DNA from: Nitrospirota bacterium | Lineage (GTDB): Bacteria > Nitrospirota > UBA9217 | Length of the DNA stretch: 64,000 bases | Assembly: GCA_021814615.1 (NCBI GenBank) | Contig: JAKAHZ010000003.1 | Coordinates: 6,615 to 70,614 of the forward strand | Direction: 5' to 3' | Shown here: in pieces, positions 1 to 64,000 of the stretch | Position numbering within the stretch: position 1 is the first letter of the stretch | Layout: each line of letters begins with the position of its first letter | Notes under the pieces: generated by a model | Databases searched by the model: none | The model's input: only the letters and a program-made list of their open reading frames with translations | Told to the model about the DNA's origin: nothing | Translations under genes and position numbers: made by a program

Positions 1-1
1 C

Positions 2-178
2 ATCCCCGCGGAAGACATGGCGCGTCTCTTCGAACCCTATTTTTCCCGGAAACGAAAGGGCGGGGGGCTGGGGCTTGCCATTGTCGATCGCATCATTGCG
101 GACCATCATGGAACGATCCACGCTGAACAGAACGAACCTCACGGTGCGCGGTTCGTCATTGTTCTGCCGCTTAAATAG
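2..178 (+). CDS. C-terminal fragment of a sensor histidine kinase (HATPase_c); 5' end lies outside the window
   Basis: Frame-2 translation IPAEDMARLFEPYFSRKRKGGGLGLAIVDRIIADHHGTIHAEQNEPHGARFVIVLPLK*. GGLGLAIV is the G2/ATP-lid box of HK catalytic domains. Stop TAG at 176-178. Confidence 0.8.
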   Translation: MPAEDMARLFEPYFSRKRKGGGLGLAIVDRIIADHHGTIHAEQNEPHGARFVIVLPLK

Positions 179-230
179 CGGTGGAGACGCCTGCACGCCG
201 GAGCATTGATCATAGCGCAAGGAGGAAGCA

Positions 231-602
231 TTGGACAGTTTATCGATCGCACTGTTGATTGTATTGGGTCTCTATCTCCTGTTCAAGGGAATCGGATTTC
301 TGAGCAGGCTGGGGATCAAGCAGATCTCGTCAAAGGAGCTCGATCAGCACAAAGGGGTAACGCTGCTCGATGTGCGCACGGACAAGGAGTACAAACAGGG
401 ACATATCCCGGGGGCGATCCACATCCCGCTTCACGAGGTCGGCAGCCGCGCCAAGAAGATCCGCAAGGACAAGGGGATTGTCGTGTATTGCCAGTCCGGG
501 AACCGGAGTATCTGGGCCATTAAACGGCTCATGGGAATGGGATTCACGAATTTGTACAACCTCAAGGACGGGTACCGTGGATGGAAGCACCATCATCCGT
601 GA
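231..602 (+). CDS. Membrane-anchored rhodanese-domain sulfurtransferase
   Basis: TTG start preceded by GGAGGA (221-226). N-terminal TM helix, then a rhodanese fold with active-site loop CQSGNRS. Confidence 0.85.
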   Translation: MDSLSIALLIVLGLYLLFKGIGFLSRLGIKQISSKELDQHKGVTLLDVRTDKEYKQGHIPGAIHIPLHEVGSRAKKIRKDKGIVVYCQSGNRSIWAIKRLMGMGFTNLYNLKDGYRGWKHHHP

Positions 603-1230
603 ACTGCGGCAGGACTACCGGAAGAAGCGGAAGCTGATCGAACGGCGTCTCGCGGAGTTCCGTCGGGTGTACGATCACGGCGACGAAGCGATTTTTCGGG
701 AGCTCTGCTTCTGCATTGTCACGGCGGGAAGCAGCGCGCGGATGGGATTCCGGACCATTGAACTTCTCGATGATCTGCTGCTGGATGGCACCGAACGGGA
801 GCTTCAGGAACGGGCTCGCGCAGGTCATGTGCGGTTCTGGCGCCTGCGGCCGTCCTATATCTGTCGGACACGGGAATACCTGCGGGAGACCTGCGGACTT
901 CGTCTCCGCGAGCTGTTCGATTCCTTCCGAACGGCGGAGGAACGCCGCGATTTCCTGGCGAAGAATAAGTCCATCAAGGGAGTGGGCTACAAAGAAGCCA
1001 GCCACTTCCTGCGGAACATCGGTTTTCGCGGGTATGCGATCCTGGATAAACATATCGTGAACAGCCTGCGGGAGATGGACATCATTCCCCCGCGGCTTAA
1101 ACCGACGACTCGGAGCGGCTATCTGGCCATCGAGCGGAACGTGGCCCAATTCTCGCGCGAGATAGGCATCGACATGGATCATCTGGACCTGCTGCTCTGG
1201 TCACGAAAGACCGGTGAAATCCTGAAGTGA
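577..1230 (+). CDS. ogg: 8-oxoguanine DNA glycosylase/AP lyase, archaeal-type Ogg2 (HhH-GPD)
   Basis: Motifs RELCFCIVTAGSSA, IKGVGYKEASHFLRNIGFRGYAILDKHIV and LDLLLWSRKTGEILK closely parallel M. jannaschii-type Ogg. GTG 577 is the only in-frame start near the homology and overlaps the rhodanese stop by 26 nt; the 370-576 part of the tracked ORF is rejected. Confidence 0.85.
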   Translation: MDGSTIIRELRQDYRKKRKLIERRLAEFRRVYDHGDEAIFRELCFCIVTAGSSARMGFRTIELLDDLLLDGTERELQERARAGHVRFWRLRPSYICRTREYLRETCGLRLRELFDSFRTAEERRDFLAKNKSIKGVGYKEASHFLRNIGFRGYAILDKHIVNSLREMDIIPPRLKPTTRSGYLAIERNVAQFSREIGIDMDHLDLLLWSRKTGEILK

Positions 1231-1266
1231 GGAAGAGGCCGTTCCGAGGCATGTGAAGGAGAACCC

Positions 1267-1563
1267 ATGACGGATAAGGGATTCCGGAGAACAATAATAC
1301 TGAGCGCTGTCGCCGGAGCGGTCGTTACCCTGGGAGCCGCGTTTGCCATGGACTATCTTCTGGCAGATTCGCTCCACGGCACGTGGCGTGACGCTGCGGC
1401 CAAGGACGTGACGCGGATGTTCGGACCACGCTGCGGCCAGAATCCTTTCGCCGTGGGGATTGTTCTTGTTGCGGTCATGGGTTTTCTCGCGGCCTTCGGC
1501 GCCGCCATGGGAGCCATCGGCGGAGCGATTATCAGCAGGTTCTTTCGCATGTTATTGAAGTGA
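1267..1563 (+). CDS. Small hypothetical membrane protein (2 predicted TM helices)
   Basis: ATG with GAAGGAG RBS (1254-1260). Two hydrophobic Gly/Ala-rich segments. No recognised domain. Confidence 0.5.
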   Translation: MTDKGFRRTIILSAVAGAVVTLGAAFAMDYLLADSLHGTWRDAAAKDVTRMFGPRCGQNPFAVGIVLVAVMGFLAAFGAAMGAIGGAIISRFFRMLLK

Positions 1564-1686
1564 CGGATGGTAGAACTGGTAATACGTAGCGGATTTTTCT
1601 GCAGGGAAAGCTTGAGCGGTAAGACGAAAGCGTTCATGTTGAGAGGTGCTGCATTAGTAGCAAGGAGTTTTTTTAACAAATAATAG

Positions 1687-1715
1687 TTGACAAACTAATT
1701 TATTTTAGTCATAAT
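1687..1715 (+). promoter_or_regulatory. Candidate sigma70 promoter (TTGACA-17 nt-CATAAT)
   Basis: TTGACA at 1687-1692, exactly 17-nt spacer, CATAAT at 1710-1715, inside the AT-rich region upstream of the cytochrome cluster. Confidence 0.4.
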
Positions 1716-2011
1716 GAACCATATTCTAATAATTAATTTATAATTACAAGTATTTATGCTTTTCTACCTCGTTAATCATATATATGAATAAGCTCCAGAT
1801 CTTTTGATTTTATATTGCCGTGGCGTTAGAAAATGATGCGATTTTCCGGAAGGTATGTGCCTCTAATTATCTGCGAGAACAAGTAAATATTGTAAGTGAT
1901 GTTCGTAAACCAACAGCGGTATGAGCACTATCACTCAATTTAATGATCAATAATCTTAATGATACGTAGTATTTATATATTAACTTATTGAATTATTAAA
2001 TTATTGACGCA

Positions 2012-2027
2012 TGGTATGCATATTGCA
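2012..2027 (+). promoter_or_regulatory. Candidate sigma54 (RpoN) -24/-12 promoter
   Basis: TGGTATGCATATTGCA versus consensus TGGCACG-N4-TTGCW. The GG and GC dinucleotides are separated by exactly 10 nt. Lies 81 nt upstream of ATG 2108. Confidence 0.5.
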
Positions 2028-2107
2028 AAATAATGTCAGCGAATCAACATGCGTTCGGTGATGCTGATCCGATGCTTAATGCATAACTCGTTGTAAAAGA
2101 GGGGAAA

Positions 2108-2944
2108 ATGAAGATCAACAAGGGTATGGTTGTGCTTACGTCTGTTGTGATAGCCTGTGCTCTTTTGAGCATGGTCGGTAGCGCATATGCTCTCTCAATT
2201 GTCGGGAGTAAGCACGATTTTTCCGATTCTCCGAGAAATCCTACCGATCCCGGATATACAAACTTTGCCGGCATTTTTTATACCGTAGTTAATGGTTCTC
2301 CCTTTTATATAAATGAAGTTTGTGTTTTTTGTCATACGCCCCATGGTGCATCGAAGGGAAACGCGGACGCGGAACTGAACCAATTCCTCTGGAACCGCGT
2401 GAATTCTCCCAATTACAACTCCACGTTCACTTATCAAATGTATTCCAGCTCGTCTATGTCGGCGACGCCGAATCCGACCGGCCCGACAGGCGTCAGCATG
2501 ATGTGCATGAGCTGTCACGATGGCATCACGTCAATCGCTGCAAATTACAACAACGATTCCCTGAAACCCACGCTCATGAACGCCCCCGGATCCGGTAATC
2601 CGGTCGTTGCGGTCGATCCCATGCTCGGAACGCCTCCGGGCGCAATTTACAATGCTTACGCTGGCGGTATTACCGGATGGGGGCCGAACATCGGCGATGC
2701 TACTCCGACGATCAATCCGAAGGTGATCAACCTGTCGAACGATCACCCGATTTCCTTTGAATGGCCGAACGGGATGACAACCGAACTGCAGCTCCCGACG
2801 GACCCCAGATTGCGCCTTTTCGGCACGTCGAAGAAGCGGGTGGAATGCGCCACCTGTCACAATGTGCATGATCCGGCGATTCCGCCGTTCCTGGCAATGG
2901 ACAACAGCTACAGTCTTATGTGCAGACAGTGCCATATTAAATAA
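2108..2944 (+). CDS. Secreted tetrahaem cytochrome c (doubled-CXXCH type)
   Basis: Signal peptide, four CXXCH motifs (CVFCH, CMSCH, CATCH, CRQCH) and exactly four additional His (SKHD, TPH, NDHP, NVH), compatible with bis-His ligation of four haems. RBS AGAGGGGA. Confidence 0.9.
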   Translation: MKINKGMVVLTSVVIACALLSMVGSAYALSIVGSKHDFSDSPRNPTDPGYTNFAGIFYTVVNGSPFYINEVCVFCHTPHGASKGNADAELNQFLWNRVNSPNYNSTFTYQMYSSSSMSATPNPTGPTGVSMMCMSCHDGITSIAANYNNDSLKPTLMNAPGSGNPVVAVDPMLGTPPGAIYNAYAGGITGWGPNIGDATPTINPKVINLSNDHPISFEWPNGMTTELQLPTDPRLRLFGTSKKRVECATCHNVHDPAIPPFLAMDNSYSLMCRQCHIK

Positions 2945-3025
2945 ATAATTGAAGTCTCGGTCCGAAGTTCTGGAACAAGGCTCTTCGGTGCCTGGGAAGC
3001 TGATGACGCGCTCTCGGAGGTGTGT

Positions 3026-5842
3026 ATGAAGATGTTTAAAACGTTGATCCTTGTGATGGCTATACTCGCGGTTGTGTGCAGCGCGGCGGTTGCTGCTCCC
3101 TACCGGCTGGCATCCATCACCGACAGCATCATGAATCCGGTGCGCGTTGCCGTCGACTCCCAGGGGAACATGTATGTAACGAACGACGGCAAGGTGGTCA
3201 AGTACAATAACAAGTGGCAGATGGTAAGTTCCTTTGCCGTGACCGAGCCGCTCGGTGTCGCAGTCGACGCTGCCGGAAATATTTACGTCGGTTCCGGCAC
3301 CGCGGTAAACATCTACTCTCCTGCCTTTACGCTCATCGGCACTCTTGGCGCCGGCGCGGGTGAGTTCTCCAAGGCCAGCGACATCACCGTCGGCACGGAC
3401 GGACGGATTTACGTCGCCGACACGGAAAATCATTTTATCAAGGTCTATGACGGCACGACGAGGGCGAAGATCCTGTCAATCGGCGGGTATAGCAGTGTTG
3501 TCCCGACTCCTGCCGGAAAGCTGCGGCGGCCTTTTGGCGTTGCGGTGAATGATGCCACGAACGAGGTTTACGTTGTTGATTATCCGACCATTGTCATCAA
3601 CCTGGTGAATACCGACGGCGCCCGCATCTCGGTTTTCCATAAGGACGGCGTCTTCGACCGGTCCTACGGGACCTTCGGCTCCGGCGTCGGCCAGATCGCA
3701 TCGCCGATGGATATCGCCATCGACAACAGCGGCATTCTCTATGTGACAGACTCCTATCAACAGGTTTGTCACACCCTGAGCCCGGTCGATGGAACTCCCG
3801 TGGGGGCCGGCGGTCTTTACGATCCGAACATGCATCTCTATAATCCCATGGGCGTCGCCGTCGGAAAGAACGGCCTCGCCTACATAGTATCGAACAGGAG
3901 CACCGGCGGAAACGGTCGGGTCGATATTTATGCGCTCGACGGCTTCGTAACCATGTCGACCGCGCCGTCGGCGCTTTCCTTCCAGGCAACTCAGTACAGC
4001 ACAAACCCGGCTGCCCAGGATGTGACCATTACGAACAGCGGCAGCGGAACGGTGAGCTGGACGGCATCGGCGGATCAGCCCTGGATCCTCCTGAGCAAAG
4101 CATCCGGCACGGTGCTGCCGGCCGGTCAGGCGCCGTCGACGGATGTGCTGTCCGTCGGTGCGGACATTTCGAACCTCATTCCCGGCGCGTATTCGGGTTC
4201 GGTCACCATTGATTCCGGTTTCGGCCAGAAAGATACTATTTCCGTGACGCTCTCGGTCGTTCCTGCGCCGACGCTCGTGACGAACGGCACGATGAATCTT
4301 TCGACAACAAAGGGTAACAGCCCGGCAGCGCAGCCGGTCACGATCAGCGCCACCAACGTGATCTCGCCGCTGACGTGGAGCGCCTCGCCGAATGTCGCTT
4401 GGCTTGCGATCTCGCCAGCGTCGGCGGTGATTAATCCCGCATCTCCGAGTTCCTCGGCAATGATGTCAGTGAACGCAACGGGGATGGCGGTCGGTTCGTA
4501 CAGCGGCGTGATCACCATTACCGCTCCCGGAGCGCTGACGAGCGCTAATATTACGGTGAACCTGCGGATCGATGCGTCCTCGAAGATCACGGTCACGACG
4601 AATTCAGCCGACGCCCGGTTTACGGTCAACAGCGCGGGTGCGTCGTATAGCGGCTCCGGCCTCGCCTGGAGCGTGGAGAATGCTCCTGCCGGTGACTACA
4701 CGGTAATGTTCGACGCAGTCTCCGGTTTCAAGCGGCCCGTTTCTCAGACCATGACGCTTGCCGACGGCGGACAGCTTGCCTTCTCCGGCAACTATGTGTC
4801 TTACCTCGATCTGGCTGCGAAGAAGAATATTGTCGCCGCGAAGGGGCCTGACGCATCCAATGATTCGCTGGTTCGCGTCTTCAACCGGAATAGCGGCACC
4901 TTGATCGCATTTGACCTCGTTGCGCTTGCCTCTCAGTATGGAGCAAACGTTGCTGTGGGCGATATCGACGGTGACGGATCTGCCGAGCTCGTCGTCGGCA
5001 CGGGCGGCGGCCAGGGCAACGCTGCAACGGTCCGTGTTTTCCGGACCGACAAGACGCCGGTCCTCGAATTTACACCCTTCGCGTCACAGAACGGCGTCCA
5101 GGTTGCAGTCGCTGACCTGAACGGCGACGGCAAAGCAGAAATCATCGTTGCATCGGCTGGCGGTGCCGATGTTGGAACCGTTGCCGTGTATACCTATGAC
5201 TCGGCAACCCAGGCCATGGTGCCGACGGGGATTTCCTTTGCCGGGTTCAGCAATGGCACGAATGTGGCCGTGGCGGATACTGAAGGCGACGGCAGGCCGG
5301 AGATCGTCGTGGCTCCCGGGTTCAGCAAACAGAACGCAGGCACTGTCCGCATCTGGAAGTCCGATGTCTCCGGTTCGGTGGGCAGCTGGACTGCAGTCAT
5401 GGTGAAGGAGATGACCCTGTCCGATTCCTATGGCGCGACAGTCTCCGCTGGTGATGTCGATAACGACGGGAAGGATGAGATCATCATCGGAACGGGTGGA
5501 GCTTCGGGATCTAAGGCGACGATCTCGATCATGAAAGCGGATGGTACTCAGGTCGCCAAGTTCAAGGCTTTCGACAAATACGGCGTGAACATCGCTGCGG
5601 CCGACCTTGATGGCGACGGCAGCGTCGAGATCGTTGCGGCTCAAGGTATGGATTCCGGTGAGCAGAATACCCCGGGTAATACAAAGCTGAAGGGCAAGTC
5701 GCCGGTAACCGGCGCGGCGCCGGACCGCGGTTTGGTGCGGGTGTTCAGCGCTTCGGGCGAACAGAAGTTCTCGTTCACGGCCTTCGATAATGCATCTTCG
5801 CAATTCGGCGTCAATCTGGCGGTCGGTGATCTTGGTCTGTAA
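3026..5842 (+). CDS. Secreted multidomain protein: NHL-repeat beta-propeller + 2 BACON-like Ig domains + PEGA-like domain + FG-GAP/VCBS beta-propeller
   Basis: Signal peptide MKMFKTLILVMAILAVVCSAAVA. NHL-type repeats (GVAVDAAGNIYV, DITVGTDGRIYVAD, GVAVNDATNEVYVVD, DIAIDNSGILYVTD, GVAVGKNGLAYIV). SWTASADQPWILLS and LTWSASPNVAWLAIS blocks. FG-GAP blades GDIDGDGSAELVVG, ADLNGDGKAEIIV, ADTEGDGRPEIVV, GDVDNDGKDEIIIG, ADLDGDGSVEIVA. GGAGG RBS 8 nt before ATG 3026. Confidence 0.9.
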   Translation: MKMFKTLILVMAILAVVCSAAVAAPYRLASITDSIMNPVRVAVDSQGNMYVTNDGKVVKYNNKWQMVSSFAVTEPLGVAVDAAGNIYVGSGTAVNIYSPAFTLIGTLGAGAGEFSKASDITVGTDGRIYVADTENHFIKVYDGTTRAKILSIGGYSSVVPTPAGKLRRPFGVAVNDATNEVYVVDYPTIVINLVNTDGARISVFHKDGVFDRSYGTFGSGVGQIASPMDIAIDNSGILYVTDSYQQVCHTLSPVDGTPVGAGGLYDPNMHLYNPMGVAVGKNGLAYIVSNRSTGGNGRVDIYALDGFVTMSTAPSALSFQATQYSTNPAAQDVTITNSGSGTVSWTASADQPWILLSKASGTVLPAGQAPSTDVLSVGADISNLIPGAYSGSVTIDSGFGQKDTISVTLSVVPAPTLVTNGTMNLSTTKGNSPAAQPVTISATNVISPLTWSASPNVAWLAISPASAVINPASPSSSAMMSVNATGMAVGSYSGVITITAPGALTSANITVNLRIDASSKITVTTNSADARFTVNSAGASYSGSGLAWSVENAPAGDYTVMFDAVSGFKRPVSQTMTLADGGQLAFSGNYVSYLDLAAKKNIVAAKGPDASNDSLVRVFNRNSGTLIAFDLVALASQYGANVAVGDIDGDGSAELVVGTGGGQGNAATVRVFRTDKTPVLEFTPFASQNGVQVAVADLNGDGKAEIIVASAGGADVGTVAVYTYDSATQAMVPTGISFAGFSNGTNVAVADTEGDGRPEIVVAPGFSKQNAGTVRIWKSDVSGSVGSWTAVMVKEMTLSDSYGATVSAGDVDNDGKDEIIIGTGGASGSKATISIMKADGTQVAKFKAFDKYGVNIAAADLDGDGSVEIVAAQGMDSGEQNTPGNTKLKGKSPVTGAAPDRGLVRVFSASGEQKFSFTAFDNASSQFGVNLAVGDLGL

Positions 5843-5906
5843 TCAGGAGCAACGGGGAGTGCAATACAAGAGGATCCGTATAATGCAGGCGGAAGGAGCA
5901 GTGATT

Positions 5907-8900
5907 ATGAAGAGATCTACTAAGTTCATGATTTCCGGATTGATTGCCTTGATCGGTATGCTGATTGCCGCGCAGGGCGCATATGCCGTTCTCGATCCGC
6001 CGCATAACGGCTATGATACTCGCTTCTACACCGTGGCATGTTCGCGGTGTCATTATGACACGACGACATCCAGCACCCCGTCCTGGATGACTGCGCCGAC
6101 TGATACGGATCATACGCTCCTGAACAATCTGTGCACGGACTGCCACTCGGTTAGCAAGCTTTCGGGTGTCAAGTACGACGATATCAACACCCATTCCAGC
6201 GGGAACACCTCGAATACCTACGGCGACTGGTCAATTGAATGCCGTGTCTGTCACAATCCCCATGCCCAGGTGCAAACAACAGGCGCCACGGCAAATGCCG
6301 ATCCGACGGATAATGTCGTCTCCGGGCTCGTGTCCGCCGTTGCTTCGTCAGTAGGTTTCACCACATCTGCCATTACGGTGAGCGGCGTTTCCCTGACGTT
6401 GGATTACACGAATTATGCCTTGATCCCGAACACGCTGTATCCGACACGTATTTATCGTATCGCTTCGAACACGACCGGCCAAATCACGGTGTACGGGCTG
6501 ATCAACAGGAATTACGCCGGAGCGGGCAAAACCTTTGCAATTCGGTACGGCAAACTCGTTAATGATACCATCACAACGCCGAACTATGGTGGAGTGTTTC
6601 CCGTCAAGTTCTATGCGCCGGTCGGACCGAACTCCTTCGGTACGAGCACGAATCCCGCGAACGTTACCGGCGTCTGCCAGGTCTGTCATACGCAGACCCA
6701 GTCCTTCAACCGGACTGGGACAGTCGGCGCAATCCAGGAAGGTGTCGGTCATCCTGGTAATGTGGCAGGCGTGCAGAATTGCACAGAATGCCATACCCAC
6801 AAGTCGGGATTCAAAGGTGGTGGTTGTACCTCCTGCCACGGCAACCCGCCGGTGGATCAGACAACGCTCGTGTACGGATCAGCGAACGGCAACAATCCCG
6901 CTCTTCAGACGGGATCGCAGACCGCTGGCGCACACCAGACCCATGTGAGCAGTCTAGCCTATGGTTGCACGACGTGCCACACCGGTGGTATGCCGGTTTC
7001 CGCCATTGATACTTCCAAACAGCTTCAGATGGGTTTCTCCGGCGGCGGCATGTACTACGGCAGACCTACGCTCTCGAACGGCTATACCTATCAGGCCGGA
7101 AACGTGACCACCGTAATCTCTACCACCGGTCCGGCAATGAGCTGTACCACGGTTTATTGCCATAGCAACGTGCAGAATCCGGCAACGGGCTCCGGCGGGC
7201 CGAGTTCCTACGGCAATCCGCAGTGGAGCGGAGCGGTGGTCTGCGGCGACTGCCACAAGGCTGGCACTGCCATGGACACCGGCAGCCACGCACAGCATGT
7301 GGGCACTGCCGGCTACTCGATGCCCTGCTCCAACTGCCACCTGAACGCGGGTGACGGAACCCCGATTCACGTCAACAATGTTATCAATGTGAACTTCGAT
7401 GCTGCAGTCGCGGGCAGCGGCGCGTACAACGGTTCGAACAGCAGCCCGAACAATCATGCTCCCGGTCAGGGTTACGGCAACTGCTCTTCGGTCTATTGCC
7501 ATGGCAACTTCACCGGCGGCGCCGCAGCAACGCCCACGTGGGGGAATGCCGCAACCGGCGATTGCGGAACCTGCCACGGCGCTTCTTCGGCAACTCCGCC
7601 GACAGGCGGATCGCACGGCCTCCATGCAGGCGGGAATTATGCTTTCGGCTGCCAACTCTGCCACTATTCCGTGATTACGACGGGCACGACTATCGCCAAT
7701 AAGACGCTGCATGCCGATCACAGCACGAACTGGCAGTTCAGCACTGCTGATCCTCGAACCAACGGCGCTCAGTACAACGGCGCCACATCGGGTGCGAACG
7801 CCAGTGTGGGAACGAACTACGGCGGATGCACCAATCTCTACTGCCACAGCCAGGGGCAGTCGACGACCGCGTCGGCTGATGCGCCGAATTCGCCTCCCAC
7901 CTGGGGTGTAGCGCTTCCGTCGGATTGCACGGGTTGTCACGATGCTGACAAGAACGCTGCGAGCAAGATGCACACCGGTTCGCATACCGCCCACGTATCG
8001 AGCAGCAACCACACCTGTAATCTCTGTCATAGTACGACGGTCGCTACTGCTTCGATGTCGATCTCGACCGCCGCGAACCATGCAAACCGGAAGGTCAACA
8101 TCGCCTTCACATCGCTGAACACGGGTGGACTGGTCGGTGGCTTGACCTCGACGGCAAAGGATCCGGGTACAGCGCCGGTTTCCTGCACAAATCTCTACTG
8201 CCACGGCGGCGGTAGCCCGACATGGAGCACGGGCAACGGTTCACTTTCTTGCGGCAGTTGCCACAAGGCAAGCAGCACGCTCGCCGGCAAGCACAGTATT
8301 CACTATGGCGTGACCACTACAGCGACAAACGCAGAAAAAACGGCTGCGAATAACTCGACAACGACCGCCTATGTGTTCACGTGCGGCGTTTGCCATGACT
8401 CCACGCAGACCACTCATGCCGGCGGAGCGGTCAGCACCTGGCAGGCCGCTGAGGTCAAATTCGATGCAACCGTGGCCGGTGGCGGCAATCCTTACACGGG
8501 CCGCACGGTGACTGCGGGTGTTGACAGCAACTTCAACTGGACCGGCGGCCAGCCGGGGACTTGCGGGACCACATATTGCCATAGCGCGGGTACTGCTTCT
8601 TCGGCGCCCTACAGCCCACCGTTCTATACCAGCTTCACGTGGACAGGGCCGACCTTCGATTGCGGCAGTTGCCATGGCGGCGCTCCCGGCGCGAGCAGCG
8701 TAATCGCGTCGAATGTGCACGGCGGTCATATCAACGATACGGCGAACCGCGTGGGACGAAACGTCTCCTGCACAGAATGTCACAATGCTACGGCATCGAG
8801 CACGACCGTAGTCGGCACGAAATCAAACCATGTGAACCATCTCGTCAATATCAAGTTCAACAATGCCGGCGGCATCAACCTGGACAGCGACGCACCTGCT

Positions 8901-10652
8901 TATAATGGACAGGCGACGACGGTTGCAACGGGTGCTACGAAAACTCCGGGGACTGCCGGATACAATTGTTCCAATGTGTACTGCCATAGCATCGGCAACC
9001 TTTCGGGCACCGGCGGAACGATTATTGCTGCCGGCGGCGCGAGCTTCCGGACGCCGACATGGACTGCCGTCGGTGCTCTGGATTGCGATAATTGCCACGG
9101 CAACCAGGCGGGCAAAGCCTATCCGACGTATGCCAGCGGCGCTCCGGGCAGCGGCACGGAGAACAGCCACGTGACCCACGTGGAAGGTTCCGGCTACACC
9201 TGTAACTTCTGCCACGTCGCCACCACGATCTCGACGACGATCACGGCAGGAACGATGACCCTGATCCCCGGCGGCAGGCACCTGAACCGCACCGAGGATG
9301 TGGTGTTCGCCACCTACCAGTCCAAGTCGGGCGTGTACAACCCCGGCGCGAAGACCTGTTCGGCCACCTACTGCCACGGCGGCGGGACGCCGACGTGGGG
9401 CGCCAACGGGACGGTCACCTGCGGCAGCTGCCATCTGAACACCACGGGCGGCGACGTGAACGACTATACGTACAACAACGGCTCCCTGGCCCTGATCAGC
9501 CAGGCGGAATGGACCACGTCGGGCCACGGCCGCTCGGCAGCCTCGGGCAGCTATACGCAGACGCTCAACGGACCTGCCAACTTCCCGACCATGGCGGGCA
9601 CGGGCGACCCCTGCCAGTACTGCCATACGACCGGTGTGACCCACGGTAACGCGACCAACATCTTCCGTTTGCGGAGCTTCACCAGCGGCTCCGTGCTCGG
9701 CATGAACCAGGTCTGCTTGAACTGTCATGAGACCGGGGCCACCGGCGTGAATCCCTTCAGCGGCACGAGCCAGACGGTAAACGGCGTAAGCAAGGTGGAC
9801 AAGTGGCACTACGGGACGCAGCACTCCGCCGCGCTGAACGGCGGCCAGTTCTGCTGGGATTGCCATGAACCGCACGGCGACATGGGCATCGGCGCCCTGG
9901 GCCCGATCGCGATGATCCAGTCGCGGCCCGTCATGTCGTCCGACGCGACGACCGGCAAGCCGATGACCATCGTGTCCACGACGGTCACCTTCACGAGCCG
10001 GAGCGCTGGCTCCAGCTACGGCACGGCGACGGCGCCCTACGACAGGATCTGCAACGTCTGCCATACCTACAACCCGACGAACCCGAGCAAGATGGTCCAC
10101 TACACGACCACGACTTCGGATAACCACAACTCGGGCACGGTCTGCACGAGCTGCCATAAGCACAGCGGCAACACGACCAATGACGGCGATGCCTTCAAGG
10201 GCGGCGCCTGCAACGGCTGCCACGGCTATCCTCCGATGGCCGGCGACGGCAACGCCTATATGATGGTGAACGGCGTGTCCGTGACGGTCTTCGAAGGCAA
10301 GGGCGGCTGGTCGGCGGCAACGGGCAGCGGCGGCCATAAGGCTCATATCGACCACCTCATCAGCCTGACGGGGTTAACGTTGAACCCGAGTACGGACAGC
10401 TTCACGGGTCCGAACGTGGCGGTGCTTTGCGGTACCTGCCACGACATGACGGTGGGCAACCACAGCACCGACGGCAACGGCACCCGGAATATCAACTTCA
10501 ATTCCGGTCTGACGTATTCCTTCGGGACGGCTGTCCAGAAGTACAACGGCATCCCGGGTGTGTCCTCGACGGTTGCGCCGAAGACCTGCTCGAACGTGAG
10601 CTGCCACTATAAAGAATCGCCGCGGTGGCAGGATCCGGCGATCACGAACTAG
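5907..10652 (+). CDS. Giant secreted multihaem cytochrome c (1581 aa) with Geobacter-type CxxxxCH...CXXCH repeat modules
   Basis: ATG 5907 follows GGAAGGAG (5891-5898), then signal peptide MKRSTKFMISGLIALIGMLIAAQGAYA. Hand count gives 27 CXXCH and 8 CX4CH (CTTVYCH, CSSVYCH, CTNLYCH x2, CGTTYCH, CSNVYCH, CSATYCH, CSNVSCH). CHGNPP and CHGYPP motifs near both ends. Confidence 0.9.
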   Translation: MKRSTKFMISGLIALIGMLIAAQGAYAVLDPPHNGYDTRFYTVACSRCHYDTTTSSTPSWMTAPTDTDHTLLNNLCTDCHSVSKLSGVKYDDINTHSSGNTSNTYGDWSIECRVCHNPHAQVQTTGATANADPTDNVVSGLVSAVASSVGFTTSAITVSGVSLTLDYTNYALIPNTLYPTRIYRIASNTTGQITVYGLINRNYAGAGKTFAIRYGKLVNDTITTPNYGGVFPVKFYAPVGPNSFGTSTNPANVTGVCQVCHTQTQSFNRTGTVGAIQEGVGHPGNVAGVQNCTECHTHKSGFKGGGCTSCHGNPPVDQTTLVYGSANGNNPALQTGSQTAGAHQTHVSSLAYGCTTCHTGGMPVSAIDTSKQLQMGFSGGGMYYGRPTLSNGYTYQAGNVTTVISTTGPAMSCTTVYCHSNVQNPATGSGGPSSYGNPQWSGAVVCGDCHKAGTAMDTGSHAQHVGTAGYSMPCSNCHLNAGDGTPIHVNNVINVNFDAAVAGSGAYNGSNSSPNNHAPGQGYGNCSSVYCHGNFTGGAAATPTWGNAATGDCGTCHGASSATPPTGGSHGLHAGGNYAFGCQLCHYSVITTGTTIANKTLHADHSTNWQFSTADPRTNGAQYNGATSGANASVGTNYGGCTNLYCHSQGQSTTASADAPNSPPTWGVALPSDCTGCHDADKNAASKMHTGSHTAHVSSSNHTCNLCHSTTVATASMSISTAANHANRKVNIAFTSLNTGGLVGGLTSTAKDPGTAPVSCTNLYCHGGGSPTWSTGNGSLSCGSCHKASSTLAGKHSIHYGVTTTATNAEKTAANNSTTTAYVFTCGVCHDSTQTTHAGGAVSTWQAAEVKFDATVAGGGNPYTGRTVTAGVDSNFNWTGGQPGTCGTTYCHSAGTASSAPYSPPFYTSFTWTGPTFDCGSCHGGAPGASSVIASNVHGGHINDTANRVGRNVSCTECHNATASSTTVVGTKSNHVNHLVNIKFNNAGGINLDSDAPAYNGQATTVATGATKTPGTAGYNCSNVYCHSIGNLSGTGGTIIAAGGASFRTPTWTAVGALDCDNCHGNQAGKAYPTYASGAPGSGTENSHVTHVEGSGYTCNFCHVATTISTTITAGTMTLIPGGRHLNRTEDVVFATYQSKSGVYNPGAKTCSATYCHGGGTPTWGANGTVTCGSCHLNTTGGDVNDYTYNNGSLALISQAEWTTSGHGRSAASGSYTQTLNGPANFPTMAGTGDPCQYCHTTGVTHGNATNIFRLRSFTSGSVLGMNQVCLNCHETGATGVNPFSGTSQTVNGVSKVDKWHYGTQHSAALNGGQFCWDCHEPHGDMGIGALGPIAMIQSRPVMSSDATTGKPMTIVSTTVTFTSRSAGSSYGTATAPYDRICNVCHTYNPTNPSKMVHYTTTTSDNHNSGTVCTSCHKHSGNTTNDGDAFKGGACNGCHGYPPMAGDGNAYMMVNGVSVTVFEGKGGWSAATGSGGHKAHIDHLISLTGLTLNPSTDSFTGPNVAVLCGTCHDMTVGNHSTDGNGTRNINFNSGLTYSFGTAVQKYNGIPGVSSTVAPKTCSNVSCHYKESPRWQDPAITN

Positions 10653-10685
10653 ATCTCCGGAAAACGCAAGCAGCCTGAACGATCA

Positions 10686-10719
10686 CGGCACGAGGGTTCG
10701 ACCCTCGTGCCGTTTTTTT
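10686..10719 (+). terminator. Rho-independent terminator of the cytochrome operon
   Basis: CGGCACGAGGG-TTCG-ACCCTCGTGCCG perfect stem followed by TTTTTTT, 34 nt after the stop codon. Confidence 0.8.
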
Positions 10720-10765
10720 ATCTGCACTTGGAAGGGGACTTTTTATTCGTCGGTGCGTTTCCCTG

Positions 10766-11017
10766 GTGGTACAATCTCTTCAGCGACCACAAATTCAGGA
10801 GACACCGTGTGAAGAAAGGACCGTTGAGCTCTTCGACCGAAGGGGGACCATGTTCGAAATCGCCACGGACAACGGCGAGGTTCGGTTGTTGGTCGTGTCC
10901 GGGAAACCTCTCAACGAACCGGTTGCATGGTGCGGGCCGATCGTGATGAATACCGAAGAAGAGCTCAGAACCGCTTTCGAGGAATACCGGAATGGCACGT
11001 TCATCAAGAACCGCTGA
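10766..11017 (+). pseudogene. Pirin family C-terminal remnant (about the last 55-70 codons only)
   Basis: RLLVVSGKPLNEPVAWCGPIVMNTEEELRTAFEEYRNGTF matches the conserved pirin C-terminus (GePlnEPv..yGPFVMNt.eEi.qA..Dy..G.f). There is no room upstream for the ~230 missing N-terminal codons. Confidence 0.6.
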
Positions 11018-11444
11018 TTCGTTCACGGCCCTGGCGCTTGTCCTTTTCCTCTTCCCGCCGTATGCACTGGCTGCCGGGAAACCGGTCATCAAAGCGGATT
11101 GTCAGATCAGCGAACATCCCTGCACAAAGACCACCGACGGGTTGACTGCGACGCTCGAGATCACGCCGAGACCGGTCAGGGACATGCGGGAGCTGGTGTT
11201 CACGGTTTTTCTGTCCCAGGGCAGCAAAGCGGTTACCGATGCGAAAGTCGCTGTGGACCTGACCATGCCGGATATGATCATGGGACAGAACCTCGTGCGG
11301 ATGGCGCACAAAATGCAAGGCATTTATGCGGGGAAGGGAGTGATCGTGCGATGCCCCAGCGGCAAAAAGCTCTGGAGGGCCGAGGTCCGGGCGCACCGCG
11401 GGAAGAAAACGATCGTCGTGCCGTTTCTGTTCGAGGTCCGATAA
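10992..11444 (+). CDS. Secreted YtkA/FixH-like domain protein (metal-ATPase associated)
   Basis: Signal peptide. The block VAVDLTMPDMIMGQNLVRMAHKMQGIYAGKG resembles the MPxMxMG motif of YtkA/FixH-like domains. Sits upstream of the P1B ATPase. Confidence 0.6.
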   Translation: MARSSRTADSFTALALVLFLFPPYALAAGKPVIKADCQISEHPCTKTTDGLTATLEITPRPVRDMRELVFTVFLSQGSKAVTDAKVAVDLTMPDMIMGQNLVRMAHKMQGIYAGKGVIVRCPSGKKLWRAEVRAHRGKKTIVVPFLFEVR

Positions 11445-11460
11445 CGGCGTTGGAGTCTGC

Positions 11461-12132
11461 ATGGAGACAGGGTACGTTTTTGCTTTCACCACCGGCCTTG
11501 CCGGCGGGTTCGGCCACTGCATCGGCATGTGCGGGCCGCTCGCGGCGTCTTTTTCCGTTCAGGGGAAACGCTCGCCCCCTTCTGTCGTGATCGGCAGGCA
11601 GCTCCTGTATCATGCGGGCCGCGTAACCACCTATGCCCTGATCGGCGCTGTCATGGGATACGCCGGCTCCTTCGTGAATGTCGCGGGAAGTCTCATGGGC
11701 GTCCAGAACAGCGTCATGATCCTTGCTGGGGTGCTGATGGTCGCCATGGGACTCGGCATCGCCGGCCTGATCGGCGGCACGGCCTGGATCGAGCGTCACA
11801 ACGCAGGCGTGCTCGGGGCGGCAAGACGCGTGATAGCGCATCCCTCCGGCCTGCGCAACTTTCCTCTCGGACTGTTGATGGGCCTGCTGCCCTGCGGTTT
11901 GTCCTATACATCCTTCATCGCTGCTGCCGGGACAGGCTCTCCGGTTTCCGGCATGATGTTGATGCTCGCCTTCGGCTGCGGCACCGTGCCCGCGCTCGCG
12001 GCCTTCGGCGCTGCTGCGGGGTATGTCGGATCTCGGCTGCGGGGCAGGGTTCAGCAGGCGGGAGGCCTGCTCGTCCTTGCCATGGGTTTGTACTACATCG
12101 TGAAGGGAATCAGGCTGTATGCCGAAATGTGA
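11461..12132 (+). CDS. Polytopic membrane protein, DsbD_2 / TauE-SafE-like (HCxGMCGP motif)
   Basis: GGFGHCIGMCGPL near the N-terminus and about six TM helices. Overlaps the ATPase start by 14 nt. Confidence 0.75.
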   Translation: METGYVFAFTTGLAGGFGHCIGMCGPLAASFSVQGKRSPPSVVIGRQLLYHAGRVTTYALIGAVMGYAGSFVNVAGSLMGVQNSVMILAGVLMVAMGLGIAGLIGGTAWIERHNAGVLGAARRVIAHPSGLRNFPLGLLMGLLPCGLSYTSFIAAAGTGSPVSGMMLMLAFGCGTVPALAAFGAAAGYVGSRLRGRVQQAGGLLVLAMGLYYIVKGIRLYAEM

Positions 12133-14665
12133 CCACTGCCTGATCGAATTTCCCGAGCGCGATGCGGTGCATGACGAGATCAGGGGCGAGGCGCGGGTTT
12201 TCTGCTGCCATGGGTGCCAGGGCGTCTATCGGCTCATCCACGATGAAGGGCTCGATGATTTCTACCGCAAGCGCGCAGGCTGGCTGCCGGGACCGGTCTT
12301 GGAACAGACGATCGATCTCGCGGCATTCACCGGCAGCGTCCGGACCGTGGAAAAGGAACTTTGCGAGACGGATATCATGCTCGATGGCATTCGTTGCGCA
12401 TCCTGCGTCTGGCTGAACGAAAAGGTCCTGGAACGTACGCCGGGCATTTTCTATGCCCGCGTCAACTATGCAACCCACCGCGCCCGCATCCGCTGGGATC
12501 CTGCGACCACGGGTCTGGCTGCAGTTCTCGGACGCATCACTTCCATCGGATACACACCCAAACCCTTTTCAGAACGCGCATACGAGGAGGAGCAGCGGAA
12601 GCTCAGCCGTGACCTCCTGATCCGATTCGGCACCGCCGCTTTTTTCTCCATGCAGCTCATGCTTTTCTCCGCGGCGCTTTATGCCGGCTACTTCCAGGGC
12701 ATCGATCCGGCCCTCAGGAGCCAGTTCCAGTGGATCTCGCTGGCCATGACCACGCCGGTGCTCTTCTATTCCGGTTGGCCGTTCTTCGCCTCGGCTCTGC
12801 GGGGACTGCGCCACGGCGCTTTCACCATGGACGTGCTGATCGTGGCCGGGGCAGGGTCCGCCTACATCTACAGCATGTTCCAGATGGCTGCCGGCGGCGA
12901 GGTCTATTTCGATACGTCGGCCATGATCGTCACCCTCATCCTCCTGGGCCGATATATCGAATCAGGAGCGAAGCGCAAGGCATCGGAGTCGTTGACGCGT
13001 CTGTTGTCGCTCTCGCCGCCCGGGGCAAGGCTGCTCGAGGCGGGTCCGGACGGCAGCATCGCTGCCGCGCATCGGCGTATGACGACGATCGGATCGGTCA
13101 AGCCCGGCGACCTGGTCGAGATCCTTCCCGGAGAGCAGGTGCCGCTTGACGGCATTGTTGCCGACGGCGCATCGGAAGTGGACGAGTCGATGCTGACGGG
13201 AGAATCGCTGCCGGTGCAAAAGACGCCGGGGGCGGAGGTCTTCGGCGGCACGAGAAACCTCATGGGCAGGATTGTGTTCGAAGTGACGAGGACGGGAGAC
13301 GAGACCGTTCTCTCCCGTATCGTTCGAGCGGTCGAGGATGCCCAGGCGCGTCGCGCGCCGGTCCAGGCGGCAGCGGACCGGTTCGTCGGATTGTTTGTCC
13401 CGCTTCTGATCCTGTCCGCTGTCGCCACGGCCGGTTTCTGGCTCTTCCGGGGGAGCGGGTTGTCGGCTGCCGTGATGCATGCCGTCTCGGTGCTCGTCAT
13501 TGCATGCCCCTGCGCCCTGGGCCTGGCAACGCCGCTCGCAATCCTTGTCGGCACCACCTACGGCGTAAGCCGCGGGATCCTGATCAAAGGCGGCGATGTG
13601 ATTGAACGGGCGAAGGATATCGACACGGTTGTCTTCGACAAGACCGGCACGATCACCGAAGGAAGGCCGCTGCTCGTGTATGCTCGCGGGATCGGGATCG
13701 ATGACGCGCGGGCGATACGCCTTGCCGCGTCGCTGGAACGATATTCGGAGCATACCATCGGCAAGGCGATTGTCGAAGGGGCAAAGAGTGAAGAACTCTT
13801 TGCGGTGCAGGATTTCAGCGCAGCGCCGGGAGCGGGCGTTCGGGGAATCGTCGAGGGGAGCATGGTAAAAGTAGGGACGAGGGAATTCGTAAAGATTGGA
13901 CGGGGAGAGGAATACGGACAAGGGGACAAAGAGACCCGGCGCCAAGGGGAAAAAGACAGACGCGGAGACACGGAGACGCGGGAATACCGAGTGCAAGACG
14001 GACAAGGCGACAATGCGACCAAGGGACAAGGCGAGAAGGGTCAAGAACTAGAAGGCCTCAGGGAAGGGGAACGGGCCGGAACGACGGTTGTCTATCTGTC
14101 GATGGACGGGATGCTTGCCGGCGTTTTCGGCATCTCCGATCCTGCAAGGCAGGATGCATCGGGAGTCGTGAAAACGCTGGAATCCACCGGGATGCATATC
14201 GCGATGATCACGGGCGATGCGCAGGGAACGGCGGAAGCGGTGGCCGAAAGGGTCGGCATAACTTCGGTTATGGGCAGGCGGACACCGGTGGAGAAGGCGG
14301 AAGAACTTCAGGCGCTTCGTTCCCGAGGCAGGCATACGATCATGGTTGGCGACGGGATCAATGATGCGCCTGCGCTGATCGAAGCCGACGTGGGCATTGC
14401 CGTCGGCAAGGCGACGGATATTGCCCTTGAGAGCGCCGACATCGTTTTGCTCAGAAACGACTTGCGCCTCGTGCCGCTCAGCATTGCCCTGGCAAAGAAG
14501 ACCTATGCGGTGATCCGGCAGAACCTCTTCTGGGCATTTTTCTATAACATTGTCGCTATCCCGCTGGCCGTGACGGGCGTTCTCCATCCCATTGTGGCGG
14601 CCGGCGCCATGGCACTGAGTTCGCTCAGCGTGGTAGGCAATTCACTCCGGGCGAGGGTGAAGTAA
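12119..14665 (+). CDS. Heavy-metal (Cu-type) P1B ATPase, FixI/CcoI-like, with a low-complexity insertion
   Basis: N-terminal CDHC...CCHGCQGVYRL metal-binding domain, TGES, CPC (IACPCALGLATP), DKTGTITEG, MITGDAQGTA, GDGINDAPAL. Confidence 0.9.
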   Translation: MPKCDHCLIEFPERDAVHDEIRGEARVFCCHGCQGVYRLIHDEGLDDFYRKRAGWLPGPVLEQTIDLAAFTGSVRTVEKELCETDIMLDGIRCASCVWLNEKVLERTPGIFYARVNYATHRARIRWDPATTGLAAVLGRITSIGYTPKPFSERAYEEEQRKLSRDLLIRFGTAAFFSMQLMLFSAALYAGYFQGIDPALRSQFQWISLAMTTPVLFYSGWPFFASALRGLRHGAFTMDVLIVAGAGSAYIYSMFQMAAGGEVYFDTSAMIVTLILLGRYIESGAKRKASESLTRLLSLSPPGARLLEAGPDGSIAAAHRRMTTIGSVKPGDLVEILPGEQVPLDGIVADGASEVDESMLTGESLPVQKTPGAEVFGGTRNLMGRIVFEVTRTGDETVLSRIVRAVEDAQARRAPVQAAADRFVGLFVPLLILSAVATAGFWLFRGSGLSAAVMHAVSVLVIACPCALGLATPLAILVGTTYGVSRGILIKGGDVIERAKDIDTVVFDKTGTITEGRPLLVYARGIGIDDARAIRLAASLERYSEHTIGKAIVEGAKSEELFAVQDFSAAPGAGVRGIVEGSMVKVGTREFVKIGRGEEYGQGDKETRRQGEKDRRGDTETREYRVQDGQGDNATKGQGEKGQELEGLREGERAGTTVVYLSMDGMLAGVFGISDPARQDASGVVKTLESTGMHIAMITGDAQGTAEAVAERVGITSVMGRRTPVEKAEELQALRSRGRHTIMVGDGINDAPALIEADVGIAVGKATDIALESADIVLLRNDLRLVPLSIALAKKTYAVIRQNLFWAFFYNIVAIPLAVTGVLHPIVAAGAMALSSLSVVGNSLRARVK
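13901..14080. repeat. Intergenic-type word repeat embedded in frame in the ATPase CDS
   Basis: ACGGACAAGGGGACA (13914-13928) is identical to 16224-16238. CAAGGGGAAAAAGACA (13943-13958) matches CAAGGGGAAAAGACA (16245-16259). AGACGCGGAG (13958-13967) matches GACGCGGAG (16272-16280). Translates to GRGEEYGQGDKETRRQGEKDRRGDTETREYRVQDGQGDNATKGQGEKGQELEGLREGERAG. Confidence 0.55.
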
Positions 14666-14746
14666 AGAGAACGGCTTCCCTGAGTGCCTGTTTGCCCGTT
14701 TTTCCGCGCTGTGTTATGATAGACGCGAAATCTTCGGGATGAAAGC

Positions 14747-15478
14747 ATGGATATCGTAGCCGCACACAATCTGGTCAAGGAATACGGCATCATCACCGCC
14801 GTGAACAATGTGAGTTTTTCCATCTCGCCGGGAGAGTGCTTCGGGTTTCTGGGACCGAACGGCGCGGGAAAGACCACGGTGATGCGGATCATTTCCTGTT
14901 TCCTGCCCCCTACCTCCGGCACCGTGACGGTTTTCGGCGTCGACGTGACGAGGGAGCCGAGCGCCATCAAATCCCGCCTGGGCGTTATGCCCCAGGAGGA
15001 CAACCTGGACCCGGACCTGTCGGTGCTCGAGAACCTGATCGTCTACGCTCGGTACTTCGATATCCCGAAGAAGACATCCATCCCCCTTGCCAACGACCTG
15101 CTCGCCTTCGCGGAGCTTCAGGACCGCGGAAAGATGAATATCAAGGAGCTTTCGGGCGGCATGAAACGTCGTCTCATGCTCGCCCGCTCCCTGGTGAACA
15201 CGCCGGAGCTTCTGATCCTGGATGAGCCCACCACGGGCCTGGACCCGCACAGCAGAAGGGCGGTCTGGGACAAACTGAACCAACTCAAGTTCCGTAACAC
15301 CACGCTGCTCCTGACCACGCATTACATGGAAGAAGCGGAACAGCTTTGCGACCGGGTGGCGATCATGGACGCAGGCAGGGTCGTGACGATCGACACGCCG
15401 CAGAACCTGATGACCGAACACGGCGGCAACCTTGAAAATGTGTATTTGAAGCTGACGGGGAGGAACCTTGCGGATTAG
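14747..15478 (+). CDS. ABC transporter ATP-binding protein (ABC-2/DrrA/NodI type)
   Basis: Walker A GPNGAGKT, signature LSGGMKRR, Walker B LLILDEPT. Confidence 0.9.
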   Translation: MDIVAAHNLVKEYGIITAVNNVSFSISPGECFGFLGPNGAGKTTVMRIISCFLPPTSGTVTVFGVDVTREPSAIKSRLGVMPQEDNLDPDLSVLENLIVYARYFDIPKKTSIPLANDLLAFAELQDRGKMNIKELSGGMKRRLMLARSLVNTPELLILDEPTTGLDPHSRRAVWDKLNQLKFRNTTLLLTTHYMEEAEQLCDRVAIMDAGRVVTIDTPQNLMTEHGGNLENVYLKLTGRNLAD

Positions 15479-16223
15479 TCGCGCATGGCGGGTCCTGCAA
15501 CGGCACTGGACCGTCTATACAAAATTGTACAAGTCCAGCTTTGCGCTGAATTTCGTCGAACCAGTGCTCTACCTGGTAGCCATGGGCATGGGCCTCGGCG
15601 TGTTCGTGAAGGATATCAACGGCCAGTCGTACATCAAGTTCATCGGACCGGGCATCATCGCGTCGTCGTCCATGTTCGCGGCGGTCTATGAGTGCACCTA
15701 CGGCACCTATATCCGCATGACCTTTCAGAAGACCTTCGACGCCATCCTGGCGACGCCGGTGAACATCGACGACCTGACCGCAGCGGAGCTCGTCTGGGCG
15801 GCGGTGAAAAGCGTGATCTACGGCCTGACCATCATGATCGTCGTTGCCGCCTTCGGGCTGATCGATTCCTGGCTGGTCATCCTGACGGTTCCCTTCATCT
15901 TTCTTTGCGGGCTCATCTTTGCCGAGGTCTCGATGATCACCACGGCGCTGGTTCCCGGCATCGATTCCTTCAGCTACTTCTATACGCTCTTCATGACGCC
16001 GCTCTTCCTGTTCTCGGGCATCTTCTTTCCCGTGGATACCCTCCCCAAGGCCGTTGCCGGCCTCGCCTGGTTCACGCCCCTCTATCATCTCGTGAACATC
16101 TGTCGCTCCTTTTCCGCGGGTCATGTGACGCCGGTTCTCGGCAGCATCGCCTGGATCACGATAGTCGCGGCAGCGCTTGCGCCGGTGCCGTTCCGGCTGA
16201 TGCGGAGAAGGGTCATTGAGTAG
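15468..16223 (+). CDS. ABC-2 type transporter permease
   Basis: Six-TM ABC-2 architecture, overlaps the ATPase gene end. TTG start is uncertain. Confidence 0.8.
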   Translation: MRISRAWRVLQRHWTVYTKLYKSSFALNFVEPVLYLVAMGMGLGVFVKDINGQSYIKFIGPGIIASSSMFAAVYECTYGTYIRMTFQKTFDAILATPVNIDDLTAAELVWAAVKSVIYGLTIMIVVAAFGLIDSWLVILTVPFIFLCGLIFAEVSMITTALVPGIDSFSYFYTLFMTPLFLFSGIFFPVDTLPKAVAGLAWFTPLYHLVNICRSFSAGHVTPVLGSIAWITIVAAALAPVPFRLMRRRVIE

Positions 16224-16336
16224 ACGGACAAGGGGACAGGCCGACAAGGGGAAAAGACACGAGAACGCAGGGACGCGGAGTAAATAAAACTCAAACGGAG
16301 CAGTTCACTATGTACTTGGTACTTTGTACATTGTAC
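16224..16336. repeat. Word-stutter repeat between convergent genes (GACAAGGGGA words plus GTACTTGGTACTTTGTAC words)
   Basis: ACGGACAAGGGGACAGGCCGACAAGGGGAAAAGACACGAGAACGCAGGGACGCGGAG, then GTACTTGGTACTTTGTACATTGTAC. The second block is the reverse complement type of GGTACCAAGTACCAAGTAC at 58131-58149. Confidence 0.55.
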
Positions 16337-16341
16337 TGCAG

Positions 16342-16587
16342 TTATGATTTATGACACGGCACGCACCGGGCATCGGCTGAGCGTTGATCCCGGTCGAAGG
16401 CCTTGGCTGTCGGTCCGTGGCAGGTGAAACAGTCCTTGTATCCCAGGGCTTCGTGCATGCGCCGCATTTCGGGCTTCTTGCTGTGGCAGACATTGCATTC
16501 CGCGCGAACTACCGTTGGGAAAACGAGCAGTACCAAAAACTGCAGGATCAGGCTCATCGGCTTCATGTGCCATAGTACTCGATTCAT
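16342..16587 (-). CDS. Small periplasmic trihaem cytochrome c (c7-like size)
   Basis: Signal peptide, then CNVCH, CFTCH and CVPCH within about 55 mature residues. The start could be M8 (16566) or M11 (16557). Confidence 0.8.
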   Translation of the reverse strand: MNRVLWHMKPMSLILQFLVLLVFPTVVRAECNVCHSKKPEMRRMHEALGYKDCFTCHGPTAKAFDRDQRSADARCVPCHKS

Positions 16588-16634
16588 TCGCTTGATTCTA
16601 TGATGCCGGTCATAGAAGGACCGGGAGGGAACCT

Positions 16635-17138
16635 ATGGACCTGTTGGAAGGCATTTACACCCGCAGGAGCATCAGGAACTATACGAACGAGCCGGTGATG
16701 CCTGAGGAGCTCCGCAAGATCATCGAGGCGGGCACCATGGCCCCTTCGGGGCTGAACAACCAGCCCTGGCGCTTCGTTACGGTGCGCGACAGGGAGAAGC
16801 TCGGCCGGCTCGCGAAGCTGACGAAATACAGCCATGTGATCGCCAAGGCTGCGGCATGCATCGTCGTGTTCATCGACAAGAACGCGATGTACAACGAGGT
16901 GAAGGACCATCAGTCCATGGGCGCCTGCCATCAGAACATGCTTCTGGCCGCCCATGCGCTCGGCCTGGGCGCGGTGTGGCTGGGCGAGATCCTGAAGAGC
17001 GCGAAGGAGGTTCGGGAATTGTGCGGTCTCCCTGAATCGCTGGAATTGATGGCGGTCATCGCTCTCGGCCATCCTGCGGGATCAGGCGGCCGGGCAGACC
17101 GGAAGCCGGTGGAGGAAGTGTTGCTCAAGGAAATATGA
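16635..17138 (+). CDS. Nitroreductase family protein
   Basis: RRSIRNYT, PSGLNNQPWRF and GAVWLG blocks typical of the FMN nitroreductase fold. GGGAGGGA RBS. Confidence 0.85.
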   Translation: MDLLEGIYTRRSIRNYTNEPVMPEELRKIIEAGTMAPSGLNNQPWRFVTVRDREKLGRLAKLTKYSHVIAKAAACIVVFIDKNAMYNEVKDHQSMGACHQNMLLAAHALGLGAVWLGEILKSAKEVRELCGLPESLELMAVIALGHPAGSGGRADRKPVEEVLLKEI

Positions 17139-17172
17139 GAAGATCATTTGACGCGGATCAACGCGGATAATC

Positions 17173-17490
17173 ATTGTTGAGGGTAAAGTCATCATTGAGA
17201 TCAGGGCGGTGTCCGCTCTTTCAACGGTCCATGAGGTGCAATTGGTCAATTATTAATGGTATCAAAATAGAAAAGACATAAATAGCCGTCATTCCCGAGG
17301 CTTTAATCGGGAATCTGGTGTTAAACCATATCCCCGATAAAGACATTCGGGGATGACAGGCCAGGAAGAATCCAGATTATTATGAGACCGTTAATATCTG
17401 AAGGCCACGGGCATCCAGGTAGGACTTCTTGTTAATTTTGGAGAACATCTTAAGATCGTCCGGCGTGTCTTTACTTGCCCGGATCGATAA
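17173..17490 (+). pseudogene. 5'-truncated, insertion-split GxxExxY (PD-(D/E)XK-like) gene remnant
   Basis: 17173-17253 reads IVEGKVIIEIRAVSALSTVHEVQLVNY. 17398-17487 reads LKATGIQVGLLVNFGEHLKIVRRVFTCPDR*. Joined, they match the conserved C-terminal half of GxxExxY proteins (DLIVEdKVIVELKsVe...H..QLLTYLkltG..lGlLLNFG...RIV). Confidence 0.65.
17253..17394. mobile_element. 142-bp MITE-like insertion with TA target duplication
   Basis: Termini TTAATGGTATC / (rc) TTAACGGTCTC match 9 of 11, flanked by TA (17251-52) and TA (17395-96). Excision restores AAT TAT CTG (N-Y-L) of the GxxExxY frame. The interior holds two 8-bp hairpins, ATTCCCGA-N8-TCGGGAAT and ATCCCCGA-N9-TCGGGGAT, flanked by GTCAT/ATGAC. 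Confidence 0.55.
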
Positions 17491-17534
17491 GATGTTGATC
17501 CGCGTAAATCCGCGTCAAAAGAGGTGTTCCTCTC

Positions 17535-18071
17535 TTGAAGCTTCCGCTCATAAATGCCGGGACCATGCTTCGTTTCGTCGTCGCCGCGATCATCCTCATG
17601 CTTCCGGCCTGCGCCTACTGGAAGCTCGCGACCACTCATTTCGAAAAGCCAACCTTCACCTATCATGGCATCGAGTCGGGTGAGGCTAGTCACGGTCAGA
17701 TCAACGTCAACTTCCTCTTTACTGCGCACAACCCGAACGCGGCGGGGATCAGGAACGTCACCTGTTCGTTCGAGCTCTTCGTGGAAGGGAAGAAGTTCAT
17801 GACCGGAAAGGACGTTCCCCTGGAAGTGAGCGGCCGGGGAGATACGGAACTCAAGGTCCCGGCAGCGATAGCTTACGCTGACATGCTCCCGGCCCTCGGG
17901 GCGGTCATCGATATCATCCTCTCCGGCCGGAAGACGATACCCGTCACGATCAACGCGGTCTTCTCCGGCAAGCCGGCGGTCTACACCGAGGCGGGGAGGG
18001 AAGAGCAGGTGTCGTTCGAGATACCGATGAACGAGACCGCCGATATCCCGCTGAAGCTCGACCGGAGATAG
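17535..18071 (+). CDS. LEA_2/WHy (LEA14-like) domain lipoprotein
   Basis: Lipobox LPAC, then a LEA14-like fold (KPTFTYHGIES...NVNFLFTAHNPNA...ELKVPAAIAY). Start is TTG 17535 or ATG 17565. Confidence 0.7.
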   Translation: MKLPLINAGTMLRFVVAAIILMLPACAYWKLATTHFEKPTFTYHGIESGEASHGQINVNFLFTAHNPNAAGIRNVTCSFELFVEGKKFMTGKDVPLEVSGRGDTELKVPAAIAYADMLPALGAVIDIILSGRKTIPVTINAVFSGKPAVYTEAGREEQVSFEIPMNETADIPLKLDRR

Positions 18072-18214
18072 CTGCGCAATAGATAATGCTCAAAATGCAT
18101 ATTAATCGTTTACTGTTCTTAAAGAGAACAGGCAGTTAGCTCAAGCGACTTGACCGCGTGGTGATTTTCATGCTACCGTAGGCCGTACCGATACTATCTG
18201 GTTAGGTGCTGAAC

Positions 18215-18589
18215 ATGAGAACCGTTTGCCCGTCGTGCTCAACCGAAATCGACACTCCGTACATGATGTTAGGCGCTAGCGTTACGTGCAGTGCGTGCAA
18301 GAGTCTCGTCATTCCGCGGGTTGAGAGCGGCACGTTATTTCCGAATACCGGCTTTGAGATCACCTTTAGAGATTTCGTACAGCTGCTTACGTACGAGGCT
18401 TATCGGACGCAGGTGCTATCGGTAGTGAAGGAGTGGGAGCCGACGGTTGAGCACCTCACTGACATCGATGCAGAAATTGGTGCAGGAACTGCCCAAGAAA
18501 AAGCCTTAATAGTGATTCACAGGAAGATACAGGGAGATTCCGTTAAGCAGAACAAGTTGTATCAGACGGCAATGTCCTTATGGCGATAG
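18215..18589 (+). CDS. Hypothetical protein with N-terminal zinc ribbon (CPSC...CSAC)
   Basis: ATG 18215 after AGGTG. Visibly lower GC than its neighbours. No recognised domain beyond the 4-Cys ribbon. Confidence 0.5.
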   Translation: MRTVCPSCSTEIDTPYMMLGASVTCSACKSLVIPRVESGTLFPNTGFEITFRDFVQLLTYEAYRTQVLSVVKEWEPTVEHLTDIDAEIGAGTAQEKALIVIHRKIQGDSVKQNKLYQTAMSLWR

Positions 18590-18676
18590 AGCCCGCACCT
18601 AACACCGCGTTCCACGCCGACGCGCTTCGCAGCGTGTGAACTCGTCGTTATCCCTGAACTCAACAAGAGGTGCACC

Positions 18677-19978
18677 GTGCTCGATGCCTACTTCCGTCTG
18701 AAAAACCACAACACTACTATCCGCCAGGAGATTCTCGCCGGGATCACAACCTTCGTCACCATGGCCTACATCATCGTCGTGAACCCGAAGATCCTCGAAG
18801 CAGCGGGCATGCCCTTCGGCCCCTCCATGGTCGCAACGATCCTGACCGCCTTCCTCGGCACGCTGCTGATGGGGCTCTATGCCAAACGGCCCTTTGCCAT
18901 CGCTCCCTACATGGGCGAGAACGCCTTCATCGCTTTCACGGTCGTGAAGGTCATGGGCTTCTCCTGGCAGCAGGCCCTGGGTGCAATTTTCATTTCCGGC
19001 GCCATCTTCGCACTGCTTACGGTCCTGAACATCCGCACCTGGCTCGTGAATTCTATCCCCGAGAAGCTCAAAATAGGATTCAGCGTTGGCATCGGTCTCT
19101 TTCTTACCTTCATCGGCCTGAACGAGACGGGCATGGTGAAGCTCGGCGTGCCCGGCGCGCCCGTGCATGTGGGCGTTTTCACCGATGCCACCGTGCTACT
19201 CGCCATTGCAGGGTTCCTCTTCACTGGCTGGCTCATGATCAAGCGCGTTCATGCGGCGCTCTTCATCGGCATCGCGGCAGTGACGGTCGCCGCCGTGGCG
19301 CTCGGCAAAGTGGAGCCGCCTGCCTCCCTCGCCGGCCTGCCGCCGTCGATCCTGCCGGTCCTGGGAAAGCTCGAGTTCTCGGGTCTGATCTCGGTCAAGG
19401 CCTTTCCCGTGATCCTGACCATGTTCGTCATGATCTTCGTGGATACCATGGGCACGCTCATCGGGCTGTCCATGAAGGCGGGGCTCCTGGACAGGAACGG
19501 CAACCTGCCGGAGATCGAGAAACCGATGCTTTGCGACTCCCTTGCCACCATGGCGGGAGCGTGTCTCGGAACGACGACCTCGGGCGCCTATATCGAATCC
19601 GCGGCCGGGATCGAATCCGGCGGGCGATCGGGCCTTGCCTCGGTGGTCACGGCCTTGCTCTTTCTCCTGGCGCTCTTCTTCGCGCCGCTCTTCACGATCG
19701 TCCCGCCCTATGCCTATGGCCCGGCGCTCATCATCGTCGGCATGCTGATGCTCTCGCCCATGCGGCACCTGGAATTCAACGATCTGACCGAGGTGATCCC
19801 TGCGTTCACCATCATCGTGCTGATGAGCTTCACCTACAACATCGGCATCGGCATGACCGCCGGGTTTGTGGTCTATCCCTTGATCAAGACGCTGGCGGGG
19901 AGGGGGAGGGAAGTGCCTGCGGGGCTGTGGGTGCTCGGAGCGCTGTCGCTGCTGTTCTTCGTGTTCTATCCCTATTGA
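18677..19978 (+). CDS. NCS2/AzgA-family purine (adenine/guanine/hypoxanthine) permease
   Basis: N-terminus LDAYFRLKNHNTTIRQEILAGITTFVTMAYIIVVNP is diagnostic of the AzgA/PbuG-type family. About 12 TM helices. GTG start after AAGAGG. Confidence 0.9.
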   Translation: MLDAYFRLKNHNTTIRQEILAGITTFVTMAYIIVVNPKILEAAGMPFGPSMVATILTAFLGTLLMGLYAKRPFAIAPYMGENAFIAFTVVKVMGFSWQQALGAIFISGAIFALLTVLNIRTWLVNSIPEKLKIGFSVGIGLFLTFIGLNETGMVKLGVPGAPVHVGVFTDATVLLAIAGFLFTGWLMIKRVHAALFIGIAAVTVAAVALGKVEPPASLAGLPPSILPVLGKLEFSGLISVKAFPVILTMFVMIFVDTMGTLIGLSMKAGLLDRNGNLPEIEKPMLCDSLATMAGACLGTTTSGAYIESAAGIESGGRSGLASVVTALLFLLALFFAPLFTIVPPYAYGPALIIVGMLMLSPMRHLEFNDLTEVIPAFTIIVLMSFTYNIGIGMTAGFVVYPLIKTLAGRGREVPAGLWVLGALSLLFFVFYPY

Positions 19979-19983
19979 AGTGC

Positions 19984-20012
19984 TTGACTGCTAACCATAA
20001 AATTGATAGTAT
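19984..20012 (+). promoter_or_regulatory. Candidate sigma70 promoter of vapBC (TTGACT-17-TAGTAT)
   Basis: TTGACT 19984-19989, 17-nt spacer, TAGTAT 20007-20012, about 30 nt upstream of the vapB ATG. Confidence 0.45.
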
Positions 20013-20043
20013 ATCTTATGCTAATTAACTATGGAGGTATCTT

Positions 20044-20253
20044 ATGGCAAGAACTACCATAACATTGCCTACCGAGCTTCTGGAGGAGCTTATGGTGGAG
20101 CTCTCGGCAAAGAGCAAGACCGACGCTGTCATTCGGGCGATCCAGGACGAAATACGCCTGCGAAAGCGGGAAAAGATCCGGAGTATGGCCGGAAAACTGG
20201 CTTTTACGAAGAGCGCCGATCAACTCAGGCATGGAGACCGGAGAATTGGATAA
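20044..20253 (+). CDS. vapB: Type II antitoxin, VapB-like (DUF2191/RHH-like)
   Basis: MARTTITLPTELLEEL N-terminus. 69 aa. Overlaps the downstream PIN gene. Confidence 0.8.
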   Translation: MARTTITLPTELLEELMVELSAKSKTDAVIRAIQDEIRLRKREKIRSMAGKLAFTKSADQLRHGDRRIG

Positions 20254-20641
20254 GGTTCTGGTGGATACGTCTGTCTGGATTGAGTTCTTCAGAAAGAAGG
20301 ACCCGTGGCATCGGGCTGTTGAGCAGCTCATGGATGAAGATCGCGTTTGCTGCACGGGACTGGTGCTGGCGGAGCTCCTGCAGGGCGCCAGGTCGGACCA
20401 GGAAATCGCCGTATTGAAGGATTTCATCCATGTCTTTCCCTTTTTCGCCGATTCTCCCCAACGCTGGACGGAGGCCGGAGAACTGTCCTATCGACTGCAG
20501 AGAAAAGGAAAAACTGCCGGACTGTCTGACTGTTATCTTGCAGCAATCGTGCAAGCGAATAATGCAATTATGCTCACCCGCGACAAACATTTCGATGCGA
20601 TCAAGTCAGTAGTGCCCCTGCATCTCCTTGCCGTGAAATAG
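20231..20641 (+). CDS. vapC: PIN-domain toxin VapC
   Basis: VLVDTSVWIEFF, the acidic residues (D..E..D) and LTRDKHF are typical of VapC. Confidence 0.85.
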   Translation: METGELDKVLVDTSVWIEFFRKKDPWHRAVEQLMDEDRVCCTGLVLAELLQGARSDQEIAVLKDFIHVFPFFADSPQRWTEAGELSYRLQRKGKTAGLSDCYLAAIVQANNAIMLTRDKHFDAIKSVVPLHLLAVK

Positions 20642-20694
20642 TCAAAACACCCACGTCACGCGATTACGTCAAACGTCACGTTAGTACTGCGATC

Positions 20695-21567
20695 TTAAGT
20701 CTTCTTTCCGCTCAGCAGCTTGTACACCGCAATGAAGTCCTCGTCCCCGAAACCCTCCCGCATTGCAAGCGCATAAAGCTCTTTTGCCGCGCTCATGCCC
20801 GGCAGGGCTGCGCCGGTTTCGAAGGCCGTTTCCGTGGCCAGGTGGAGGTCCTTGTGCATCCATCGGAGCGGGAACTCCACGGAATAATCGTCTGCCTCGA
20901 ACTTCTTCCGTTTGAAGTTCAGGAAGGGCGCCATGACCGGCGAGGCAGCCAGGGTGTCGAAGATCGCCTGTTTAGTGAGGCCCACGGATTCTCCGAAGGC
21001 CAGGGCCTCGGTGAAGGACACCATGACCTCGCCGAGGAGGATGTTGTTCACCATCTTCATCGCCGATCCCATGCCGTGGCCGCCCATGGGGAACACGGCC
21101 TTGCCCATGCTCTCGAGGAACGGCCGGGCGGCGTCCACATCAGCTTTGTCTCCGCCTACATAGAAGAGCAGCTGCGCCTGCTCTGCCGGCCCTTTCGATC
21201 CCGCCACCGGCGCGTCGAGGAACCGGACCCGCCGCGCTTTCGCCTCGTTCGCCATGAGCTGGGAAAACGAGGGATTCACGGTGCTGCAGTCCACCCAGAG
21301 TGAATTGGGAAGCAGCGTCTCGAGGAACGAGTGCTTGCCCAGGAGCGCCACCTCAGCCACGGCGTCGGGCCTTGACAGCATGGTGAAGACGATGTTCACC
21401 CGGCTCCCGAGCTCCGCCGGTGTCTCGGCCCATGAAGCGCCCTGATCGAGAAGCGCCTTGGCTTTGTCCTTGGTGCGGTTATAGACCACGAGCTCGTGGC
21501 CTTTTTTTAAGAGGTTCGCGGCCATGCGGCTGCCCATGATGCCCATGCCAATGAATCCGATCTTCAT
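20695..21567 (-). CDS. NAD(P)-dependent oxidoreductase, 3-hydroxyisobutyrate/6-phosphogluconate dehydrogenase family
   Basis: MKIGFIGMGIMGSRMAANLLKKGHELVVYNRT Rossmann N-terminus. AGGAGG RBS. The upstream extension of the tracked ORF is rejected. Confidence 0.85.
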   Translation of the reverse strand: MKIGFIGMGIMGSRMAANLLKKGHELVVYNRTKDKAKALLDQGASWAETPAELGSRVNIVFTMLSRPDAVAEVALLGKHSFLETLLPNSLWVDCSTVNPSFSQLMANEAKARRVRFLDAPVAGSKGPAEQAQLLFYVGGDKADVDAARPFLESMGKAVFPMGGHGMGSAMKMVNNILLGEVMVSFTEALAFGESVGLTKQAIFDTLAASPVMAPFLNFKRKKFEADDYSVEFPLRWMHKDLHLATETAFETGAALPGMSAAKELYALAMREGFGDEDFIAVYKLLSGKKT

Positions 21568-21626
21568 ACGCTTCCTCCTGATCGATCCTGAATCTTCAAT
21601 CAATACCAATTGTACCGCATTGCCTG

Positions 21627-22061
21627 TTACGGAGCTTTCCGGACGCTGCAGGTGAATCCATTGCCGGAGAATGAAGCTCCGGTCTCGGTGAAATGCCAGT
21701 ACCACTCTCCCATGATCTTCCGGTTGTCGATCGCCGTGCCCGGCAGGCCTGTGCGCGTGATGTAGGTCCATTTTCGGAAGGTGCGGGGCGGCGCGGCGGT
21801 CCTGATCGCGAAATTGCGGAAGTCCACGGTCCACCACCGGTAGGCAGGGCGCGCTTTGGGGAGGAACAAGAGAAGGAAAGAACTGCTCTTTCCCGCGCTG
21901 TAAATCACGGCATCACCGAAAAAATCCTCTCCCTCGCCGTAGATCACCTGGACAGCGGGGACGGGAGTGCTGAGCGGCCGGATGCCGACGGCCGAGACGG
22001 CTCCCCAGGCCAGCAGGCAGAGGAGCGCAAGGGCCGTGAGTATTTTTGCTCCAAGGGTCAT
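21627..22061 (-). CDS. Hypothetical secreted protein
   Basis: Signal-peptide-like N-terminus. No RBS and no recognised domain. Confidence 0.4.
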   Translation of the reverse strand: MTLGAKILTALALLCLLAWGAVSAVGIRPLSTPVPAVQVIYGEGEDFFGDAVIYSAGKSSSFLLLFLPKARPAYRWWTVDFRNFAIRTAAPPRTFRKWTYITRTGLPGTAIDNRKIMGEWYWHFTETGASFSGNGFTCSVRKAP

Positions 22062-22134
22062 AGTCGGGAGGAATACAGCGGCGGATCGGGACGTTCATCC
22101 GCCGCAGTGCCAGCCGGAATGCCGCGCCGTATCG

Positions 22135-22419
22135 CTACTTGATCTTCTTGATGAACTCCTCGACGGGAACGGCGGGAAGGCTCATCATCTGCACCGAGCC
22201 GCGGGCGCCGATAGCAACGGACATGTTCATGACCGTCAGAATGTCCGGCGCCTCGACGACGTTCAGGAAATCGTACTGGCCGAGCAGGGCATACTGCTTG
22301 TGGATCTTGACGCCCATGGCCTCGATCTCCTTGTTCACCTCCATGATCCGCTCCGGTTTCTGCTTGATCGTCCTGCGTCCTTCGTCGGTAAGGGTGCTGA
22401 GAATAATGAAGTGCGACAT
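22135..22419 (-). CDS. GYD domain protein
   Basis: MSHFIILSTLTDEGRRTIKQKPERI...LGQYDFLNVVEAPD. GGAGG RBS. Confidence 0.8.
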   Translation of the reverse strand: MSHFIILSTLTDEGRRTIKQKPERIMEVNKEIEAMGVKIHKQYALLGQYDFLNVVEAPDILTVMNMSVAIGARGSVQMMSLPAVPVEEFIKKIK

Positions 22420-22608
22420 GCTCGGTCCTCCTTCAGAACGGCACGCGTGCCGATGGGTTCCCCGGCGAACCGGGACGATAAGAATATAGCATACCGGGAC
22501 TTTCTCGTCATTCCTGAAATGCCGGCAGGCCTGCGGAAAAGGCACGGCTTTTTTGACATACCCATTTTTCTATGTTAGTCTAACACTATCACACGCACGG
22601 GAGCGCGC

Positions 22609-23841
22609 ATGTACACAACCGGGAACATCACGAAGAACACCCTTGCCATGGTCCTTGCCGGCGGACGGGGCGAGCGCCTGAGCCCCATCACGGTCAACCG
22701 GTCGAAGCCGTCGGTGCCTTTCGGCGGAAAGTACAAGATCATCGATTTCGTCCTCTCCAACCTGTTCAACTCGGGCGTGCGGAAAGCCTATGTACTGACG
22801 CAGTACCAGGCCTATTCGCTTAAAAAACACATCAAGGAATCCTGGGGCAAGTGGACGGGATTGGGGGAATTCTACGACACGCTCTCGCCGGAAACAAGCA
22901 GCATGGGCGAGCAGTGGTACCGGGGAACCGCCGACGCTATCTACCAGGCCATGCATTTCATCGAACAGGCGGACGTGGACTGCGTGGCCATCTTCGGCGG
23001 CGACCACATCTACAAGATGGACATCTCCCAGATGGTCATGTACCACCGCATGAACAAAGCGGATTTGACCATTGCCGCGCTCGAAGTCGCTCCCGAGGAG
23101 GCCTCGCGGTTCGGCGTGCTCTGCGTGGACGACGAGTTCCGGGTCAAGACCTTCGTCGAGAAACCGAAGCATCCCGAGCCGGTTCCCGGAAGGGCCACCT
23201 GTTTCGCCTCCATGGGCAACTATATCTTCTCGAAGAGCGTGCTGATCGACATGCTGCACCAGGGCAGGAAACGCTTCGAGGACCTCGATTTCGGCAAACA
23301 CCTGATCCCCATGATGCTCGACGAGGGCAAGAAGGTCTTTGCCTACAGTTTCTTCGACAACACGATCCCGGGCATGGAACCCCACGAACGGGGATACTGG
23401 AAGGACGTGGGGACCCTCGACACCTACTACGAAGCGAACATGGACCTGATCAGCGTGAGCCCCCAGCTGAACCTGTACAACTATCAATGGCCCATCCTCA
23501 CGAACCAGGGAAACCTGCCGCCAGCCAAGACGGTTTTCGACAGCAACGGCAGGCGGGGCCAGAATCTCGACTCCCTGGTCTGCGGCGGCTGCGTGACCAG
23601 CGGCAGCGTCGTGCGGAGGTCGATCCTGGGGCCCTCGTGCCGCGTGAACTCCTACGCTACGGTCGAGGACTCGATCCTCTTCGAGAACGTGGAGATCGGC
23701 AGGCACGCAAAGATCCGGAAAGCGATCATCGACGACAACATCTGCATCCCCGAAGGCATGGAGATCGGCTACGATCTCGAGGAAGACCGGAACCGCGGCT
23801 GTTTGGTGACGGAGAGCGGGATCGTGGTAGTCACAAAATAA
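22609..23841 (+). CDS. glgC: Glucose-1-phosphate adenylyltransferase
   Basis: LAGGRGERLSPITVNRSKPSVPFGGKYKIIDFVLSN, WYRGTADA and FVEKP motifs, plus a C-terminal left-handed beta-helix. Confidence 0.95.
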   Translation: MYTTGNITKNTLAMVLAGGRGERLSPITVNRSKPSVPFGGKYKIIDFVLSNLFNSGVRKAYVLTQYQAYSLKKHIKESWGKWTGLGEFYDTLSPETSSMGEQWYRGTADAIYQAMHFIEQADVDCVAIFGGDHIYKMDISQMVMYHRMNKADLTIAALEVAPEEASRFGVLCVDDEFRVKTFVEKPKHPEPVPGRATCFASMGNYIFSKSVLIDMLHQGRKRFEDLDFGKHLIPMMLDEGKKVFAYSFFDNTIPGMEPHERGYWKDVGTLDTYYEANMDLISVSPQLNLYNYQWPILTNQGNLPPAKTVFDSNGRRGQNLDSLVCGGCVTSGSVVRRSILGPSCRVNSYATVEDSILFENVEIGRHAKIRKAIIDDNICIPEGMEIGYDLEEDRNRGCLVTESGIVVVTK

Positions 23842-23898
23842 CCGCTGCCCAGAGCTTCCCATGCTCGCAACGACAGCAAAAAGACTTTTTAAGCAGAA

Positions 23899-23935
23899 GA
23901 GGGGCGGGTTTGAAACCTGCCCCTTCGCTTTTTAA
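23899..23935 (+). terminator. Probable glgC terminator hairpin
   Basis: GAGGGGCGGGT-TTGAA-ACCTGCCCCTT (11 bp with two G-U pairs), then CGCTTTTT. Confidence 0.5.
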
Positions 23936-24513
23936 GAGAGCTCGGTCGATGCCCGCCGTTGCTGCATGAATCGTCGGAAGATCCAGCAGAACAAATAGGC
24001 AACGCCTCCGCCCAGGAACGCTCCCGCCGCGATGTCCGAAGGATAGTGCACGCCCAGGTAGGGCCGGGAGAAGGCGATCAGGACGGCGAGGCCGACCGGA
24101 TAGAGGCGCCAGACGATGGAAAGAAACGAGCGCGTCAAAACGAAGAGCGGCACAGCGGCTGCAAAGGACGTTGTCGCGTGGCTCGAAGGGAAGGAGAAGG
24201 ATGATGGGCAATGGACCAGAAGCCGCACGTTATCCAGGCTCGCGCAGGGGCGCGGACGGCCTGCGAACTCCTTCAGCCGGTCTCCGATGCTGTCGGCCAG
24301 GGGAAAGCTCAGGAATGCGATGACAATGGGAGCGACGGCCCACAAGAGATAGGTGCGGCCGGTATCATCGCGGGTAGTCGCCCCCCGGTAGATGATATAG
24401 GGAAGCAGGGGCAGGACCAGCAGGTAGCCCTGAAAGGTCAGGACCGGCATGAGCAGGTCGAAGACGGGATTCGCCATGCTGTGATTTATGACGTTGAAGA
24501 TAAGAGTGTCCAT
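23932..24513 (-). CDS. PAP2-family membrane phosphatase
   Basis: KEFAGRPRP, SFPSSH and SRPYLGVHYPSD are the three PAP2 motifs. ATG 24513 chosen. Confidence 0.8.
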   Translation of the reverse strand: MDTLIFNVINHSMANPVFDLLMPVLTFQGYLLVLPLLPYIIYRGATTRDDTGRTYLLWAVAPIVIAFLSFPLADSIGDRLKEFAGRPRPCASLDNVRLLVHCPSSFSFPSSHATTSFAAAVPLFVLTRSFLSIVWRLYPVGLAVLIAFSRPYLGVHYPSDIAAGAFLGGGVAYLFCWIFRRFMQQRRASTELS

Positions 24514-24737
24514 ATCCAAGATCGCGATCCTGCCACGAAGAGACCAAGACCCAAAGAAAGACTGTACTCGATGTTGCCGTGAAGGTGTTAAGAGATTGCT
24601 TGAACTCGTTCTTAAAATGCTGCAAATCTTTATCCGCCGATTCGTCATTCCGGCTTATACGGAATCGTTCCCTGTTTATGAACGACGTGGCCCATACTTT
24701 GTGCCTTGGCGTCTTCGTGGCCGGACGTTGGTCCTTT

Positions 24738-25283
24738 TTATGGATCGAGGCGCCATTCCGGCGCAGTTATCGCATAGAGTTCCTGATCGGTGACGGTTCC
24801 TTCCTTGATCGCGCTTTCGCGGAGCGTGCCTTCCTTTCGGTATCCCGCTTTCTCGAGCACGCGGACCGACGCCCGGTTGAATGCGAAAGGCGCCGCGTAG
24901 AGCCGGTGCAGTTTCACGACGGTGAATGCGTAGGTCGTGATCTCGCGTAGCGCTTCCGTCGCCAGGCCCCTGCCCCAGAACCGTTCCCCCAGCCAGTAGC
25001 CCACCTCGGCGGAGAAACGCTCCACATCCTTGCCCGGGGCGATGCCGATGCCGCCTGCAGCTTCATCATTCACGGTGATGGCGAAGTTCAGGACCGGGTC
25101 CTCGTCACGGACGGAAGCAAGCCAGTCCTTGGCATGCCGCGGCGTGTAGGGATGGGGGAAACGGTCGCGGAGGTTCCGCCAGACCGCGTAGTTGTCCGCG
25201 TTCCTGACGATGGCGTCAAGGTCCGACCGGCGCCACGGCCGGATCACCTGCATGCGGGGAAGCGTGTTCATCGGGGAGTGCAT
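24738..25283 (-). CDS. GNAT N-acetyltransferase (RimJ/RimL-like)
   Basis: WRRSDLDAIV...GYWLGERFWGRGLATEALREIT...LYAAPFAFNRASVRVLEKAGY. Confidence 0.8.
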   Translation of the reverse strand: MHSPMNTLPRMQVIRPWRRSDLDAIVRNADNYAVWRNLRDRFPHPYTPRHAKDWLASVRDEDPVLNFAITVNDEAAGGIGIAPGKDVERFSAEVGYWLGERFWGRGLATEALREITTYAFTVVKLHRLYAAPFAFNRASVRVLEKAGYRKEGTLRESAIKEGTVTDQELYAITAPEWRLDP

Positions 25284-25342
25284 TGTACCAGATTTGCTCG
25301 CGTCGAGACAGGCGGTTTTCACCGAGAAAGCGGCGTCGGAAG

Positions 25343-26137
25343 TCAACCGATCTGGAAGCAGCGCATGGAGATCGATGCGTGCTGGAACCCTTCATGCGTG
25401 AACGTGAGCGGTTCTCCCTGTTCGCGCAGGGCGATGCTGTAGATCAGCGGGAGGTAGTGGTCCAGCGTCGGCACCGCCAGGGCGGATGAGGCAAGTTCTT
25501 CGTACCCCACAAGGGAAGTATCGTTCCGGCTGATGAGGGCGGTTTTCACCTCCTCGTCGAATTCCAGAGCCCAGTCGAGCGGCTCGGCGTCGACGTTCTC
25601 GAAGTCGATGATGCCCAGGTTGTGCACGATGTTGCCGCTGCCGATGATCAGCACGCCGCGGTCCCGGAGCGGAGCAAGCTCCTTGGCGAGCTCGTAGTGG
25701 TGACGGAGGGGCTTGGGGTTCCAGTCGTTGAAGGTGTAATCGAGGCTGAGCTGGAAGACCGGGATGTCCGCCCGGGGAAAGAGATGGAGCAGCACGGACC
25801 AGGTACCGTGGTCCAGGCCCCAGTCGAGCCTGCAGCCCACCGGCGCTTTCCTGACCAGACCGGCTGCGAATTCCGCCTCGTCGGGAGCGCCGGAGCAGGG
25901 ATAGTCTTTCGTGTAAAGCTCCCGAGGAAAACCGTAGAAGTCGTGGATGGTCCGTGGCTTTTCCATGCAGCCGACAAAGGTCCCGTCGGTGAGCCAGTGG
26001 GCGGAGATCGACAGGATCGCGCGCGGCCGCGGCAGCCGCTTCCCCCAGGCGGCGAGGCTGCGGGTGAAGCGATTGTCCGAGACGATGTTCATCGGCGAGC
26101 CGTGGCCGACGAAGAGCACCGGCATCTTTTCGCCCAT
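25343..26137 (-). CDS. 4,5-DOPA dioxygenase extradiol-like (LigB/YgiD family)
   Basis: MPVLFVGHGSPMN, ILSISAHW and IIGSGNIVHNL. AGGAGGG RBS before ATG 26137. Confidence 0.85.
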   Translation of the reverse strand: MGEKMPVLFVGHGSPMNIVSDNRFTRSLAAWGKRLPRPRAILSISAHWLTDGTFVGCMEKPRTIHDFYGFPRELYTKDYPCSGAPDEAEFAAGLVRKAPVGCRLDWGLDHGTWSVLLHLFPRADIPVFQLSLDYTFNDWNPKPLRHHYELAKELAPLRDRGVLIIGSGNIVHNLGIIDFENVDAEPLDWALEFDEEVKTALISRNDTSLVGYEELASSALAVPTLDHYLPLIYSIALREQGEPLTFTHEGFQHASISMRCFQIG

Positions 26138-26411
26138 GGTCAGCCCTCCTGGAACAAGTATACCAGCGATCAGTTGCGGAATCCTGAACCGGGGAACTGC
26201 GAAGGGGAGATGGACCCCCAAAAGCCTCTCACAGGAATATCACCGCAAAGGCGCGAAGTGCGCGAAGGAGTTCGAAAAGGATGGGTAACGAAAAAGAAGA
26301 TGATGAGACGGACACGATCCGATAAACGCAGAAGGATGATCCGGCGGCCTTCGCTGGAACGTCGGGGAAATTCAATTGACCGCTTCCCGCAAAAAGACTT
26401 ATCATTTCCTC

Positions 26412-28127
26412 ATGCATGCGTGGTTCGGAAAAATGCTGTTCGTCGACCTCTCTTCGCGAAGGATCGAAACACGAAAAATATCATCCGAAGTGCTGGAAGC
26501 CTGGCTCGGCGGGAGAGGGCTGGGCGTGCATCTCATGCGCGAGACGATCGGCTTCGATGCCTTTGACGAGCGCATGCTGATGCTTTTTTCCGTGGGACCG
26601 CTCTGCGGCACCGCCGCGCCCACGTCCTCGCGCCTTTCCGTGGTTTCCCGCTCCCCGCTGACCGGCACGATCTTCGACTCCTCGGTGGGCGGACATTTTC
26701 CGTTCAAACTGAAGCAGGCGGGATACGATGCGGTGGCGATCGCGGGCAGGGCAGCGAGTCCCGTGTATATCGAGATCATCGAGGACCGCGTCACGATCCG
26801 CGATGCGGCGGCGCTCCGGGGCAAGGGAACGGGCGAGGTGAACCGGATCCTGGAGAAGGACGGGCTTGTCGCCTGCATCGGCCCGGCAGGCGAGAACCGG
26901 GCGCGGATGGCGAATATCATGATCGGCGGGGCGAACTGCGTGGGCAGGGGCGGCATGGGCGCGGTGATGGGCGCGAAGAACCTGAAGGCCATCGTGGTGA
27001 ACGGCTCGAAGAAGCCCTCCCTTGCGGATCCCGCCTTGTTCAAGAAGGCTCATGACGATGTGATGCGGCTGCTCCGCGCATCGCCGGTGGTAATGGGCGA
27101 GCTGGGCCTCGCCGAGTTCGGCACCGGCGCCCTCGTGGACATCATGGAAGAGCGTCGCATGGCGCCGACGGAGAATTTCCGCAAGACCGTTTTCTCCGGC
27201 GCCCAGGCCTACTCCGGTCCCGCGATCAGGAAGCGCTACGGATCGAGGAAGGAAGGCTGCGCGGTCTGCCCCATCCAGTGCAAGAAGGTCACGTCCTGCG
27301 GCAGGCCGATCCCGGAATACGAGACGCTCTCCCATTTCGGCGGCCTGAACGCGAACGATGACGTTGAATCGATCATCAAGGCCAATCTCCTCTGCAACAC
27401 CCTGGGACTCGACACCATCTCCACCGCAGCGACCATCGCGGCTTACGGCGAGGCGCGCGGAGCGTTCCTCTCCGGCGACGCCATCCTGGACATGATCGCC
27501 AGGATCAGCAGGCGGGAGGGGGAAGGCGATGCGCTTGCCGAAGGATCGAAGCGGTACTGCGCATCAATCGGAAAGCCGGAGCTCTCGATGAGCGTCAAGG
27601 GGCTGGAGATCCCGGCCTATGACCCCCGCGGATCCTACGGCATGGCGCTTGCCTACGCAACGTCGAACCGCGGCGCCTGCCATTTGCGCGCCTATCCCAT
27701 CAGCCAGGAGATCCTGCGAAAACCCGTGGCAACGGACCGGTTCAGCTTCGACGGCAAGGCACGGCTGATCAAGATCTGCGAGGACACGAACGCAGTGGTT
27801 GATTCGCTCTCGGTCTGCAAGTTCGCCTTCCTCGGCGCGTCGGTGGAGGAATATGCCCAGATGCTTGCAGGCGCCTCGGGCGTTCCCTTCACCGGCCAGG
27901 GCCTGCTCAAGACCGGTGAGCGGATCGTGGACCGCGAACGCGAGTACAACGGGCTGAACGGATTTACGGATGATGACGACCTTCTTCCTGCCCGATTCTT
28001 CACTGATGACGGTTCATCGGGCGAAGGCATCGAGATCACAAAAATCGACAAAGATCGGTTTCGGGAAGAATTGGAGAGGTATCATAGAATAAGAAGCGGC
28101 GAACATGCTGGCAAGCCTGCAGGCTGA
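26412..28127 (+). CDS. aor: Aldehyde:ferredoxin oxidoreductase (tungstopterin AOR family)
   Basis: N-terminus GKMLFVDLSSRRIE...LGGRGLG, the cluster Cys region CAVCPIQC, and SNRGACHLRAY. Confidence 0.9.
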   Translation: MHAWFGKMLFVDLSSRRIETRKISSEVLEAWLGGRGLGVHLMRETIGFDAFDERMLMLFSVGPLCGTAAPTSSRLSVVSRSPLTGTIFDSSVGGHFPFKLKQAGYDAVAIAGRAASPVYIEIIEDRVTIRDAAALRGKGTGEVNRILEKDGLVACIGPAGENRARMANIMIGGANCVGRGGMGAVMGAKNLKAIVVNGSKKPSLADPALFKKAHDDVMRLLRASPVVMGELGLAEFGTGALVDIMEERRMAPTENFRKTVFSGAQAYSGPAIRKRYGSRKEGCAVCPIQCKKVTSCGRPIPEYETLSHFGGLNANDDVESIIKANLLCNTLGLDTISTAATIAAYGEARGAFLSGDAILDMIARISRREGEGDALAEGSKRYCASIGKPELSMSVKGLEIPAYDPRGSYGMALAYATSNRGACHLRAYPISQEILRKPVATDRFSFDGKARLIKICEDTNAVVDSLSVCKFAFLGASVEEYAQMLAGASGVPFTGQGLLKTGERIVDREREYNGLNGFTDDDDLLPARFFTDDGSSGEGIEITKIDKDRFREELERYHRIRSGEHAGKPAG

Positions 28128-28198
28128 CAAGCCGATCGGAGGACAAGCCTCCAGGCTGGCCGGCCCGCAGCGGGAGCGCGAAGGGGAAGGAGGAGGCC

Positions 28199-28639
28199 AT
28201 GAAACGTGCTGATCTCGTTGTTGACCGGTTCCTCGAAGGATTCTCGTGCGCGCAGGCCCTGCTGTCCGTGTACGGCGAGGGGGCAGGACTGGAGCGTGAC
28301 ACGGCGCTTCGTGTTGCCGGGGCCCTCGGCGGCGGCATGGCCCAGACCGGCGGGACCTGTGGCGCCGTGACCGGCGGCCTCCTGGTCATCGGCCTTGCGC
28401 ACGGCAAGGTGCGGCCCGATGACGCCGCCGCGAAGGAGCTCACCTACGGGCTGGCGCAGGAGTTCATGGACCTTTTCAAGAAGCGGAACGGCACGCTCGT
28501 CTGCCGCGAGCTTCTGGGCTGCGATGTCAGCACGCCGGAAGGACGAACGTTGGTAGCGGATCAGAAATTATACACCACGCGCTGTCCGCGCTTCGTCATC
28601 GATGCCGCAGAAATCCTGGAGGACCTGCTGCGCCGGTGA
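28199..28639 (+). CDS. C_GCAxxG_C_C family redox protein
   Basis: FSCAQALL and GGTCGAVTGG motifs plus C-terminal Cys residues. Confidence 0.85.
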   Translation: MKRADLVVDRFLEGFSCAQALLSVYGEGAGLERDTALRVAGALGGGMAQTGGTCGAVTGGLLVIGLAHGKVRPDDAAAKELTYGLAQEFMDLFKKRNGTLVCRELLGCDVSTPEGRTLVADQKLYTTRCPRFVIDAAEILEDLLRR

Positions 28640-28858
28640 GGCAGGACATCTCTCGCAAAGCTCGCAAGGGTCGCCAAAAAAGCAAAGCTCCTTATCTGTC
28701 ATTGCGAGGAGAGTAAGCGAGGAAGCAATCTCGTAGTTGGTTGGTGGTTATCCGCCGTCAGCCGTGTCCCCATGCTGTGATCCGTGTCAATCCGTCTTTA
28801 TCCGCGTCCCCTCCCTATTCCTGTCTCGATGTCATCGTGGCAACAGGAACTTCTCGGA

Positions 28859-29080
28859 TCATGCGGCCTTCCCTCGGTTCGCCGCAACGAGTTTCAGGAC
28901 CAGCAGCGCCCAGGGGATGCTGTGATAAACGAGATCGAACCGGTCGATCCCCCTGGTCAGGGTGCCGTTCATGAGCATGACGAGCTTTTCCCAGATATGG
29001 GGAGGATTGAACGGCGCAAGTCCCAGGGTCAGGCATCCCAGGATGACATAGCTCCACGGTAGTTTGTTCAGCACGCCCAT
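28859..29080 (-). CDS. Small hypothetical membrane protein
   Basis: Strong GGAGGGAG RBS and two hydrophobic helices. Confidence 0.5.
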   Translation of the reverse strand: MGVLNKLPWSYVILGCLTLGLAPFNPPHIWEKLVMLMNGTLTRGIDRFDLVYHSIPWALLVLKLVAANRGKAA

Positions 29081-29232
29081 TTCTCCCTCCCTGTCGGCGA
29101 AACCTCGTAGACGTCGCGGTCGCGTTTTTTCTACCTTACCACAATAAGGCTGCCCGGTCGAGCACAGGCCTCTTCCCCTCGTGCTATACTATAGATACAA
29201 GATAACAAAGCACCTGTATTGGAGGTGGACCT

Positions 29233-29454
29233 ATGTGGCTCAAGATCGTTCCCGATATCGAACTGAACATGGAAGTGCCGCTTCAGGGCGTAGATGAGAA
29301 TACCCGCGATTACGACGTGCAGCTTTACGAAAAGGTCGTTCGCGATGCCTTGATTGAGAAACTGAAAAAGGTCTTTGCCGAGGAAGACATCAATGTGTAC
29401 GCCGTGGATGTCGGCATCGCGCGGGAAAAGTATGTGAATGTGAAAGTTGCGTGA
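29233..29454 (+). CDS. Small hypothetical protein
   Basis: GGAGGTGG RBS 5 nt upstream. No domain recognised. Confidence 0.45.
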   Translation: MWLKIVPDIELNMEVPLQGVDENTRDYDVQLYEKVVRDALIEKLKKVFAEEDINVYAVDVGIAREKYVNVKVA

Positions 29455-29854
29455 AGAGGGGCGAGACACCTGCGGCTGCATGTGTTGCAAGGGTTTTGAC
29501 GCGCGGCGCGCAAGAGTGCGTTTGGGGCGAATATTCATGCCTTGAACTTTCTGTACTTCTTTTGTTGGACATTTCCTCATTTATGAGCCATTCGTTTTTC
29601 CGTCATTTACCATTCATCCTTTATTTCTTTCTCGTGTCAAAATATATTGCATTGCCTCGCATTGCGCGGCACGCAGACACAGGAGCAGCGCTTTCCTATG
29701 GAAACGTTGAGCGGTTGCAGAGTGCAACACGATAGCGAGTGCGTTTATCCCCGGCCGCCGACACAGTACGGGGTAGTGCATTATACTTAATAGATAGAGC
29801 TTCAATTATCCATTCAGCGAAGCTCAATAAAGCAATCAAACGGAGGACAGTTCC

Positions 29855-31315
29855 ATGGAGAGATTGAGAAAGAGATACGGTGTGATCATAGCGGCGATCA
29901 TCGCTGTGATGGCGGCTTACGCGGTGTGGGGGATCAGTCCCGCGCCTGCAAAGGAAAGAGCGGTTTCCGCAGAATCGAAAACGTTCCTGAACAAGATGAG
30001 CAACGCCCTGGCCGAAGTGGCTGAAACGGTAAAACCGTCGGTGGTCAACATATCGACGACCTCGACGGTGACCGTCGATAGCAACCCCTTCGGCGACATG
30101 TTCAATGATCCCTTCTTCCGCCGTTTCTTCGGCGATCAATTCGATCATCCCGGCGGTGGCGGCAAGCAGAAATTCAAATCCTCGGCCCTGGGATCGGGAG
30201 TGATCGTGTCCGAGGACGGTTATATTCTGACGAACAATCACGTGATCAAGGACGCTGACGAAATCAAGGTGCTTCTGACGGACAAGCGCGAGTTCAAGGG
30301 CAAGGTGGTCGGATCGGACCCGAAAACGGACCTCGCAGTGGTCAAGATCAACGCCAAGGGGCTTCCGGTGCTTCCCATTGCCGATTCCGAGACGCTCAAG
30401 ACGGGCGATATCGTCTTTGCCGTGGGCAATCCCTTCGGCCTGAACCAGACGATCACCATGGGCATCGTGAGCGCCGTGGGCAGGTCGAACGTGGGGATCG
30501 CCGATTATGAAGACTTCATTCAGACCGACGCGGCGATCAATCCCGGCAATTCGGGCGGCGCGCTGGTGAACGGGGAAGGAAAACTGGTGGGTATCAACAC
30601 GGCGATCTTCTCCACCAGCGGCGGCTATATGGGGATCGGTTTTGCCATTCCGTCGAACATGGCGCATACCGTCATGGACAGCATCATCAAGAACGGCAAG
30701 GTGATACGCGGATGGCTCGGCGTGAGCATCCAGAACCTGACCCCCGACCTGGCCGACCACTTCGGCATCAAGTCCGGCGAGGGCGCCCTGGTCTCCGACG
30801 TGATGAAGGACAGCCCCGCTGAGAAGGGCGGCATGAAGCGGAGCGACGTGATCGTGAAGTTCAACGGGAAAGCGGTGACCAATGCCACGACCTTGAGGAA
30901 CATGGCTGCGGACACCCCGCCCGGAAAGAGCGTGGAGATGGCCGTAATCCGCGACAAGGCTGAAAAGACCTTGACGGTGACGCTGGGCGAGATGCCCGGT
31001 CCGGCCAAGGCCGCGGTGAAAACCGAGCGGGAGAACGTGCTCAAGGGCGTTGCCGTTCAAGAGCTGACCCCGGAGTTGCGGAGCAGGATGCACATCCCTG
31101 ACGAGGTGAACGGCGTGCTCGTGAGCGCCGTGGCGGGGGACAGTCCCGCATCCGGGCTGGTACGGCGGGGCGATGTGATTCAGCAGTTGAATCAGCGGGA
31201 TATCGGGACGGTCGCCGATTTCGAGAAGGCTGCGGGAAGCATCAAATCGAAAGACACCGTGCTGGTGCTGATCTACCGCGAAGGCGGTTCGGTGTTCCTG
31301 ACGATCAAGCCCTGA
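29855..31315 (+). CDS. htrA: Periplasmic serine endoprotease DegP/HtrA (trypsin domain + 2 PDZ)
   Basis: Catalytic blocks TNNHV, DLAVVKI and GNSGGALV, followed by two PDZ domains. Confidence 0.9.
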   Translation: MERLRKRYGVIIAAIIAVMAAYAVWGISPAPAKERAVSAESKTFLNKMSNALAEVAETVKPSVVNISTTSTVTVDSNPFGDMFNDPFFRRFFGDQFDHPGGGGKQKFKSSALGSGVIVSEDGYILTNNHVIKDADEIKVLLTDKREFKGKVVGSDPKTDLAVVKINAKGLPVLPIADSETLKTGDIVFAVGNPFGLNQTITMGIVSAVGRSNVGIADYEDFIQTDAAINPGNSGGALVNGEGKLVGINTAIFSTSGGYMGIGFAIPSNMAHTVMDSIIKNGKVIRGWLGVSIQNLTPDLADHFGIKSGEGALVSDVMKDSPAEKGGMKRSDVIVKFNGKAVTNATTLRNMAADTPPGKSVEMAVIRDKAEKTLTVTLGEMPGPAKAAVKTERENVLKGVAVQELTPELRSRMHIPDEVNGVLVSAVAGDSPASGLVRRGDVIQQLNQRDIGTVADFEKAAGSIKSKDTVLVLIYREGGSVFLTIKP

Positions 31316-31343
31316 ACGCGCACCGCAGCGACGAATCGATGCA

Positions 31344-31377
31344 TCCCCTCATCCGTTCCGGGTGAGGGGATTTTTTT
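31344..31377 (+). terminator. htrA rho-independent terminator (overlaps the 3' codons of the convergent gene)
   Basis: TCCCCTCATCCG-TTC-CGGGTGAGGGGA followed by TTTTTTT. Confidence 0.7.
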
Positions 31378-32557
31378 GTTGCTGCTGCAGCCGGTCCAGG
31401 AGATCGAAGTAGGCCTGTCTGCAGCGGTTCTCGGCATCGGCCATCCTGGCAAAGGCCTCGCCGAAACCGGTCCTCCCGGCGGCAAAGATCCCGTGGCCAT
31501 AGACGATGCAGACGCCCTGGCCGGCGATCGCCTGCGGCACGGATTTCGCCAGGCCGCCGGTTCCCGTTTCCCCCGCGACGACGGGGATGCCGGCCACGGA
31601 CCGCTTCCGGTCGCAAAACCGGTTGCAGTCCTTGACGGCGCAGTCCTTTTCCTCGCAGAACATGGACATAATCACGCTGAACTTGGGATGGCCGTGCAGG
31701 ATGGCCCGAAAATCCGTTGCCCGGTAGATCGCCCGGTGAGCGGGAAGCTCCGAGGATGCGGAGAGGCCGGCGGTGGACGAGTAGTCGAGGGGCACCGGAT
31801 CGATGTGGCCTTCCAGCTCGTCAAGCGACGATGCCGTCTGGCTGATATGGATCGTCGTTCCGTCGAAGTAGCTGATATTGCCGAAAAAGGAGTCCACGAA
31901 GCCCTTTTCCACCGTATACCTGCCGACGCGGCAGATTTCGCCGCGGATCGCATCGCGGATAGGCGGAAGCTCGCCGCTGAAGGAAAGACCGGACAAATCG
32001 GATTCCTTCAGCCAGTTCCGGCGAAAATCCGCGAAGGCTTCACGCTCGCCGGGAAACCGAAACCCTTCGGTCAACAGATCCAGCAGGTACTTGACGAAGG
32101 TGGTGTGGAAGATGGTGGAGAACCCGATGAAGGCCTGCTCCACGGTGACCGCGCCGGTGGCGACAACGCCCAGATCCTCGATAATGACCGCTTTTCGCTC
32201 CTTGAGGCTCTCGATGATCAACGGCGCACGTCCGGCCGGCGGACGATCCTCCCAGTCCGAACGCCTGATAAAGGGGATGTCATGCAGGAACACGCGGGTC
32301 TCGCTGTCGTTGGGCACGAGCTTGCTGTTGGCGGGGCCGGCGCGGCGGATCAGGAGGTCGGCAAAGGGAAGGCTGGTTCTGGCAAAGCAGATCGCCGTGA
32401 TGTCCAGGCCGCCGAAGACCTGGGTGAAGAGCGGCGTCCACTCGTCCTGGGCGCTGGCGGTAACCGCATCATCGAGCCGGAAGAACCGGATGCTTGCGGG
32501 ATCTGCAGTCCCGTCGCGCAGGAGCTTGGCGGTGTATTTGGCGAACTGATCGGTCAT
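31349..32557 (-). CDS. Class II aldolase/adducin-domain protein with an uncharacterised N-terminal domain
   Basis: The C-terminal half has FFGNISYF, SSELPAHRAIY, ILHGHP and VYGHGIFAAG blocks of the class II aldolase fold. Its ATG overlaps the upstream stop (ATGA). Confidence 0.75.
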   Translation of the reverse strand: MTDQFAKYTAKLLRDGTADPASIRFFRLDDAVTASAQDEWTPLFTQVFGGLDITAICFARTSLPFADLLIRRAGPANSKLVPNDSETRVFLHDIPFIRRSDWEDRPPAGRAPLIIESLKERKAVIIEDLGVVATGAVTVEQAFIGFSTIFHTTFVKYLLDLLTEGFRFPGEREAFADFRRNWLKESDLSGLSFSGELPPIRDAIRGEICRVGRYTVEKGFVDSFFGNISYFDGTTIHISQTASSLDELEGHIDPVPLDYSSTAGLSASSELPAHRAIYRATDFRAILHGHPKFSVIMSMFCEEKDCAVKDCNRFCDRKRSVAGIPVVAGETGTGGLAKSVPQAIAGQGVCIVYGHGIFAAGRTGFGEAFARMADAENRCRQAYFDLLDRLQQQQKNPLTRNG

Positions 32558-34050
32558 AATTCCGTGCTCCTGTAAACGAAGAAATCCTCCGTTTCATGGT
32601 GCAAGATATAAGAGCTCTCGATAATGTCCGAAAAAAGCCGCAGTGCCGTCCCTTCCTTGGGAATGATCAGGTACGAGACGTTGTCAACGAATGTCGGTTT
32701 CCGGTAGTAGCGGGTCGCGATCGCCCAATCGATTGAAATATGGCTTCGATCCATGAGGGGAAACATGAGATGTTCCGGCACCATGACGGTTTCCAGCCGC
32801 TGCGGCTCGGGAAGAGCATCGCTGATCTCGATGATCTGCCGCAGATATTCGGGACGGATCTGCTGCCTTCCCGTGAGGATCCCGAAATGGTAGGAGAGCG
32901 AAGACGCGTTCAGGCCTCCGAGTGCGGGGAGGCCTGTCATGATGGCCGCCGAGAGGACGATTGAGTAAGCGAGCGTCCGGGCGGAAAGCAGCAAAGCTCC
33001 TTCTTGTGCGCGCTGTGCCAGGGCGATGGCAAGGGTGATAAATAGCACCGGAGGAATGATTGTATGACCCCAGAGCCAAGAAAGCGCCGACCCGTAGACG
33101 ACCATGTCGATGAGCGTCCGTGCCGCAATCAGGGCTGCAGTGAAACCTACGAAATAGATGGCCGTGCGGCGGTTGCCGATCACTGGCATGAGGAAGGGGG
33201 CCAGGGGAAGAAGGTAGAGCAGTGAAACCACAAGCAGCGACGGCAGCACGGGCAGCGAGGGAGCGTGAAGGTTCACGCTCACGTGCTGGTATTCGTTCCG
33301 CTGTCGGTAGAAAAAAAGGACCGCCAGCGAAAGCGCGCTGGCAGCCAGATAGGTCACTGCTATAGAAAGGACGTGTCGTCTGTCCGGCCAGACGGAACCG
33401 TACAGGAATCGGTAGCTCATCAGGAGCCAGAGGAAGAGAGCAGGCAGGAGCGGGATGTACTCTTCCTTCGTCCAGACGATGAAGAGCATCGAGAGGATCG
33501 TGGCGGGCGCATTGCGGGCGAAGAATGCCATTGCCAGGAGCATTAGTCCCGGCGCCAGCAGGCAATCGGGCTGGAACAGGAACTTGCCATACCCGAGCGC
33601 GCATTGGAGCACGAGGGGATGGCAAAGATAGGCGAGGGCGAGGGCGACGGAGAGTGTCGGTCCCGCAGGATCGTTCGTGGCGGCGAAGAGACGGCGCATG
33701 AAGCGGTAGAAGACGAATGCGGAGATGAACCAGCTGAACAGACCGGCATAGAGCAGGACGAGCGGCGAGCGAAAGACCCCGACAGCGGGAGCAAGGAGAT
33801 AGAGCGTGAGGTATGCGTGGTTGCCGAAGAGATGTTCGAATACCGGCCCTTCCCAGGCGCCGTAACCGTCAATAAAGTTCCGCAGTGCTGAATAGTAATG
33901 AAAACCGTCGCCGGTGAACGCGCCCCGGAAGTAGGACGCTGTCACCAGTGCCCCGAGGACAAGGAGGAAGAAAATGCCGGTAAGAAGGGCGGCCGGCTGT
34001 TCGGCGCCATCGCGGTTGTGTGATCTATATGTCGGCGGAGGTTCGATCAT
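32554..34050 (-). CDS. Large polytopic membrane protein (DUF2079/GT-C-like; function unknown)
   Basis: At least 12 hydrophobic helices followed by a soluble C-terminal domain. ATG 34050 lies next to the upstream stop (TGAcATG). Confidence 0.65.
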   Translation of the reverse strand: MIEPPPTYRSHNRDGAEQPAALLTGIFFLLVLGALVTASYFRGAFTGDGFHYYSALRNFIDGYGAWEGPVFEHLFGNHAYLTLYLLAPAVGVFRSPLVLLYAGLFSWFISAFVFYRFMRRLFAATNDPAGPTLSVALALAYLCHPLVLQCALGYGKFLFQPDCLLAPGLMLLAMAFFARNAPATILSMLFIVWTKEEYIPLLPALFLWLLMSYRFLYGSVWPDRRHVLSIAVTYLAASALSLAVLFFYRQRNEYQHVSVNLHAPSLPVLPSLLVVSLLYLLPLAPFLMPVIGNRRTAIYFVGFTAALIAARTLIDMVVYGSALSWLWGHTIIPPVLFITLAIALAQRAQEGALLLSARTLAYSIVLSAAIMTGLPALGGLNASSLSYHFGILTGRQQIRPEYLRQIIEISDALPEPQRLETVMVPEHLMFPLMDRSHISIDWAIATRYYRKPTFVDNVSYLIIPKEGTALRLFSDIIESSYILHHETEDFFVYRSTEL

Positions 34051-34051
34051 G

Positions 34052-34660
34052 TCAGCCGAGAGCCTCTGCGGCGACCTTCTCCAGGGAAATGCCGTACCGG
34101 CTTTCGATGTGGTCAAAGAGGGCGCGAACCCGGCGGTGAGACCGGTCCACGGTAGCGAGGAATAAGGGATTATGGGGATAGCGCCTGGCGAGGGAGGCGA
34201 AGCGCGCGTCGATGGTCGTGGGCCGGTCGAGCTCCACCACGCTGTCGATCACGGGAATCATCCGCTCTTCGAGCGTGCGGGGAAGGAAGTCCCGGTCCGG
34301 AAGGCCGAATTGCAGGGCTTCCCGGCGCGAAAGGCCGCACTGAATGTGGCAGACGCAGACGAACGCTTCCCGGTGATGGCCGAGGGAGGACAGGAACCGG
34401 AAACCCTCCACGCCATGCAGGACGGGATCCTGGGTCTTGTGCCTGCCGATGTCATGCACCAGCGCGGCCACGCGCAGGAATTCCCGATCCACGGGGCTGC
34501 GATCAGCCAGCAGCTCGCCGGCCCGTTCGGCAACCCGCGCGGCGGCGCGGCAATGGCGTGTCCACAGCGCATCGCCGCCAAGGCGGTCAACAAGCGCGAG
34601 CGCTGCGGGGAAGGAGAGGCCCGTGCCGGGATGCTCTTCTTGAAGGAGCGGATTGTTCAT
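34052..34660 (-). CDS. HD-domain metal-dependent phosphohydrolase
   Basis: H...HDIGRH motif. Confidence 0.8.
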   Translation of the reverse strand: MNNPLLQEEHPGTGLSFPAALALVDRLGGDALWTRHCRAAARVAERAGELLADRSPVDREFLRVAALVHDIGRHKTQDPVLHGVEGFRFLSSLGHHREAFVCVCHIQCGLSRREALQFGLPDRDFLPRTLEERMIPVIDSVVELDRPTTIDARFASLARRYPHNPLFLATVDRSHRRVRALFDHIESRYGISLEKVAAEALG

Positions 34661-34759
34661 TCTGTGACGTCAGCTTACCATATACATTGCCGGCGGGGCA
34701 ATGCTATAATCCGACCGTGTTATAATCTGGGCAAGGCCTTGCACACGAAAGGATCTCCC

Positions 34760-36169
34760 ATGAAAGATTACGATGTCATCATCATCGGCTCCGGCGCAGG
34801 AGCGAACCTGATCGGCGACGTGCTGGAACACAACCGCACGCTTGCCCTTGTCGACAAGGGACCCGCGGGCGGCACCTGCCTGAACACGGGCTGAATTCCC
34901 ACGAAGCTCTTGGTCTATCCGGCGGATAGACTGATGGAGATCCGGGAGGCGGGCAAGTTCGGCATAACCGCCGAGATCGGGAAGATCGATTTCCGGGCGA
35001 TCATGGAGCATATGGCAGCCCACGTGCGGAAGAGCCACGACCCCATGCAGAAGGCGCTCGACGAAGCCGAGGATTTCGATTACTACGGTGGCGAGGCCCA
35101 GTTCACGGGAGAGTCCGTTCTGTCCGTGAAGGGGCAGGAGATCCGGGGGAAGACGATCATCATCGCCGCCGGCGCCCGGCCCCTGGTCCCGCAGGTGAAG
35201 GGCATCGAGACCGTCGAATACCTGACCAACGAAAGCGCGCTCCGTTTGACCGCGCTGCCGGAGAGCATGGTCATTATCGGCGGCGGGTATATCGCCGTGG
35301 AGTTCGCCCATTTCTTCGAAGCCATGGGCACGAAGGTGACGATCGTGCAGCGCAACAAGCAACTCGTTCCCGAGGAGGAACCGGAGGTGGCGGAGCTCCT
35401 GAAAAAAGCGCTGTCCCGGCGCATGAAGGTCTATACGGATACCGAGGCGGTGGAAGTGAAACAGAGCGGCCCGGTCGTGACCGTCACGGCAAGGGAGCGA
35501 TCGGGCGGCAAGCAGATCGAGATCACGGCGGGCCGCCTGCTGCTCGCCGCCGGCAGGAGGCCGAACTCCGACAACCTCATGGTCGAGCGGGCGGGCATCA
35601 AGACCGACGCGAAGGGGTTCATCGTGGTCGACGAGTTCTACGAAACATCGAAGAAGAATATCTGGGCCTTCGGCGACATTATCGGCAAGAAGATGTTCCG
35701 GCATACGGCGAATCACGAGGCCGAGCTGGTGTTCCACAACGTCACGCACGGAAAGAAGTCGCGAATGAACTATCTCACCGTGCCGCATGCGGTCTTCTCC
35801 TGGCCCGAGATCGCCTCCGTGGGCCTCACCGAAGCCGAGGCGGTCAAGATCATGGGCAAGGACGAGGTCATGGTCGGCAAGGCGCAGTACACCGACGTGG
35901 CCCGCGGGGAGGCCATGCGCGAGACCGAGGGCTTCGCCAAAGCCGTGGTGCACAGGAAGACAGGCAAGGTGCTGGGGTACCACATCATCGGGCCGCAGGC
36001 GTCGGTCCTGATCCAGGAAGTGGTGAATGCCATGGCCAACGACGGGAACCTCTGGTCAGTCGCCAAGGGCATCCACATCCATCCTGCGCTGTCCGAGGTT
36101 GTGCTGAAGGCCTTCGGCAAGCTTCGGCCTGTGGGAGAAGAGAAGGAACATCACCACCATCATCACTGA
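34760..36169 (+). CDS. Class-I pyridine nucleotide-disulfide oxidoreductase (Lpd/MerA/GR-like), candidate selenoprotein with in-frame UGA at 34892-34894
   Basis: One frame throughout: DVIIIGSGAGA...GGTCLNTG-[TGA]-IPTKLL, a second Rossmann fold MVIIGGGYIAVEFAHFF, the HIHPALSE dyad, and a C-terminal HHHHHH. Confidence 0.7.
34913..34931 (+). promoter_or_regulatory. Candidate bacterial SECIS apical hairpin
   Basis: GTCTATCC-GGC-GGATAGAC, a perfect 8-bp stem starting 18 nt after the UGA, with a G-rich loop about 29 nt from the UGA. Confidence 0.45.
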
Positions 36170-36220
36170 TGATGTGAACGACGCAAGTACGTCGTTTCGA
36201 ACGGAAACGGAGAACCACCG

Positions 36221-37027
36221 GTGAAGAACATCCTGAAGACCCTCTGCATCATCTGCTTCCTGCTCGCCCTCCTGACGGCTGCGGCGACGGCTGCCGAGAC
36301 GGCCGCAAACGCAGCGGGAGGCGCTCCGTCCACATTTCCCACGCTTGGCGAATATCTGGGCGATATCCCCCAGGATATGACCGGCGGCACGGCGACGATA
36401 TTCTCCCGCGAGAACGTGCCGCTTGCCATGATGGGAGCCGCGGCAACGATCGTCGCCTTCACCATCGACCGGGATACGCAGTCCTATTTCCGCGACACGA
36501 AGCCGCTCGGCAGCAAGTACAAGACGGGCAACAAGATCGGCGAGGGAACGACGCTTGCCGGCGTCGTGGTCGGCATGTTCGCCGTCGGCGAGATCGCGGG
36601 GAACGTGAAGCTGACGGACACGTCGGTTGCTTCCGCCGAGGCAGGGGCGGTCGATCTTGTGGCCACGGAAGCGATCAAGTATGCCGCGCACCGGAAGCGG
36701 CCGAGCGGGTCGAACAACATGTCCTTTCCGTCCGGCCACACCTCGGGCACGGCCACGCTTGCAGCGACGATCTCCGAGATGTACGACTGGAACCCTTTCG
36801 TTGCCGTGCCGCTCTATGGGATCACGGCGTTCGTAGGCGCGTCGCGTATCCAGTCCAACCAGCACCATCTCTCCGATGTGGTCGCCGGCGGCGTCCTGGG
36901 GACGATCATCGGCAAGAGCTACGCTTCGTACTTCAAGAAGAAGCGCGCAGGAAGGGGTCGTGCGGTCGCGATCATGCCCTATGTCGACGGCGATGCCAAG
37001 GGCGTCATGGCGTCCCTGGACTTCTGA
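36221..37027 (+). CDS. Secreted PAP2-family acid phosphatase
   Basis: KRPSG, FPSGH and [12 protein letters not shown] motifs. GTG start. Signal peptide. Confidence 0.8.
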
Positions 37028-37285
37028 TCAAGCCAGTATTTCGTTGACTTTACCTGCTGCTCCATGGTATAAACATCCGCTTTTGCGGGATTTGGTTTCG
37101 AACACTTGATCCCCCTCGGTCCCCCGGAAAGAACGGGCGGCGCAGGGGGATTTCTATTGGCGAAAACGAATTTTGCCGAAAGGCGTGAAGACGCCAAATA
37201 AACCGTCGTCTGAACTGGGTTACTTCGGGCCTTGGTGTCTTCGTGGCAGACTGCTCGAACTTGCGGCTTATCAGAAAGGTAGAAC

Positions 37286-39100
37286 ATGAAACGGGAGAAT
37301 CTCAGAAACATCGCCATCATCGCCCACGTGGACCACGGCAAGACTACGCTCGTGGACATGCTGCTCCGGCAGAGCGGCACGTTCCGCGACAACGAGCGCG
37401 TCGCCGAGCGCGTGATGGACAACATCGATCTGGAGCGCGAGCGCGGCATCACGATCATGGCTAAGAACACCGCGGTCTCCTACAACGGCGTGAAGATCAA
37501 TATCGTGGACACGCCGGGCCACGCGGACTTCGGCGGCGAGGTGGAACGGACGCTCAAGATGGTGGACGGCGTGCTCCTGCTCGTCGACGCGTCGGAAGGC
37601 CCGCTGCCGCAAACGCGCTTCGTGCTGAAGAAGGCCCTGGAGCTTGGCCTGCCGCCCATCGTAGTGATCAACAAGATCGACCGGCCCGACGCGCGGGTGC
37701 AGGAAGTGGTGAACGAGGTCTACGACCTCTTCATCGACCTCGATGCGAACGACGTGCAGCTCGAGTTCCCCATCGTCTACGCCATCTCGCGCGACGGCGT
37801 GGCAAAGCTGAATATGGAAGATGAGGCGAAGAACCTGCAACCGCTCTTCGACCTGATCGTGAAGACCATCCCGGCGCCCGAGGGCGACGAGACGGCAACG
37901 CCGCAGGTGCTGGTCACGAACATCGACTACAACGACTACGTGGGCCGGCTCGCCGTGGGCCGCGTCATTGCCGGAACGATCAAGCAGGCGCAGTTCGTGG
38001 GCATCGTGGACCATGCCGGCCAGGTGCGCAAGGTCAAGATCACGAACCTCTACCAGTTCCAGGGCCTGAAGCGCGCGGACGCGGAGAGCGCCACGGTCGG
38101 CGACATCGTTTCCATCGCGGGCATGGAGGGCGTGAACATCGGCGACACGATCACCGATCCCGAGAACCCGAACGCCCTTCCGCGCATCGCCGTGGACGAG
38201 CCCACGATCTCGATCGTCTTTTCCATCAACACCTCGCCCTTCTCGGGCAAGGAAGGCAAGTTCGTCACATCGCGCCATCTGCGCGACCGGCTGGAGAAAG
38301 AGCTGCTCTATAACGTGGCGATCCGCATGGAGCCCATGGAGGCCACGGACAGCTTCAAGGTCATGGGGCGCGGCGAACTGCAGCTGGCTATTCTCATCGA
38401 GATGATGCGGCGGGAAGGCTATGAACTGTCGGTGTCGCAGCCCGAGACGATCACCAAGACCATCGACGGCAGGGTGCACGAGCCCATGGAGAACCTGGTT
38501 ATCGACTGCCCCGAGGAGTTCATCGGCGCGGTGACCCAGAAGCTCGGGACGCGCAAGGGCAGGATGATGAAGATGTCGAACCACGGCCACGGCCGGGTGC
38601 GCATGGAATTCCGCATCCCCTCGCGCGGGCTGATCGGCTTCCGCTCCGAGTTCCTGACGGACACGCGCGGCACGGGCCTGCTGAACCATCTCTTCGACGG
38701 GTACGAGCCCTGGCACGGCACGATCCAGAAGCGCCTGACCGGCGCCCTGGTCGCCGACCGGCCGGGAAAGACCACGACCTACGCGCTCTTCCATCTCCAG
38801 CCGCGCGGCGAGCTCTTCGTGAAGGAGAGCACGCCGGTCTACGAAGGCATGATCGTGGGCGAGCACAACCGCGAGAACGACATCGACGTGAATTGCGTGA
38901 AGGAAAAGAAGCTCACGAACATGCGGGCCTCCGGCGCCGACGAAGCGCTGCATCTGGTGCCGCCGCGGATCCTGTCCCTGGAGCAGGCCATCGAGTTCAT
39001 CAAGGAAGATGAACTGGTGGAGATCACGCCGCTGAGCATTCGTCTTCGCAAGAGAGTGCTGGAAGGGAACAAGCGGCCGAAGCGGGAGAAGGCGGAGTAA
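37286..39100 (+). CDS. typA: Translational GTPase TypA/BipA
   Basis: [23 protein letters not shown] and NKIDR. Full-length 604 aa. Confidence 0.95.
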
Positions 39101-39125
39101 ACTGAACACCGGGGAAAATTAATAG

Positions 39126-39152
39126 GGCCGTCTCCTAGGAGACGGCCTTTTT
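39126..39152 (+). terminator. typA rho-independent terminator
   Basis: GGCCGTCTCC-TA-GGAGACGGCC followed by TTTTT. Confidence 0.85.
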
Positions 39153-39165
39153 GTTTGTGCAGGGG
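39137..39165. repeat. Direct repeat copy 1 (29 nt), includes the 3' half of the typA terminator
   Basis: AGGAGACGGCCTTTTTGTTTGTGCAGGGG is identical to 39810-39838. Confidence 0.9.
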
Positions 39166-39216
39166 GGTGGGCGGCGAAGAGTTGAGGGGCGTACCCGCCC
39201 CATCTCGAACGACTGC

Positions 39217-39456
39217 TTAAGCGCTCTTCTGATGTTGCGAAGTGTACCAATCGATGAGTTGACGTATCATCTTTTGATAGGAGGTGTGATGTTTCTTTGC
39301 TTCCTTCTTAAAGAACTCAATACTCGATTTCTTTAGAGCGATTGTCACCTTTATGTTGTCTTCTTTAACGACTAATTGTTCAGGCGGGGGCAGAAAATCA
39401 TTAATAACTTTCAACTTTCCCATTGGTTCCTCTGAATATTTAATTTTGCTCTTCAT
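39217..39456 (-). CDS. brnA: BrnA-type antitoxin
   Basis: KVTIALKKSSIEFFKKEAKKHHTSYQKMIRQLIDWY (RHH-like BrnA C-terminus). Overlaps the brnT stop. Confidence 0.8.
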   Translation of the reverse strand: MKSKIKYSEEPMGKLKVINDFLPPPEQLVVKEDNIKVTIALKKSSIEFFKKEAKKHHTSYQKMIRQLIDWYTSQHQKSA

Positions 39457-39718
39457 ATATCTTCTTTCCTTTCCTCCAATATCCTGCACCGTAAATTCGG
39501 ATGACATGTTCTCTATAGGTGAACCGAACAGTCAATATGCCTTCGCCGACCCGTCCGATGCAATAATATCGATTTTCTTCTGAGCTATGCTCTATATCTT
39601 CGACTATAACACGGCAAGGATCGAGGAAGGCATGCTGAGCAAGCGCGAAAGAAACCTTATGCTTCTTCTGGTTATCCCGATCTTTAGTCTCGTCCCAGTC
39701 GAATCCGGTTTTCTTCAT
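39440..39718 (-). CDS. brnT: BrnT-type toxin (DUF497)
   Basis: FDWDETKDRDNQKKHKVSFALAQHAFLDP...RYYCIGRVGEGILTVRFTYREHVIRIYGAGYWRKG. Confidence 0.85.
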   Translation of the reverse strand: MKKTGFDWDETKDRDNQKKHKVSFALAQHAFLDPCRVIVEDIEHSSEENRYYCIGRVGEGILTVRFTYREHVIRIYGAGYWRKGKKIYEEQN

Positions 39719-39809
39719 CGAGATATTACTTTAACACATTTCTGCGATATGTAGCAATATAAATATATGGGATATTATATGGTTCATTAGTAAGGGCAGT
39801 ACACGATGA

Positions 39810-39838
39810 AGGAGACGGCCTTTTTGTTTGTGCAGGGG
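39810..39838. repeat. Direct repeat copy 2 (29 nt)
   Basis: Identical to 39137-39165, but here the 5' half of the hairpin is absent. Confidence 0.9.
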
Positions 39839-39906
39839 AGATGAGCGCGCCGGTCACGCGCCGCCGTCTGGCGCGTCGCTGTGGACGCGTTCGTTGGTTC
39901 ATCGTT

Positions 39907-40461
39907 TTATCTTTCAGCCGGACTTAGGCCATCGCTGAGCCATGTACCTTTGCGGTCAGCATCTTGCCAGGTAGTCAATCCAGCCTGTCGAAGTCGAAGT
40001 GAAACATCGTAAATTAACCGTCTAATCGCAGAGCCAAGCTCTAATGCGGGCGTTTCGCGTGATATAAGACGTAACGGAAATTCATCATAGAAGTTACTGA
40101 TGGGCACTCCTAATATAAAGGGGATATTCCCTTGTGTCTTTGTCCAAACTAAGAAAGGCCAATATGGGTAATCCGGTTCATGCGGAAAAACGGATGCTGG
40201 CGTAGTGCTCTCGTTTCTTTCAAGAATTATCTCGTTTAACGTCTGCCTAACTTTGATTTTGTTCTTTAGTCTCTGTTGAATAATTGTTCCGAGTTCTTTG
40301 TCAGAGGGGAGCGGGGACAAAATGGTTATTTCGCCATCTATCTCGCTGTTATCTTGAGTAAGTACTCGTACAGAAAAACATAATGTTTCTTCTTTATGAG
40401 AATAGAAGAGGGTAACACAAGGATCATTTGAATCATATATTGGCCTTGGCTCTTTATTCAT
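39907..40461 (-). CDS. Low-GC orphan hypothetical protein (184 aa)
   Basis: ATG 40461. Visibly AT-rich codon usage unlike its neighbours. No recognisable motif. Confidence 0.5.
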   Translation of the reverse strand: MNKEPRPIYDSNDPCVTLFYSHKEETLCFSVRVLTQDNSEIDGEITILSPLPSDKELGTIIQQRLKNKIKVRQTLNEIILERNESTTPASVFPHEPDYPYWPFLVWTKTQGNIPFILGVPISNFYDEFPLRLISRETPALELGSAIRRLIYDVSLRLRQAGLTTWQDADRKGTWLSDGLSPAER

Positions 40462-40621
40462 AGTCGAAACTAACAAGATATTGTCTAGACGCGGAGAAGT
40501 CCCTATCAAATGGACCAAATCCGGACGGCATACGGTATCATAGTTCGCGCAAATCGGTCAAGGAAATATGAATCGGCTGTAGCCGACAAAAAGGTTCATA
40601 TTGTGTCCACGAGAGTCTCAT

Positions 40622-40651
40622 AAAAAAGCGGCCGCTCCTTTCGGAGCGGCC
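40622..40651 (-). terminator. Rho-independent terminator downstream of DoxX
   Basis: On the minus strand: GGCCGCTCC-GAAA-GGAGCGGCC-GC-TTTTTT. Confidence 0.7.
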
Positions 40652-40741
40652 TGAGCTGTACTCCCACCTGGTTGTTCCGCTGCTACTGCATCAAAATCAA
40701 AACCTAACCGACTTCATCCTCCCGCACCCGAGGGAAGAAGC

Positions 40742-41188
40742 CTATTTCTTGTCCGACAGCAGCCTGTCCACCGAAAGCGCGCCGCCTCCCTTGATCATGA
40801 GTGCGACGCCGATCGCGATCACGAGCAGGTGATACTCGTATCCTTCACCCTTCTGGTTCCCGAACCAGTTCATGAAGATGCCGTTCTGAAAGTGCAGCAT
40901 CTTGACGGCCACGATCATGTTGACCGTAATGCCCAGGGCCGCGATGCGGGTCAGGAATCCGCTGATAAGCCCCGCCCAGCCGATCCCTTCGGCCATGATA
41001 GCCAGGAACGCGAAGACTGCGGGGACGCCGAGTTTCTCCGTGAAGAAGCCCATGGTCCCCGAGAAGCCGTAACCGCCGTACAGGGTGGTCAGTTTCTGCA
41101 TCCCGTGAAAGAAAAAAACATATCCGAGGACAAGACGCAGAACCAGCGCCGCAACGTCGTTCTGTGTGTTGATGAGTCTTTTGAACAT
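40742..41188 (-). CDS. DoxX family membrane protein
   Basis: LVLRLVLGYVFFFHGMQKL and four TM helices. GGAGGAG RBS before ATG 41188. Confidence 0.85.
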   Translation of the reverse strand: MFKRLINTQNDVAALVLRLVLGYVFFFHGMQKLTTLYGGYGFSGTMGFFTEKLGVPAVFAFLAIMAEGIGWAGLISGFLTRIAALGITVNMIVAVKMLHFQNGIFMNWFGNQKGEGYEYHLLVIAIGVALMIKGGGALSVDRLLSDKK

Positions 41189-41250
41189 GGCGAACTCCTC
41201 CTTTTCCAATACATCGAATCCCTGAATGACGTGCTTGTATGGCAACGGCC

Positions 41251-41736
41251 TTACGACGGCCGGTCTGTAGTCCTTCCCGAGGCGCGGGCGCCGATCTGGA
41301 GCCCCACCCGCTTGCAGAGCGCCCCGAGCTGCTCCTGCTCCGAGGCGTTCAGAACGCTCATCTCCCGGACGATACGGCCTGCATGTTTCGGGAAAAAGGC
41401 CCTGATCAGCCGCGTTCCCTTGTCCGTGAGCCGGACGGAGAGGTGCCTCCGGTCCTCAGTGTCGCGGATGCGCTCGACGAGCCCGCGTTTTTCCAGGTTG
41501 TCGACGACCATGGTGATATTGCCGGTGCTTTTCAGGATCTTCCGGGCCAGATCCTTCTGGTAGAGGGGGCCGAGGTGGAAGAGGGCTTCCAGGACGCCGA
41601 ACTGGCTGACCGTCAGCTCGATGTTGCCCAGGTGCGATTCCACCCGGGAAGCCACCGAATCCGCGGCGCGAATCAGCTTGATGAAGACGTCCAGCGCCCG
41701 GATCTCTTCCTTGCTGCCTTTGAACTTGGTACCCAT
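41251..41736 (-). CDS. MarR family transcriptional regulator
   Basis: Winged-helix block LTVSQFGVLEALFHLGPLYQKDLARKILKSTGNITMVVDNLEKRGLVERIRDTEDRR. Confidence 0.85.
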   Translation of the reverse strand: MGTKFKGSKEEIRALDVFIKLIRAADSVASRVESHLGNIELTVSQFGVLEALFHLGPLYQKDLARKILKSTGNITMVVDNLEKRGLVERIRDTEDRRHLSVRLTDKGTRLIRAFFPKHAGRIVREMSVLNASEQEQLGALCKRVGLQIGARASGRTTDRPS

Positions 41737-42003
41737 TGCCTGGTCCTGATAAATCAATGCTAAATAGTTAAATCTTAAACTAATGATACCCCCGGAACAC
41801 GGCGGTTGTCAAGGGAGGTAATTCCGAAGGTCGATGTGGTCAAAAACCGTACCAACGATGCGGGAGATCGAGTCTTTACCACGAAGGACGCGAAGGACAC
41901 GAAGAAGCGAGCAAGGGCGGGTACGGTCGTAAAAGACGTTCTTCATGAAGTGGCTGATCAGCTGTTCCTGACGCTGCATGGGCAATGTCGTGCAAGAAGG
42001 GCT

Positions 42004-42762
42004 TCAGATCGTCCCGTTCAGCGTGTACCAGGCACGGTTCAAATACTCGGAAAGCGCGGTGGCGGTGGTTGCGAGGCTGTCCGCGCTGGGCAGGATGTTC
42101 CGGACGGAAGGGGGACGCGTTTCCGCGCGGAAGCCCGTCGGCGCGGGGATCACCGTGAAACCCTCGCGCTGAAACAGGGCGACGGCGCGCTTCATGTGAA
42201 AGGCGGAGGTAACGAGGATAATCGTGGTTCCCTTGAGGATCCTGCGCGTCTCTCCGGCGTTCTCCAGGGTGTTCCGGGACCTGTCTTCAATCAGGATCCT
42301 GTCGGGTTGAATGCCCAGGTCTTCGGCAAGCCGTGTCGATGCGGCTGCTTCGCTCACCGCGCCGGGAGTGATCTCGCCGCTTCCCCCGGAGAAGAGAAGC
42401 GGGATGTCCAACTTCCGCGCGATGACCGCGGCGGCGACGACGCGTTCAAGAGCGTTGGACGAGGGAACAGGGCCGGCAGGAACCCAGGAAAGGTCCCGGA
42501 CGCCGCCGCCCAGGGATACGACGGCGTCTGCATGGAGCGTCCCGGTGTCGTGAAAAGGGGGATAGGCGGATTCGAGCGGCTTGATCAAGAGATCCGCGAC
42601 CGAAGGGACTGAAGCCAGATAGAGGAACACCGTTCCCAGGACCAGGAGCGCCCGACCGGCCTGCGGATTCCTGCGGGAGAGCCAGAAACCCGCGAAGAGG
42701 ATCGCCAGGATGATCGAGGGAGGGGTGAGCAGGATCTGGAGGAGCCGGGTAATGATGAACAT
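42004..42762 (-). CDS. DUF218/YdcF (ElyC-like) protein, last gene of the efflux operon
   Basis: N-terminal TM helices, then VVSLGGG...LLFSGG...SRNTLENA...IILVTSAFHMKRA. Confidence 0.8.
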   Translation of the reverse strand: MFIITRLLQILLTPPSIILAILFAGFWLSRRNPQAGRALLVLGTVFLYLASVPSVADLLIKPLESAYPPFHDTGTLHADAVVSLGGGVRDLSWVPAGPVPSSNALERVVAAAVIARKLDIPLLFSGGSGEITPGAVSEAAASTRLAEDLGIQPDRILIEDRSRNTLENAGETRRILKGTTIILVTSAFHMKRAVALFQREGFTVIPAPTGFRAETRPPSVRNILPSADSLATTATALSEYLNRAWYTLNGTI

Positions 42763-42779
42763 GGTCGAAACCGTTCCGG

Positions 42780-44321
42780 TCAGTGCGCCGCGCCCGGTCC
42801 CGCAGGGCCTTCCGAGCGCTGCATGATGAACACAAGCGGCAGGACGCAGAGAATGAGCACGCAGATGATCAGGAAGGCATCGGTGAAGGCCATGGTGGTG
42901 GATTGGCGGATGAGCTCCCGGTACAGGACCCCGTCCGCCCCCGCCGCCGGAAGCCCCTTGGACTGAAGCATGGCGGTGATCTTTTCGCGCGCCATCTGGT
43001 ATCCCGGATCGAGGGGCGAAAGGTGCTCGACCAGGCGCGTCTGGTGGAACTGGGCCCGGCGCGAAAGTATGGTGGTGGTGAAGGCGATGCCCACGCTGCC
43101 TCCCAGGTTCCGGAGCAGATTGTAGAGCGAAGTCGCTTCGGTCATGTGCTCTTTGGGGATATGGGACAGGGTCAGCGTGGTCAGAGGAATGAAGGTCATG
43201 CCCATGCCGAAGCCGAGCAGTACCCGCGGCCAGACAAAGGTCCAGAAATCCGTCTGGAGCGTGAAGTTCGACATGAGATAAGTGCTCAGGGCGCAGACCG
43301 TGATCCCCACGACCAGGAACCGCTTGGGGTTCACCTTGCCGATAAACTTTCCGACAATGGGCATGGCAAGCATGGTGGCGATGCCGCCGGGACCCAGAAC
43401 GAGCCCCGCGTAGAACGACGTGTAGCCCATGAGCATCTGGAGGAACACGGGCAGAAGCACGATGCTGCCGAAGAGGTTCAGGAAGACGAAGAACATGACC
43501 GTGGCGCCGCTCGTGAATGTCCGGTCCTTGAAGAGCTTGAGGTTCACGATGGGATTCTCGGAATAGTACTCGTTGATGATCAGGACCGTGAGCGAAACGA
43601 GGGAGATGATCGAGAAGATCACGATCAGTTCGGAGTTGAACCAGTCCTCGTTCTCGCCCTTGTCCAGCACGAACTGAAGAGCGCCCAGGCCAAGGGCAAG
43701 AAGCATGAGCCCGAAGTAGTCGATCTTCATTTTCTGGCGCTGCATGTACGGCGGATCCTGGATCACGAGGATGTTCATGATGATCGCGATGATGCCGATG
43801 GGGATGTTGATGTAGAAGATCCAGCGCCACGACAGGCTGTCGGTGATCCAGCCGCCGAGCAGGGGACCCACGATGGGGCCCAGCATGGCCCCGAGGCCGA
43901 AAATGGCCATGGCCTGGCCGTGCTTTTCCCTCGGGAAGCTTTCGAGCAGGATGGACTGGCTGATCGGCACCAGGCCGCCGCCGCCGATGCCCTGGAGGAT
44001 GCGGAAAAAGACGAGGCTGGAGAGACTCCAGGCGGATCCGCACATGAAGGAACTGAACGTGAAGATGGCGATGGAGGCGATCTGGTAGTTCTTCCGGCCG
44101 ATGAGCTTGGCGAACCACGCCGCCATGGGGATGACGATGGCGTTCGACACCAGGTAGGCGGTGATGGTCCAGGTCGCCTCGTCGTAGCCCGCGGAAAGGG
44201 ACCCGCGGATATGGTCGAGCGACACGTTGACGATCGAGGTGTCGATGATCTCGATCAGCGTGGGCAGCATCACCGTGAAGGCGATGAGTGCCCGGCTCGT
44301 TGTCTTGTGCTGGATGCTCAT
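42780..44321 (-). CDS. emrB: DHA2-family MFS multidrug efflux permease (EmrB/QacA type, 14 TMS)
   Basis: LDHIRGSLSAGYDEATWTITAYLVSNAIVIP N-terminus, 513 aa. Confidence 0.9.
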   Translation of the reverse strand: MSIQHKTTSRALIAFTVMLPTLIEIIDTSIVNVSLDHIRGSLSAGYDEATWTITAYLVSNAIVIPMAAWFAKLIGRKNYQIASIAIFTFSSFMCGSAWSLSSLVFFRILQGIGGGGLVPISQSILLESFPREKHGQAMAIFGLGAMLGPIVGPLLGGWITDSLSWRWIFYINIPIGIIAIIMNILVIQDPPYMQRQKMKIDYFGLMLLALGLGALQFVLDKGENEDWFNSELIVIFSIISLVSLTVLIINEYYSENPIVNLKLFKDRTFTSGATVMFFVFLNLFGSIVLLPVFLQMLMGYTSFYAGLVLGPGGIATMLAMPIVGKFIGKVNPKRFLVVGITVCALSTYLMSNFTLQTDFWTFVWPRVLLGFGMGMTFIPLTTLTLSHIPKEHMTEATSLYNLLRNLGGSVGIAFTTTILSRRAQFHQTRLVEHLSPLDPGYQMAREKITAMLQSKGLPAAGADGVLYRELIRQSTTMAFTDAFLIICVLILCVLPLVFIMQRSEGPAGPGAAH

Positions 44322-44413
44322 GGGAAAACCGGGAGGTTGGGACGCGGAGAAGGTGGAAAGCTGGGAACGGACGCGCTCTCAGCTTCTCAACTTCTCATCA
44401 TCGCATCCTCGGA

Positions 44414-45418
44414 CTAGTTCGCGATCACCGTGGGTTCCACGGACATGCCGATCCGGAGCACATGGTCCTTGTCCGTGCCTTCATCAAAGCGGATCTTGAC
44501 GGGGATGCGCTGGACGACCTTGACGTAGTTTCCCGTGGCGTTCTCCGCGGGGAAGAGGGAGAAGCTGACCCCCGTGCCGGCCATGATGCTGTCCACCTTG
44601 CCCTTGAAGGTCTTGCCGGGATAGCTGTCCACGGTCATGGTTACGGCCTGGCCCGGCCGGATGCGCGTCATCTGCGTCTCCTTGTAGTTCGCCGTGACCC
44701 AGATGTCATTGAGGGCCACGACGGCCATGAGCGGCTGGCCCGCCTGCACCTGGTTGCCTTCCTGGAGCGTTTTCTTCGTGACATAGCCGCTTACCGGCGC
44801 GTAGAGCCGGGTGTACTGCGTGTTCAATTCCGCAAGGGACGCCGCAGCCTCTTTCTGGCGGAGGGTGGAGGCCTGCGTAAGCTTCTGCGATTCCGCCTGG
44901 CGAAGCTGTTCTTCCGCGGCCTTCACCTGCGCCTGCGCAACCTCGAAGCCCGTCAGGGCGCGGTCGTAGCGGTCCCGGGGCACCGCTTCCTGCTGGAAGA
45001 GGCTTTCCATGCGCGTTTTTTCCAGTTCCGCGAGCTTCAGGTTCGCGCGCTGCAGGTCCAGATTCGCGCGGGCGGCGGCGATGCGCGTGTCCATTTCCGA
45101 GAGCTTTGCCCGTTCCACGTTCGCCGCCGAGTTGGCCTCCCTGAACTTCACGTCGTAATCGACGGGGTCGATCTCGGCGAGGAGGTCTCCCTGCTTGACC
45201 GCCTGGTTGTCCTTCACGTGCACGGCTTTCACCGTGCCGTTGATCTTCGCGGCGATTGTATGGATGTTGCCGTCGATGAAGGCATCATCGGTGGCGATAT
45301 GCGTGTTCCGGTAGGAATTGTACGCAAAGCCTGCGACGAGTCCCATGGCCACGACGATGCCGACGATGGTGAGCGCCTTCTTCTTGCCCTTCGGAGCTGC
45401 TGGTTGCTGATCAGCCAT
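44414..45418 (-). CDS. emrA: HlyD/EmrA-family periplasmic adaptor
   Basis: TM anchor, TDDAFIDGNIHTIAAKINGTV lipoyl-like hairpin, coiled coil, C-terminal beta-barrel. Confidence 0.9.
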   Translation of the reverse strand: MADQQPAAPKGKKKALTIVGIVVAMGLVAGFAYNSYRNTHIATDDAFIDGNIHTIAAKINGTVKAVHVKDNQAVKQGDLLAEIDPVDYDVKFREANSAANVERAKLSEMDTRIAAARANLDLQRANLKLAELEKTRMESLFQQEAVPRDRYDRALTGFEVAQAQVKAAEEQLRQAESQKLTQASTLRQKEAAASLAELNTQYTRLYAPVSGYVTKKTLQEGNQVQAGQPLMAVVALNDIWVTANYKETQMTRIRPGQAVTMTVDSYPGKTFKGKVDSIMAGTGVSFSLFPAENATGNYVKVVQRIPVKIRFDEGTDKDHVLRIGMSVEPTVIAN

Positions 45419-45473
45419 GTGATACCCCTTTAACGAACACCGAAATGTGATGAAGTCGTAAAAAGTCGATTAT

Positions 45474-45585
45474 CACCACGGAGACACTGAGGACACTGAA
45501 AAAATCCCCATTTATTCGAATTGCTTTTCTCTGTGTCTCCGTGCCTCAGTGGTAGATTTTGAATTCTTACGAGTCCATCAAATGT
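45474..45585. repeat. Word-stutter palindrome plus conserved tail, between tolC and emrA
   Basis: Left arm CACCACGGAGACACTGAGGACACTG. Right arm CTCTGTGTCTCCGTGCCTCAGTGGT. Tail AGATTTTGAATTCTTACGAGTCCATCA. Confidence 0.6.
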
Positions 45586-45612
45586 AGATGCATCTGAAAA
45601 GTCGAAGTCGGG

Positions 45613-47004
45613 TCACTTCGCGCCCGGCGTCGGGGATGAACTTGATGTCGGTGATGAGCTCGGCGCCGCCACGGGGGCGTTTTCCTTATTGCTCCCGTAC
45701 TCCGCGGTCAGGTCCCTGCCCAAGGCCGCGAGCAGGGCTGCCTCCGCCCGTTTCTGGCCGTAGGTGGCGCGGGAAACGTTCGTTCGCGCCGTGGTGAGGA
45801 GCGTGACCGCATCGGTGACGTCCGTTGCCGTGCCGACGCCTTCCTTGAAACGGAGCCGGGCGAGGCGCAGGTTCTCGTCTGCCTGGGCCACGGCCGCCTC
45901 GGCGACCTGGATCTTCTGCTGCGAGAGCTGGATCTCGAGCCAGGCGGCCTTGGTGTCGAGCCGCACCGCGTCGAGGACCCGGTCGCGGGTGAGCTGCAGG
46001 GACGAAAGCTCGCTCTTCGCCATGCCGATGCGCGCATCCGTTGCGCCGCCGGCCATGAGGTTGATGTTGATGCCGGCGATGAAGGACCAGTTGCTGTCGT
46101 GGACCAGGTATTCGTTCTCGCTCTTCTCGTATCCGCCGGAAACGTAGAGTGTGGGCAGGTATTCGGAACGCACCGAGCTCACGCCTGCTTCCTTGGCCCG
46201 CACGCGGGCGTCGAGATCGCGGAGATCGGGGTTCTCCCGCTCAGCGGCTTGCCAGGCCTCCTCGAGCGTGGCGGGAAGAGGCGGGTGGCCGGCGGGCGGC
46301 GTGGCCTGCACGGGATCGTTCAGCGGCCGGAGGAGCAGGCTGTTGACCCGGGAGGTGCGGAGGGACCGGGCGTTCTCCGCTGTGAGGAGCCGCTGCTTCG
46401 AATCGGCGAGCACCACGTCGGCCTGCAGCACCTCATTCTTCGTGATCACGCCGGCCTTGAGCCGCGCCTCAGCGTCCTTGCGGTGCGTTTCGTACCGGCC
46501 CACTTCCTCCTGCGCCACGGTCAAGAGGTCCTCGGCCTCAAGCAGATCGAAATAAGCGGTGATGAACTCGAAGGCGGAATGGTTCCGGGCGCGGAAGGTG
46601 CCGGACTCGCGGGACCGGACGCCTTCCTTCGCCGCAGCGATGGACGACGAGGTTTTGCCGAAATCGTAAAGCACCTGCGTCGCGCGGACGCCGTAGGTGG
46701 TGAACTGGTCCTGGGACGTGGGAACCACGTTCGGGCCGAACTTGGCCATGGGCTGGTACTGAAGCCAGGTCTCCCGCGCATAGAGATCGACTACGGGCCG
46801 CCAGGGCGACCGGGCGAGGGACACGGCCTCCCTTGCCGATTCCTCGTCGGACCGGGCGATGGACACTTCCCGGCCTTTCTCGGTCACGATCTTGAGCCCC
46901 TCGGGAAGCGTAAGGGCGGAGGCGGGGGCCGCCGGCTCCAGGAGCAGAAGAAGGGCGAAGGCGATCGCGGTCGTCACGGCTGCTGTTCTTTTCCACATAT
47001 GCAT
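45613..47004 (-). CDS. TolC-family outer membrane efflux protein
   Basis: Signal peptide after ATG 47004 (GGAAGGAG RBS). Two OEP repeats. Ser/Pro-rich C-terminal tail. Confidence 0.9.
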   Translation of the reverse strand: MHMWKRTAAVTTAIAFALLLLLEPAAPASALTLPEGLKIVTEKGREVSIARSDEESAREAVSLARSPWRPVVDLYARETWLQYQPMAKFGPNVVPTSQDQFTTYGVRATQVLYDFGKTSSSIAAAKEGVRSRESGTFRARNHSAFEFITAYFDLLEAEDLLTVAQEEVGRYETHRKDAEARLKAGVITKNEVLQADVVLADSKQRLLTAENARSLRTSRVNSLLLRPLNDPVQATPPAGHPPLPATLEEAWQAAERENPDLRDLDARVRAKEAGVSSVRSEYLPTLYVSGGYEKSENEYLVHDSNWSFIAGININLMAGGATDARIGMAKSELSSLQLTRDRVLDAVRLDTKAAWLEIQLSQQKIQVAEAAVAQADENLRLARLRFKEGVGTATDVTDAVTLLTTARTNVSRATYGQKRAEAALLAALGRDLTAEYGSNKENAPVAAPSSSPTSSSSPTPGAK

Positions 47005-47032
47005 GGCTGCTCCTTCCGCTTCTCGGGCGAGT

Positions 47033-47500
47033 TCAGCGGAGCTGGTCAAAGATCTTGTTCAGGGTCCGCCGGGTCACGGCCAGGTCCGCCGGAGGAATGA
47101 TACCGCCGATGTGCCTCCAGAGGTCCTGCACGATCGGCATAAGCTTGCGGCGCAGGTCCTTGCCGCGGCCGGTGAGGAAGATCGCGTACTTCCTGCGGTC
47201 CCGGGGGTCCCGCCGCCGGACAAGGTAGCCCGATCTGCCGAGGGCGTCGATGAACCGCGTGATGTTGGCCTTGTTCTTTCCCGTCTTGTCGGCGATCTCC
47301 TGCTGCGTCCTGCCGTCCTGCTCCCAGAGGCTGAGCATGATGCTCCACTGTTCGGTTGTGATATTATATCCCCGCTGCCGGAAGCGCCGCTGCAGGGTCG
47401 CTTTCATGTGAAGCGCCGTGCGGTACACGATGAATCCCAGCGAGTTCTCGATGGGAAAGAACGCCTCGTACCGATTGTCCCGGATCCGGACGGTCGTCAT
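47033..47500 (-). CDS. MarR family regulator heading the efflux operon
   Basis: ITTEQWSIMLSLWEQDGRTQQEIADKTGKNKANITRFIDALGRSGYLVRRRDPRDRR. Confidence 0.85.
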   Translation of the reverse strand: MTTVRIRDNRYEAFFPIENSLGFIVYRTALHMKATLQRRFRQRGYNITTEQWSIMLSLWEQDGRTQQEIADKTGKNKANITRFIDALGRSGYLVRRRDPRDRRKYAIFLTGRGKDLRRKLMPIVQDLWRHIGGIIPPADLAVTRRTLNKIFDQLR

Positions 47501-47509
47501 GATTTGGTT

Positions 47510-47539
47510 ATCATAATAACTATAGCGCACGCCTGTCAA
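47510..47539 (-). promoter_or_regulatory. Candidate sigma70 promoter (TTGACA-18-TATGAT), giving a near-leaderless marR mRNA
   Basis: Minus strand: TTGACA (47539-47534), TATGAT (47515-47510). The ATG at 47500 lies only 9 nt past the -10 element and has no RBS. Confidence 0.4.
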
Positions 47540-47604
47540 CTGAAAAAGGGGGCGGCCAGGTCCGGGATGCGCTCCGTAAGGAGAACCCGATCCTGTGCTA
47601 GACT

Positions 47605-48813
47605 ATGGGTATGATCGTCATCGAACCATTCCGGGGCAGCCCGGTGACGGAGCAGCGAATCGAGATCGTCGAACGAAAGGGCACGGGCCATCCGGATTAT
47701 CTCTGTGATTCCCTTATGGAAGCGGTCTCGGTGGAGCTCTGCCGCAGATATCGCGCGGCCTTCGGCGCGATCCTGCACCATAACATCGACAAGGGGCTGC
47801 TGGCTGCCGGCAGGGTGGAAAAGCGTTTCGGAGGCGGGCGGGTGACCGTTCCCATGGAACTCACCATTGGCGACCGGGCCACCTTCCGGCTGGGGAAACG
47901 GATGATCCCGGTGGCAGCAATCGCCGTGGACAGCGCAAAGGCATGGATCGCGAAGCACCTGCGTTTCGTGGATCCCCGGCGCCACGTGAAATACCGCGTC
48001 GTGCTCGCCGAGGGGTCAGAGGAACTGACGGACATCTTCGCCAGGCCGGGTGCGGTGCACGGCGCGAACGACACCTCGGCCGCCGTGGGCTATTACCCTT
48101 TGAGCCCTACGGACGCGGCTGTCCTGGGTCTGGAGCGGTGGCTCAATTCCCCGGCCTTTAAACGGCGTTTTCCCGAGACCGGCGAGGATGTGAAAGTCAT
48201 GGGCCTTCGCAACGGCAGCGATCTGGAGCTCACTGTCGCCATGCCCCTGCTCTGCCGGTTCGTCCGATCCGAGGAGGAGTATTTCGACCGAAAGCGAGTG
48301 GTGCAGGGCGCCCTGGATACCTTTGGCGCGAAGCTCGCCTCCTTCCGCTCCGTGAACCTACAGTTCAATACGCTCGATGTGCCGGGCCGGGGCATGCATG
48401 GCGTGTACCTGAGCCTGCTCGGCACGTCGGCCGAGGACGCCGATTCGGGCCAGGTGGGCAGGGGCAACCGGGTGAACGGCCTGATCTCGCTCAACCGGCC
48501 CATGGGCACCGAGGCTGCCGCGGGAAAGAATCCGGTGAGCCACGTGGGCAAGATCTACAACGTGCTGGCGCATCTGGCTGCCAGGAAAATCTACGAGCGC
48601 GTCGGGGGGCTGCGCGAGGTCCAGGTGCTGTTCTTGAGCAGGATCGGGACGCCGATCAGCGAACCGCAGGTGGCCACGGCCCAGGTCCTGCCGCTGAAGG
48701 GGAAGCTATCGCCGTCCCAGAGCCGGGCTGCTGAGCGCATTCTGGCCGCCGAGCTGAAGGGCATTGCCGGCTTTTGCGGGAGACTGAGCAGGGGATTCTA
48801 TCCGGTCTGTTGA
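47605..48813 (+). CDS. Archaeal-type S-adenosylmethionine synthetase (MAT, PF01941-like)
   Basis: IEIVERKGTGHPDYLCDSLMEAVS, HHNIDKGLL, GANDTSAAVGYYPLS, DADSGQVGRGNRVNGLI and GKNPVSHVGKIYN blocks. Confidence 0.85.
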   Translation: MGMIVIEPFRGSPVTEQRIEIVERKGTGHPDYLCDSLMEAVSVELCRRYRAAFGAILHHNIDKGLLAAGRVEKRFGGGRVTVPMELTIGDRATFRLGKRMIPVAAIAVDSAKAWIAKHLRFVDPRRHVKYRVVLAEGSEELTDIFARPGAVHGANDTSAAVGYYPLSPTDAAVLGLERWLNSPAFKRRFPETGEDVKVMGLRNGSDLELTVAMPLLCRFVRSEEEYFDRKRVVQGALDTFGAKLASFRSVNLQFNTLDVPGRGMHGVYLSLLGTSAEDADSGQVGRGNRVNGLISLNRPMGTEAAAGKNPVSHVGKIYNVLAHLAARKIYERVGGLREVQVLFLSRIGTPISEPQVATAQVLPLKGKLSPSQSRAAERILAAELKGIAGFCGRLSRGFYPVC

Positions 48814-48876
48814 AGGGCCGGCGGATGCCCGCCGGGCGGTTCCTGCCGCGGCGGCGAGAGTGAAGGAGACGAGACC

Positions 48877-49296
48877 ATGAAACGGTTTACCATCATAAGC
48901 GGACTTCTGCTTGCATTGGCGGCGGGCATCGCAGCTGCCGCAGAGGAAGGATGGGTTGAAAAACGGGCTGTGGCAACCGTGGGAAGCGACGGCGTCCAGC
49001 GCATGGAGATCACGGGCGGGGATTTCTACTTTGACCCCAATGTGATCGTGGTGAAAGTGAACGTGCCGGTGGAGCTCACGGTGAAGAAGGTGCGGGGCAT
49101 CGTTCCGCATGATTTCACGCTCAAGGCGCCGGAAGCGGGGATCGATGTGGCGGTCAAACTGTCGTCGGATCCTCAGGTCGTGAAATTCACGCCGACGAAG
49201 ACCGGCTCCTATGCATTCGAATGCACGAAGAAGCCGTGGTTCTTCAAGTCTCACAAGGACCGGGGAATGCACGGGACACTGGAAGTGGTGGAGTAG
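48877..49296 (+). CDS. Secreted cupredoxin-fold protein
   Basis: Signal peptide. Candidate Cu ligands H (VPHDF), C (FECTK), H and M (HKDRGMHG). Confidence 0.7.
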   Translation: MKRFTIISGLLLALAAGIAAAAEEGWVEKRAVATVGSDGVQRMEITGGDFYFDPNVIVVKVNVPVELTVKKVRGIVPHDFTLKAPEAGIDVAVKLSSDPQVVKFTPTKTGSYAFECTKKPWFFKSHKDRGMHGTLEVVE

Positions 49297-49311
49297 GTTC
49301 CGGGGTGAGAG

Positions 49312-49743
49312 ATGATTGACCGGGAACTGCTCGCCTATCTCAGGTACGCCCACGGATTCTTCAACCTGTGCATGATGGCGCTGTTCTTCGCCCAGGCGCG
49401 CATCGGCTTTCGCATCAGGAAGGCGCGGAAAGCGGGAGCGCCCATTCCCTTTGACGACGTGCGGCGCCACCGCAAGGCAGGGCCGGTGTTTGCGCTCTGG
49501 GGGAGCCTGGGGTTCCTCGTCGGCATCGTCGTGGTGCTGCTGGACAAGGGGAGGATCTTTGCCTATCCTCCCCACTTCGTCACCGGCTTCCTGATCGTGA
49601 CGGGAATCGCCGTGCTCTACCTGCTTTCGAAGCGCATCAAAGGTACCGATCCGACCTATCGGAATCCGCATGCCTACACCGGCACGGCGGTGCTGATGCT
49701 CTACGTGGTCCAATGCATGCTGGGGCTCGGCATCCTGTTCTGA
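49312..49743 (+). CDS. DUF4079-like membrane protein
   Basis: Four TM helices. Immediately downstream of the cupredoxin gene. Confidence 0.6.
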   Translation: MIDRELLAYLRYAHGFFNLCMMALFFAQARIGFRIRKARKAGAPIPFDDVRRHRKAGPVFALWGSLGFLVGIVVVLLDKGRIFAYPPHFVTGFLIVTGIAVLYLLSKRIKGTDPTYRNPHAYTGTAVLMLYVVQCMLGLGILF

Positions 49744-49746
49744 TTA

Positions 49747-51990
49747 TCAGCGGTCGATCTCGCTCCTGACCTTGCGGAGCAGTTCGGCCGGGGAGAGGGG
49801 CTTGGTCAACACGCTGAGGTTTTCCGCAAGCAGTCCTTCCTTGCCGATGACGTCCGCATCGTAGCCGCTGATGAACAGCGCGCGCACATCCGGCTTGAGC
49901 GCCCGGATCTCTTCGAGGGCGGCCCGCCCGTTTTTCTTCGGCATGATCACATCGAGCAGTACGAGCCGCACCCGGTCCCGGTTTTCGCGGAAGAGGCGGA
50001 CCGCATCCTCGCCGTTCTCCGCATCCAGCACCGTGTAGCCGAACTCCGTCAGGATCGAGCGCGTCAGGTTGCGGATAACCTCGTCATCCTCGGCCACGAG
50101 GATGGTCTCTTTACCGCCCGGCGGCGGAGCGATCTGGGACCCGGCGTCCGTCGCCGGCCGCATCCGGGTGACGGGCAGGTAGATATGGAAACGGGTGCCT
50201 TTGCCCGGGCTGCTTTCCACTTCCATGAATCCGTTGTGCTGCTGGATGATCCCGTAGGCCATGGCAAGGCCGAGGCCGGTCCCCCTGCCGGTCTCCTTGG
50301 TCGTGAAGAAGGGCTCGAAGATCCTCGTGCGGGTCCGCTCATCCATGCCCGCGCCGGTGTCGGACACCGTCAGCCTGACATAGTGCCCCGCCGTTGTCGC
50401 GCCATGCGCCGCGGCGCCGGCCGAGTCCAGATTGACCACCGCGGTGGCGATGGCGAGGACGCCGCCCGTCGGCATGGCGTCGCGCGCGTTGGTCGCCAGG
50501 TTCATGAGCACCTGCTCGATCTGGACGCTGTCCGCCATGACCGGGGTTTCCTCTCCGCACAGTTCGAGCCGCAGCTCGATATCTTCCCGGATCAGTCGCT
50601 TCAAGAGGGCGCCGAGCCGGGAAATGAGCGTGTTCAGGTCCAGGACGGCCGGGTTGATGATCTGCTTCCTGCTGAAGGCGAGGAGACGCTGGGTGAGCTG
50701 CGCCGCGCGCTGGGATGTGGCAAGGATGCTGTCGGCGAAGGCGCGCAACGGATCGCCCGGGGGGAGTTTCATCTGGATCAGGCTGCCGCATCCGATGATC
50801 GCGGTCAGGGCGTTGTTGAAGTCGTGGGCAACGCCGCCGGCGAGAAGCCCCACGGCCTCCATCTTCTGCGCCTGCCTGAGCTGGTCCTCCAGCCTGCGGT
50901 GTTCCGTGATGTCGTTGGCAAGCACGAGTTTCGCCCGCCTGCCGGAGAAATCCAGGATATGCGAGGTGACGTCGACCAGGATGACGCTGCCGTCCTTCGT
51001 GCGGTGGCGCCAGGTCCCGGACTTGTCGACGCCGGCGGTCACGCGCGCCACTTTTTCCATGAGCGGGCTGATGTCCTCGGGCGGCCGGATGTCCTTGATG
51101 GTCATCGAGAGGAACTCTTCCTGCGAGTAGCCGTAGTGCCGTACGGCGGCGTCGTTCACGGCGAGGAACCGGAGCGTTTCGAGGTCATAGACCCACATGG
51201 GATGGGGATTGTTCGCAAAGAGCGCCCGGTATTTCTGTTCGCTTTCGAGGATCCGGCGCTGGTGCCGATCGATGCGCCGGGTGAAGAGCACGATCCCGCC
51301 GATGCCGACGAACCATAAGCCGATGTGGCTCAGGAGCACCGCCCGTTCTTCTTTGTTCATTGCGGCGAGGTACGGTCCCAGAGGAAGAGCGATGCTCATG
51401 CCGCCCCGGATATCGCCGACCCGGTAGCCCTGAGCGGCGTGGCAGGTCAGGCAGGCCTGCTCGACGACAAAGGGCTTCAGGACACGCATATAGGGGGCGT
51501 TGCCGATCCTGATGACCGCGCTCGCTTCGGCGGCGCCCTGCTCGAAGGACCGCAGGCCCTGCTCTTCCCACGCATCGGCACGGTTCGCGGGATTGATGTT
51601 CCTGAGGCTGGTGAGATGGCTGATGATGGGGAGCTTAGACTGGGCGTTCAGAGCTTCGAAGACCTGGCGCGTCATCCACGCCGGATTGACGAGCGTGAGC
51701 TTTTTCCCCGTGGTGGTCACCACATCCCGGTCCGGGACCTTCAGGTAGGGATTGGGTTTGAACGTGTCCGTCACCGGCACATAGACGCCGCCGCGCTCGG
51801 CGGCCCAGTGGCGGTAGACGAGGTTCACCTCGTAGAAAGTACGGGCTTCGATGCGCGCCTTCTCATAGGTGTTCGCGCGCAACTCGACGATATTCCAGCC
51901 GATGGAACAGGCGACGATGATCGACCAGCCCACGATGAGCAGAACGAGGTACTGTTTCATCCGTCTCTGTCCGGTTTCCCTGGTCAGCAT
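49747..51990 (-). CDS. Hybrid sensor histidine kinase/response regulator with a periplasmic haem-c (DUF3365/Tll0287-like) sensor domain
   Basis: [24 protein letters not shown] in the periplasmic domain, then TM, PAS, HisKA (VAHDFNN), HATPase ([11 protein letters not shown]) and C-terminal REC ([12 protein letters not shown]). AAGGAG RBS before ATG 51990. Confidence 0.9.
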
Positions 51991-52253
51991 CGGTTGCTCC
52001 TTTGTCCCGAGAGCCCCGCATTGCGGGGAGTATCCTTCCCGCAGGACGGCTGCAAGCCTGACGGCGACAACGTCAATACGGCAAAGCTGCAAAGATTGCG
52101 AAATCGCGGGGGATGAAGGACGCTGGTTGTTAGTATACCATGAAGGCGGGCAAAACATTGCATTCCGTGGTCCCGCAGCGGTGGAAGGCGTGGGCAGTCG
52201 CGGGAGATTTCGATAGGCAAAGGAACTGCCGGTCCGACGGCCGCGCGCCCCGG

Positions 52254-52691
52254 TCAGGGAACCTGGATTTCCTCGCAGGCCCCTTTCAGGTCTCCGAGCA
52301 GCGAGGCAGTGAGCTTGCGGATCGTACTTTCCGGGAAGGCCGGGCCGGCAAGAAGGAGTGTCGCGCCGCGAAAGGTCTCGCGGCTCGTGACGAGCACGGC
52401 CCCGTCCTGCTCGCGGAAGAGGAACTCATGGCGCGACGAGACGCCGTACATCCTGCCCGACCAGGAGAGCTCTTCCGGTGGCGTCAGGTAGTCGATCACG
52501 GGCTCCACCGTCACCGGCACGCCGAAACCGTGCAGGCTGAAGCTGAACCGCCGGCCTTCTTCCATTCGATCGCTCTCACCGCTCACGTTGAGAGCGGTCC
52601 GGTTCCATTCCTTCCAGCCGCCCAGATGCGTGAAGACCCGCCATATTTTCTTCCGGTCCGCATGGATCACCACCGATTCCTCGATGACCAT
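52254..52691 (-). CDS. SRPBCC superfamily protein
   Basis: VVIHADRKKIWRVFTHLGGWKEWN N-terminal block. 145 aa. Confidence 0.75.
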   Translation of the reverse strand: MVIEESVVIHADRKKIWRVFTHLGGWKEWNRTALNVSGESDRMEEGRRFSFSLHGFGVPVTVEPVIDYLTPPEELSWSGRMYGVSSRHEFLFREQDGAVLVTSRETFRGATLLLAGPAFPESTIRKLTASLLGDLKGACEEIQVP

Positions 52692-52702
52692 GGCGCCTCC
52701 CG

Positions 52703-53239
52703 TCAGGGAATAGCCACCTGCACTCCCTGGGTCGTTCGTTTGAGCAGGGAAAGGTCGAAGCCCGATGCGCGGAGACGGTTCGTGATTACGTTGAACTGCT
52801 CGTCGCTCATCCGGGGTGTACGTGACAGAATCCAGAGGTAGTGCCGCTGCGGAACGGTGACGACCGAATATTCATAATCCTTTCCCAGATCGATGATCCA
52901 GTAGTCGCCGCGAAAGGGCCAGAAGTAGGAGACCTTGAGCTTTGCGTTCGTCGTCTGGTCCGCGACCCATGCCGTGCCTTCCGCGCTCGCTGTCCGGCCG
53001 TTCTGGATGCAGGAGTTCAGGACCGTGAAGTCCCCGTCGGTTCTCTGCGTATAGACCGCCTTCGTGTTCACGCAGCCCTCCTGGAATCCCACGGGGAAAC
53101 TTGCGATCTCATACCATGTTCCCGTGTACCGGGATAGGTCCACGGAGGGCACGACATCGGGCGGAGCGGGGAAGGGCGCTGAAGCGCAGGCGGACAGAAA
53201 CAGCGCAACGAGGGGAATAATGAAGATTGCCGGTTTCAT
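52703..53239 (-). CDS. blc: Bacterial lipocalin (Blc-like outer-membrane lipoprotein)
   Basis: Lipobox LSAC, and DLSRYTGTWYEIASFP is the lipocalin signature. Confidence 0.85.
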   Translation of the reverse strand: MKPAIFIIPLVALFLSACASAPFPAPPDVVPSVDLSRYTGTWYEIASFPVGFQEGCVNTKAVYTQRTDGDFTVLNSCIQNGRTASAEGTAWVADQTTNAKLKVSYFWPFRGDYWIIDLGKDYEYSVVTVPQRHYLWILSRTPRMSDEQFNVITNRLRASGFDLSLLKRTTQGVQVAIP

Positions 53240-53373
53240 GAGAGACTCCTGGCGCATCAATCGGTATTCAAATGGTAGCACAGCAGGGCCGGCCCTGCCG
53301 AGGATTCTGTTCTTGCATCGAGATGCCGCCTGTTGTATGCTCGGACATCCTATCGTCGAGAGGTCAAGATGCC

Positions 53374-53892
53374 ATGAACCGTCCCGTGCCAGTGGCCTTC
53401 ATTGTCGCCGCCGTCGTTCTCTTCGGCGCGTACCCTGCTGCAGGCCAGATCTACCAATACCGCGACAGCAGAGGCAATGTGGTGTTCACCGACAAGCCGC
53501 CTGCAGATGCAAACGCCGAAGAGACGAAAATGAAGAGCGACAGCGTTTTCTGGGCTGCTCCCCGGAACGATCCCGATCCTGAGCCCGCACCGAACCGTCC
53601 CTCGCCGGCAGGGCAATCGCAGGAACCGAAGCGGCAGAAGGATTATCGCAGCGTAACGGTCCTTCTCTACATGACCAGCTGGTGCGGCTACTGCAAGCAG
53701 GCTGCCGCCTATGTCCAGTCGCTCGGCGCGGGGCTGGTGCAGTACGATATCGAGAAGATGCCGGAAAAACGGAAAGAGATGACGCAGAAGGGCGGAGGGC
53801 CCGGCGTTCCTTTCATCGATATCGAGGGGACGTACATTCGCGGATACAGCCAGGGATCGATCAAGGCTGCCCTGGACCGGGCCGCGCGATGA
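53374..53892 (+). CDS. DUF4124 + glutaredoxin-like domain protein
   Basis: IYQYRDSRGNVVFTDKPP (DUF4124), then LYMTSWCGYCKQA...GVPFIDIEG (Grx fold). Confidence 0.75.
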   Translation: MNRPVPVAFIVAAVVLFGAYPAAGQIYQYRDSRGNVVFTDKPPADANAEETKMKSDSVFWAAPRNDPDPEPAPNRPSPAGQSQEPKRQKDYRSVTVLLYMTSWCGYCKQAAAYVQSLGAGLVQYDIEKMPEKRKEMTQKGGGPGVPFIDIEGTYIRGYSQGSIKAALDRAAR

Positions 53893-53932
53893 GGACGCTC
53901 GTTGCCTCGCTCCGCGCAGAAGGGATTCGTGC

Positions 53933-54394
53933 ATGACCGGGCAGGTGAAATTTTCCCCCCTTGCCATTCATGATGTCGACCGTCTTCTGGAAATGATGAC
54001 CGACTACTACGCCTTCGATCATATCCCCTTTGACCCGGAGGCGGCACGAAGGGCGGTGCGGCAGCTCCTGGCCGATCCCGGCCTCGGCAGGGCATGGCTG
54101 ATCGAGTCGGCCGGCGGCGCGATCGGCTATGTGTTCCTGACCTTCGGCTACATCCTGGAGTTCGGCGGGAAGGACGCCTTTGTGGACGAGCTCTACCTCA
54201 TTCCCGCATTCCGCTCCCGGGGAATCGGCGGGCAGGCGCTGACGTTTGTGGAAACTGAGGCGAGGAAGCTCGGCATCCGCGCGCTCAGGCTGGAGGTGTC
54301 CCGGGACAATCTGCAGGCGCTGGAGCTGTATCGGAAACGGGGATTCGCCGTTCATGACCGGTACCTGATGACGAAGGTGTTGTCCGACAGCTGA
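53933..54394 (+). CDS. GNAT N-acetyltransferase
   Basis: DELYLIPAFRSRGIGGQALTFVE...LEVSRDNLQALELYRKRGF. Confidence 0.8.
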   Translation: MTGQVKFSPLAIHDVDRLLEMMTDYYAFDHIPFDPEAARRAVRQLLADPGLGRAWLIESAGGAIGYVFLTFGYILEFGGKDAFVDELYLIPAFRSRGIGGQALTFVETEARKLGIRALRLEVSRDNLQALELYRKRGFAVHDRYLMTKVLSDS

Positions 54395-54437
54395 TGAATC
54401 TCCTCCGACCGGCCCGGCTTGCCAAGGGATGCTTTCG

Positions 54438-55406
54438 TCACGCCGCCTTGCGCAGGTCCGGCGGACGGGACGTGGACGCAACTAGGCCGTTCTCCCGCAT
54501 CCACTCCACGATCATGCCGGCGACCCTGCCGGGATTGTCTTCCTGCAGATAGTGCAGGCTCCGTCCGAACCGGCGGATGGTGAGCTGCGGCAGGCGCGCG
54601 GAGAGCGCGATGAGCCGGTATTCGGTGTTCGAGGTGATGATCGCTCCGGGATCTGCCTTGATCCACATGACCGGACAGACGAGGGCTTTCAGCGTCTTGT
54701 CCAACTCGTCGAAAAACCGCCGGCTCGCTTCCGGTCTGCCGGCGATCGGGATGAGCGCCGGGAAGACGGCCATCGCCTTGCGCGAGCGCAGGGTAGGGAA
54801 AGGGGCGCGGTAGCGCTGCATGATCTCGGGTGTCAGGTGGTCCCGCTCGGCGACGCTGCCGGGCAGGATCACGTTCACGAAGAGGTTCATCGTCCGGTTC
54901 AGGAACCGGCCGGCAGGCGTGCGGAGGAGACGGAAGGCGGGGGCGAAGCTGCCGAAATCCTTCCACGACGTGTCCCAGAGGAATGTCTCCATGAGCACCA
55001 CGCCCCTCACGTTCTTTGCGTGGCCTCCGGCATAGCGCATGCCGAGCGGTCCCCCCCAGTCGTGCAGCACGAGCACCACGTCCTCGAGCCCCAGCTCTTC
55101 GATGAAGCCTTCGACAATGGTCGCGTGCAGGTCCAGGGAATAGTCCACATCCGAGGGCTTGTCCGATGCGCCGAATCCCAGGAGGTCCAGTGCAATGGCC
55201 CGCCCGCCCGTGGCCCTTGCGACCTCCGGCAGGATGTTCCTCCAGAGATAGGACGACGTGGGATTCCCGTGAATGAAGAGGACCGGTTTTCCCGATCCTT
55301 CCTCGATGTAATGAATGCGGTGTCGGCCGACATGGGTATGTTTGTATTCAAAGGAAAATGCCGCCGAGGGCCGGGGGACCGGTGTTTCGTCACGATTGCT
55401 GTCCAT
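54438..55406 (-). CDS. Haloalkane dehalogenase-like alpha/beta hydrolase
   Basis: VLFIHGNPTSSYLWRNI, nucleophile elbow VLHDWGG, C-terminal HYLQEDNP. Confidence 0.85.
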   Translation of the reverse strand: MDSNRDETPVPRPSAAFSFEYKHTHVGRHRIHYIEEGSGKPVLFIHGNPTSSYLWRNILPEVARATGGRAIALDLLGFGASDKPSDVDYSLDLHATIVEGFIEELGLEDVVLVLHDWGGPLGMRYAGGHAKNVRGVVLMETFLWDTSWKDFGSFAPAFRLLRTPAGRFLNRTMNLFVNVILPGSVAERDHLTPEIMQRYRAPFPTLRSRKAMAVFPALIPIAGRPEASRRFFDELDKTLKALVCPVMWIKADPGAIITSNTEYRLIALSARLPQLTIRRFGRSLHYLQEDNPGRVAGMIVEWMRENGLVASTSRPPDLRKAA

Positions 55407-55449
55407 GTCATGCCTCCCTGCCTGATGCTGTCTGGCTGCTTCAATGAAA

Positions 55450-55491
55450 ACGGCCGGACCGTCGAAGTGTTCTCTTCGGCAGCCCGGCCGT
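55450..55491 (-). terminator. Hairpin terminator downstream of the 55643-55978 gene
   Basis: ACGGCCGG...CCGGCCGT long hairpin with flanking T/A runs. Confidence 0.45.
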
Positions 55492-55642
55492 CTTTTTCCC
55501 TGCTTGCAAAGACCCGAAGCTTTCCGCCCCCTCCTCGCGAAGGGTTTGGTCTTTCGGTGAACGCTTCTGTTAGTTCGAAGCTATCACCGGCTTCCGGAGA
55601 TGTCAAGCGCCTCTCTGTTCGCGGCCTGGAATCGCGTGCAGG

Positions 55643-55978
55643 TCATGGCGTGAGGAGCGCTACGCCGACGGGCCTTGCTTGTTCATCGGCGGCGCGGCGT
55701 TCCGCATCCAGCGCCGTCAGCAATTCGATGCGTCCCTCCGATTGCTTCCAGGCCTTCCGGTAAATGTCCGGCTGCTGCTTCACAACGACGCGGAATGCTC
55801 CCTCTCCGTCGAGCGCCACGGGCATGGCGCCTCCCATTTCTTTCGCGATAATTCCCGCCTGCACGATCGCCCATTCGCTTCCTGTGTTGAAGCCGGTCAC
55901 TTTGCCGATGGAGAACCCGGCAGCAAATCCGGCCAGCACGAACAGGATCACCAATGCCGCTCTGATCGCTATTCTCAT
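55643..55978 (-). CDS. Hypothetical membrane-anchored protein
   Basis: GGGAGGGA RBS, an N-terminal TM helix, no domain recognised. Confidence 0.5.
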   Translation of the reverse strand: MRIAIRAALVILFVLAGFAAGFSIGKVTGFNTGSEWAIVQAGIIAKEMGGAMPVALDGEGAFRVVVKQQPDIYRKAWKQSEGRIELLTALDAERRAADEQARPVGVALLTP

Positions 55979-56236
55979 GTTCCCTCCCAACCCGCAGGAT
56001 GAAATGCATCTGCCTCTAGGATAGCAAAGCTGTTGCCATTTTCGAACTTGTTGATTCTCAAGGGATTGCTCTTGGTGATTTGGCTGCACTGCTCAAACTG
56101 GACTGGTTTACTCGTCAATTTCACCAGGTATGGTTCACGATGAACGCTGAAACGTACAACGTTAGTCGTGCGGCGCAAGGATTCAGATCGGAAATGGGGA
56201 CCGGGAGTATACTTGTTACAGAAAGACGGGCAAGAC

Positions 56237-57358
56237 ATGAATAAGGGTGCTTTCGAGAAGAGATGGCTCGGGCCCATCGGAATGACCGTGGTTGTCGCGC
56301 TTCTCGTCATGAGCCTGGACTCCTGTGGAGGAGGGAACAGCGGCCCAACGGTGCGGACCGTTACGGTCGGATCGCCGCTGGTCGACGCCGTCGCCCGCTT
56401 CGGCTTCAACTATTACCAGGCAACGGTGACGCCCGGCGCGCTCTACAAGGTGAGCATCACGGGGCTGGGCGATGATGCCGATCTCGCCGTGTCCGGCGCG
56501 GACAGTTCCTTCCAGACGCTTGCAACCTGCGCGGTCGATACCACGCCGCAGGCTGGCACCGCTCCCGAGGACTGCATCCTCTTCGCGCCGTCGGGCACGC
56601 TCTACTTCGGCGTGGACGGCGCCTTCGTGGTCTCCTCGTCGGCCGGGTACACCATCGACGTGGAGCCGGTGCCCGCCTTCGACCTTACGCTCTCCCTGCC
56701 CATGGCCGATGCGGTCACCCAGGCCGGAGCGAAGGTCTACCGCGTGAACGGTGCGACCCAGGGCCTGCTGACCGCCGCGATCACGGCCCAGGATAATGAC
56801 GCCGATCTCCATGTGTTCGGAAACGATTCTACGCTTGCGACAAAAGCGGTCTGTTCGCCCGACAACCTGCTCTTCATCGGCACGACACCGGAAGACTGCA
56901 CCTTCTCCTCCTCCGGCGGGAGCGCGTATCTCATCGTCGACGGCCTTTTCAGCACCGCGCCGTCCGCGGGCTATACGGTCCTCGTGGCGCCGGCGCCGGT
57001 CATCGCAAACCCGGCGAACGAAGGATCAACCGCATCGCCGGTGTCTGTTGTCGCCGATGTTCCCGCGACCGGCCAGATGGGCAATGCCGGTACGAGTTAT
57101 TATGCCGTCTCGGGCCTCATCGCGGGCGGCAGGTACACGGTCAGCGTCGTCGGTCTGTCGAGCAACGCCAACCTCGCGGCCTTCGGCGCTGACAGCGCAT
57201 TCCAGACGCCCGCGTCCTGCCTGATCAACAACACCTTCTTTGCCGGGACCATTCCGGAGGCATGCACGCTCGTCTCGCAGGGAGCAACGCTTTTCTTTTC
57301 CGTTGCAGCAGGCCCGGGAAGCGCCACCTATCTTCTCCTCGTCGAGCCGGGGCCGTAG
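56237..57358 (+). CDS. Lipoprotein with three tandem PPC (pre-peptidase C-terminal)-like domains
   Basis: Lipobox LDSC. Three ~95-aa repeats, each with (D/N)ADL(A/H)V(F/S)G, a Cys pair and GYT(I/V) endings. Confidence 0.7.
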   Translation: MNKGAFEKRWLGPIGMTVVVALLVMSLDSCGGGNSGPTVRTVTVGSPLVDAVARFGFNYYQATVTPGALYKVSITGLGDDADLAVSGADSSFQTLATCAVDTTPQAGTAPEDCILFAPSGTLYFGVDGAFVVSSSAGYTIDVEPVPAFDLTLSLPMADAVTQAGAKVYRVNGATQGLLTAAITAQDNDADLHVFGNDSTLATKAVCSPDNLLFIGTTPEDCTFSSSGGSAYLIVDGLFSTAPSAGYTVLVAPAPVIANPANEGSTASPVSVVADVPATGQMGNAGTSYYAVSGLIAGGRYTVSVVGLSSNANLAAFGADSAFQTPASCLINNTFFAGTIPEACTLVSQGATLFFSVAAGPGSATYLLLVEPGP

Positions 57359-57398
57359 CGGGTGCCGGGGACGGGACGCACTGTTGTATACTTGATCT

Positions 57399-58118
57399 AT
57401 GATCCCCCTCAAAGACACGATCCCGCGATGGACCTTCCCCGTCGTCACCGTTGCGATCATTGCCGTGAACAGCGTGCTGTTCCTCTTCGAGCAGATGCTG
57501 CCCGAGGATGCGCTGAATGAAGTCATCTACCTCTTCGGCCTGGTGCCGGCGCGCTACAGCCATCCGGAATGGGCCGTGCTCGCCGGTTTGCCCCTCGACA
57601 CGTTCTGGCCTTTCGTGACGAACATGTTCCTTCACGGAGGGTGGCTGCATCTGATCATGAACATGTGGTCCCTCTGGATTTTCGGGGACAATGTGGAGGA
57701 GCGGCTCGGCCGTGTCCGGTTCCTGCTCTTCTATTTCCTCGCCGGTATCGCTGCGAATATCGTCCAGTTCGTCGTGAACAGCGACGCCACGGTGCCGGTC
57801 ATCGGAGCGTCGGGCGCCATCGCGGGGGTCATGGCAGCGTATCTGCGGCTCTTTCCTTATGCCCGGCTTCTGGTCGTGATCCCCATCATCATCATCCCCT
57901 ATATCGTCGAGATCCCGGCCGTCTTCTTCATAGCCTTCTGGTTCCTCATGCAGCTCTTTTCCGGCGCCGCGGCGCTCGTTGTCAAGAGCGGGGAAGGCAT
58001 CGCCTGGTGGGCGCATGTCGGCGGATTCGCCGTGGGGTTCTGGATGGTCAGGCCGTTCTGCAGCAGGCGGCTCGGCGGCTGCAGGAGCGACGAATTTACA
58101 CGCCAGGCGTTTCGGTAG
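57399..58118 (+). CDS. Rhomboid-family intramembrane serine protease
   Basis: HGGWLHLIMNMW, GASGAIAG catalytic Ser and a downstream AHVGG His. Confidence 0.9.
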   Translation: MIPLKDTIPRWTFPVVTVAIIAVNSVLFLFEQMLPEDALNEVIYLFGLVPARYSHPEWAVLAGLPLDTFWPFVTNMFLHGGWLHLIMNMWSLWIFGDNVEERLGRVRFLLFYFLAGIAANIVQFVVNSDATVPVIGASGAIAGVMAAYLRLFPYARLLVVIPIIIIPYIVEIPAVFFIAFWFLMQLFSGAAALVVKSGEGIAWWAHVGGFAVGFWMVRPFCSRRLGGCRSDEFTRQAFR

Positions 58119-58130
58119 GCAATCAGTGCG

Positions 58131-58375
58131 AGGTACCAAGTACCAAGTACGAGTTTCACGTTCAGAGATCAAAGGGAAGCATCCGTGCAAGGAATTAAAT
58201 CATTTCACCGCGAAGACGCGAAGGGCGCGAAGAAAAGGAAAATAAGCTGGTTATCATCCTTCAAGAGGGTCATTCAACGCTGATAGACGCAGATTCATTA
58301 TGAGATACGCTGAAGTATGGCTTATCAGCGGTTATCATATGTTCTTCATGACGTTTCTGCGTTGAATGAATTGTA
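58131..58375. repeat. Composite word-repeat region
   Basis: GGTACCAAGTACCAAGTAC (58131-58149). CACCGCGAAGACGCGAAGGGCGCGAAG (58206-58232). TCATTCAACGC...GCGTTGAATGA inverted pair with ACGCTGATAGACGCAGAT / CTTATCAGCGGTTATCAT words. Confidence 0.5.
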
Positions 58376-58465
58376 CTTAATGGTGGGACGGCCAGTTCTT
58401 GACATACGCTGCTGATTGTTCTATGCTCCCCGGGTCGGATCTCATCACCGATATCCAAAACCATC

Positions 58466-59257
58466 ATGTCCACGGAACTTCAGCCTCTCGATATCACCGT
58501 CAGCGGAAAACGCGTGCATGTCCGGACCGGCGGCGCAGGACCGGCGCTGCTCCTGCTGCATGCCGCCTGGGGCGACGCGGAAATGAGCTGGCAGCGCGTC
58601 TGGAGCGATCTCAGCCGGTCCTTTACGGTCATCGCTCCCGACATGCCGGGATTCGGCTTGTCCGAGGCATTGAAGCAGCCGACACTTCACGACAGCGTGG
58701 TGCTGCTTCGGGACCTGCTCGTCGAACGGAATGCGGGACCGGCGATCGTGGTCGGCAATTCCTTCGGCGCAGCGGTTGCCATCGAGTTTACAGCGACCTT
58801 TCCCGAACAGACCCGCAGCCTCGTGCTTGTGAACGGCTCCTCCCTGCCCGCGATCCCCGGCTTCCTGCGCAAGCTCGTTCTGCTGCCCGCCCTTGCCCGG
58901 CGTTTCCGCGCCCTCATGCGGAACATGACCTATTCGGACAAGGCTTTTGCGCGGGCATTCCCCGATCCCGCGCTCCTGCCGCCGGGATTCATCGACCGGA
59001 TCCGGCGGAACGAGGAACAGCAGGCGCGCGTCGTATTCGAGACGTTCATCAATCAGCGGAGGCAGCAGAAGCGGCCGCAGGTCCGGGCTTCGATCATCTG
59101 GGGTACCGGAGACCGGCTCGTTCCTGCAAAACAGGCTGAACGGCTCAGGCACTGGCTCGGAGCGGAGGCGATCATTCCTATCCACGGCGCCGGGCATATG
59201 CCCCAGGTGGAGCGGCCGGAGGCGTTCGCGGAGGCCTTGCGGCAGGCGGCGAAGTGA
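58466..59257 (+). CDS. Alpha/beta hydrolase
   Basis: LLLLHAAWG, GNSFGA nucleophile elbow, GAGHMPQVERPE. Confidence 0.85.
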   Translation: MSTELQPLDITVSGKRVHVRTGGAGPALLLLHAAWGDAEMSWQRVWSDLSRSFTVIAPDMPGFGLSEALKQPTLHDSVVLLRDLLVERNAGPAIVVGNSFGAAVAIEFTATFPEQTRSLVLVNGSSLPAIPGFLRKLVLLPALARRFRALMRNMTYSDKAFARAFPDPALLPPGFIDRIRRNEEQQARVVFETFINQRRQQKRPQVRASIIWGTGDRLVPAKQAERLRHWLGAEAIIPIHGAGHMPQVERPEAFAEALRQAAK

Positions 59258-59298
59258 TTCAGGGCAAAGAGGGGAAACAGACGGCAAGGACCATTCGA

Positions 59299-59433
59299 AC
59301 CACGAAGTACACGAAGTACACGAAGACATCCAATGGATTCCGAATTTCCCGGCACTCTCGTCGCGCTTCGCGGTGAAGGCATCCACCTATCTTCGCGCAA
59401 GACATTTCTTCGTGCTCTTCGTGATCTTCGTGG
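59299..59433. repeat. 135-bp palindromic element: 3x CACGAAG arm / 3x CTTCGTG arm
   Basis: ACCACGAAGTACACGAAGTACACGAAGAC (59299-59327) and TTCTTCGTGCTCTTCGTGATCTTCGTGGT (59407-59433), separated by 79 nt. Confidence 0.65.
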
Positions 59434-59523
59434 TAAAGCGTTTGTCTTTGGTGTTTATCAGCGTTAGATTTGTTTGGGCGAAGTATGCTGCGAGCGTCGC
59501 TCGGCATGGATCGGAGAACAGGA

Positions 59524-60504
59524 ATGAAGAAGAGGCTGGTCGTTTTATGCGGCATTCTCCTGCTGCTGGTGTTCGGCTGCAGCAGGCAGCGCACCTTCCA
59601 GAAGACCGAGTCCATCATGGGCACGAACGTGACGATCACCGTGGTGAGCGAGGATCCCGCGGCTGCGAATGCGGCGATCGACGCAGGCATGGCGGAGGTG
59701 CACCGGCTGGACGAGATGATGTCGCTGTACAAGGACACGAGCGAGATCACGCAGGTGAACCTGGCAGCCGGCGAGCATCCGGTCAAGGTTTCGCCGGAGA
59801 TGATCGAGGTGGTCGGGGCCGCCGACCGGGTGTCGAAGCTTTCCGGCGGGGTCTTCGATCTCACCGTGGGGCCGCTCGTGGTCCTCTGGCAGATGAAGCT
59901 CAAAGAGAACCAGATCCCCACGGATGCGGAGATCGGCCGGATCAGGAAGCTCGTGGATTATCGGAACATCGTTGCGGACCGGAAGGCGTCGACGCTGTTT
60001 CTCAAGAAGAAAGGCATGATCCTGGATTTCGGCGGCATGAAGGGATACATCGCCGACCGCGTGGCGGAGGTGGTCAAAAAGCGGAGGATAACAAACGCGC
60101 TGATCGCGCTGGCTGGGGACATCTGGGCGCTCGGCAAGCGCGAGGACGGCACTCCCTGGCGGATCGGCGTTCAGCATCCCCGGGAGAAGGACAAGGTGCT
60201 GACCGTACTGGAGCTGTCGGATAAGTACGTTTCAACATCAGGGGACTATGAGCGGTTCGTGATCCGGGAGAAGAAACGGTATCACCACATCATCGATCCC
60301 CGGACCGGAAAGCCGTCAAAAGGCGTGATCTCGGTGACCCTCGTGGGGAACAAGGGGGCCTTCATCGATCCGCTCGCCAAGGCTCCTTTTATCCTGGGGC
60401 CGGAAAAGGGGATGGCGATCGTGAAGCAGCAGGGCGCCGAGGCGATCATTGTGGATGAGAACGGCGTCGTCACCACAACGTCGGGGATTGTGCTGGAGAA
60501 GTGA
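59524..60504 (+). CDS. apbE: FAD:protein FMN transferase ApbE (lipoprotein)
   Basis: Lipobox VFGC, IMGTNVTI, GGVFDLTVGPL, DFGGMKGY, VSTSGDYERF and YHHIIDPRTG. Confidence 0.9.
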   Translation: MKKRLVVLCGILLLLVFGCSRQRTFQKTESIMGTNVTITVVSEDPAAANAAIDAGMAEVHRLDEMMSLYKDTSEITQVNLAAGEHPVKVSPEMIEVVGAADRVSKLSGGVFDLTVGPLVVLWQMKLKENQIPTDAEIGRIRKLVDYRNIVADRKASTLFLKKKGMILDFGGMKGYIADRVAEVVKKRRITNALIALAGDIWALGKREDGTPWRIGVQHPREKDKVLTVLELSDKYVSTSGDYERFVIREKKRYHHIIDPRTGKPSKGVISVTLVGNKGAFIDPLAKAPFILGPEKGMAIVKQQGAEAIIVDENGVVTTTSGIVLEK

Positions 60505-61202
60505 GAACGCCGGCAAGGCGATACGGCGAAGGGCGTCTCGCGCAGAGCCGCAGAGAAAGAATAATCAAGAAATTCCCTGGATCCCCGATAGGATCATTCG
60601 GGGACCGCGATCAAGGGCCAGATCGGAGCTTATCCGAGTTCATCTGTGTCCATTCAGACTTCGTGTATCTGTCTTTTCAAAAGCCCCTGCATCCCGTGAG
60701 CAGGATCGCGCGCGCGCATGCGACCTGCCGCAGAGATAGGAAAAACCACGGAGCCATGCAGACACGGCCGAGCCCGATATCGGGCGAGGGGAAGTGCTGC
60801 GAAGGCAGATGATGCTGAGTACGAAGAGAAACCCGGCATGCCTGCGCGGCCTGCGAACCGGGATGCAGAAAAAAGAACAGGATCGTGAACGTCAGCGGCC
60901 AAAAAAGGGCACCTGGCGATCATCCTGATCTGTCATGCTCGGTCGTCCTCAGGGCATTTCGGAAACTCGCCCTGCGGGCTTCGGACATCCGGACTGCGCC
61001 TGACGGGAATGATCGCATGGGGACGGTGACAACGGTAAAGATCCGTAGTTGATTGGAATGATCCGCCGTTATCCGCGTTCATCCGCGTCCCATTTGTTTT
61101 TGCATCTTCTCGAAGATCCTCGCCTCGTCCGTGTCCCAAAAGCATTTCTTTGGGTCTTGGTGTCTTCGCGGCAAAACTCTTTTATCCGCGCCCTTACCTC
61201 TT

Positions 61203-62384
61203 TCAGGCTTTCATCATCCTTCTCATCGCATTCCCCAGCCGTTCGATCCCGATGCCGATCGTCGCTTCATCCACGCAGGAGAAATTGATCCGCATGGTCC
61301 GCGTGCGCGTGCGGTTCACGTAGAAGGGATCGCCGGGCACGAAGACCACGTTCTCCTTGACCGCCAGCTCGAAGAGGTCGAGGCTGGCCAGGCCTTCCGG
61401 CAGCTCGGCCCAGACGAACATGCCGCCCTCGGGATGGGTGTGGCGCACCTCTGCGGGGAATTGCCGCTCCATGGCGCTAAGCATGGCTCTGCACTGCCTG
61501 CCGTAGGCGTCGCGGATCACGGCGATGTGCCGGTCGATGTCGTTGTCCTCGAGGTACTGGCGGATGATCGCCTGGGGCAGGTGGCTTGTATGCAGGTCCG
61601 CTGCCTGCTTTGCGATCACGAGCTTGTCCATGAGCGGTTTGGGCGCAACGATCCAACCGAGCCGGAATCCCGGCACCACGGTCTTGGAAAAGGAGCCAAG
61701 CATCACGGTCTGCTTCGGCAGGTACTGCTTGAAGGAGCGTTTGGCCTCGCCCGAGAACCGGAGCTCGCCGTAGGGATCGTCCTCGATCAGGACCGTGCCG
61801 CTCTTCGCCAGGAGCTCGGCTACCGCCCGGCGGTTTTCGTCGGAATAGGTGATGCCCGAGGGATTCTGGAAGTTCGGCACCGTGTACATGAGCTTGGGTT
61901 TCTGCTGCAGCGCTTGCGACAGCCGTACCGTGTCCATGCCCGCGTCCGAAACAGGCACCGGCAGGAACGCGGGCCGATAGAGCGAGAAGGCCTGGATCGC
62001 GCCCAGATACCCGGGTTCCTCGATCACCAAGCCTTCGCCTTCGTTCAGGATCACCTTGCCCAGGAGGTCCAGCCCCTGCTGCGATCCGTTGGTGATCAGG
62101 ATCTCGTCGACCGCAACGTCGAGGCCGAGCCGGGTGCGGTACCGGCCGGCGATATATTCGCGCAGCTTCACCGACCCCTCGGAGTTTCCGTACTGGAACA
62201 CGTCCCTGCCTTCCTTGTCGATGACCTTGACGGTCGCGGCCTTGATCTCCTCGACGGGAAAAAGGTCGCGGTTCGGCAGGCCGCCGGCAAAGGAAATGAC
62301 GTTCGGCTGGAGCGCGGTCTTCAGGATCTCCCGGATGAAGGAGCGGGGAACGTCGGCGATGCGGTCGGAGAAGAGGTTGTTCAT
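61203..62384 (-). CDS. PLP-dependent aminotransferase, class I/II (2-aminoadipate/LysN-like)
   Basis: ISFAGGLPN, NFQNPSG and SFSKTVVPGFRLGW (PLP Lys). Confidence 0.9.
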   Translation of the reverse strand: MNNLFSDRIADVPRSFIREILKTALQPNVISFAGGLPNRDLFPVEEIKAATVKVIDKEGRDVFQYGNSEGSVKLREYIAGRYRTRLGLDVAVDEILITNGSQQGLDLLGKVILNEGEGLVIEEPGYLGAIQAFSLYRPAFLPVPVSDAGMDTVRLSQALQQKPKLMYTVPNFQNPSGITYSDENRRAVAELLAKSGTVLIEDDPYGELRFSGEAKRSFKQYLPKQTVMLGSFSKTVVPGFRLGWIVAPKPLMDKLVIAKQAADLHTSHLPQAIIRQYLEDNDIDRHIAVIRDAYGRQCRAMLSAMERQFPAEVRHTHPEGGMFVWAELPEGLASLDLFELAVKENVVFVPGDPFYVNRTRTRTMRINFSCVDEATIGIGIERLGNAMRRMMKA

Positions 62385-62658
62385 GGAGGATTCCTTTTGT
62401 CTGCCACGAAGTCACGAGGTCGCAAAGAAGACCTGTCCGCAGACCGATCGAATGGAATTAGGAAGAAACTACTTCATTTTTGGGAAATTGACAAGGGGAA
62501 GAATGCAGTCTGGCTTCTCCCTGTCCAAATAACATGCACATGCCGAAAAATCAGGCAGGCAAGCGCGGAATTCCCTTTCGAAGCGATTGATTTTTCATTA
62601 AAGAGGATTGGCAGCGTCTTTGCTTCATTATCGATGAAATCGTAATAAGTCAAGATTT

Positions 62659-62749
62659 GCCACAGAGCACACAGAGGTAAATCTTTACAAGATTGAAATT
62701 ATTCCTCTGTGTCCTCTGTGACTAAGTAGATTTTTTAACGAGTCCATCA
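62659..62749. repeat. Word-stutter palindrome plus conserved tail (twin of 45474-45585)
   Basis: Arms GCCACAGAGCACACAGAGG and CCTCTGTGTCCTCTGTGAC. Tail AGATTTTTTAACGAGTCCATCA. Confidence 0.6.
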
Positions 62750-62779
62750 TTATTGAAAGGAAGTGGAAGGAGGCTTGCC

Positions 62780-63463
62780 ATGCAGGGCACTGTGGTCAGG
62801 GAAATCGGCCCATGCATGCCCGCGAAAGGGCCGAAAAAGCGGGTACTGCAGGTCCGCCTCACTTCGATCTGCAACATGCATTGCCGCTTCTGCGTCCGGG
62901 AGAGGACTTCCGACGGCAGGGAATGGCGCGAAGGCATCGGCGCGACCGTCATGACCGTCGATGCGGCGACGGAACTCCTTTCCCGCAGCATGGGGTCGCC
63001 CGATCCTCCCGAAGGCGTGGAGATCACCGGTCCCGGCGAGCCGCTGCTCGACGCCTCGACGTACCTCTTTCTCCGGCGGCTGCACGGCATGTACCCGCAG
63101 CTGTTTCTTTCCGTCCGGACGAACGGCATCCTGCTGCAGGAGCGGATCGGCGATCTCATCCGTTCCGGCTGCAGGGGCGTGACCCTGTCCCTGAACGCGG
63201 CGACGATGAACGCGGGGGAACGGATTTTCGAGAGCGTCATCTTCCGCGGACGGCGGTACGAAGGTTCCGACGCCGCCAGGATCATTCTGCAGCAGCAATG
63301 GACCGGGCTCGAACAGGCGATCGAAGCAGGACTCGCCGTATCCGTGCAGATCGCCAGGATTGCGAGGGTGAACGAAGAGGAGATCGACCGGATCGCCTCG
63401 CTTGCTGAAATGATCGGCGCGGAGCGGGTTTCCGTGACGGACTTCGACGGTCGGATCGCCTGA
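62780..63463 (+). CDS. Radical SAM protein (short NifB/MoaA-like core)
   Basis: CNMHCRFC cluster motif, GPGEPLL, SVRTNG and TLSLNA blocks. GGAAGGAGG RBS. Confidence 0.8.
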   Translation: MQGTVVREIGPCMPAKGPKKRVLQVRLTSICNMHCRFCVRERTSDGREWREGIGATVMTVDAATELLSRSMGSPDPPEGVEITGPGEPLLDASTYLFLRRLHGMYPQLFLSVRTNGILLQERIGDLIRSGCRGVTLSLNAATMNAGERIFESVIFRGRRYEGSDAARIILQQQWTGLEQAIEAGLAVSVQIARIARVNEEEIDRIASLAEMIGAERVSVTDFDGRIA

Positions 63464-63708
63464 CGGAACGCTTCCTTTGTCACCTTGACACCTCGGCTTC
63501 ATCGGGAGCACTTGCATGGCAACCCCCTGTTTCCTGCCATGCCTGTGCTCCCCTCCCTTTTCCGCCCGTCAAACCGGCGAATTCTCTGATCACTTCTTCA
63601 CCACCTGCAATCTAATTCATCAGACCTCACACGCTCCTTCCGTACTCAACCAGACGCGCTCGGCGCAATATCCGCGAAGAATCAATAGGTTCACGTTCGA
63701 ACATCCGA

Positions 63709-63724
63709 TGGCACGGCCCTTGCT
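63709..63724 (+). promoter_or_regulatory. Near-perfect sigma54 -24/-12 promoter
   Basis: TGGCACGGCCCTTGCT versus consensus TGGCACG-N4-TTGCW. Lies 125 nt upstream of ATG 63849. Confidence 0.55.
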
Positions 63725-63848
63725 ATTACCGGTACAGGAAGCTGAAAGGAAGAGCAGCTTCGAGAGACTCCGGAGGTCTTTCATCATTTGACGTACTGTC
63801 CGGCAACGGGCAGCATTACAACCCGGCGGAATGGAGGAGGGGACGGTT

Positions 63849-64000
63849 ATGAAAAGAATAGCGGTAGTTCTCGGTTTGGTGCTGCTTGCGGGCAGCGCTT
63901 TCGCGACGCCATCGACGCAGATCTGGATCCCGTCGACGGACGTGCAGGGGTATATGAAGTGGCATTTTGGGTTCGATGAGTACATGAAGGCGCGCGGCGA
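63849..64000 (+). CDS. N-terminal fragment of a secreted hypothetical protein (runs off the window)
   Basis: GGAGGAGGGGA RBS. MKRIAVVLGLVLLAGSAFATPSTQIWIPSTD signal peptide. Confidence 0.5.
   Translation, partial: MKRIAVVLGLVLLAGSAFATPSTQIWIPSTDVQGYMKWHFGFDEYMKARG

Follow-up and report, generated by a model that had tools for sequence, protein, structure and literature searches.

The closest described systems are the OmcE and OmcS cytochromes, which come with accessory genes for two beta-propeller lipoproteins, a large beta-barrel and additional multihaem cytochromes (for OmcS, the osc cluster). In OmcE filaments, His ligation between subunits is used (PMC9473688; PMC12954529). A preprint on OmcE of Desulfuromonas soudanensis describes the propeller lipoprotein and the large barrel as the characteristic genes of OmcE clusters, regards an OmcE-like cytochrome as a likely wire former only when both are encoded nearby, and warns that OmcE-like tetrahaem cytochromes are widespread and need not all be wires (bioRxiv 10.1101/2025.10.22.684050). 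For Desulfovibrio ferrophilus IS5, NHL propellers that share gene clusters and expression with multihaem outer-membrane cytochromes were proposed to stabilize the cytochrome complex (PMC5815863). Very long single-chain CxxxxCH/CxxCH cytochromes (TIGR01904) of Desulfuromonadia were predicted to be 'nanowires' (PMC11492766).

The window, i.e. the whole stretch of 64 kb analyzed here, contains a three-gene operon (2012-10713) encoding a relative of OmcE, a haem-free protein with two beta-propellers and a cytochrome with 35 haem motifs (Table 1). The host, an uncultivated organism, is probably a groundwater Nitrospirota bacterium; a preliminary description of this DNA had assumed Desulfobacterota for the synteny search. 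It had also treated the first two genes as the unit. Both are real, but by stopping at 5842 it omitted the giant cytochrome gene.

Table 1. Positions of the genes, protein domains and expression signals of the operon, numbered from the first nucleotide of the window.
Feature	Position	Strand	Remarks
TGAG-N8-CTCA dyad TGAGCACTATCACTCA in conserved block	1922..1937	+	only such site in the 64-kb window
Sigma-54-type -24/-12 promoter motif TGGTATGCATATTGCA	2012..2027	+	81 nt 5' of cytochrome ATG
OmcE-family tetrahaem c-type cytochrome, 278 aa	2108..2944	+	Sec signal; 4 CXXCH and 4 distal His
Secreted haem-free double-propeller protein, 938 aa	3026..5842	+	same length given by gene callers
Six-bladed NHL beta-propeller, aa 26-305	3101..3940	+	Pfam NHL, 1.4e-18
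Two BACON-type Ig-like domains, aa 310-412 and 416-516	3953..4573	+	BACON_2, 3.4e-16, two stretches; beta-sandwiches in model
Small beta-sandwich domain, aa 520-588	4583..4789	+	AlphaFold2 strands
FG-GAP (integrin-alpha-like) beta-propeller, aa 600-938	4823..5839	+	FG-GAP, 4e-22; FG-GAP_3, 7e-26
Giant multihaem cytochrome, 1581 aa	5907..10652	+	Sec signal; 1589 aa if start is 5883
Haem-free insert of about 140 aa (aa 113-256)	6243..6674	+	between haem motifs 3 and 4; kept in 11 of 11 aligned orthologues
Intrinsic terminator, 13-bp stem (9 GC pairs), then T-run	10685..10713	+	33 nt 3' of giant cytochrome stop

The tetrahaem cytochrome is a real homologue of filament-forming OmcE. Its ORF confirms the exactly four CXXCH motifs and four spare His noted earlier, as well as the terminal CRQCHIK. 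The haem motifs are C72/C75/H76, C133/C136/H137, C247/C250/H251 and C272/C275/H276, and the remaining four of the eight His are H36, H79, H213 and H254. In an alignment of 118 sequences, all haem Cys and His are invariant, as are H36, H213 and H254, and conservation of H79 is at least 90%; across subfamilies, including an OmcE-like protein of Geomonas, all four distal His are invariant. This ligand conservation far exceeds chance, and the same eight positions were listed as conserved in OmcE (bioRxiv 10.1101/2025.10.22.684050). Searches against the PDB gave OmcE of G. sulfurreducens (GSU0618, 7TFS, 1.8e-18) and of D. soudanensis (9YUQ, 6.9e-16) as the only meaningful matches, with the four CXXCH and the four distal His aligned and the alignments extending to a common C-terminal CxxCH-x-K end, in which two residues follow the last haem motif. 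However, identity to these proteins is only about 28-30%, and the window protein has 278 aa compared to chains of 232 aa and 218 aa. The AlphaFold2 model (pLDDT 81) had 7TFS as the sole significant Foldseek match (E 7.6e-9, target-normalized TM 0.63), and no c3 or NrfB fold was matched in this search. With its four CXXCH, four distal His, sequence similarity and OmcE-like fold, the protein belongs to the OmcE family, which is very large (1638 matches, found on at least 571 genome stretches).

Judged from its homology with the two solved OmcE nanowires, the tetrahaem cytochrome most likely polymerizes into a nanowire itself. Its total of eight His fits ligation in cis as well as in trans. Neither a large outer-membrane beta-barrel gene nor a canonical beta-propeller lipoprotein gene was found within the 64-kb window or the preceding 10 kb; thus, the gene context which marks likely wire formers according to the preprint, and which defines the Desulfuromonadia OmcE clusters, is absent around the window gene. 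Both a putative barrel and a true lipoprotein are present at the orthologous loci L005 and L043.

The start codon of the second gene is preceded by GGAGG at a distance of 5 nt. The gap from the cytochrome stop is 81 nt to the ATG at 3026 or 75 nt to a GTG at 3020, so that the 76 nt given in the preliminary description were slightly off. Like the tetrahaem cytochrome, the 938-aa protein starts with an N-terminal hydrophobic helix followed by an A-x-A site, as seen by inspection and in the models, which bears out the signal peptide assigned before. Pfam bit scores were above the curated cut-offs (in parentheses) for NHL with 66.3 (20), BACON_2 with 59.4 (25), FG-GAP with 78.1 (22.1) and FG-GAP_3 with 91 (26.9). 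Of the domains listed previously, NHL, the two BACON domains and FG-GAP were therefore recovered, but not the PEGA-like one: the region aa 515-600 gave no PEGA match even at E up to 10 and no Pfam family at a meaningful E-value. The model of the whole protein is all-beta (pLDDT 87.7). The NHL domain matched the NHL domains of TRIM71 and TRIM2 in the PDB by sequence, and TRIM NHL domains with TM 0.80-0.86 in Foldseek. The FG-GAP propeller matched the Ca-binding blades of integrin alpha-IIb and has conserved DxDxDG loops (D646/D648/D650/G651 and D810/D812/D814/G815); it differs from the integrin alpha propeller in its bacterial origin and in its fusion with NHL and BACON domains, and it is not known to have an integrin-like partner. 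A disordered, lineage-specific insert (aa 881-897) interrupts this propeller, and the C-terminal GDLGL pointed out earlier is indeed conserved (G934 invariant, G937 at least 90%). The family comprises at least 85 collinear representatives at the 50%-identity level, of which none (0/85) has a CXXCH motif.

The third gene encodes 27 CXXCH and 8 CX4CH motifs, giving 35 haem motifs, among them seven CX4CH-CXXCH-CXXCH triplets. Matches to TIGR01904 (2e-53, 7 stretches) and PF09698 (4.2e-19) place the protein among the CxxxxCH/CxxCH-repeat cytochromes; no solved relative was found in the PDB. Thr, Gly, Ser, Ala and Asn are abundant in its sequence, and charged residues are scarce. Tens of haems per polypeptide and repeated CX4CH/CXXCH units are shared with the long cytochromes of Desulfuromonadia, but the family of the window protein has in common a specific N-terminal module with the haem-free insert, and its genes lie directly 3' of a double-propeller gene. 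The insert matched no Pfam family; that it serves in docking is speculation.

An NHL gene was found within 1.5 kb and on the same strand of an OmcE-like gene at 65 of 80 loci from many phyla. Hence, the pairing of these two gene types is widespread, and it is already in the literature for OmcE and OmcS clusters, in agreement with the propeller genes which the preliminary description had named for the omcE/omcS loci (bioRxiv 10.1101/2025.10.22.684050; PMC5815863). The particular gene pair of the window is conserved in relatives as well; lack of such conservation would have counted against the pair. The complete triad of tetrahaem cytochrome, double-propeller protein and giant cytochrome is present in the window and at L001/L169, L005, L043, L085, L086, L170, L171 and L174, its proteins having 31-55% identity across loci. 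The double-propeller gene is followed by the giant cytochrome gene at 14 of 15 loci (none was seen downstream in L173), and the tetrahaem gene adjoins this pair at 10 of the 14. The other four loci (L087, the P0148 locus, L168 and L088) carry the double propeller and the giant cytochrome without an adjacent OmcE-like gene, one of them in the same flanking synteny as the window; the tetrahaem gene is therefore dispensable for the core pair. The tight order on one strand, with gaps of tens of nt or overlaps, is kept down to 29% identity. Of the assembly pair of cytochrome and propeller proposed previously, the OmcE homology and the conserved pairing stand, but the propeller is not a canonical one and its steadier partner is the giant cytochrome.

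The 938-aa protein was also considered as the canonical propeller lipoprotein of OmcE clusters. This was rejected because both a conserved lipobox and orthology to these lipoproteins are lacking. A lipobox-like motif occurs in 3 of the 85 family representatives, and the Cys in the signal peptide of the window protein is absent in L001, L005 and L043, whereas the A-x-A site is conserved. The canonical lipoproteins are single-domain propellers of about 340-440 aa which are 37-54% identical to each other over the full length, whereas the window NHL domain reaches 25-29% identity to them (E about 1e-11). In the two Nitrospirota loci L005 and L043, the triad lies directly 3' of genes for a putative barrel, a SurA-like PPIase, an NHL lipoprotein and a 7-haem cytochrome, i.e. 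the relative of the 938-aa protein is encoded besides the canonical lipoprotein. The NHL lipoproteins of these loci are orthologues of the OmcE-cluster lipoprotein of Geomonas, with which they share 37% identity (E 1e-65 to 1e-69). The window thus resembles the OmcE/OmcS sets in that an NHL propeller gene adjoins a wire-type cytochrome gene, and triads abut such sets in L005 and L043; unlike the propellers of these sets, the 938-aa protein carries an SPI-type signal and four additional domains, and it accompanies the giant cytochrome more faithfully than the tetrahaem one. The proteins of D. ferrophilus IS5 are described only as NHL-repeat propellers, whereas the window protein combines its NHL domain with BACON and FG-GAP domains and is paired with a 35-haem protein.

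We give an even chance to the reading that the three genes form an extracellular or cell-surface electron-transfer module of wire, scaffold and giant cytochrome under sigma-54-type control. Three Sec-exported proteins would be made from one operon. The tetrahaem cytochrome, with four bis-His c-haems, would polymerize head-to-tail into an insulated haem wire, one of its distal His reaching over to ligate a haem in the adjacent subunit. The giant cytochrome would be a haem wire in a single chain, built from an N-terminal three-haem module with the insert, followed by the seven triplets. The 938-aa protein, which has no redox cofactor motif, may be an elongated scaffold or adaptor, mainly for the giant cytochrome: its NHL end would hold a cytochrome and its end of BACON Ig and FG-GAP domains with Ca-type loops would grip the matrix or the cell envelope. 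Such a scaffold could keep the giant cytochrome at the surface and, at loci with a tetrahaem gene, couple it to the OmcE-type wire. Homologies, conserved ligands, domain layout, operon signals and synteny counts are directly observed; we infer export beyond the periplasm, polymerization and the direction of electron flow, and likewise cellular location and binding partners, the last two purely from domain types and gene order.

The tetrahaem cytochrome could instead be a small monomeric or capping shuttle which does not polymerize and passes electrons to or from the giant cytochrome, the core being the double propeller with the giant cytochrome. Persistence of that pair at the four tetrahaem-less loci, the missing barrel and propeller lipoprotein near the window genes and the caution that OmcE-like tetrahaem cytochromes are not all wires (bioRxiv 10.1101/2025.10.22.684050) are in line with a shuttle. 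Furthermore, there is no attenuator 3' of the cytochrome gene that would yield the subunit in excess. We nevertheless consider a shuttle unlikely, given that the only solved relatives by sequence and structure are two bona fide filaments, that conservation extends to every ligand position and to the C-terminal haem motif, and that in L005 and L043 the positional orthologue sits inside a canonical wire-type cluster.

It is quite improbable, in our estimate, that the 938-aa protein acts in assembly, chaperoning or anchoring of the tetrahaem filament, like the propellers of OmcE and OmcS, with the giant cytochrome as a mere electron partner. Such a role would suit the frequent adjacency of NHL propeller and OmcE-like genes (65/80), the typical presence of a propeller lipoprotein with a large barrel in OmcE clusters (bioRxiv 10.1101/2025.10.22.684050) and the part in OmcS nanowire secretion proposed for OscE, OscF and OscG, which may or may not be propellers (PMC13194489); in the window lineage, moreover, the 938-aa gene is the sole propeller gene nearby. 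Against it, the protein is not an orthologue of the cluster lipoproteins and lacks their lipobox, L005 and L043 encode both kinds of protein, and loci lacking the tetrahaem gene keep it together with the giant cytochrome. Least probable is a glycan-binding or adhesin-type surface protein for biofilm or mineral attachment, without direct contact to a cytochrome and co-transcribed only since the cell would need attachment and electron transfer at the same time. This would suit the BACON and FG-GAP domains, which are characteristic of proteins for adhesion or glycan binding; NCBIfam gave weak matches to ScyF and a pallilysin-related adhesin family, and Foldseek returned only generic propellers for the 938-aa protein. 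Yet a mere adhesin accords poorly with the tight same-strand order preserved to 29% identity and with the neighbouring giant cytochromes, which constitute one orthologous family sharing a collinear N-terminal module, haem-free insert included, across 11 loci.

Expression signals frame the three genes as expected of an operon, with the sigma-54-type motif upstream and a strong terminator downstream, and genes 1 and 2 are not separated by any significant hairpin (z = -0.85). The consensus TGGYAYN5TTGCW is matched twice in 64 kb (0.13 expected). The motif of the operon has the -24 GG and the -12 GC, is placed suitably for the first gene and is conserved in orthologous loci, its core being invariant in an alignment of 5 loci. 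In L001/L169, L043, L085, L171, L174, L088 and L172 it lies 40-124 nt 5' of the first gene of the module and is the sole consensus match of each related locus carrying it. No Sigma54_activat protein was detected among the scanned ORFs of the window. The dyad upstream of the promoter is a candidate binding site for a sigma-54 enhancer-binding protein; L001/L169, L085 and L171 have the same dyad at 79-100 nt 5' of their promoter.

When compared with 177,635 distinct PDB sequences, the tetrahaem cytochrome encoded by the first gene of the module matched only 7TFS (1.8e-18), the OmcE nanowire of G. sulfurreducens, and 9YUQ (6.9e-16), a 'putative multiheme cytochrome c' of 218 aa (16 chains) that is presumably the OmcE bundle of D. 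soudanensis. The two alignments extend to the common C-terminal CxxCH-x-K end. The preliminary description had counted exactly four CXXCH motifs and four spare His and had placed the last haem motif at the C-terminal end; all of this was confirmed, with H36, H79, H213 and H254 as the spare ones among eight His in total. An alignment of 118 homologues shows no variation at the haem Cys, the haem His, H36, H213 and H254, and at least 90% conservation of H79. The monomer model (pLDDT 81) was searched against the PDB with Foldseek, the sole significant match being 7TFS (E 7.6e-9, target-normalised TM 0.63), and no c3 or NrfB-type fold was matched. A c3- or NrfB-like periplasmic identity was rejected as primary class, because the Pfam c3/c7 matches span only the last ~35 residues and a fold match was missing. 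By sequence, ligand pattern and fold the tetrahaem protein is therefore a member of the OmcE family, and the relation to filament-type OmcE suspected earlier holds. The family is large (1638 proteins with E of 1e-3 or lower), and at least 571 stretches were confirmed in the species-representative genomes scanned; the closest homologue has only 55% identity. To our knowledge, structures of OmcE-type cytochrome wires are known from Desulfuromonadia only.

The ATG of the second gene, with GGAGG 5 nt upstream, is located 81 nt after the cytochrome stop codon, not 76 nt as stated before. Of the domains proposed for its product, NHL, two BACON_2 stretches and FG-GAP were recovered with Pfam, whereas the PEGA-like domain had no HMM support and was not retained. 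The AlphaFold2 model is all-beta (pLDDT 87.7) and consists of an NHL propeller (residues 26-305), two Ig-like domains (310-412 and 416-516), a small sandwich (520-588) and an FG-GAP propeller (600-938); Foldseek returned nothing beyond generic NHL propellers for it. The protein has 2 Cys and 4 His and no haem motif. According to an exhaustive search, its family has at least 85 collinear representatives of 820-1010 aa when clustered at 50% identity; a lipobox-like motif is present in only 3 of the 85 and a haem motif in none of them. No dedicated NCBIfam family was found for the tetrahaem cytochrome, the double propeller or the giant cytochrome.

This last protein is encoded by a third gene, which we consider decisive and which was missed when the locus was described as a two-gene unit. 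Its 27 CXXCH and 8 CX4CH motifs include seven CX4CH-CXXCH-CXXCH triplets, and TIGR01904 repeats number 7. Of its residues, 54% are Thr, Gly, Ser, Ala or Asn, and few are charged. A PDB sequence search gave no solved relative. The giant cytochromes next to double propellers form one family with a common collinear N-terminal module, which includes a haem-free insert of ~140 aa, while the repeat number varies (12-46 haem motifs). Three independent assemblies of the same region (L081, L082 and L083) all stop inside this gene at locus position 17180, corresponding to about 9287 in the window, the presumed cause being a break of the assembly at the triplet haem repeats; in the window the gene is complete.

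Coordinates of the module, its signals and further features in the window
Feature	Position	Strand	Remarks
98-aa membrane protein	1267-1563		upstream flank
Spacer	1564-2107		544 nt, 33.5% GC
Sigma-70 hexamers	1687-1715		near-consensus
Dyad	1922-1937		TGAGC-N6-CACTCA
Sigma-54-type element	2012-2027		TGGTATGCATATTGCA
Tetrahaem cytochrome	2108-2944	+	278 aa; four CXXCH, eight His; C-terminus CRQCHIK (stop)
Double-propeller protein	3026-5842	+	938 aa; ATG 3026, GGAGG 5 nt upstream
Giant cytochrome	5907-10652	+	1581 aa; gene callers place start at 5883
Intrinsic terminator	10685-10713		13-bp stem
YtkA-like, DsbD_2 and P1B-type ATPase genes	10992-14665	+
520-aa ORF	32554-34116	-
S-adenosylmethionine synthetase	47605-48813	+	PF01941
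Alpha/beta-hydrolase	54438-55406	-
c-di-GMP-I-GGC riboswitch	55474-55559	-	RF03167
Other match to sigma-54 consensus	63709-63724	+	TGGCACGGCCCTTGCT; close to window end

Proteins identical to those of the module are present in the MAGs GCA_027425695.1 and GCA_027348025.1. The order histidine kinase, rhodanese, Ogg, 98-aa gene and triad was found on contigs labelled Nitrospirota (labelled records: L001, P0132, P0140, P0087, L085, L086, L169 and L171), from which a Nitrospirota origin of the window is likely. Across many phyla, 65 of 80 OmcE-like loci have an NHL-propeller gene on the same strand, no more than 1.5 kb from the OmcE-like gene (median gap 170 nt). This agrees with the earlier remark that propeller genes accompany omcS/omcE, and with the propeller genes reported beside OmcE/OmcS clusters (bioRxiv 10.1101/2025.10.22.684050) and D. 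ferrophilus outer-membrane cytochrome clusters (PMC5815863). At least two OmcE-like matches occur in 52 of the 80 loci. The fused double-propeller form was seen in only three of them, all Nitrospirota.

A propeller-anchored scan of metagenome contigs used generic FG-GAP peptides, and only 1 of 80 loci (L088) held a true full-length relative. The double-propeller loci were instead gathered through exact-protein contig look-ups, and 15 of them were readable. Nine contain the same-strand triad (the window, L001/L169, L005, L043, L085, L086, L170, L171 and L174), by which the conservation of the cytochrome and double-propeller pair in relatives is established; 11 further co-located cytochrome and propeller pairs may exist, as suggested by identical lengths of their longest contigs. 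The OmcE-like gene is in divergent orientation in L172. Four loci (L087, L168, L088 and that of the protein representative P0148, with flanks as in the window) retain the giant cytochrome without an adjacent OmcE-like gene, and in L173 no giant cytochrome was seen downstream. Thus, the giant cytochrome follows the double propeller in 14/15 loci, and an OmcE-like gene is adjacent in 10/14. In L087 (1-9200), a distant double propeller and a 2007-aa cytochrome, again without OmcE-like gene, are neighboured by glycosyltransferase, sugar aminotransferase, dehydratase, methyltransferase, PMT_2/TPR, ResB and CcsB genes, a setting that resembles the glycosylation blocks known from the vicinity of Geobacter OmcE clusters.

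The module ends at an intrinsic terminator. Between the tetrahaem and double-propeller genes no attenuator or terminator was detected by folding against shuffled sequences (z = -0.85) or by a terminator scan. The spacer upstream of the tetrahaem gene is AT-rich (window: ~59% GC) and contains a sigma-54-type element, whose pattern has 2 matches in the window versus 0.13 expected. The element is invariant across the aligned orthologous spacers and is the sole match in each related locus having one, 40-124 nt before the first module gene. In L001/L169, L043, L085, L171 and L174 the module opens with the cytochrome gene, in L088 and L172 with that of the propeller. Besides its single occurrence in the window, the dyad is shared only by the closest lineage, where it precedes the promoter by 79-100 nt. 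Upstream of the tetrahaem gene, no riboswitch or structured leader was matched in Rfam at E up to 1, and the window ORFs scanned included no sigma-54 activator gene. The sigma-70 hexamers are a probable chance match, since they lie in a stretch of the AT-rich spacer which cannot be aligned with related loci. At 0.60, the GC3 of the tetrahaem gene is the lowest among 19 genes measured (others 0.67-0.91), and in L001 the GC3 of all three module genes is also below that of the flanking genes; together with the AT-rich spacer, this may reflect horizontal acquisition or a codon bias for high expression.

The flanks, with rhodanese, Ogg and the 98-aa membrane protein upstream and YtkA, DsbD_2 and P1B ATPase downstream, were graded as housekeeping; an NtrY-like histidine kinase and a LysM protein are found farther upstream. 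The 98-aa protein was rejected as a module part because an ABC-transporter block parts its gene from the cytochrome in L169. The three downstream genes were rejected as they are 3' of the terminator and placed differently in L085 and L086. They look like a copper-handling or cytochrome-maturation set, the P1B-type ATPase having N-terminal ATPase-cat_bd and HMA domains. The kinase, of NtrY_N-HAMP-PAS type (5909-8071 in L081; same place in L085, L086, L169 and L171), lies ~2 kb upstream of the sigma-54-type element and is kept in all syntenic loci, where no neighbouring gene looks like a response regulator. The kinase may have a regulatory link to the operon.

The triad of L005 and L043 is immediately preceded by a set as in canonical OmcE-type clusters, namely a putative barrel (685 or 706 aa), a PPIase resembling SurA, an NHL propeller with a lipobox (342 or 348 aa) and a 7-haem cytochrome. 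These lipoproteins have 37% full-length identity to the lipoprotein of a Geomonas OmcE-type cluster (E 1e-65 to 1e-69), whereas the NHL domain of the 938-aa protein in the window has only 25-29% identity to canonical NHL lipoproteins (E about 1e-11). Since this match is weak and true canonical lipoproteins are present in L005 and L043, the 938-aa protein is, judged from sequence, an additional component and not the canonical propeller. BLASTP detected no link between the 685-aa barrel of L005 and the 678-aa barrel of Geomonas, and the designation 'barrel' in L005 and L043 is therefore based on composition and position. L043 has two OmcE-like paralogues (7984-10798), one in the canonical set and one opening the triad, which has its own sigma-54-type element immediately 3' of the set. 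In L005, a second OmcE-like copy at 853-1575 (-) also has such an element.

On these homologies, the protein architecture, the operon signals and the co-occurrence, we give about an even chance to the reading that the operon with its sigma-54-type promoter encodes an extracellular electron conduit made of an OmcE-type wire, a 35-haem wire and a double-propeller adaptor. What we infer in this scheme is where the proteins are located, that the subunit polymerises, which proteins touch each other and which way electrons flow. Judged by its homology, the OmcE-family subunit would polymerise; the 35-haem protein would be a single-chain wire. The haem-free double propeller, as an elongated adaptor, would mainly serve the giant cytochrome, which it would position at the envelope and couple to the wire where the tetrahaem protein is present. 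OmcE and OmcS filaments are partly held by a His of one subunit ligating the haem of the next (PMC9473688; PMC12954529). According to the D. soudanensis OmcE preprint, only homologues near a large barrel and a propeller lipoprotein are likely wire formers (bioRxiv 10.1101/2025.10.22.684050); no canonical-set gene was found within the window or 10 kb upstream. That the tetrahaem protein, its OmcE-like fold and ligands notwithstanding, is a non-polymerising shuttle or cap is doubtful but deserves serious consideration, and if so, the locus would help to separate wire from non-wire OmcE homologues.

The role first proposed for the propeller, assembling or anchoring the tetrahaem filament, matches the conserved gene pair and the general association of propeller genes with OmcE, but is improbable and probably wrong, as the protein is an additional, non-canonical propeller and tracks the giant cytochrome. 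Its Ig-like domains notwithstanding, an attachment protein without contact to the cytochromes is a very improbable reading next to this pairing. In an unlikely variant of the conduit, the double propeller and the giant cytochrome would be an end-piece (base or tip complex) of an OmcE-type wire, the adaptor docking the 35-haem protein, via its haem-free insert, on the terminal exposed haem of the polymer and on the envelope. The OmcE-bundle preprint states that Desulfuromonadia OmcE operons encode no candidate end-piece (bioRxiv 10.1101/2025.10.22.684050). If true, this variant would explain initiation, anchoring or mineral interfacing of OmcE-type wires.

The OmcE family including Nitrospirota members, beta-propeller partners of wire-type and outer-membrane cytochromes and very long single-chain cytochromes (PMC11492766) are already known. 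A limited literature search gave no earlier description of a family in which NHL, BACON and FG-GAP domains are fused, of its near-obligate association with one particular family of giant cytochromes, of a three-gene form that stands alone and lacks barrel and lipoprotein genes, or of the conserved sigma-54-type element. In this locus, an OmcE-family gene is tied to two partners not described with it in the literature searched, one from a family of secreted NHL-BACON-FG-GAP putative adaptors and one from a family of cytochromes with 12-46 haems. The double propeller is a concrete candidate for a wire-to-cytochrome adaptor, and the compact module with its sigma-54-type promoter is amenable to expression and testing. 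In genomes of groundwater Nitrospirota, it may also serve as a marker of extracellular electron transfer based on giant cytochromes.

Elsewhere in the window, the 520-aa ORF has a coding-like GC3 of 0.71 and matched no Pfam family at E up to 1e-3. The c-di-GMP-I-GGC riboswitch (61.8 bits versus a gathering score of 59, E 3.6e-12) is directly upstream of the alpha/beta-hydrolase gene. The S-adenosylmethionine synthetase was assigned with 3e-152 to its Pfam family, which we take to be the archaeal-type one and not the usual bacterial MetK.

Follow-up and report, generated by a model that had tools for sequence, protein, structure and literature searches.

A class I flavoprotein disulfide reductase from Nitrospirota with a predicted selenocysteine at the flavin-proximal redox position

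The window analyzed here, a 64,000-nucleotide stretch of DNA from a Nitrospirota bacterium, carries a complete gene for a class I pyridine-nucleotide disulfide oxidoreductase of 469 residues (34760-36169, + strand), whose sole in-frame interruption is a UGA codon at 34892-34894. This UGA is very probably decoded as selenocysteine (Sec) in what is predicted to be a homodimeric, FAD-dependent, NAD(P)H-linked disulfide reductase. The gene is intact, the UGA falls at the flavin-side cysteine and a conserved hairpin follows it; taken together, these features make the product almost certainly a selenoprotein. The flavoprotein disulfide reductases, well known from textbooks, work through a charge-transfer pair of thiolate and flavin. 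With a naturally occurring selenolate at the charge-transfer position, the effect of selenium beside a flavin could be tested directly.

Direct reading of the frame agreed with the original prediction of an open frame with a single internal TGA. The frame (all features below are on the + strand unless otherwise indicated) starts with 44 sense codons (MKDYDVIIIGSGAGANLIGDVLEHNRTLALVDKGPAGGTCLNTG), and after the TGA it continues with IPTKLLVYPADR... for 424 sense codons, one fewer than the 425 counted earlier, up to the terminal stop TGA at 36167-36169. The sequence AAAGGA, read as a ribosome-binding site (34748-34753), is located 6 nt before the ATG. A consensus scan gave a weak promoter-like site ∼50 nt upstream of the ATG (TATACA, an 18-nt spacer and TG-TATAAT; 34681-34710) and a second TATAAT at 34721-34726. 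The translated protein matched Pyr_redox_2 over residues 4-320 (PF07992, E 1.2e-54; PF00070, E 2e-17) and Pyr_redox_dim over residues 341-450 (PF02852, E 4.6e-29), the two-Rossmann module and C-terminal domain of class I enzymes. The FAD-binding GxGxxG motif is GSGAGA (residues 10-15; 34787-34804), 5′ of the UGA. The NAD Rossmann motif MVIIGGGYIAVEF and the HIHPALSE dyad that had been pointed out before were both present: GGGYIAVE of the NAD(P)H-binding motif maps to 35279-35302, and HPALSE (36080-36097) contains H441-PALS-E446, an HPxxxE motif that by alignment corresponds to the His441/Glu446 acid-base dyad at the dimer interface. The VQRNK stretch that follows the Rossmann motif (35345-35359) resembles the Arg-containing NADPH site of GR/Mtr-type enzymes, which suggests a preference for NADPH. 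The protein ends in a natural His6 tail (36149-36166), which is shared within a subclade that comprises Sec as well as Cys forms.

The UGA coincides, in exact register, with the second cysteine of GGTC-LNTG-[C]-IPTK. A Cys occupies the aligned position in 119/119 full-length homologues (69-79% identity) and in mycothione reductase 8qcj (E 6.6e-87), so that the placement of the TGA at the second redox Cys, as originally predicted, was confirmed. We take this residue to be the flavin-proximal charge-transfer thiol, as established for glutathione reductase and lipoamide dehydrogenase. The first cysteine, Cys40 (TGC, 34877-34879), aligns with the interchange thiol of 8qcj. The redox motif is then C40-LNTG-U45, and it corresponds to a CxxxxC centre only if Sec is inserted at the UGA. 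As far as sequence alignment goes, the fold and the register of the motifs are fixed by matches to solved structures (E 1e-87).

Assignment to a named enzyme was analyzed with curated models. With U replaced by C, the protein scored 590.4 against NF004947, a near miss just below the cut-off of 592. The scores also remained below the cut-offs of TIGR01350 (359.4 vs 408.8) and of the mycothione reductase models NF005884 (423.6 vs 501) and TIGR03452 (387.7 vs 635.65). An identity as dihydrolipoyl dehydrogenase (E3) is not supported: the scores were under the equivalog cut-offs and no E1/E2 or Gcv component gene was found among the neighbours of the reductase gene. An identity as mycothione reductase is likewise not supported, both curated equivalog cut-offs having been missed. 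The substrate is probably other than lipoamide in a 2-oxoacid dehydrogenase complex, and a separate canonical Lpd paralogue adjoins the reductase gene in 9-15 related loci. In the window, the neighbouring genes code for an HD-domain protein, an unknown 498-residue protein, aldolase II, HtrA, PAP2 and BipA. Clustering of neighbour ORFs over ∼100 loci, which was swamped by spurious antisense ORFs, returned only BipA, HtrA, the unknown upstream protein, a putative outer-membrane protein and the Lpd paralogue; these clusters contained no partner of the thioredoxin, peroxiredoxin or sulfur-carrier kind.

The hairpin GTCTATCC-GGC-GGATAGAC (34913-34931) begins 18 nt 3′ of the TGA. The eight base pairs originally described were found, and one further G-U pair extends the structure to 34912-34932. 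This putative upper stem-loop of a bacterial SECIS (bSECIS) overlaps codons V52-Y-P-A-D-R57; its core pairs 34914-34920 with 34924-34930, the apical loop GGC is at 34921-34923, and two extra pairs are formed in the window sequence. We compared it with the published bSECIS consensus (PMC13188914, Fig. 2A), which has an apical loop of 3-9 nt with G among the first two positions, usually followed by G or U, an upper stem of 4-16 bp, a UGA-to-loop spacing of 16-37 nt, and a minimum free energy (MFE) of -7.5 kcal/mol or lower. The window hairpin falls within all four limits: the loop has 3 nt and starts with an invariant GG (alignment columns 30-31), the stem has 9 bp, the UGA and the loop are 26 nt apart (34895-34920), and the MFE is -11.8 kcal/mol (23-nt window hairpin).

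Folding of this single sequence was not significant on its own (z = -1.5; 17/200 shuffles were equally stable), and the significance of the hairpin comes from the comparison of 37 distinct UGA orthologues with 49 distinct Cys orthologues. The 7-bp core helix, TCTATCC-GGC-GGATAGA, was intact in 35/37 Sec forms and in 0/49 Cys forms, these 49 including 22 that have an identical xYPADR peptide. Paired cells amounted to 98.5% in the Sec forms vs 55.7% in the Cys forms, with a mean MFE of -8.1 vs -3.0 kcal/mol. Codon entropy at codons +7 to +11 was 0-0.2 bits in the Sec forms vs 0.9-2.0 bits in the Cys forms, whereas the codons flanking the hairpin varied normally in both sets. Hence, the bacterial SECIS geometry that had been proposed from the window alone is accompanied by a conservation of synonymous sites that occurs only together with the UGA codon. 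Since the helix hardly varies, the covariation signal was small; at alignment columns 23/39 the pair was UA in 28, UG in 6 and CG in 3 sequences, and a compensatory change (GUC..AGA to GCC..AGG) was observed. Two Sec forms departed from the consensus, one having a 6-bp stem with a 5-nt loop (L009) and the other a shifted alternative hairpin (L018). A lower helix (CUCU/GGAG, 34907-34910 with 34936-34939) may extend the element to 34907-34939, but this is tentative, since only 66% of the cells were paired; some compensatory changes were seen (AU 8, CG 7). Neither it nor an outer helix is counted as part of the element here. Gathering and permissive Rfam searches over 34860-34990 gave zero SECIS family matches. 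As Rfam covers bacterial SECIS elements poorly, this null result was expected and uninformative.

The genes for Sec insertion were searched for in the window and in the fetched loci. No tRNA-Sec was detected by ARAGORN in the 64-kb window and 34 loci, and when E. coli SelA, SelB and SelD served as tblastn queries against the window and every locus, the hits were confined to the EF-Tu-like domain of BipA. Extension past the right end of the window brought up genes for an ammonium transporter and P-II, and no sel genes. The window showed no other evident selenoprotein gene: of the 109 TGA-interrupted ORFs that a screen of this GC-rich DNA brought up as candidates, the ten best were adjacent same-frame genes or antisense junk. 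The lack of sel genes in these regions would also fit a read-through of the UGA that does not involve Sec, by hairpin-stimulated near-cognate or suppressor decoding (e.g., as Cys or Trp) or by a reassignment of UGA in the lineage, and in other systems a stable hairpin that follows a stop codon can stimulate read-through. We consider such a read-through improbable. Genuine stops in the window are most often TGA (24/45 long ORFs, the present gene included), which indicates that UGA is not reassigned. Furthermore, the element has the specific bSECIS geometry with a G-first apical loop, and recoding affects a redox Cys, the position at which Sec/Cys exchange classically occurs. Sec and Cys forms have interconverted repeatedly, with at least six switches, which is known behaviour of selenoprotein families (PMC13510729). 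Support for the Sec machinery is at the lineage level only, and it comes from the literature on Nitrospirota, where a Sec-type MccSep with a SECIS (PMC13510729) and a selC embedded in selB (PMC13188914) are documented. Decoding of the UGA as Sec is thus favoured here.

Thirty-seven distinct orthologues, most of them from Nitrospirota, retain the UGA, and their amino-acid identity falls as low as 47%. Every named close homologue belongs to a Nitrospirota MAG, and the deltaproteobacterial origin suggested at first found no support. A TGA was present in 24/75 metagenome relatives with a readable motif. A genome-wide pattern scan that required TGA at the redox site returned 34 loci: 25 of the Nitrospirota-type family (23 titled Nitrospirota/Nitrospirae and relatives), 8 of a second family and one pseudogene-like control, L012. 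The frame was open past the TGA in 33/34 loci, with 30 running for 408-446 codons to a stop and three to the contig end. Over the 43 codons that precede the UGA the median dN/dS was 0.16, and over the codons that follow it 0.15; dS exceeded 1. Accordingly, the UGA is aligned to Cys, it is conserved as UGA, and coding constraint acts on both sides of it, the pattern used to recognize bacterial selenoproteins.

These data bear on whether the gene is a pseudogene, that is, a Cys-type reductase gene hit by a TGY-to-TGA nonsense mutation so recently that the remaining frame is still undecayed. The highest-scoring full-length database homologues all have Cys at the UGA position, and L012 (a Nitrososphaeraceae MAG) genuinely looks like such a case, with a second stop 39 codons further on and no hairpin. 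However, the TGA orthologues are not one clonal sequence, and the synonymous sites of the hairpin are frozen in the TGA forms only. The earlier argument against a decaying pseudogene was upheld by the purifying selection on both sides of the UGA and by the open downstream frames, and the pseudogene reading is effectively refuted.

It is also very hard to maintain that the locus yields two products, a 44-residue peptide that stops at the UGA and a 411-419-residue protein that re-initiates at a downstream Met. Public annotations do show such truncated proteins, since 65/184 homologues were called at 376-419 residues (all but one at 399-419), most of them starting MEIRE.... These calls, however, lack the FAD-binding GxGxxG, because the motif lies upstream of the UGA, and the entire CxxxxC centre. 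In addition, purifying selection on the codons before the UGA equals that on the remainder, the internal Met has no ribosome-binding site, and the ORF that a gene finder placed upstream (34172-34894) is an artefact that overlaps the HD-domain gene of the opposite strand. Thus, at least 65 database entries carry the name 'dihydrolipoyl dehydrogenase' or 'mycothione reductase' with a wrongly truncated N-terminus. Finally, a sequencing or assembly error that turned TGC or TGT into TGA has a negligible chance: the sources are metagenome assemblies and nothing specific points to an error, whereas six contigs assembled independently of one another, from different samples and by different assemblers, all show this TGA (two ENA assemblies, two NCBI MAGs and two Logan assemblies from different SRA runs), as do dozens of diverged orthologues from unrelated studies.

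The second family comprises NF004992-type reductases of SAR324, Binatia, Syntrophobacteraceae, Acidobacteria and Planctomycetota in which a UGA occupies the corresponding site. Its members did not yield a hairpin of conserved position in RNAalifold, and hairpins exist in individual sequences. The original prediction had left open whether the enzyme was already catalogued. The 2026 catalogue that lists 119 families of prokaryotic selenoproteins contains neither of the UGA reductase families, and no such enzyme is mentioned in the main text of the BSepDB paper (2026); as regards these two sources, the answer is negative. In public gene calls, the members of both families are shortened to ∼400-419 residues. 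Selenoproteome catalogues and selenoprotein predictors currently miss this Sec disulfide reductase family.

If the UGA is read as Sec, the hairpin at 34912-34932, with its GGC loop, would act as a bacterial SECIS and recruit the SelB·GTP·Sec-tRNA(Sec) complex to the ribosome, as in the canonical bacterial pathway, and the codon would then be translated as Sec45 rather than as a stop. We propose that Cys40 and Sec45 form a selenenylsulfide beside the flavin, in place of the Cys-Cys disulfide in the mechanism of glutathione reductase and lipoamide dehydrogenase. FAD would be reduced by NAD(P)H, and the reduced flavin would attack the proximal selenium through a C4a adduct or a charge-transfer state, opening the Se-S bond. 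Cys40 could then attack the substrate disulfide, or another S/Se-containing electrophile, and the mixed intermediate would be resolved by the Sec45 selenolate with the help of His441′ and Glu446′.

On balance, we lean towards the view that this enzyme is the founding example of an uncatalogued selenoprotein family of class I reductases in which Sec is the flavin-proximal charge-transfer residue (CxxxxU), fixed at the same site in NF004947-like (Nitrospirota) and NF004992-like families, and in which the selenenylsulfide next to FAD gives a reactivity that Cys-Cys enzymes lack. Candidate gains would be a faster flavin-to-chalcogen electron transfer, resistance to over-oxidation, or the use of polysulfide, selenium or metal(loid) substrates, and the enzyme would be the first natural system for studying a flavin/selenolate charge-transfer pair. 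The family would also mark groundwater, wetland and subsurface Nitrospirota as selenium users, and the repeated Sec/Cys switching could relate to selenium availability.

Among known systems, the bacterial flavoprotein with two dinucleotide-binding domains listed in Table 1 of PMC13188914 also has a predicted Sec beside FAD and a bSECIS. It differs in belonging to another subfamily, which has one redox Cys/Sec and lacks a CxxxxC centre; the window protein scored 84.9 bits against TIGR03385 (cut-off 578.8). The hairpin shares with the bacterial SECIS (Zhang and Gladyshev consensus; E. coli fdhF prototype) a stem-loop in the coding region just 3′ of the UGA and a small G-first loop. Unlike the elements described, it is family-specific (TCTATCC-GGC-GGATAGA, within the codons for [VI]-Y-P-A-D-R), unusually invariant and without an Rfam match.

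The Cys-type Nitrospirota orthologues (NF004947 / PRK06292.2-5), named 'dihydrolipoyl dehydrogenase' or, in the JGI label, 'mycothione reductase', are 69-79% identical over the full length and have the same domain order. They share GGTCLNxGCIPTK...YPADR and HIHPALSE, BipA downstream in many loci and, in one subclade, the His tail, but they carry TGC or TGT in place of TGA, the hairpin is missing in all 49, and their YPADR codons vary freely. The closest solved structures are those of mycothione reductase (8qcj, 9lc9 and 8rx5), with a class I FDR fold. The alignment with 8qcj runs from end to end, with CxxxxC, the NADPH-site Arg and HPxxxE in register. These enzymes are, however, actinobacterial and have a Cys-Cys centre, and to our knowledge mycothiol is not expected in Nitrospirota.

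Animal high-Mr TrxR/TGR is a class I FDR selenoprotein that uses a Cys-Sec selenenylsulfide, and the window protein matched its model distantly (TIGR01438, 174 bits). In the animal enzyme, Sec is located in a mobile C-terminal GCUG tail and depends on a eukaryotic 3′-UTR SECIS, while its own CVNVGC centre stays Cys-Cys. The window protein has no C-terminal redox tail and would carry Sec within the flavin-proximal centre itself, so that the use of Sec in this superfamily would extend past the C-terminal tail of animal TrxR.

Re-reading of positions 34600-36300 and translation of 34760-36169 bore out the frame, the TGA and the hairpin that had been described. The reductase CDS (34760-36169, + strand) begins at an ATG (34760) with AAAGGA in front of it, and a promoter-like TATACA-18-TGnTATAAT element lies upstream at 34681-34710 (+). 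The 44 sense codons from this ATG to the in-frame TGA at 34892-34894 (+) read MKDYDVIIIGSGAGANLIGDVLEHNRTLALVDKGPAGGTCLNTG, and after the TGA 424 sense codons (IPTKLLVYPADR... to ...EEKEHHHHHH) run to a TGA stop at 36167-36169. Among genuine stops in the window TGA is the most frequent: it closes 24 of the 45 long ORFs, the reductase gene included, and hence UGA is not reassigned here.

The protein was searched against profiles after substitution of C for U. With this replacement it proved to be a full-length class I pyridine-nucleotide disulfide oxidoreductase, with Pfam matches to Pyr_redox_2 (E 1e-54), Pyr_redox (E 2e-17) and Pyr_redox_dim (E 5e-29). The top NCBIfam model was NF004947 'dihydrolipoyl dehydrogenase' PRK06292.2-5 (590.4 bits versus a cut-off of 592), and the mycothione reductase, MerA and glutathione reductase models scored well under their cut-offs. 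The nearest solved structures were mycothione reductases (8qcj, E 6.6e-87), and the VQRNK segment that follows the second Rossmann strand is similar to their Arg-containing NADPH site. In enzymes of this class the first Cys of the CxxxxC motif serves as interchange thiol and the second, on the flavin-proximal side, as charge-transfer thiol. The original prediction placed the UGA at this second Cys. In the alignment 8qcj GGTCLNVGCIPTK is in register with GGTCLNTG[U]IPTK of the window protein, and all 119 best full-length homologues (69-79% identity, mostly from Nitrospirota MAGs) have Cys at the position; these alignments indicate that the UGA takes the place of the second CxxxxC Cys, as predicted. 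The C-terminal His run (36149-36166) belongs to one subclade in which Sec forms (TGA at the second Cys) and Cys forms (TGC/TGT) are mixed. Natural tails of four to six His, mostly five or six, end the Sec forms at L031, L036, L043, L046, L047 and L078 (L-numbers denote fetched loci of relatives), and the Cys forms at L044, L045 and L050 carry a His run as well. It may be a metal-binding tail, and recalls the metal-binding Cys at the C-terminus of MerA.

Taken alone, Cys in 119/119 of these homologues could hint that the window gene is a Cys-type reductase with a nonsense mutation, i.e., an error or a pseudogene. However, the truncated product of the window is on record for eight contigs, and the six examined (two each from ENA assemblies, NCBI MAGs and Logan assemblies, the last of different SRA runs) carried an identical TGA and hairpin. 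A scan of 185,579 species-representative genomes with the pattern GGNGGNWSNTGYNTNAAYNNNGGN-TGA-RTNCCNWSNAAR matched 34 loci; the frame was open past the TGA in 33 of them, a stop coming after another 408-446 codons in 30, while three were still open where the contig ended. The remaining locus, L012 (archaeal Nitrososphaeraceae MAG; TGA at 3751-3753), lacks the hairpin and meets a further stop 39 codons on. It probably represents a pseudogene or an error and, as a negative control, shows how a genuine one appears. In metagenome relatives with a readable motif (n = 75), TGA was found in 24 and TGC/TGT in 51. Among 39 distinct complete Sec-form proteins, with identities to the window protein down to 47%, the median dN/dS was 0.16 over the 43 codons before the UGA and 0.15 after it (dS > 1), revealing purifying selection on both sides. 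The independent assemblies, the recurrence in genomes and metagenomes, and this selection therefore exclude a nonsense mutation, and the earlier view that the gene is not decaying stands.

The hairpin, GTCTATCC-GGC-GGATAGAC, lies at 34913-34931 (+); RNAfold gave it a 9-bp stem capped by a GGC triloop, within a longer structure. The 75-nt fold of the window sequence alone was not significantly more stable than shuffles (z = -1.5); it therefore proves nothing alone, and the case rests on comparison. Codons +7 to +12 encode [VI]-Y-P-A-D-R in Sec and Cys forms alike, but codon use is sharply unlike. In 47 Sec loci the Tyr codon was TAT (47/47), Pro CCG (47/47), Ala GCG (43/47), Asp GAT (46/47) and Arg AGR (47/47), whereas Cys forms used TAT or TAC, all four Pro and all four Ala codons, GAC or GAT, and six Arg codons; the codon entropy at +7 to +11 was 0-0.2 bits in Sec forms and 0.9-2.0 bits in Cys forms. 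The 7-bp helix was intact in 35 of 37 distinct Sec sequences and in 0 of 49 distinct Cys sequences (0/22 with the identical peptide), with 98.5% and 55.7% of cells paired, respectively. Sliding the 3′ partners of the Sec forms by 1-3 columns left 29-57% pairing, and the flanking codons varied normally in both sets. The closing pair was UA in 28, UG in six and CG in three of the 37 Sec sequences, the last being compensatory (GCC..AGG in L015, L020 and L034). In L009 the stem is still 6 bp long and the loop 5 nt (CGGGA), and L018 has a shifted, alternative hairpin. Together, the codon and pairing patterns link the hairpin to the UGA. A possible lower helix, pairing 34907-34910 with 34936-34939, is tentative, 66% of its cells being paired. 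The Rfam search returned no model matching the hairpin, as expected for bacterial SECIS elements. The published bSECIS model has a loop of 3-9 nt with a G within its first two positions, a stem of 4-16 bp, a distance of 16-37 nt from the UGA and an MFE no higher than -7.5 (PMC13188914). With its GGC loop, 7-9 bp stem, 26-nt spacing and MFE of -11.8 kcal/mol, the window element agrees with the model on 4/4 criteria, in keeping with the SECIS-like geometry first proposed.

No tRNA-Sec, selA, selB or selD was found in the window, in ∼120 fetched loci or just past the right end of the window, and thus support for Sec use is confined to the lineage level; no second selenoprotein gene was evident in the window. 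The Sec-type MccSep family is reported chiefly for Desulfobacterota and Nitrospirota, and a Sec-type Nitrospirota representative with its SECIS has been shown (PMC13510729). A selC embedded in selB is reported for Nitrospirae (PMC13188914).

In neighbour-joining trees Sec and Cys forms were interleaved, and Fitch parsimony on 100 bootstrap trees required at least six switches (median 12), with an ambiguous root state. The downstream BipA gene, common to Sec and Cys loci, supports their orthology. Since nearly all Sec forms share the same hairpin, which is identical in the deep 'GU-VPSK' subclade (47% identity), we infer a single Sec origin followed by repeated Sec-to-Cys replacement, as described for other bacterial selenoproteins (PMC13510729). 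Convergence of the hairpin is conceivable, because a YPADR peptide is already suited to encoding its palindrome. The GU-VPSK subclade comprises L007, L008, L022, L028 and L039. In L007, L028 and L039 the catalytic His of HPxxxE has become Phe (MHAFPTLxE), and L008 and L022 stop at a contig edge; MAG SMAG_U7979 has one copy of each kind, the GU-VPSK paralogue at L022 and the main type at L024. Sample names point to metagenomes from groundwater, fractured rock, wetland and soil.

Eight of the 34 genome matches (L013, L014, L016, L017, L023, L026, L029 and L030) form a separate family, FGGTCVNTG-U-IPTK-x-LVASA, with the UGA at the same second-Cys position. They come from MAGs of SAR324 (two), Binatia (two), Syntrophobacteraceae, Acidobacteria and Planctomycetota (one each), and from one unclassified bacterium. 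All eight ORFs are intact (456-459 residues), and the family scored 767 bits against NF004992 'FAD-containing oxidoreductase' (cut-off 629). Each locus has a GC-rich hairpin 3′ of the UGA, with no positionally conserved consensus hairpin among the eight. These sequences suggest that two branches of the superfamily have each fixed the same Cys-to-Sec replacement.

The reductase gene has as neighbours genes for an aldehyde:ferredoxin oxidoreductase, a C_GCAxxG_C_C protein, HtrA, aldolase II, a hypothetical 498-residue protein, PAP2 and BipA. A canonical Lpd paralogue adjoins the family gene in 9-15 related loci; in L010, L027, L035, L053, L057, L061, L064, L075 and L092 this Cys-Cys dihydrolipoamide dehydrogenase (MxxKLTIIGAGPGGYVAA...) is on the opposite strand. 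This suggests that the two enzymes differ in role. Because a canonical Lpd is next door elsewhere and no E1/E2 or glycine-cleavage genes lie near the reductase gene, the name 'dihydrolipoyl dehydrogenase' is doubtful. The aldehyde:ferredoxin oxidoreductase and C_GCAxxG_C_C (28199-28639) genes span about 26376-28639 (+); the latter ORF has no internal stop, and Sec-containing members of its family occur elsewhere (PMC13188914). Also in the window are a c-di-GMP-I-GGC riboswitch aptamer (RF03167; 55474-55559, −; 61.8 bits versus a gathering threshold of 59, E 3.6e-12) and, by eye, a heavy-metal P-type ATPase-like ORF (about 12119-14665, +) and an archaeal-type S-adenosylmethionine synthetase-like ORF (…GTGHPDYLCDSLMEA…; about 47605-48813, +) with a small, secreted cupredoxin-like ORF after it.

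Of 184 homologues retrieved from protein databases, 65 were calls truncated at the N-terminus, with lengths of 376-419 residues (399-419 in all but one). Most start MEIRE..., U and the CxxxxC motif are absent from all of them, and they go under the names dihydrolipoyl dehydrogenase, mycothione reductase or FAD-dependent oxidoreductase. A public 240-residue ORF (34172-34894, +) ending at the Sec UGA was rejected, an HD-domain gene (34052-34660, −; PF01966, E 7e-8) occupying the minus strand there, in the 640 bp upstream of the reductase; the call looks like an artefact of an unrecognised selenocysteine codon. Table 1 of the 2026 catalogue of 119 prokaryotic families (PMC13188914) contains no class I flavoprotein disulfide reductase (FDR) and no CxxxxU motif, and the main texts of the BSepDB (111 families; PMC13326102) and deep-Sep (PMC12013277) papers mention no such enzyme. 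Full-text searches of the literature that combined selenocysteine or selenoprotein with dihydrolipoyl dehydrogenase, mycothione reductase, pyridine nucleotide-disulfide oxidoreductase or flavoprotein disulfide reductase gave nothing relevant.

The evidence from sequence here is a conserved UGA, a SECIS-type hairpin linked to it, and an intact gene under selection. The observation is real, and we consider it very likely that the gene encodes a selenoprotein. Decoding would follow the usual bacterial route: the hairpin would be bound by SelB·GTP·Sec-tRNA(Sec), and Sec inserted at position 45. Electrons would then pass from NAD(P)H via FAD and a Cys40-Sec45 selenenylsulfide to the substrate, with Sec45 as the putative flavin-proximal nucleophile and leaving group, and His441′/Glu446′ as the probable acid and base. 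The novelty lies in the predicted location of Sec, at the flavin-proximal redox centre within a class I disulfide reductase, and in the family being uncatalogued and systematically mis-annotated. In animal TrxR, the known Sec-containing class I FDR, Sec is instead located in the C-terminal GCUG tail, and the flavin-proximal pair stays Cys-Cys.
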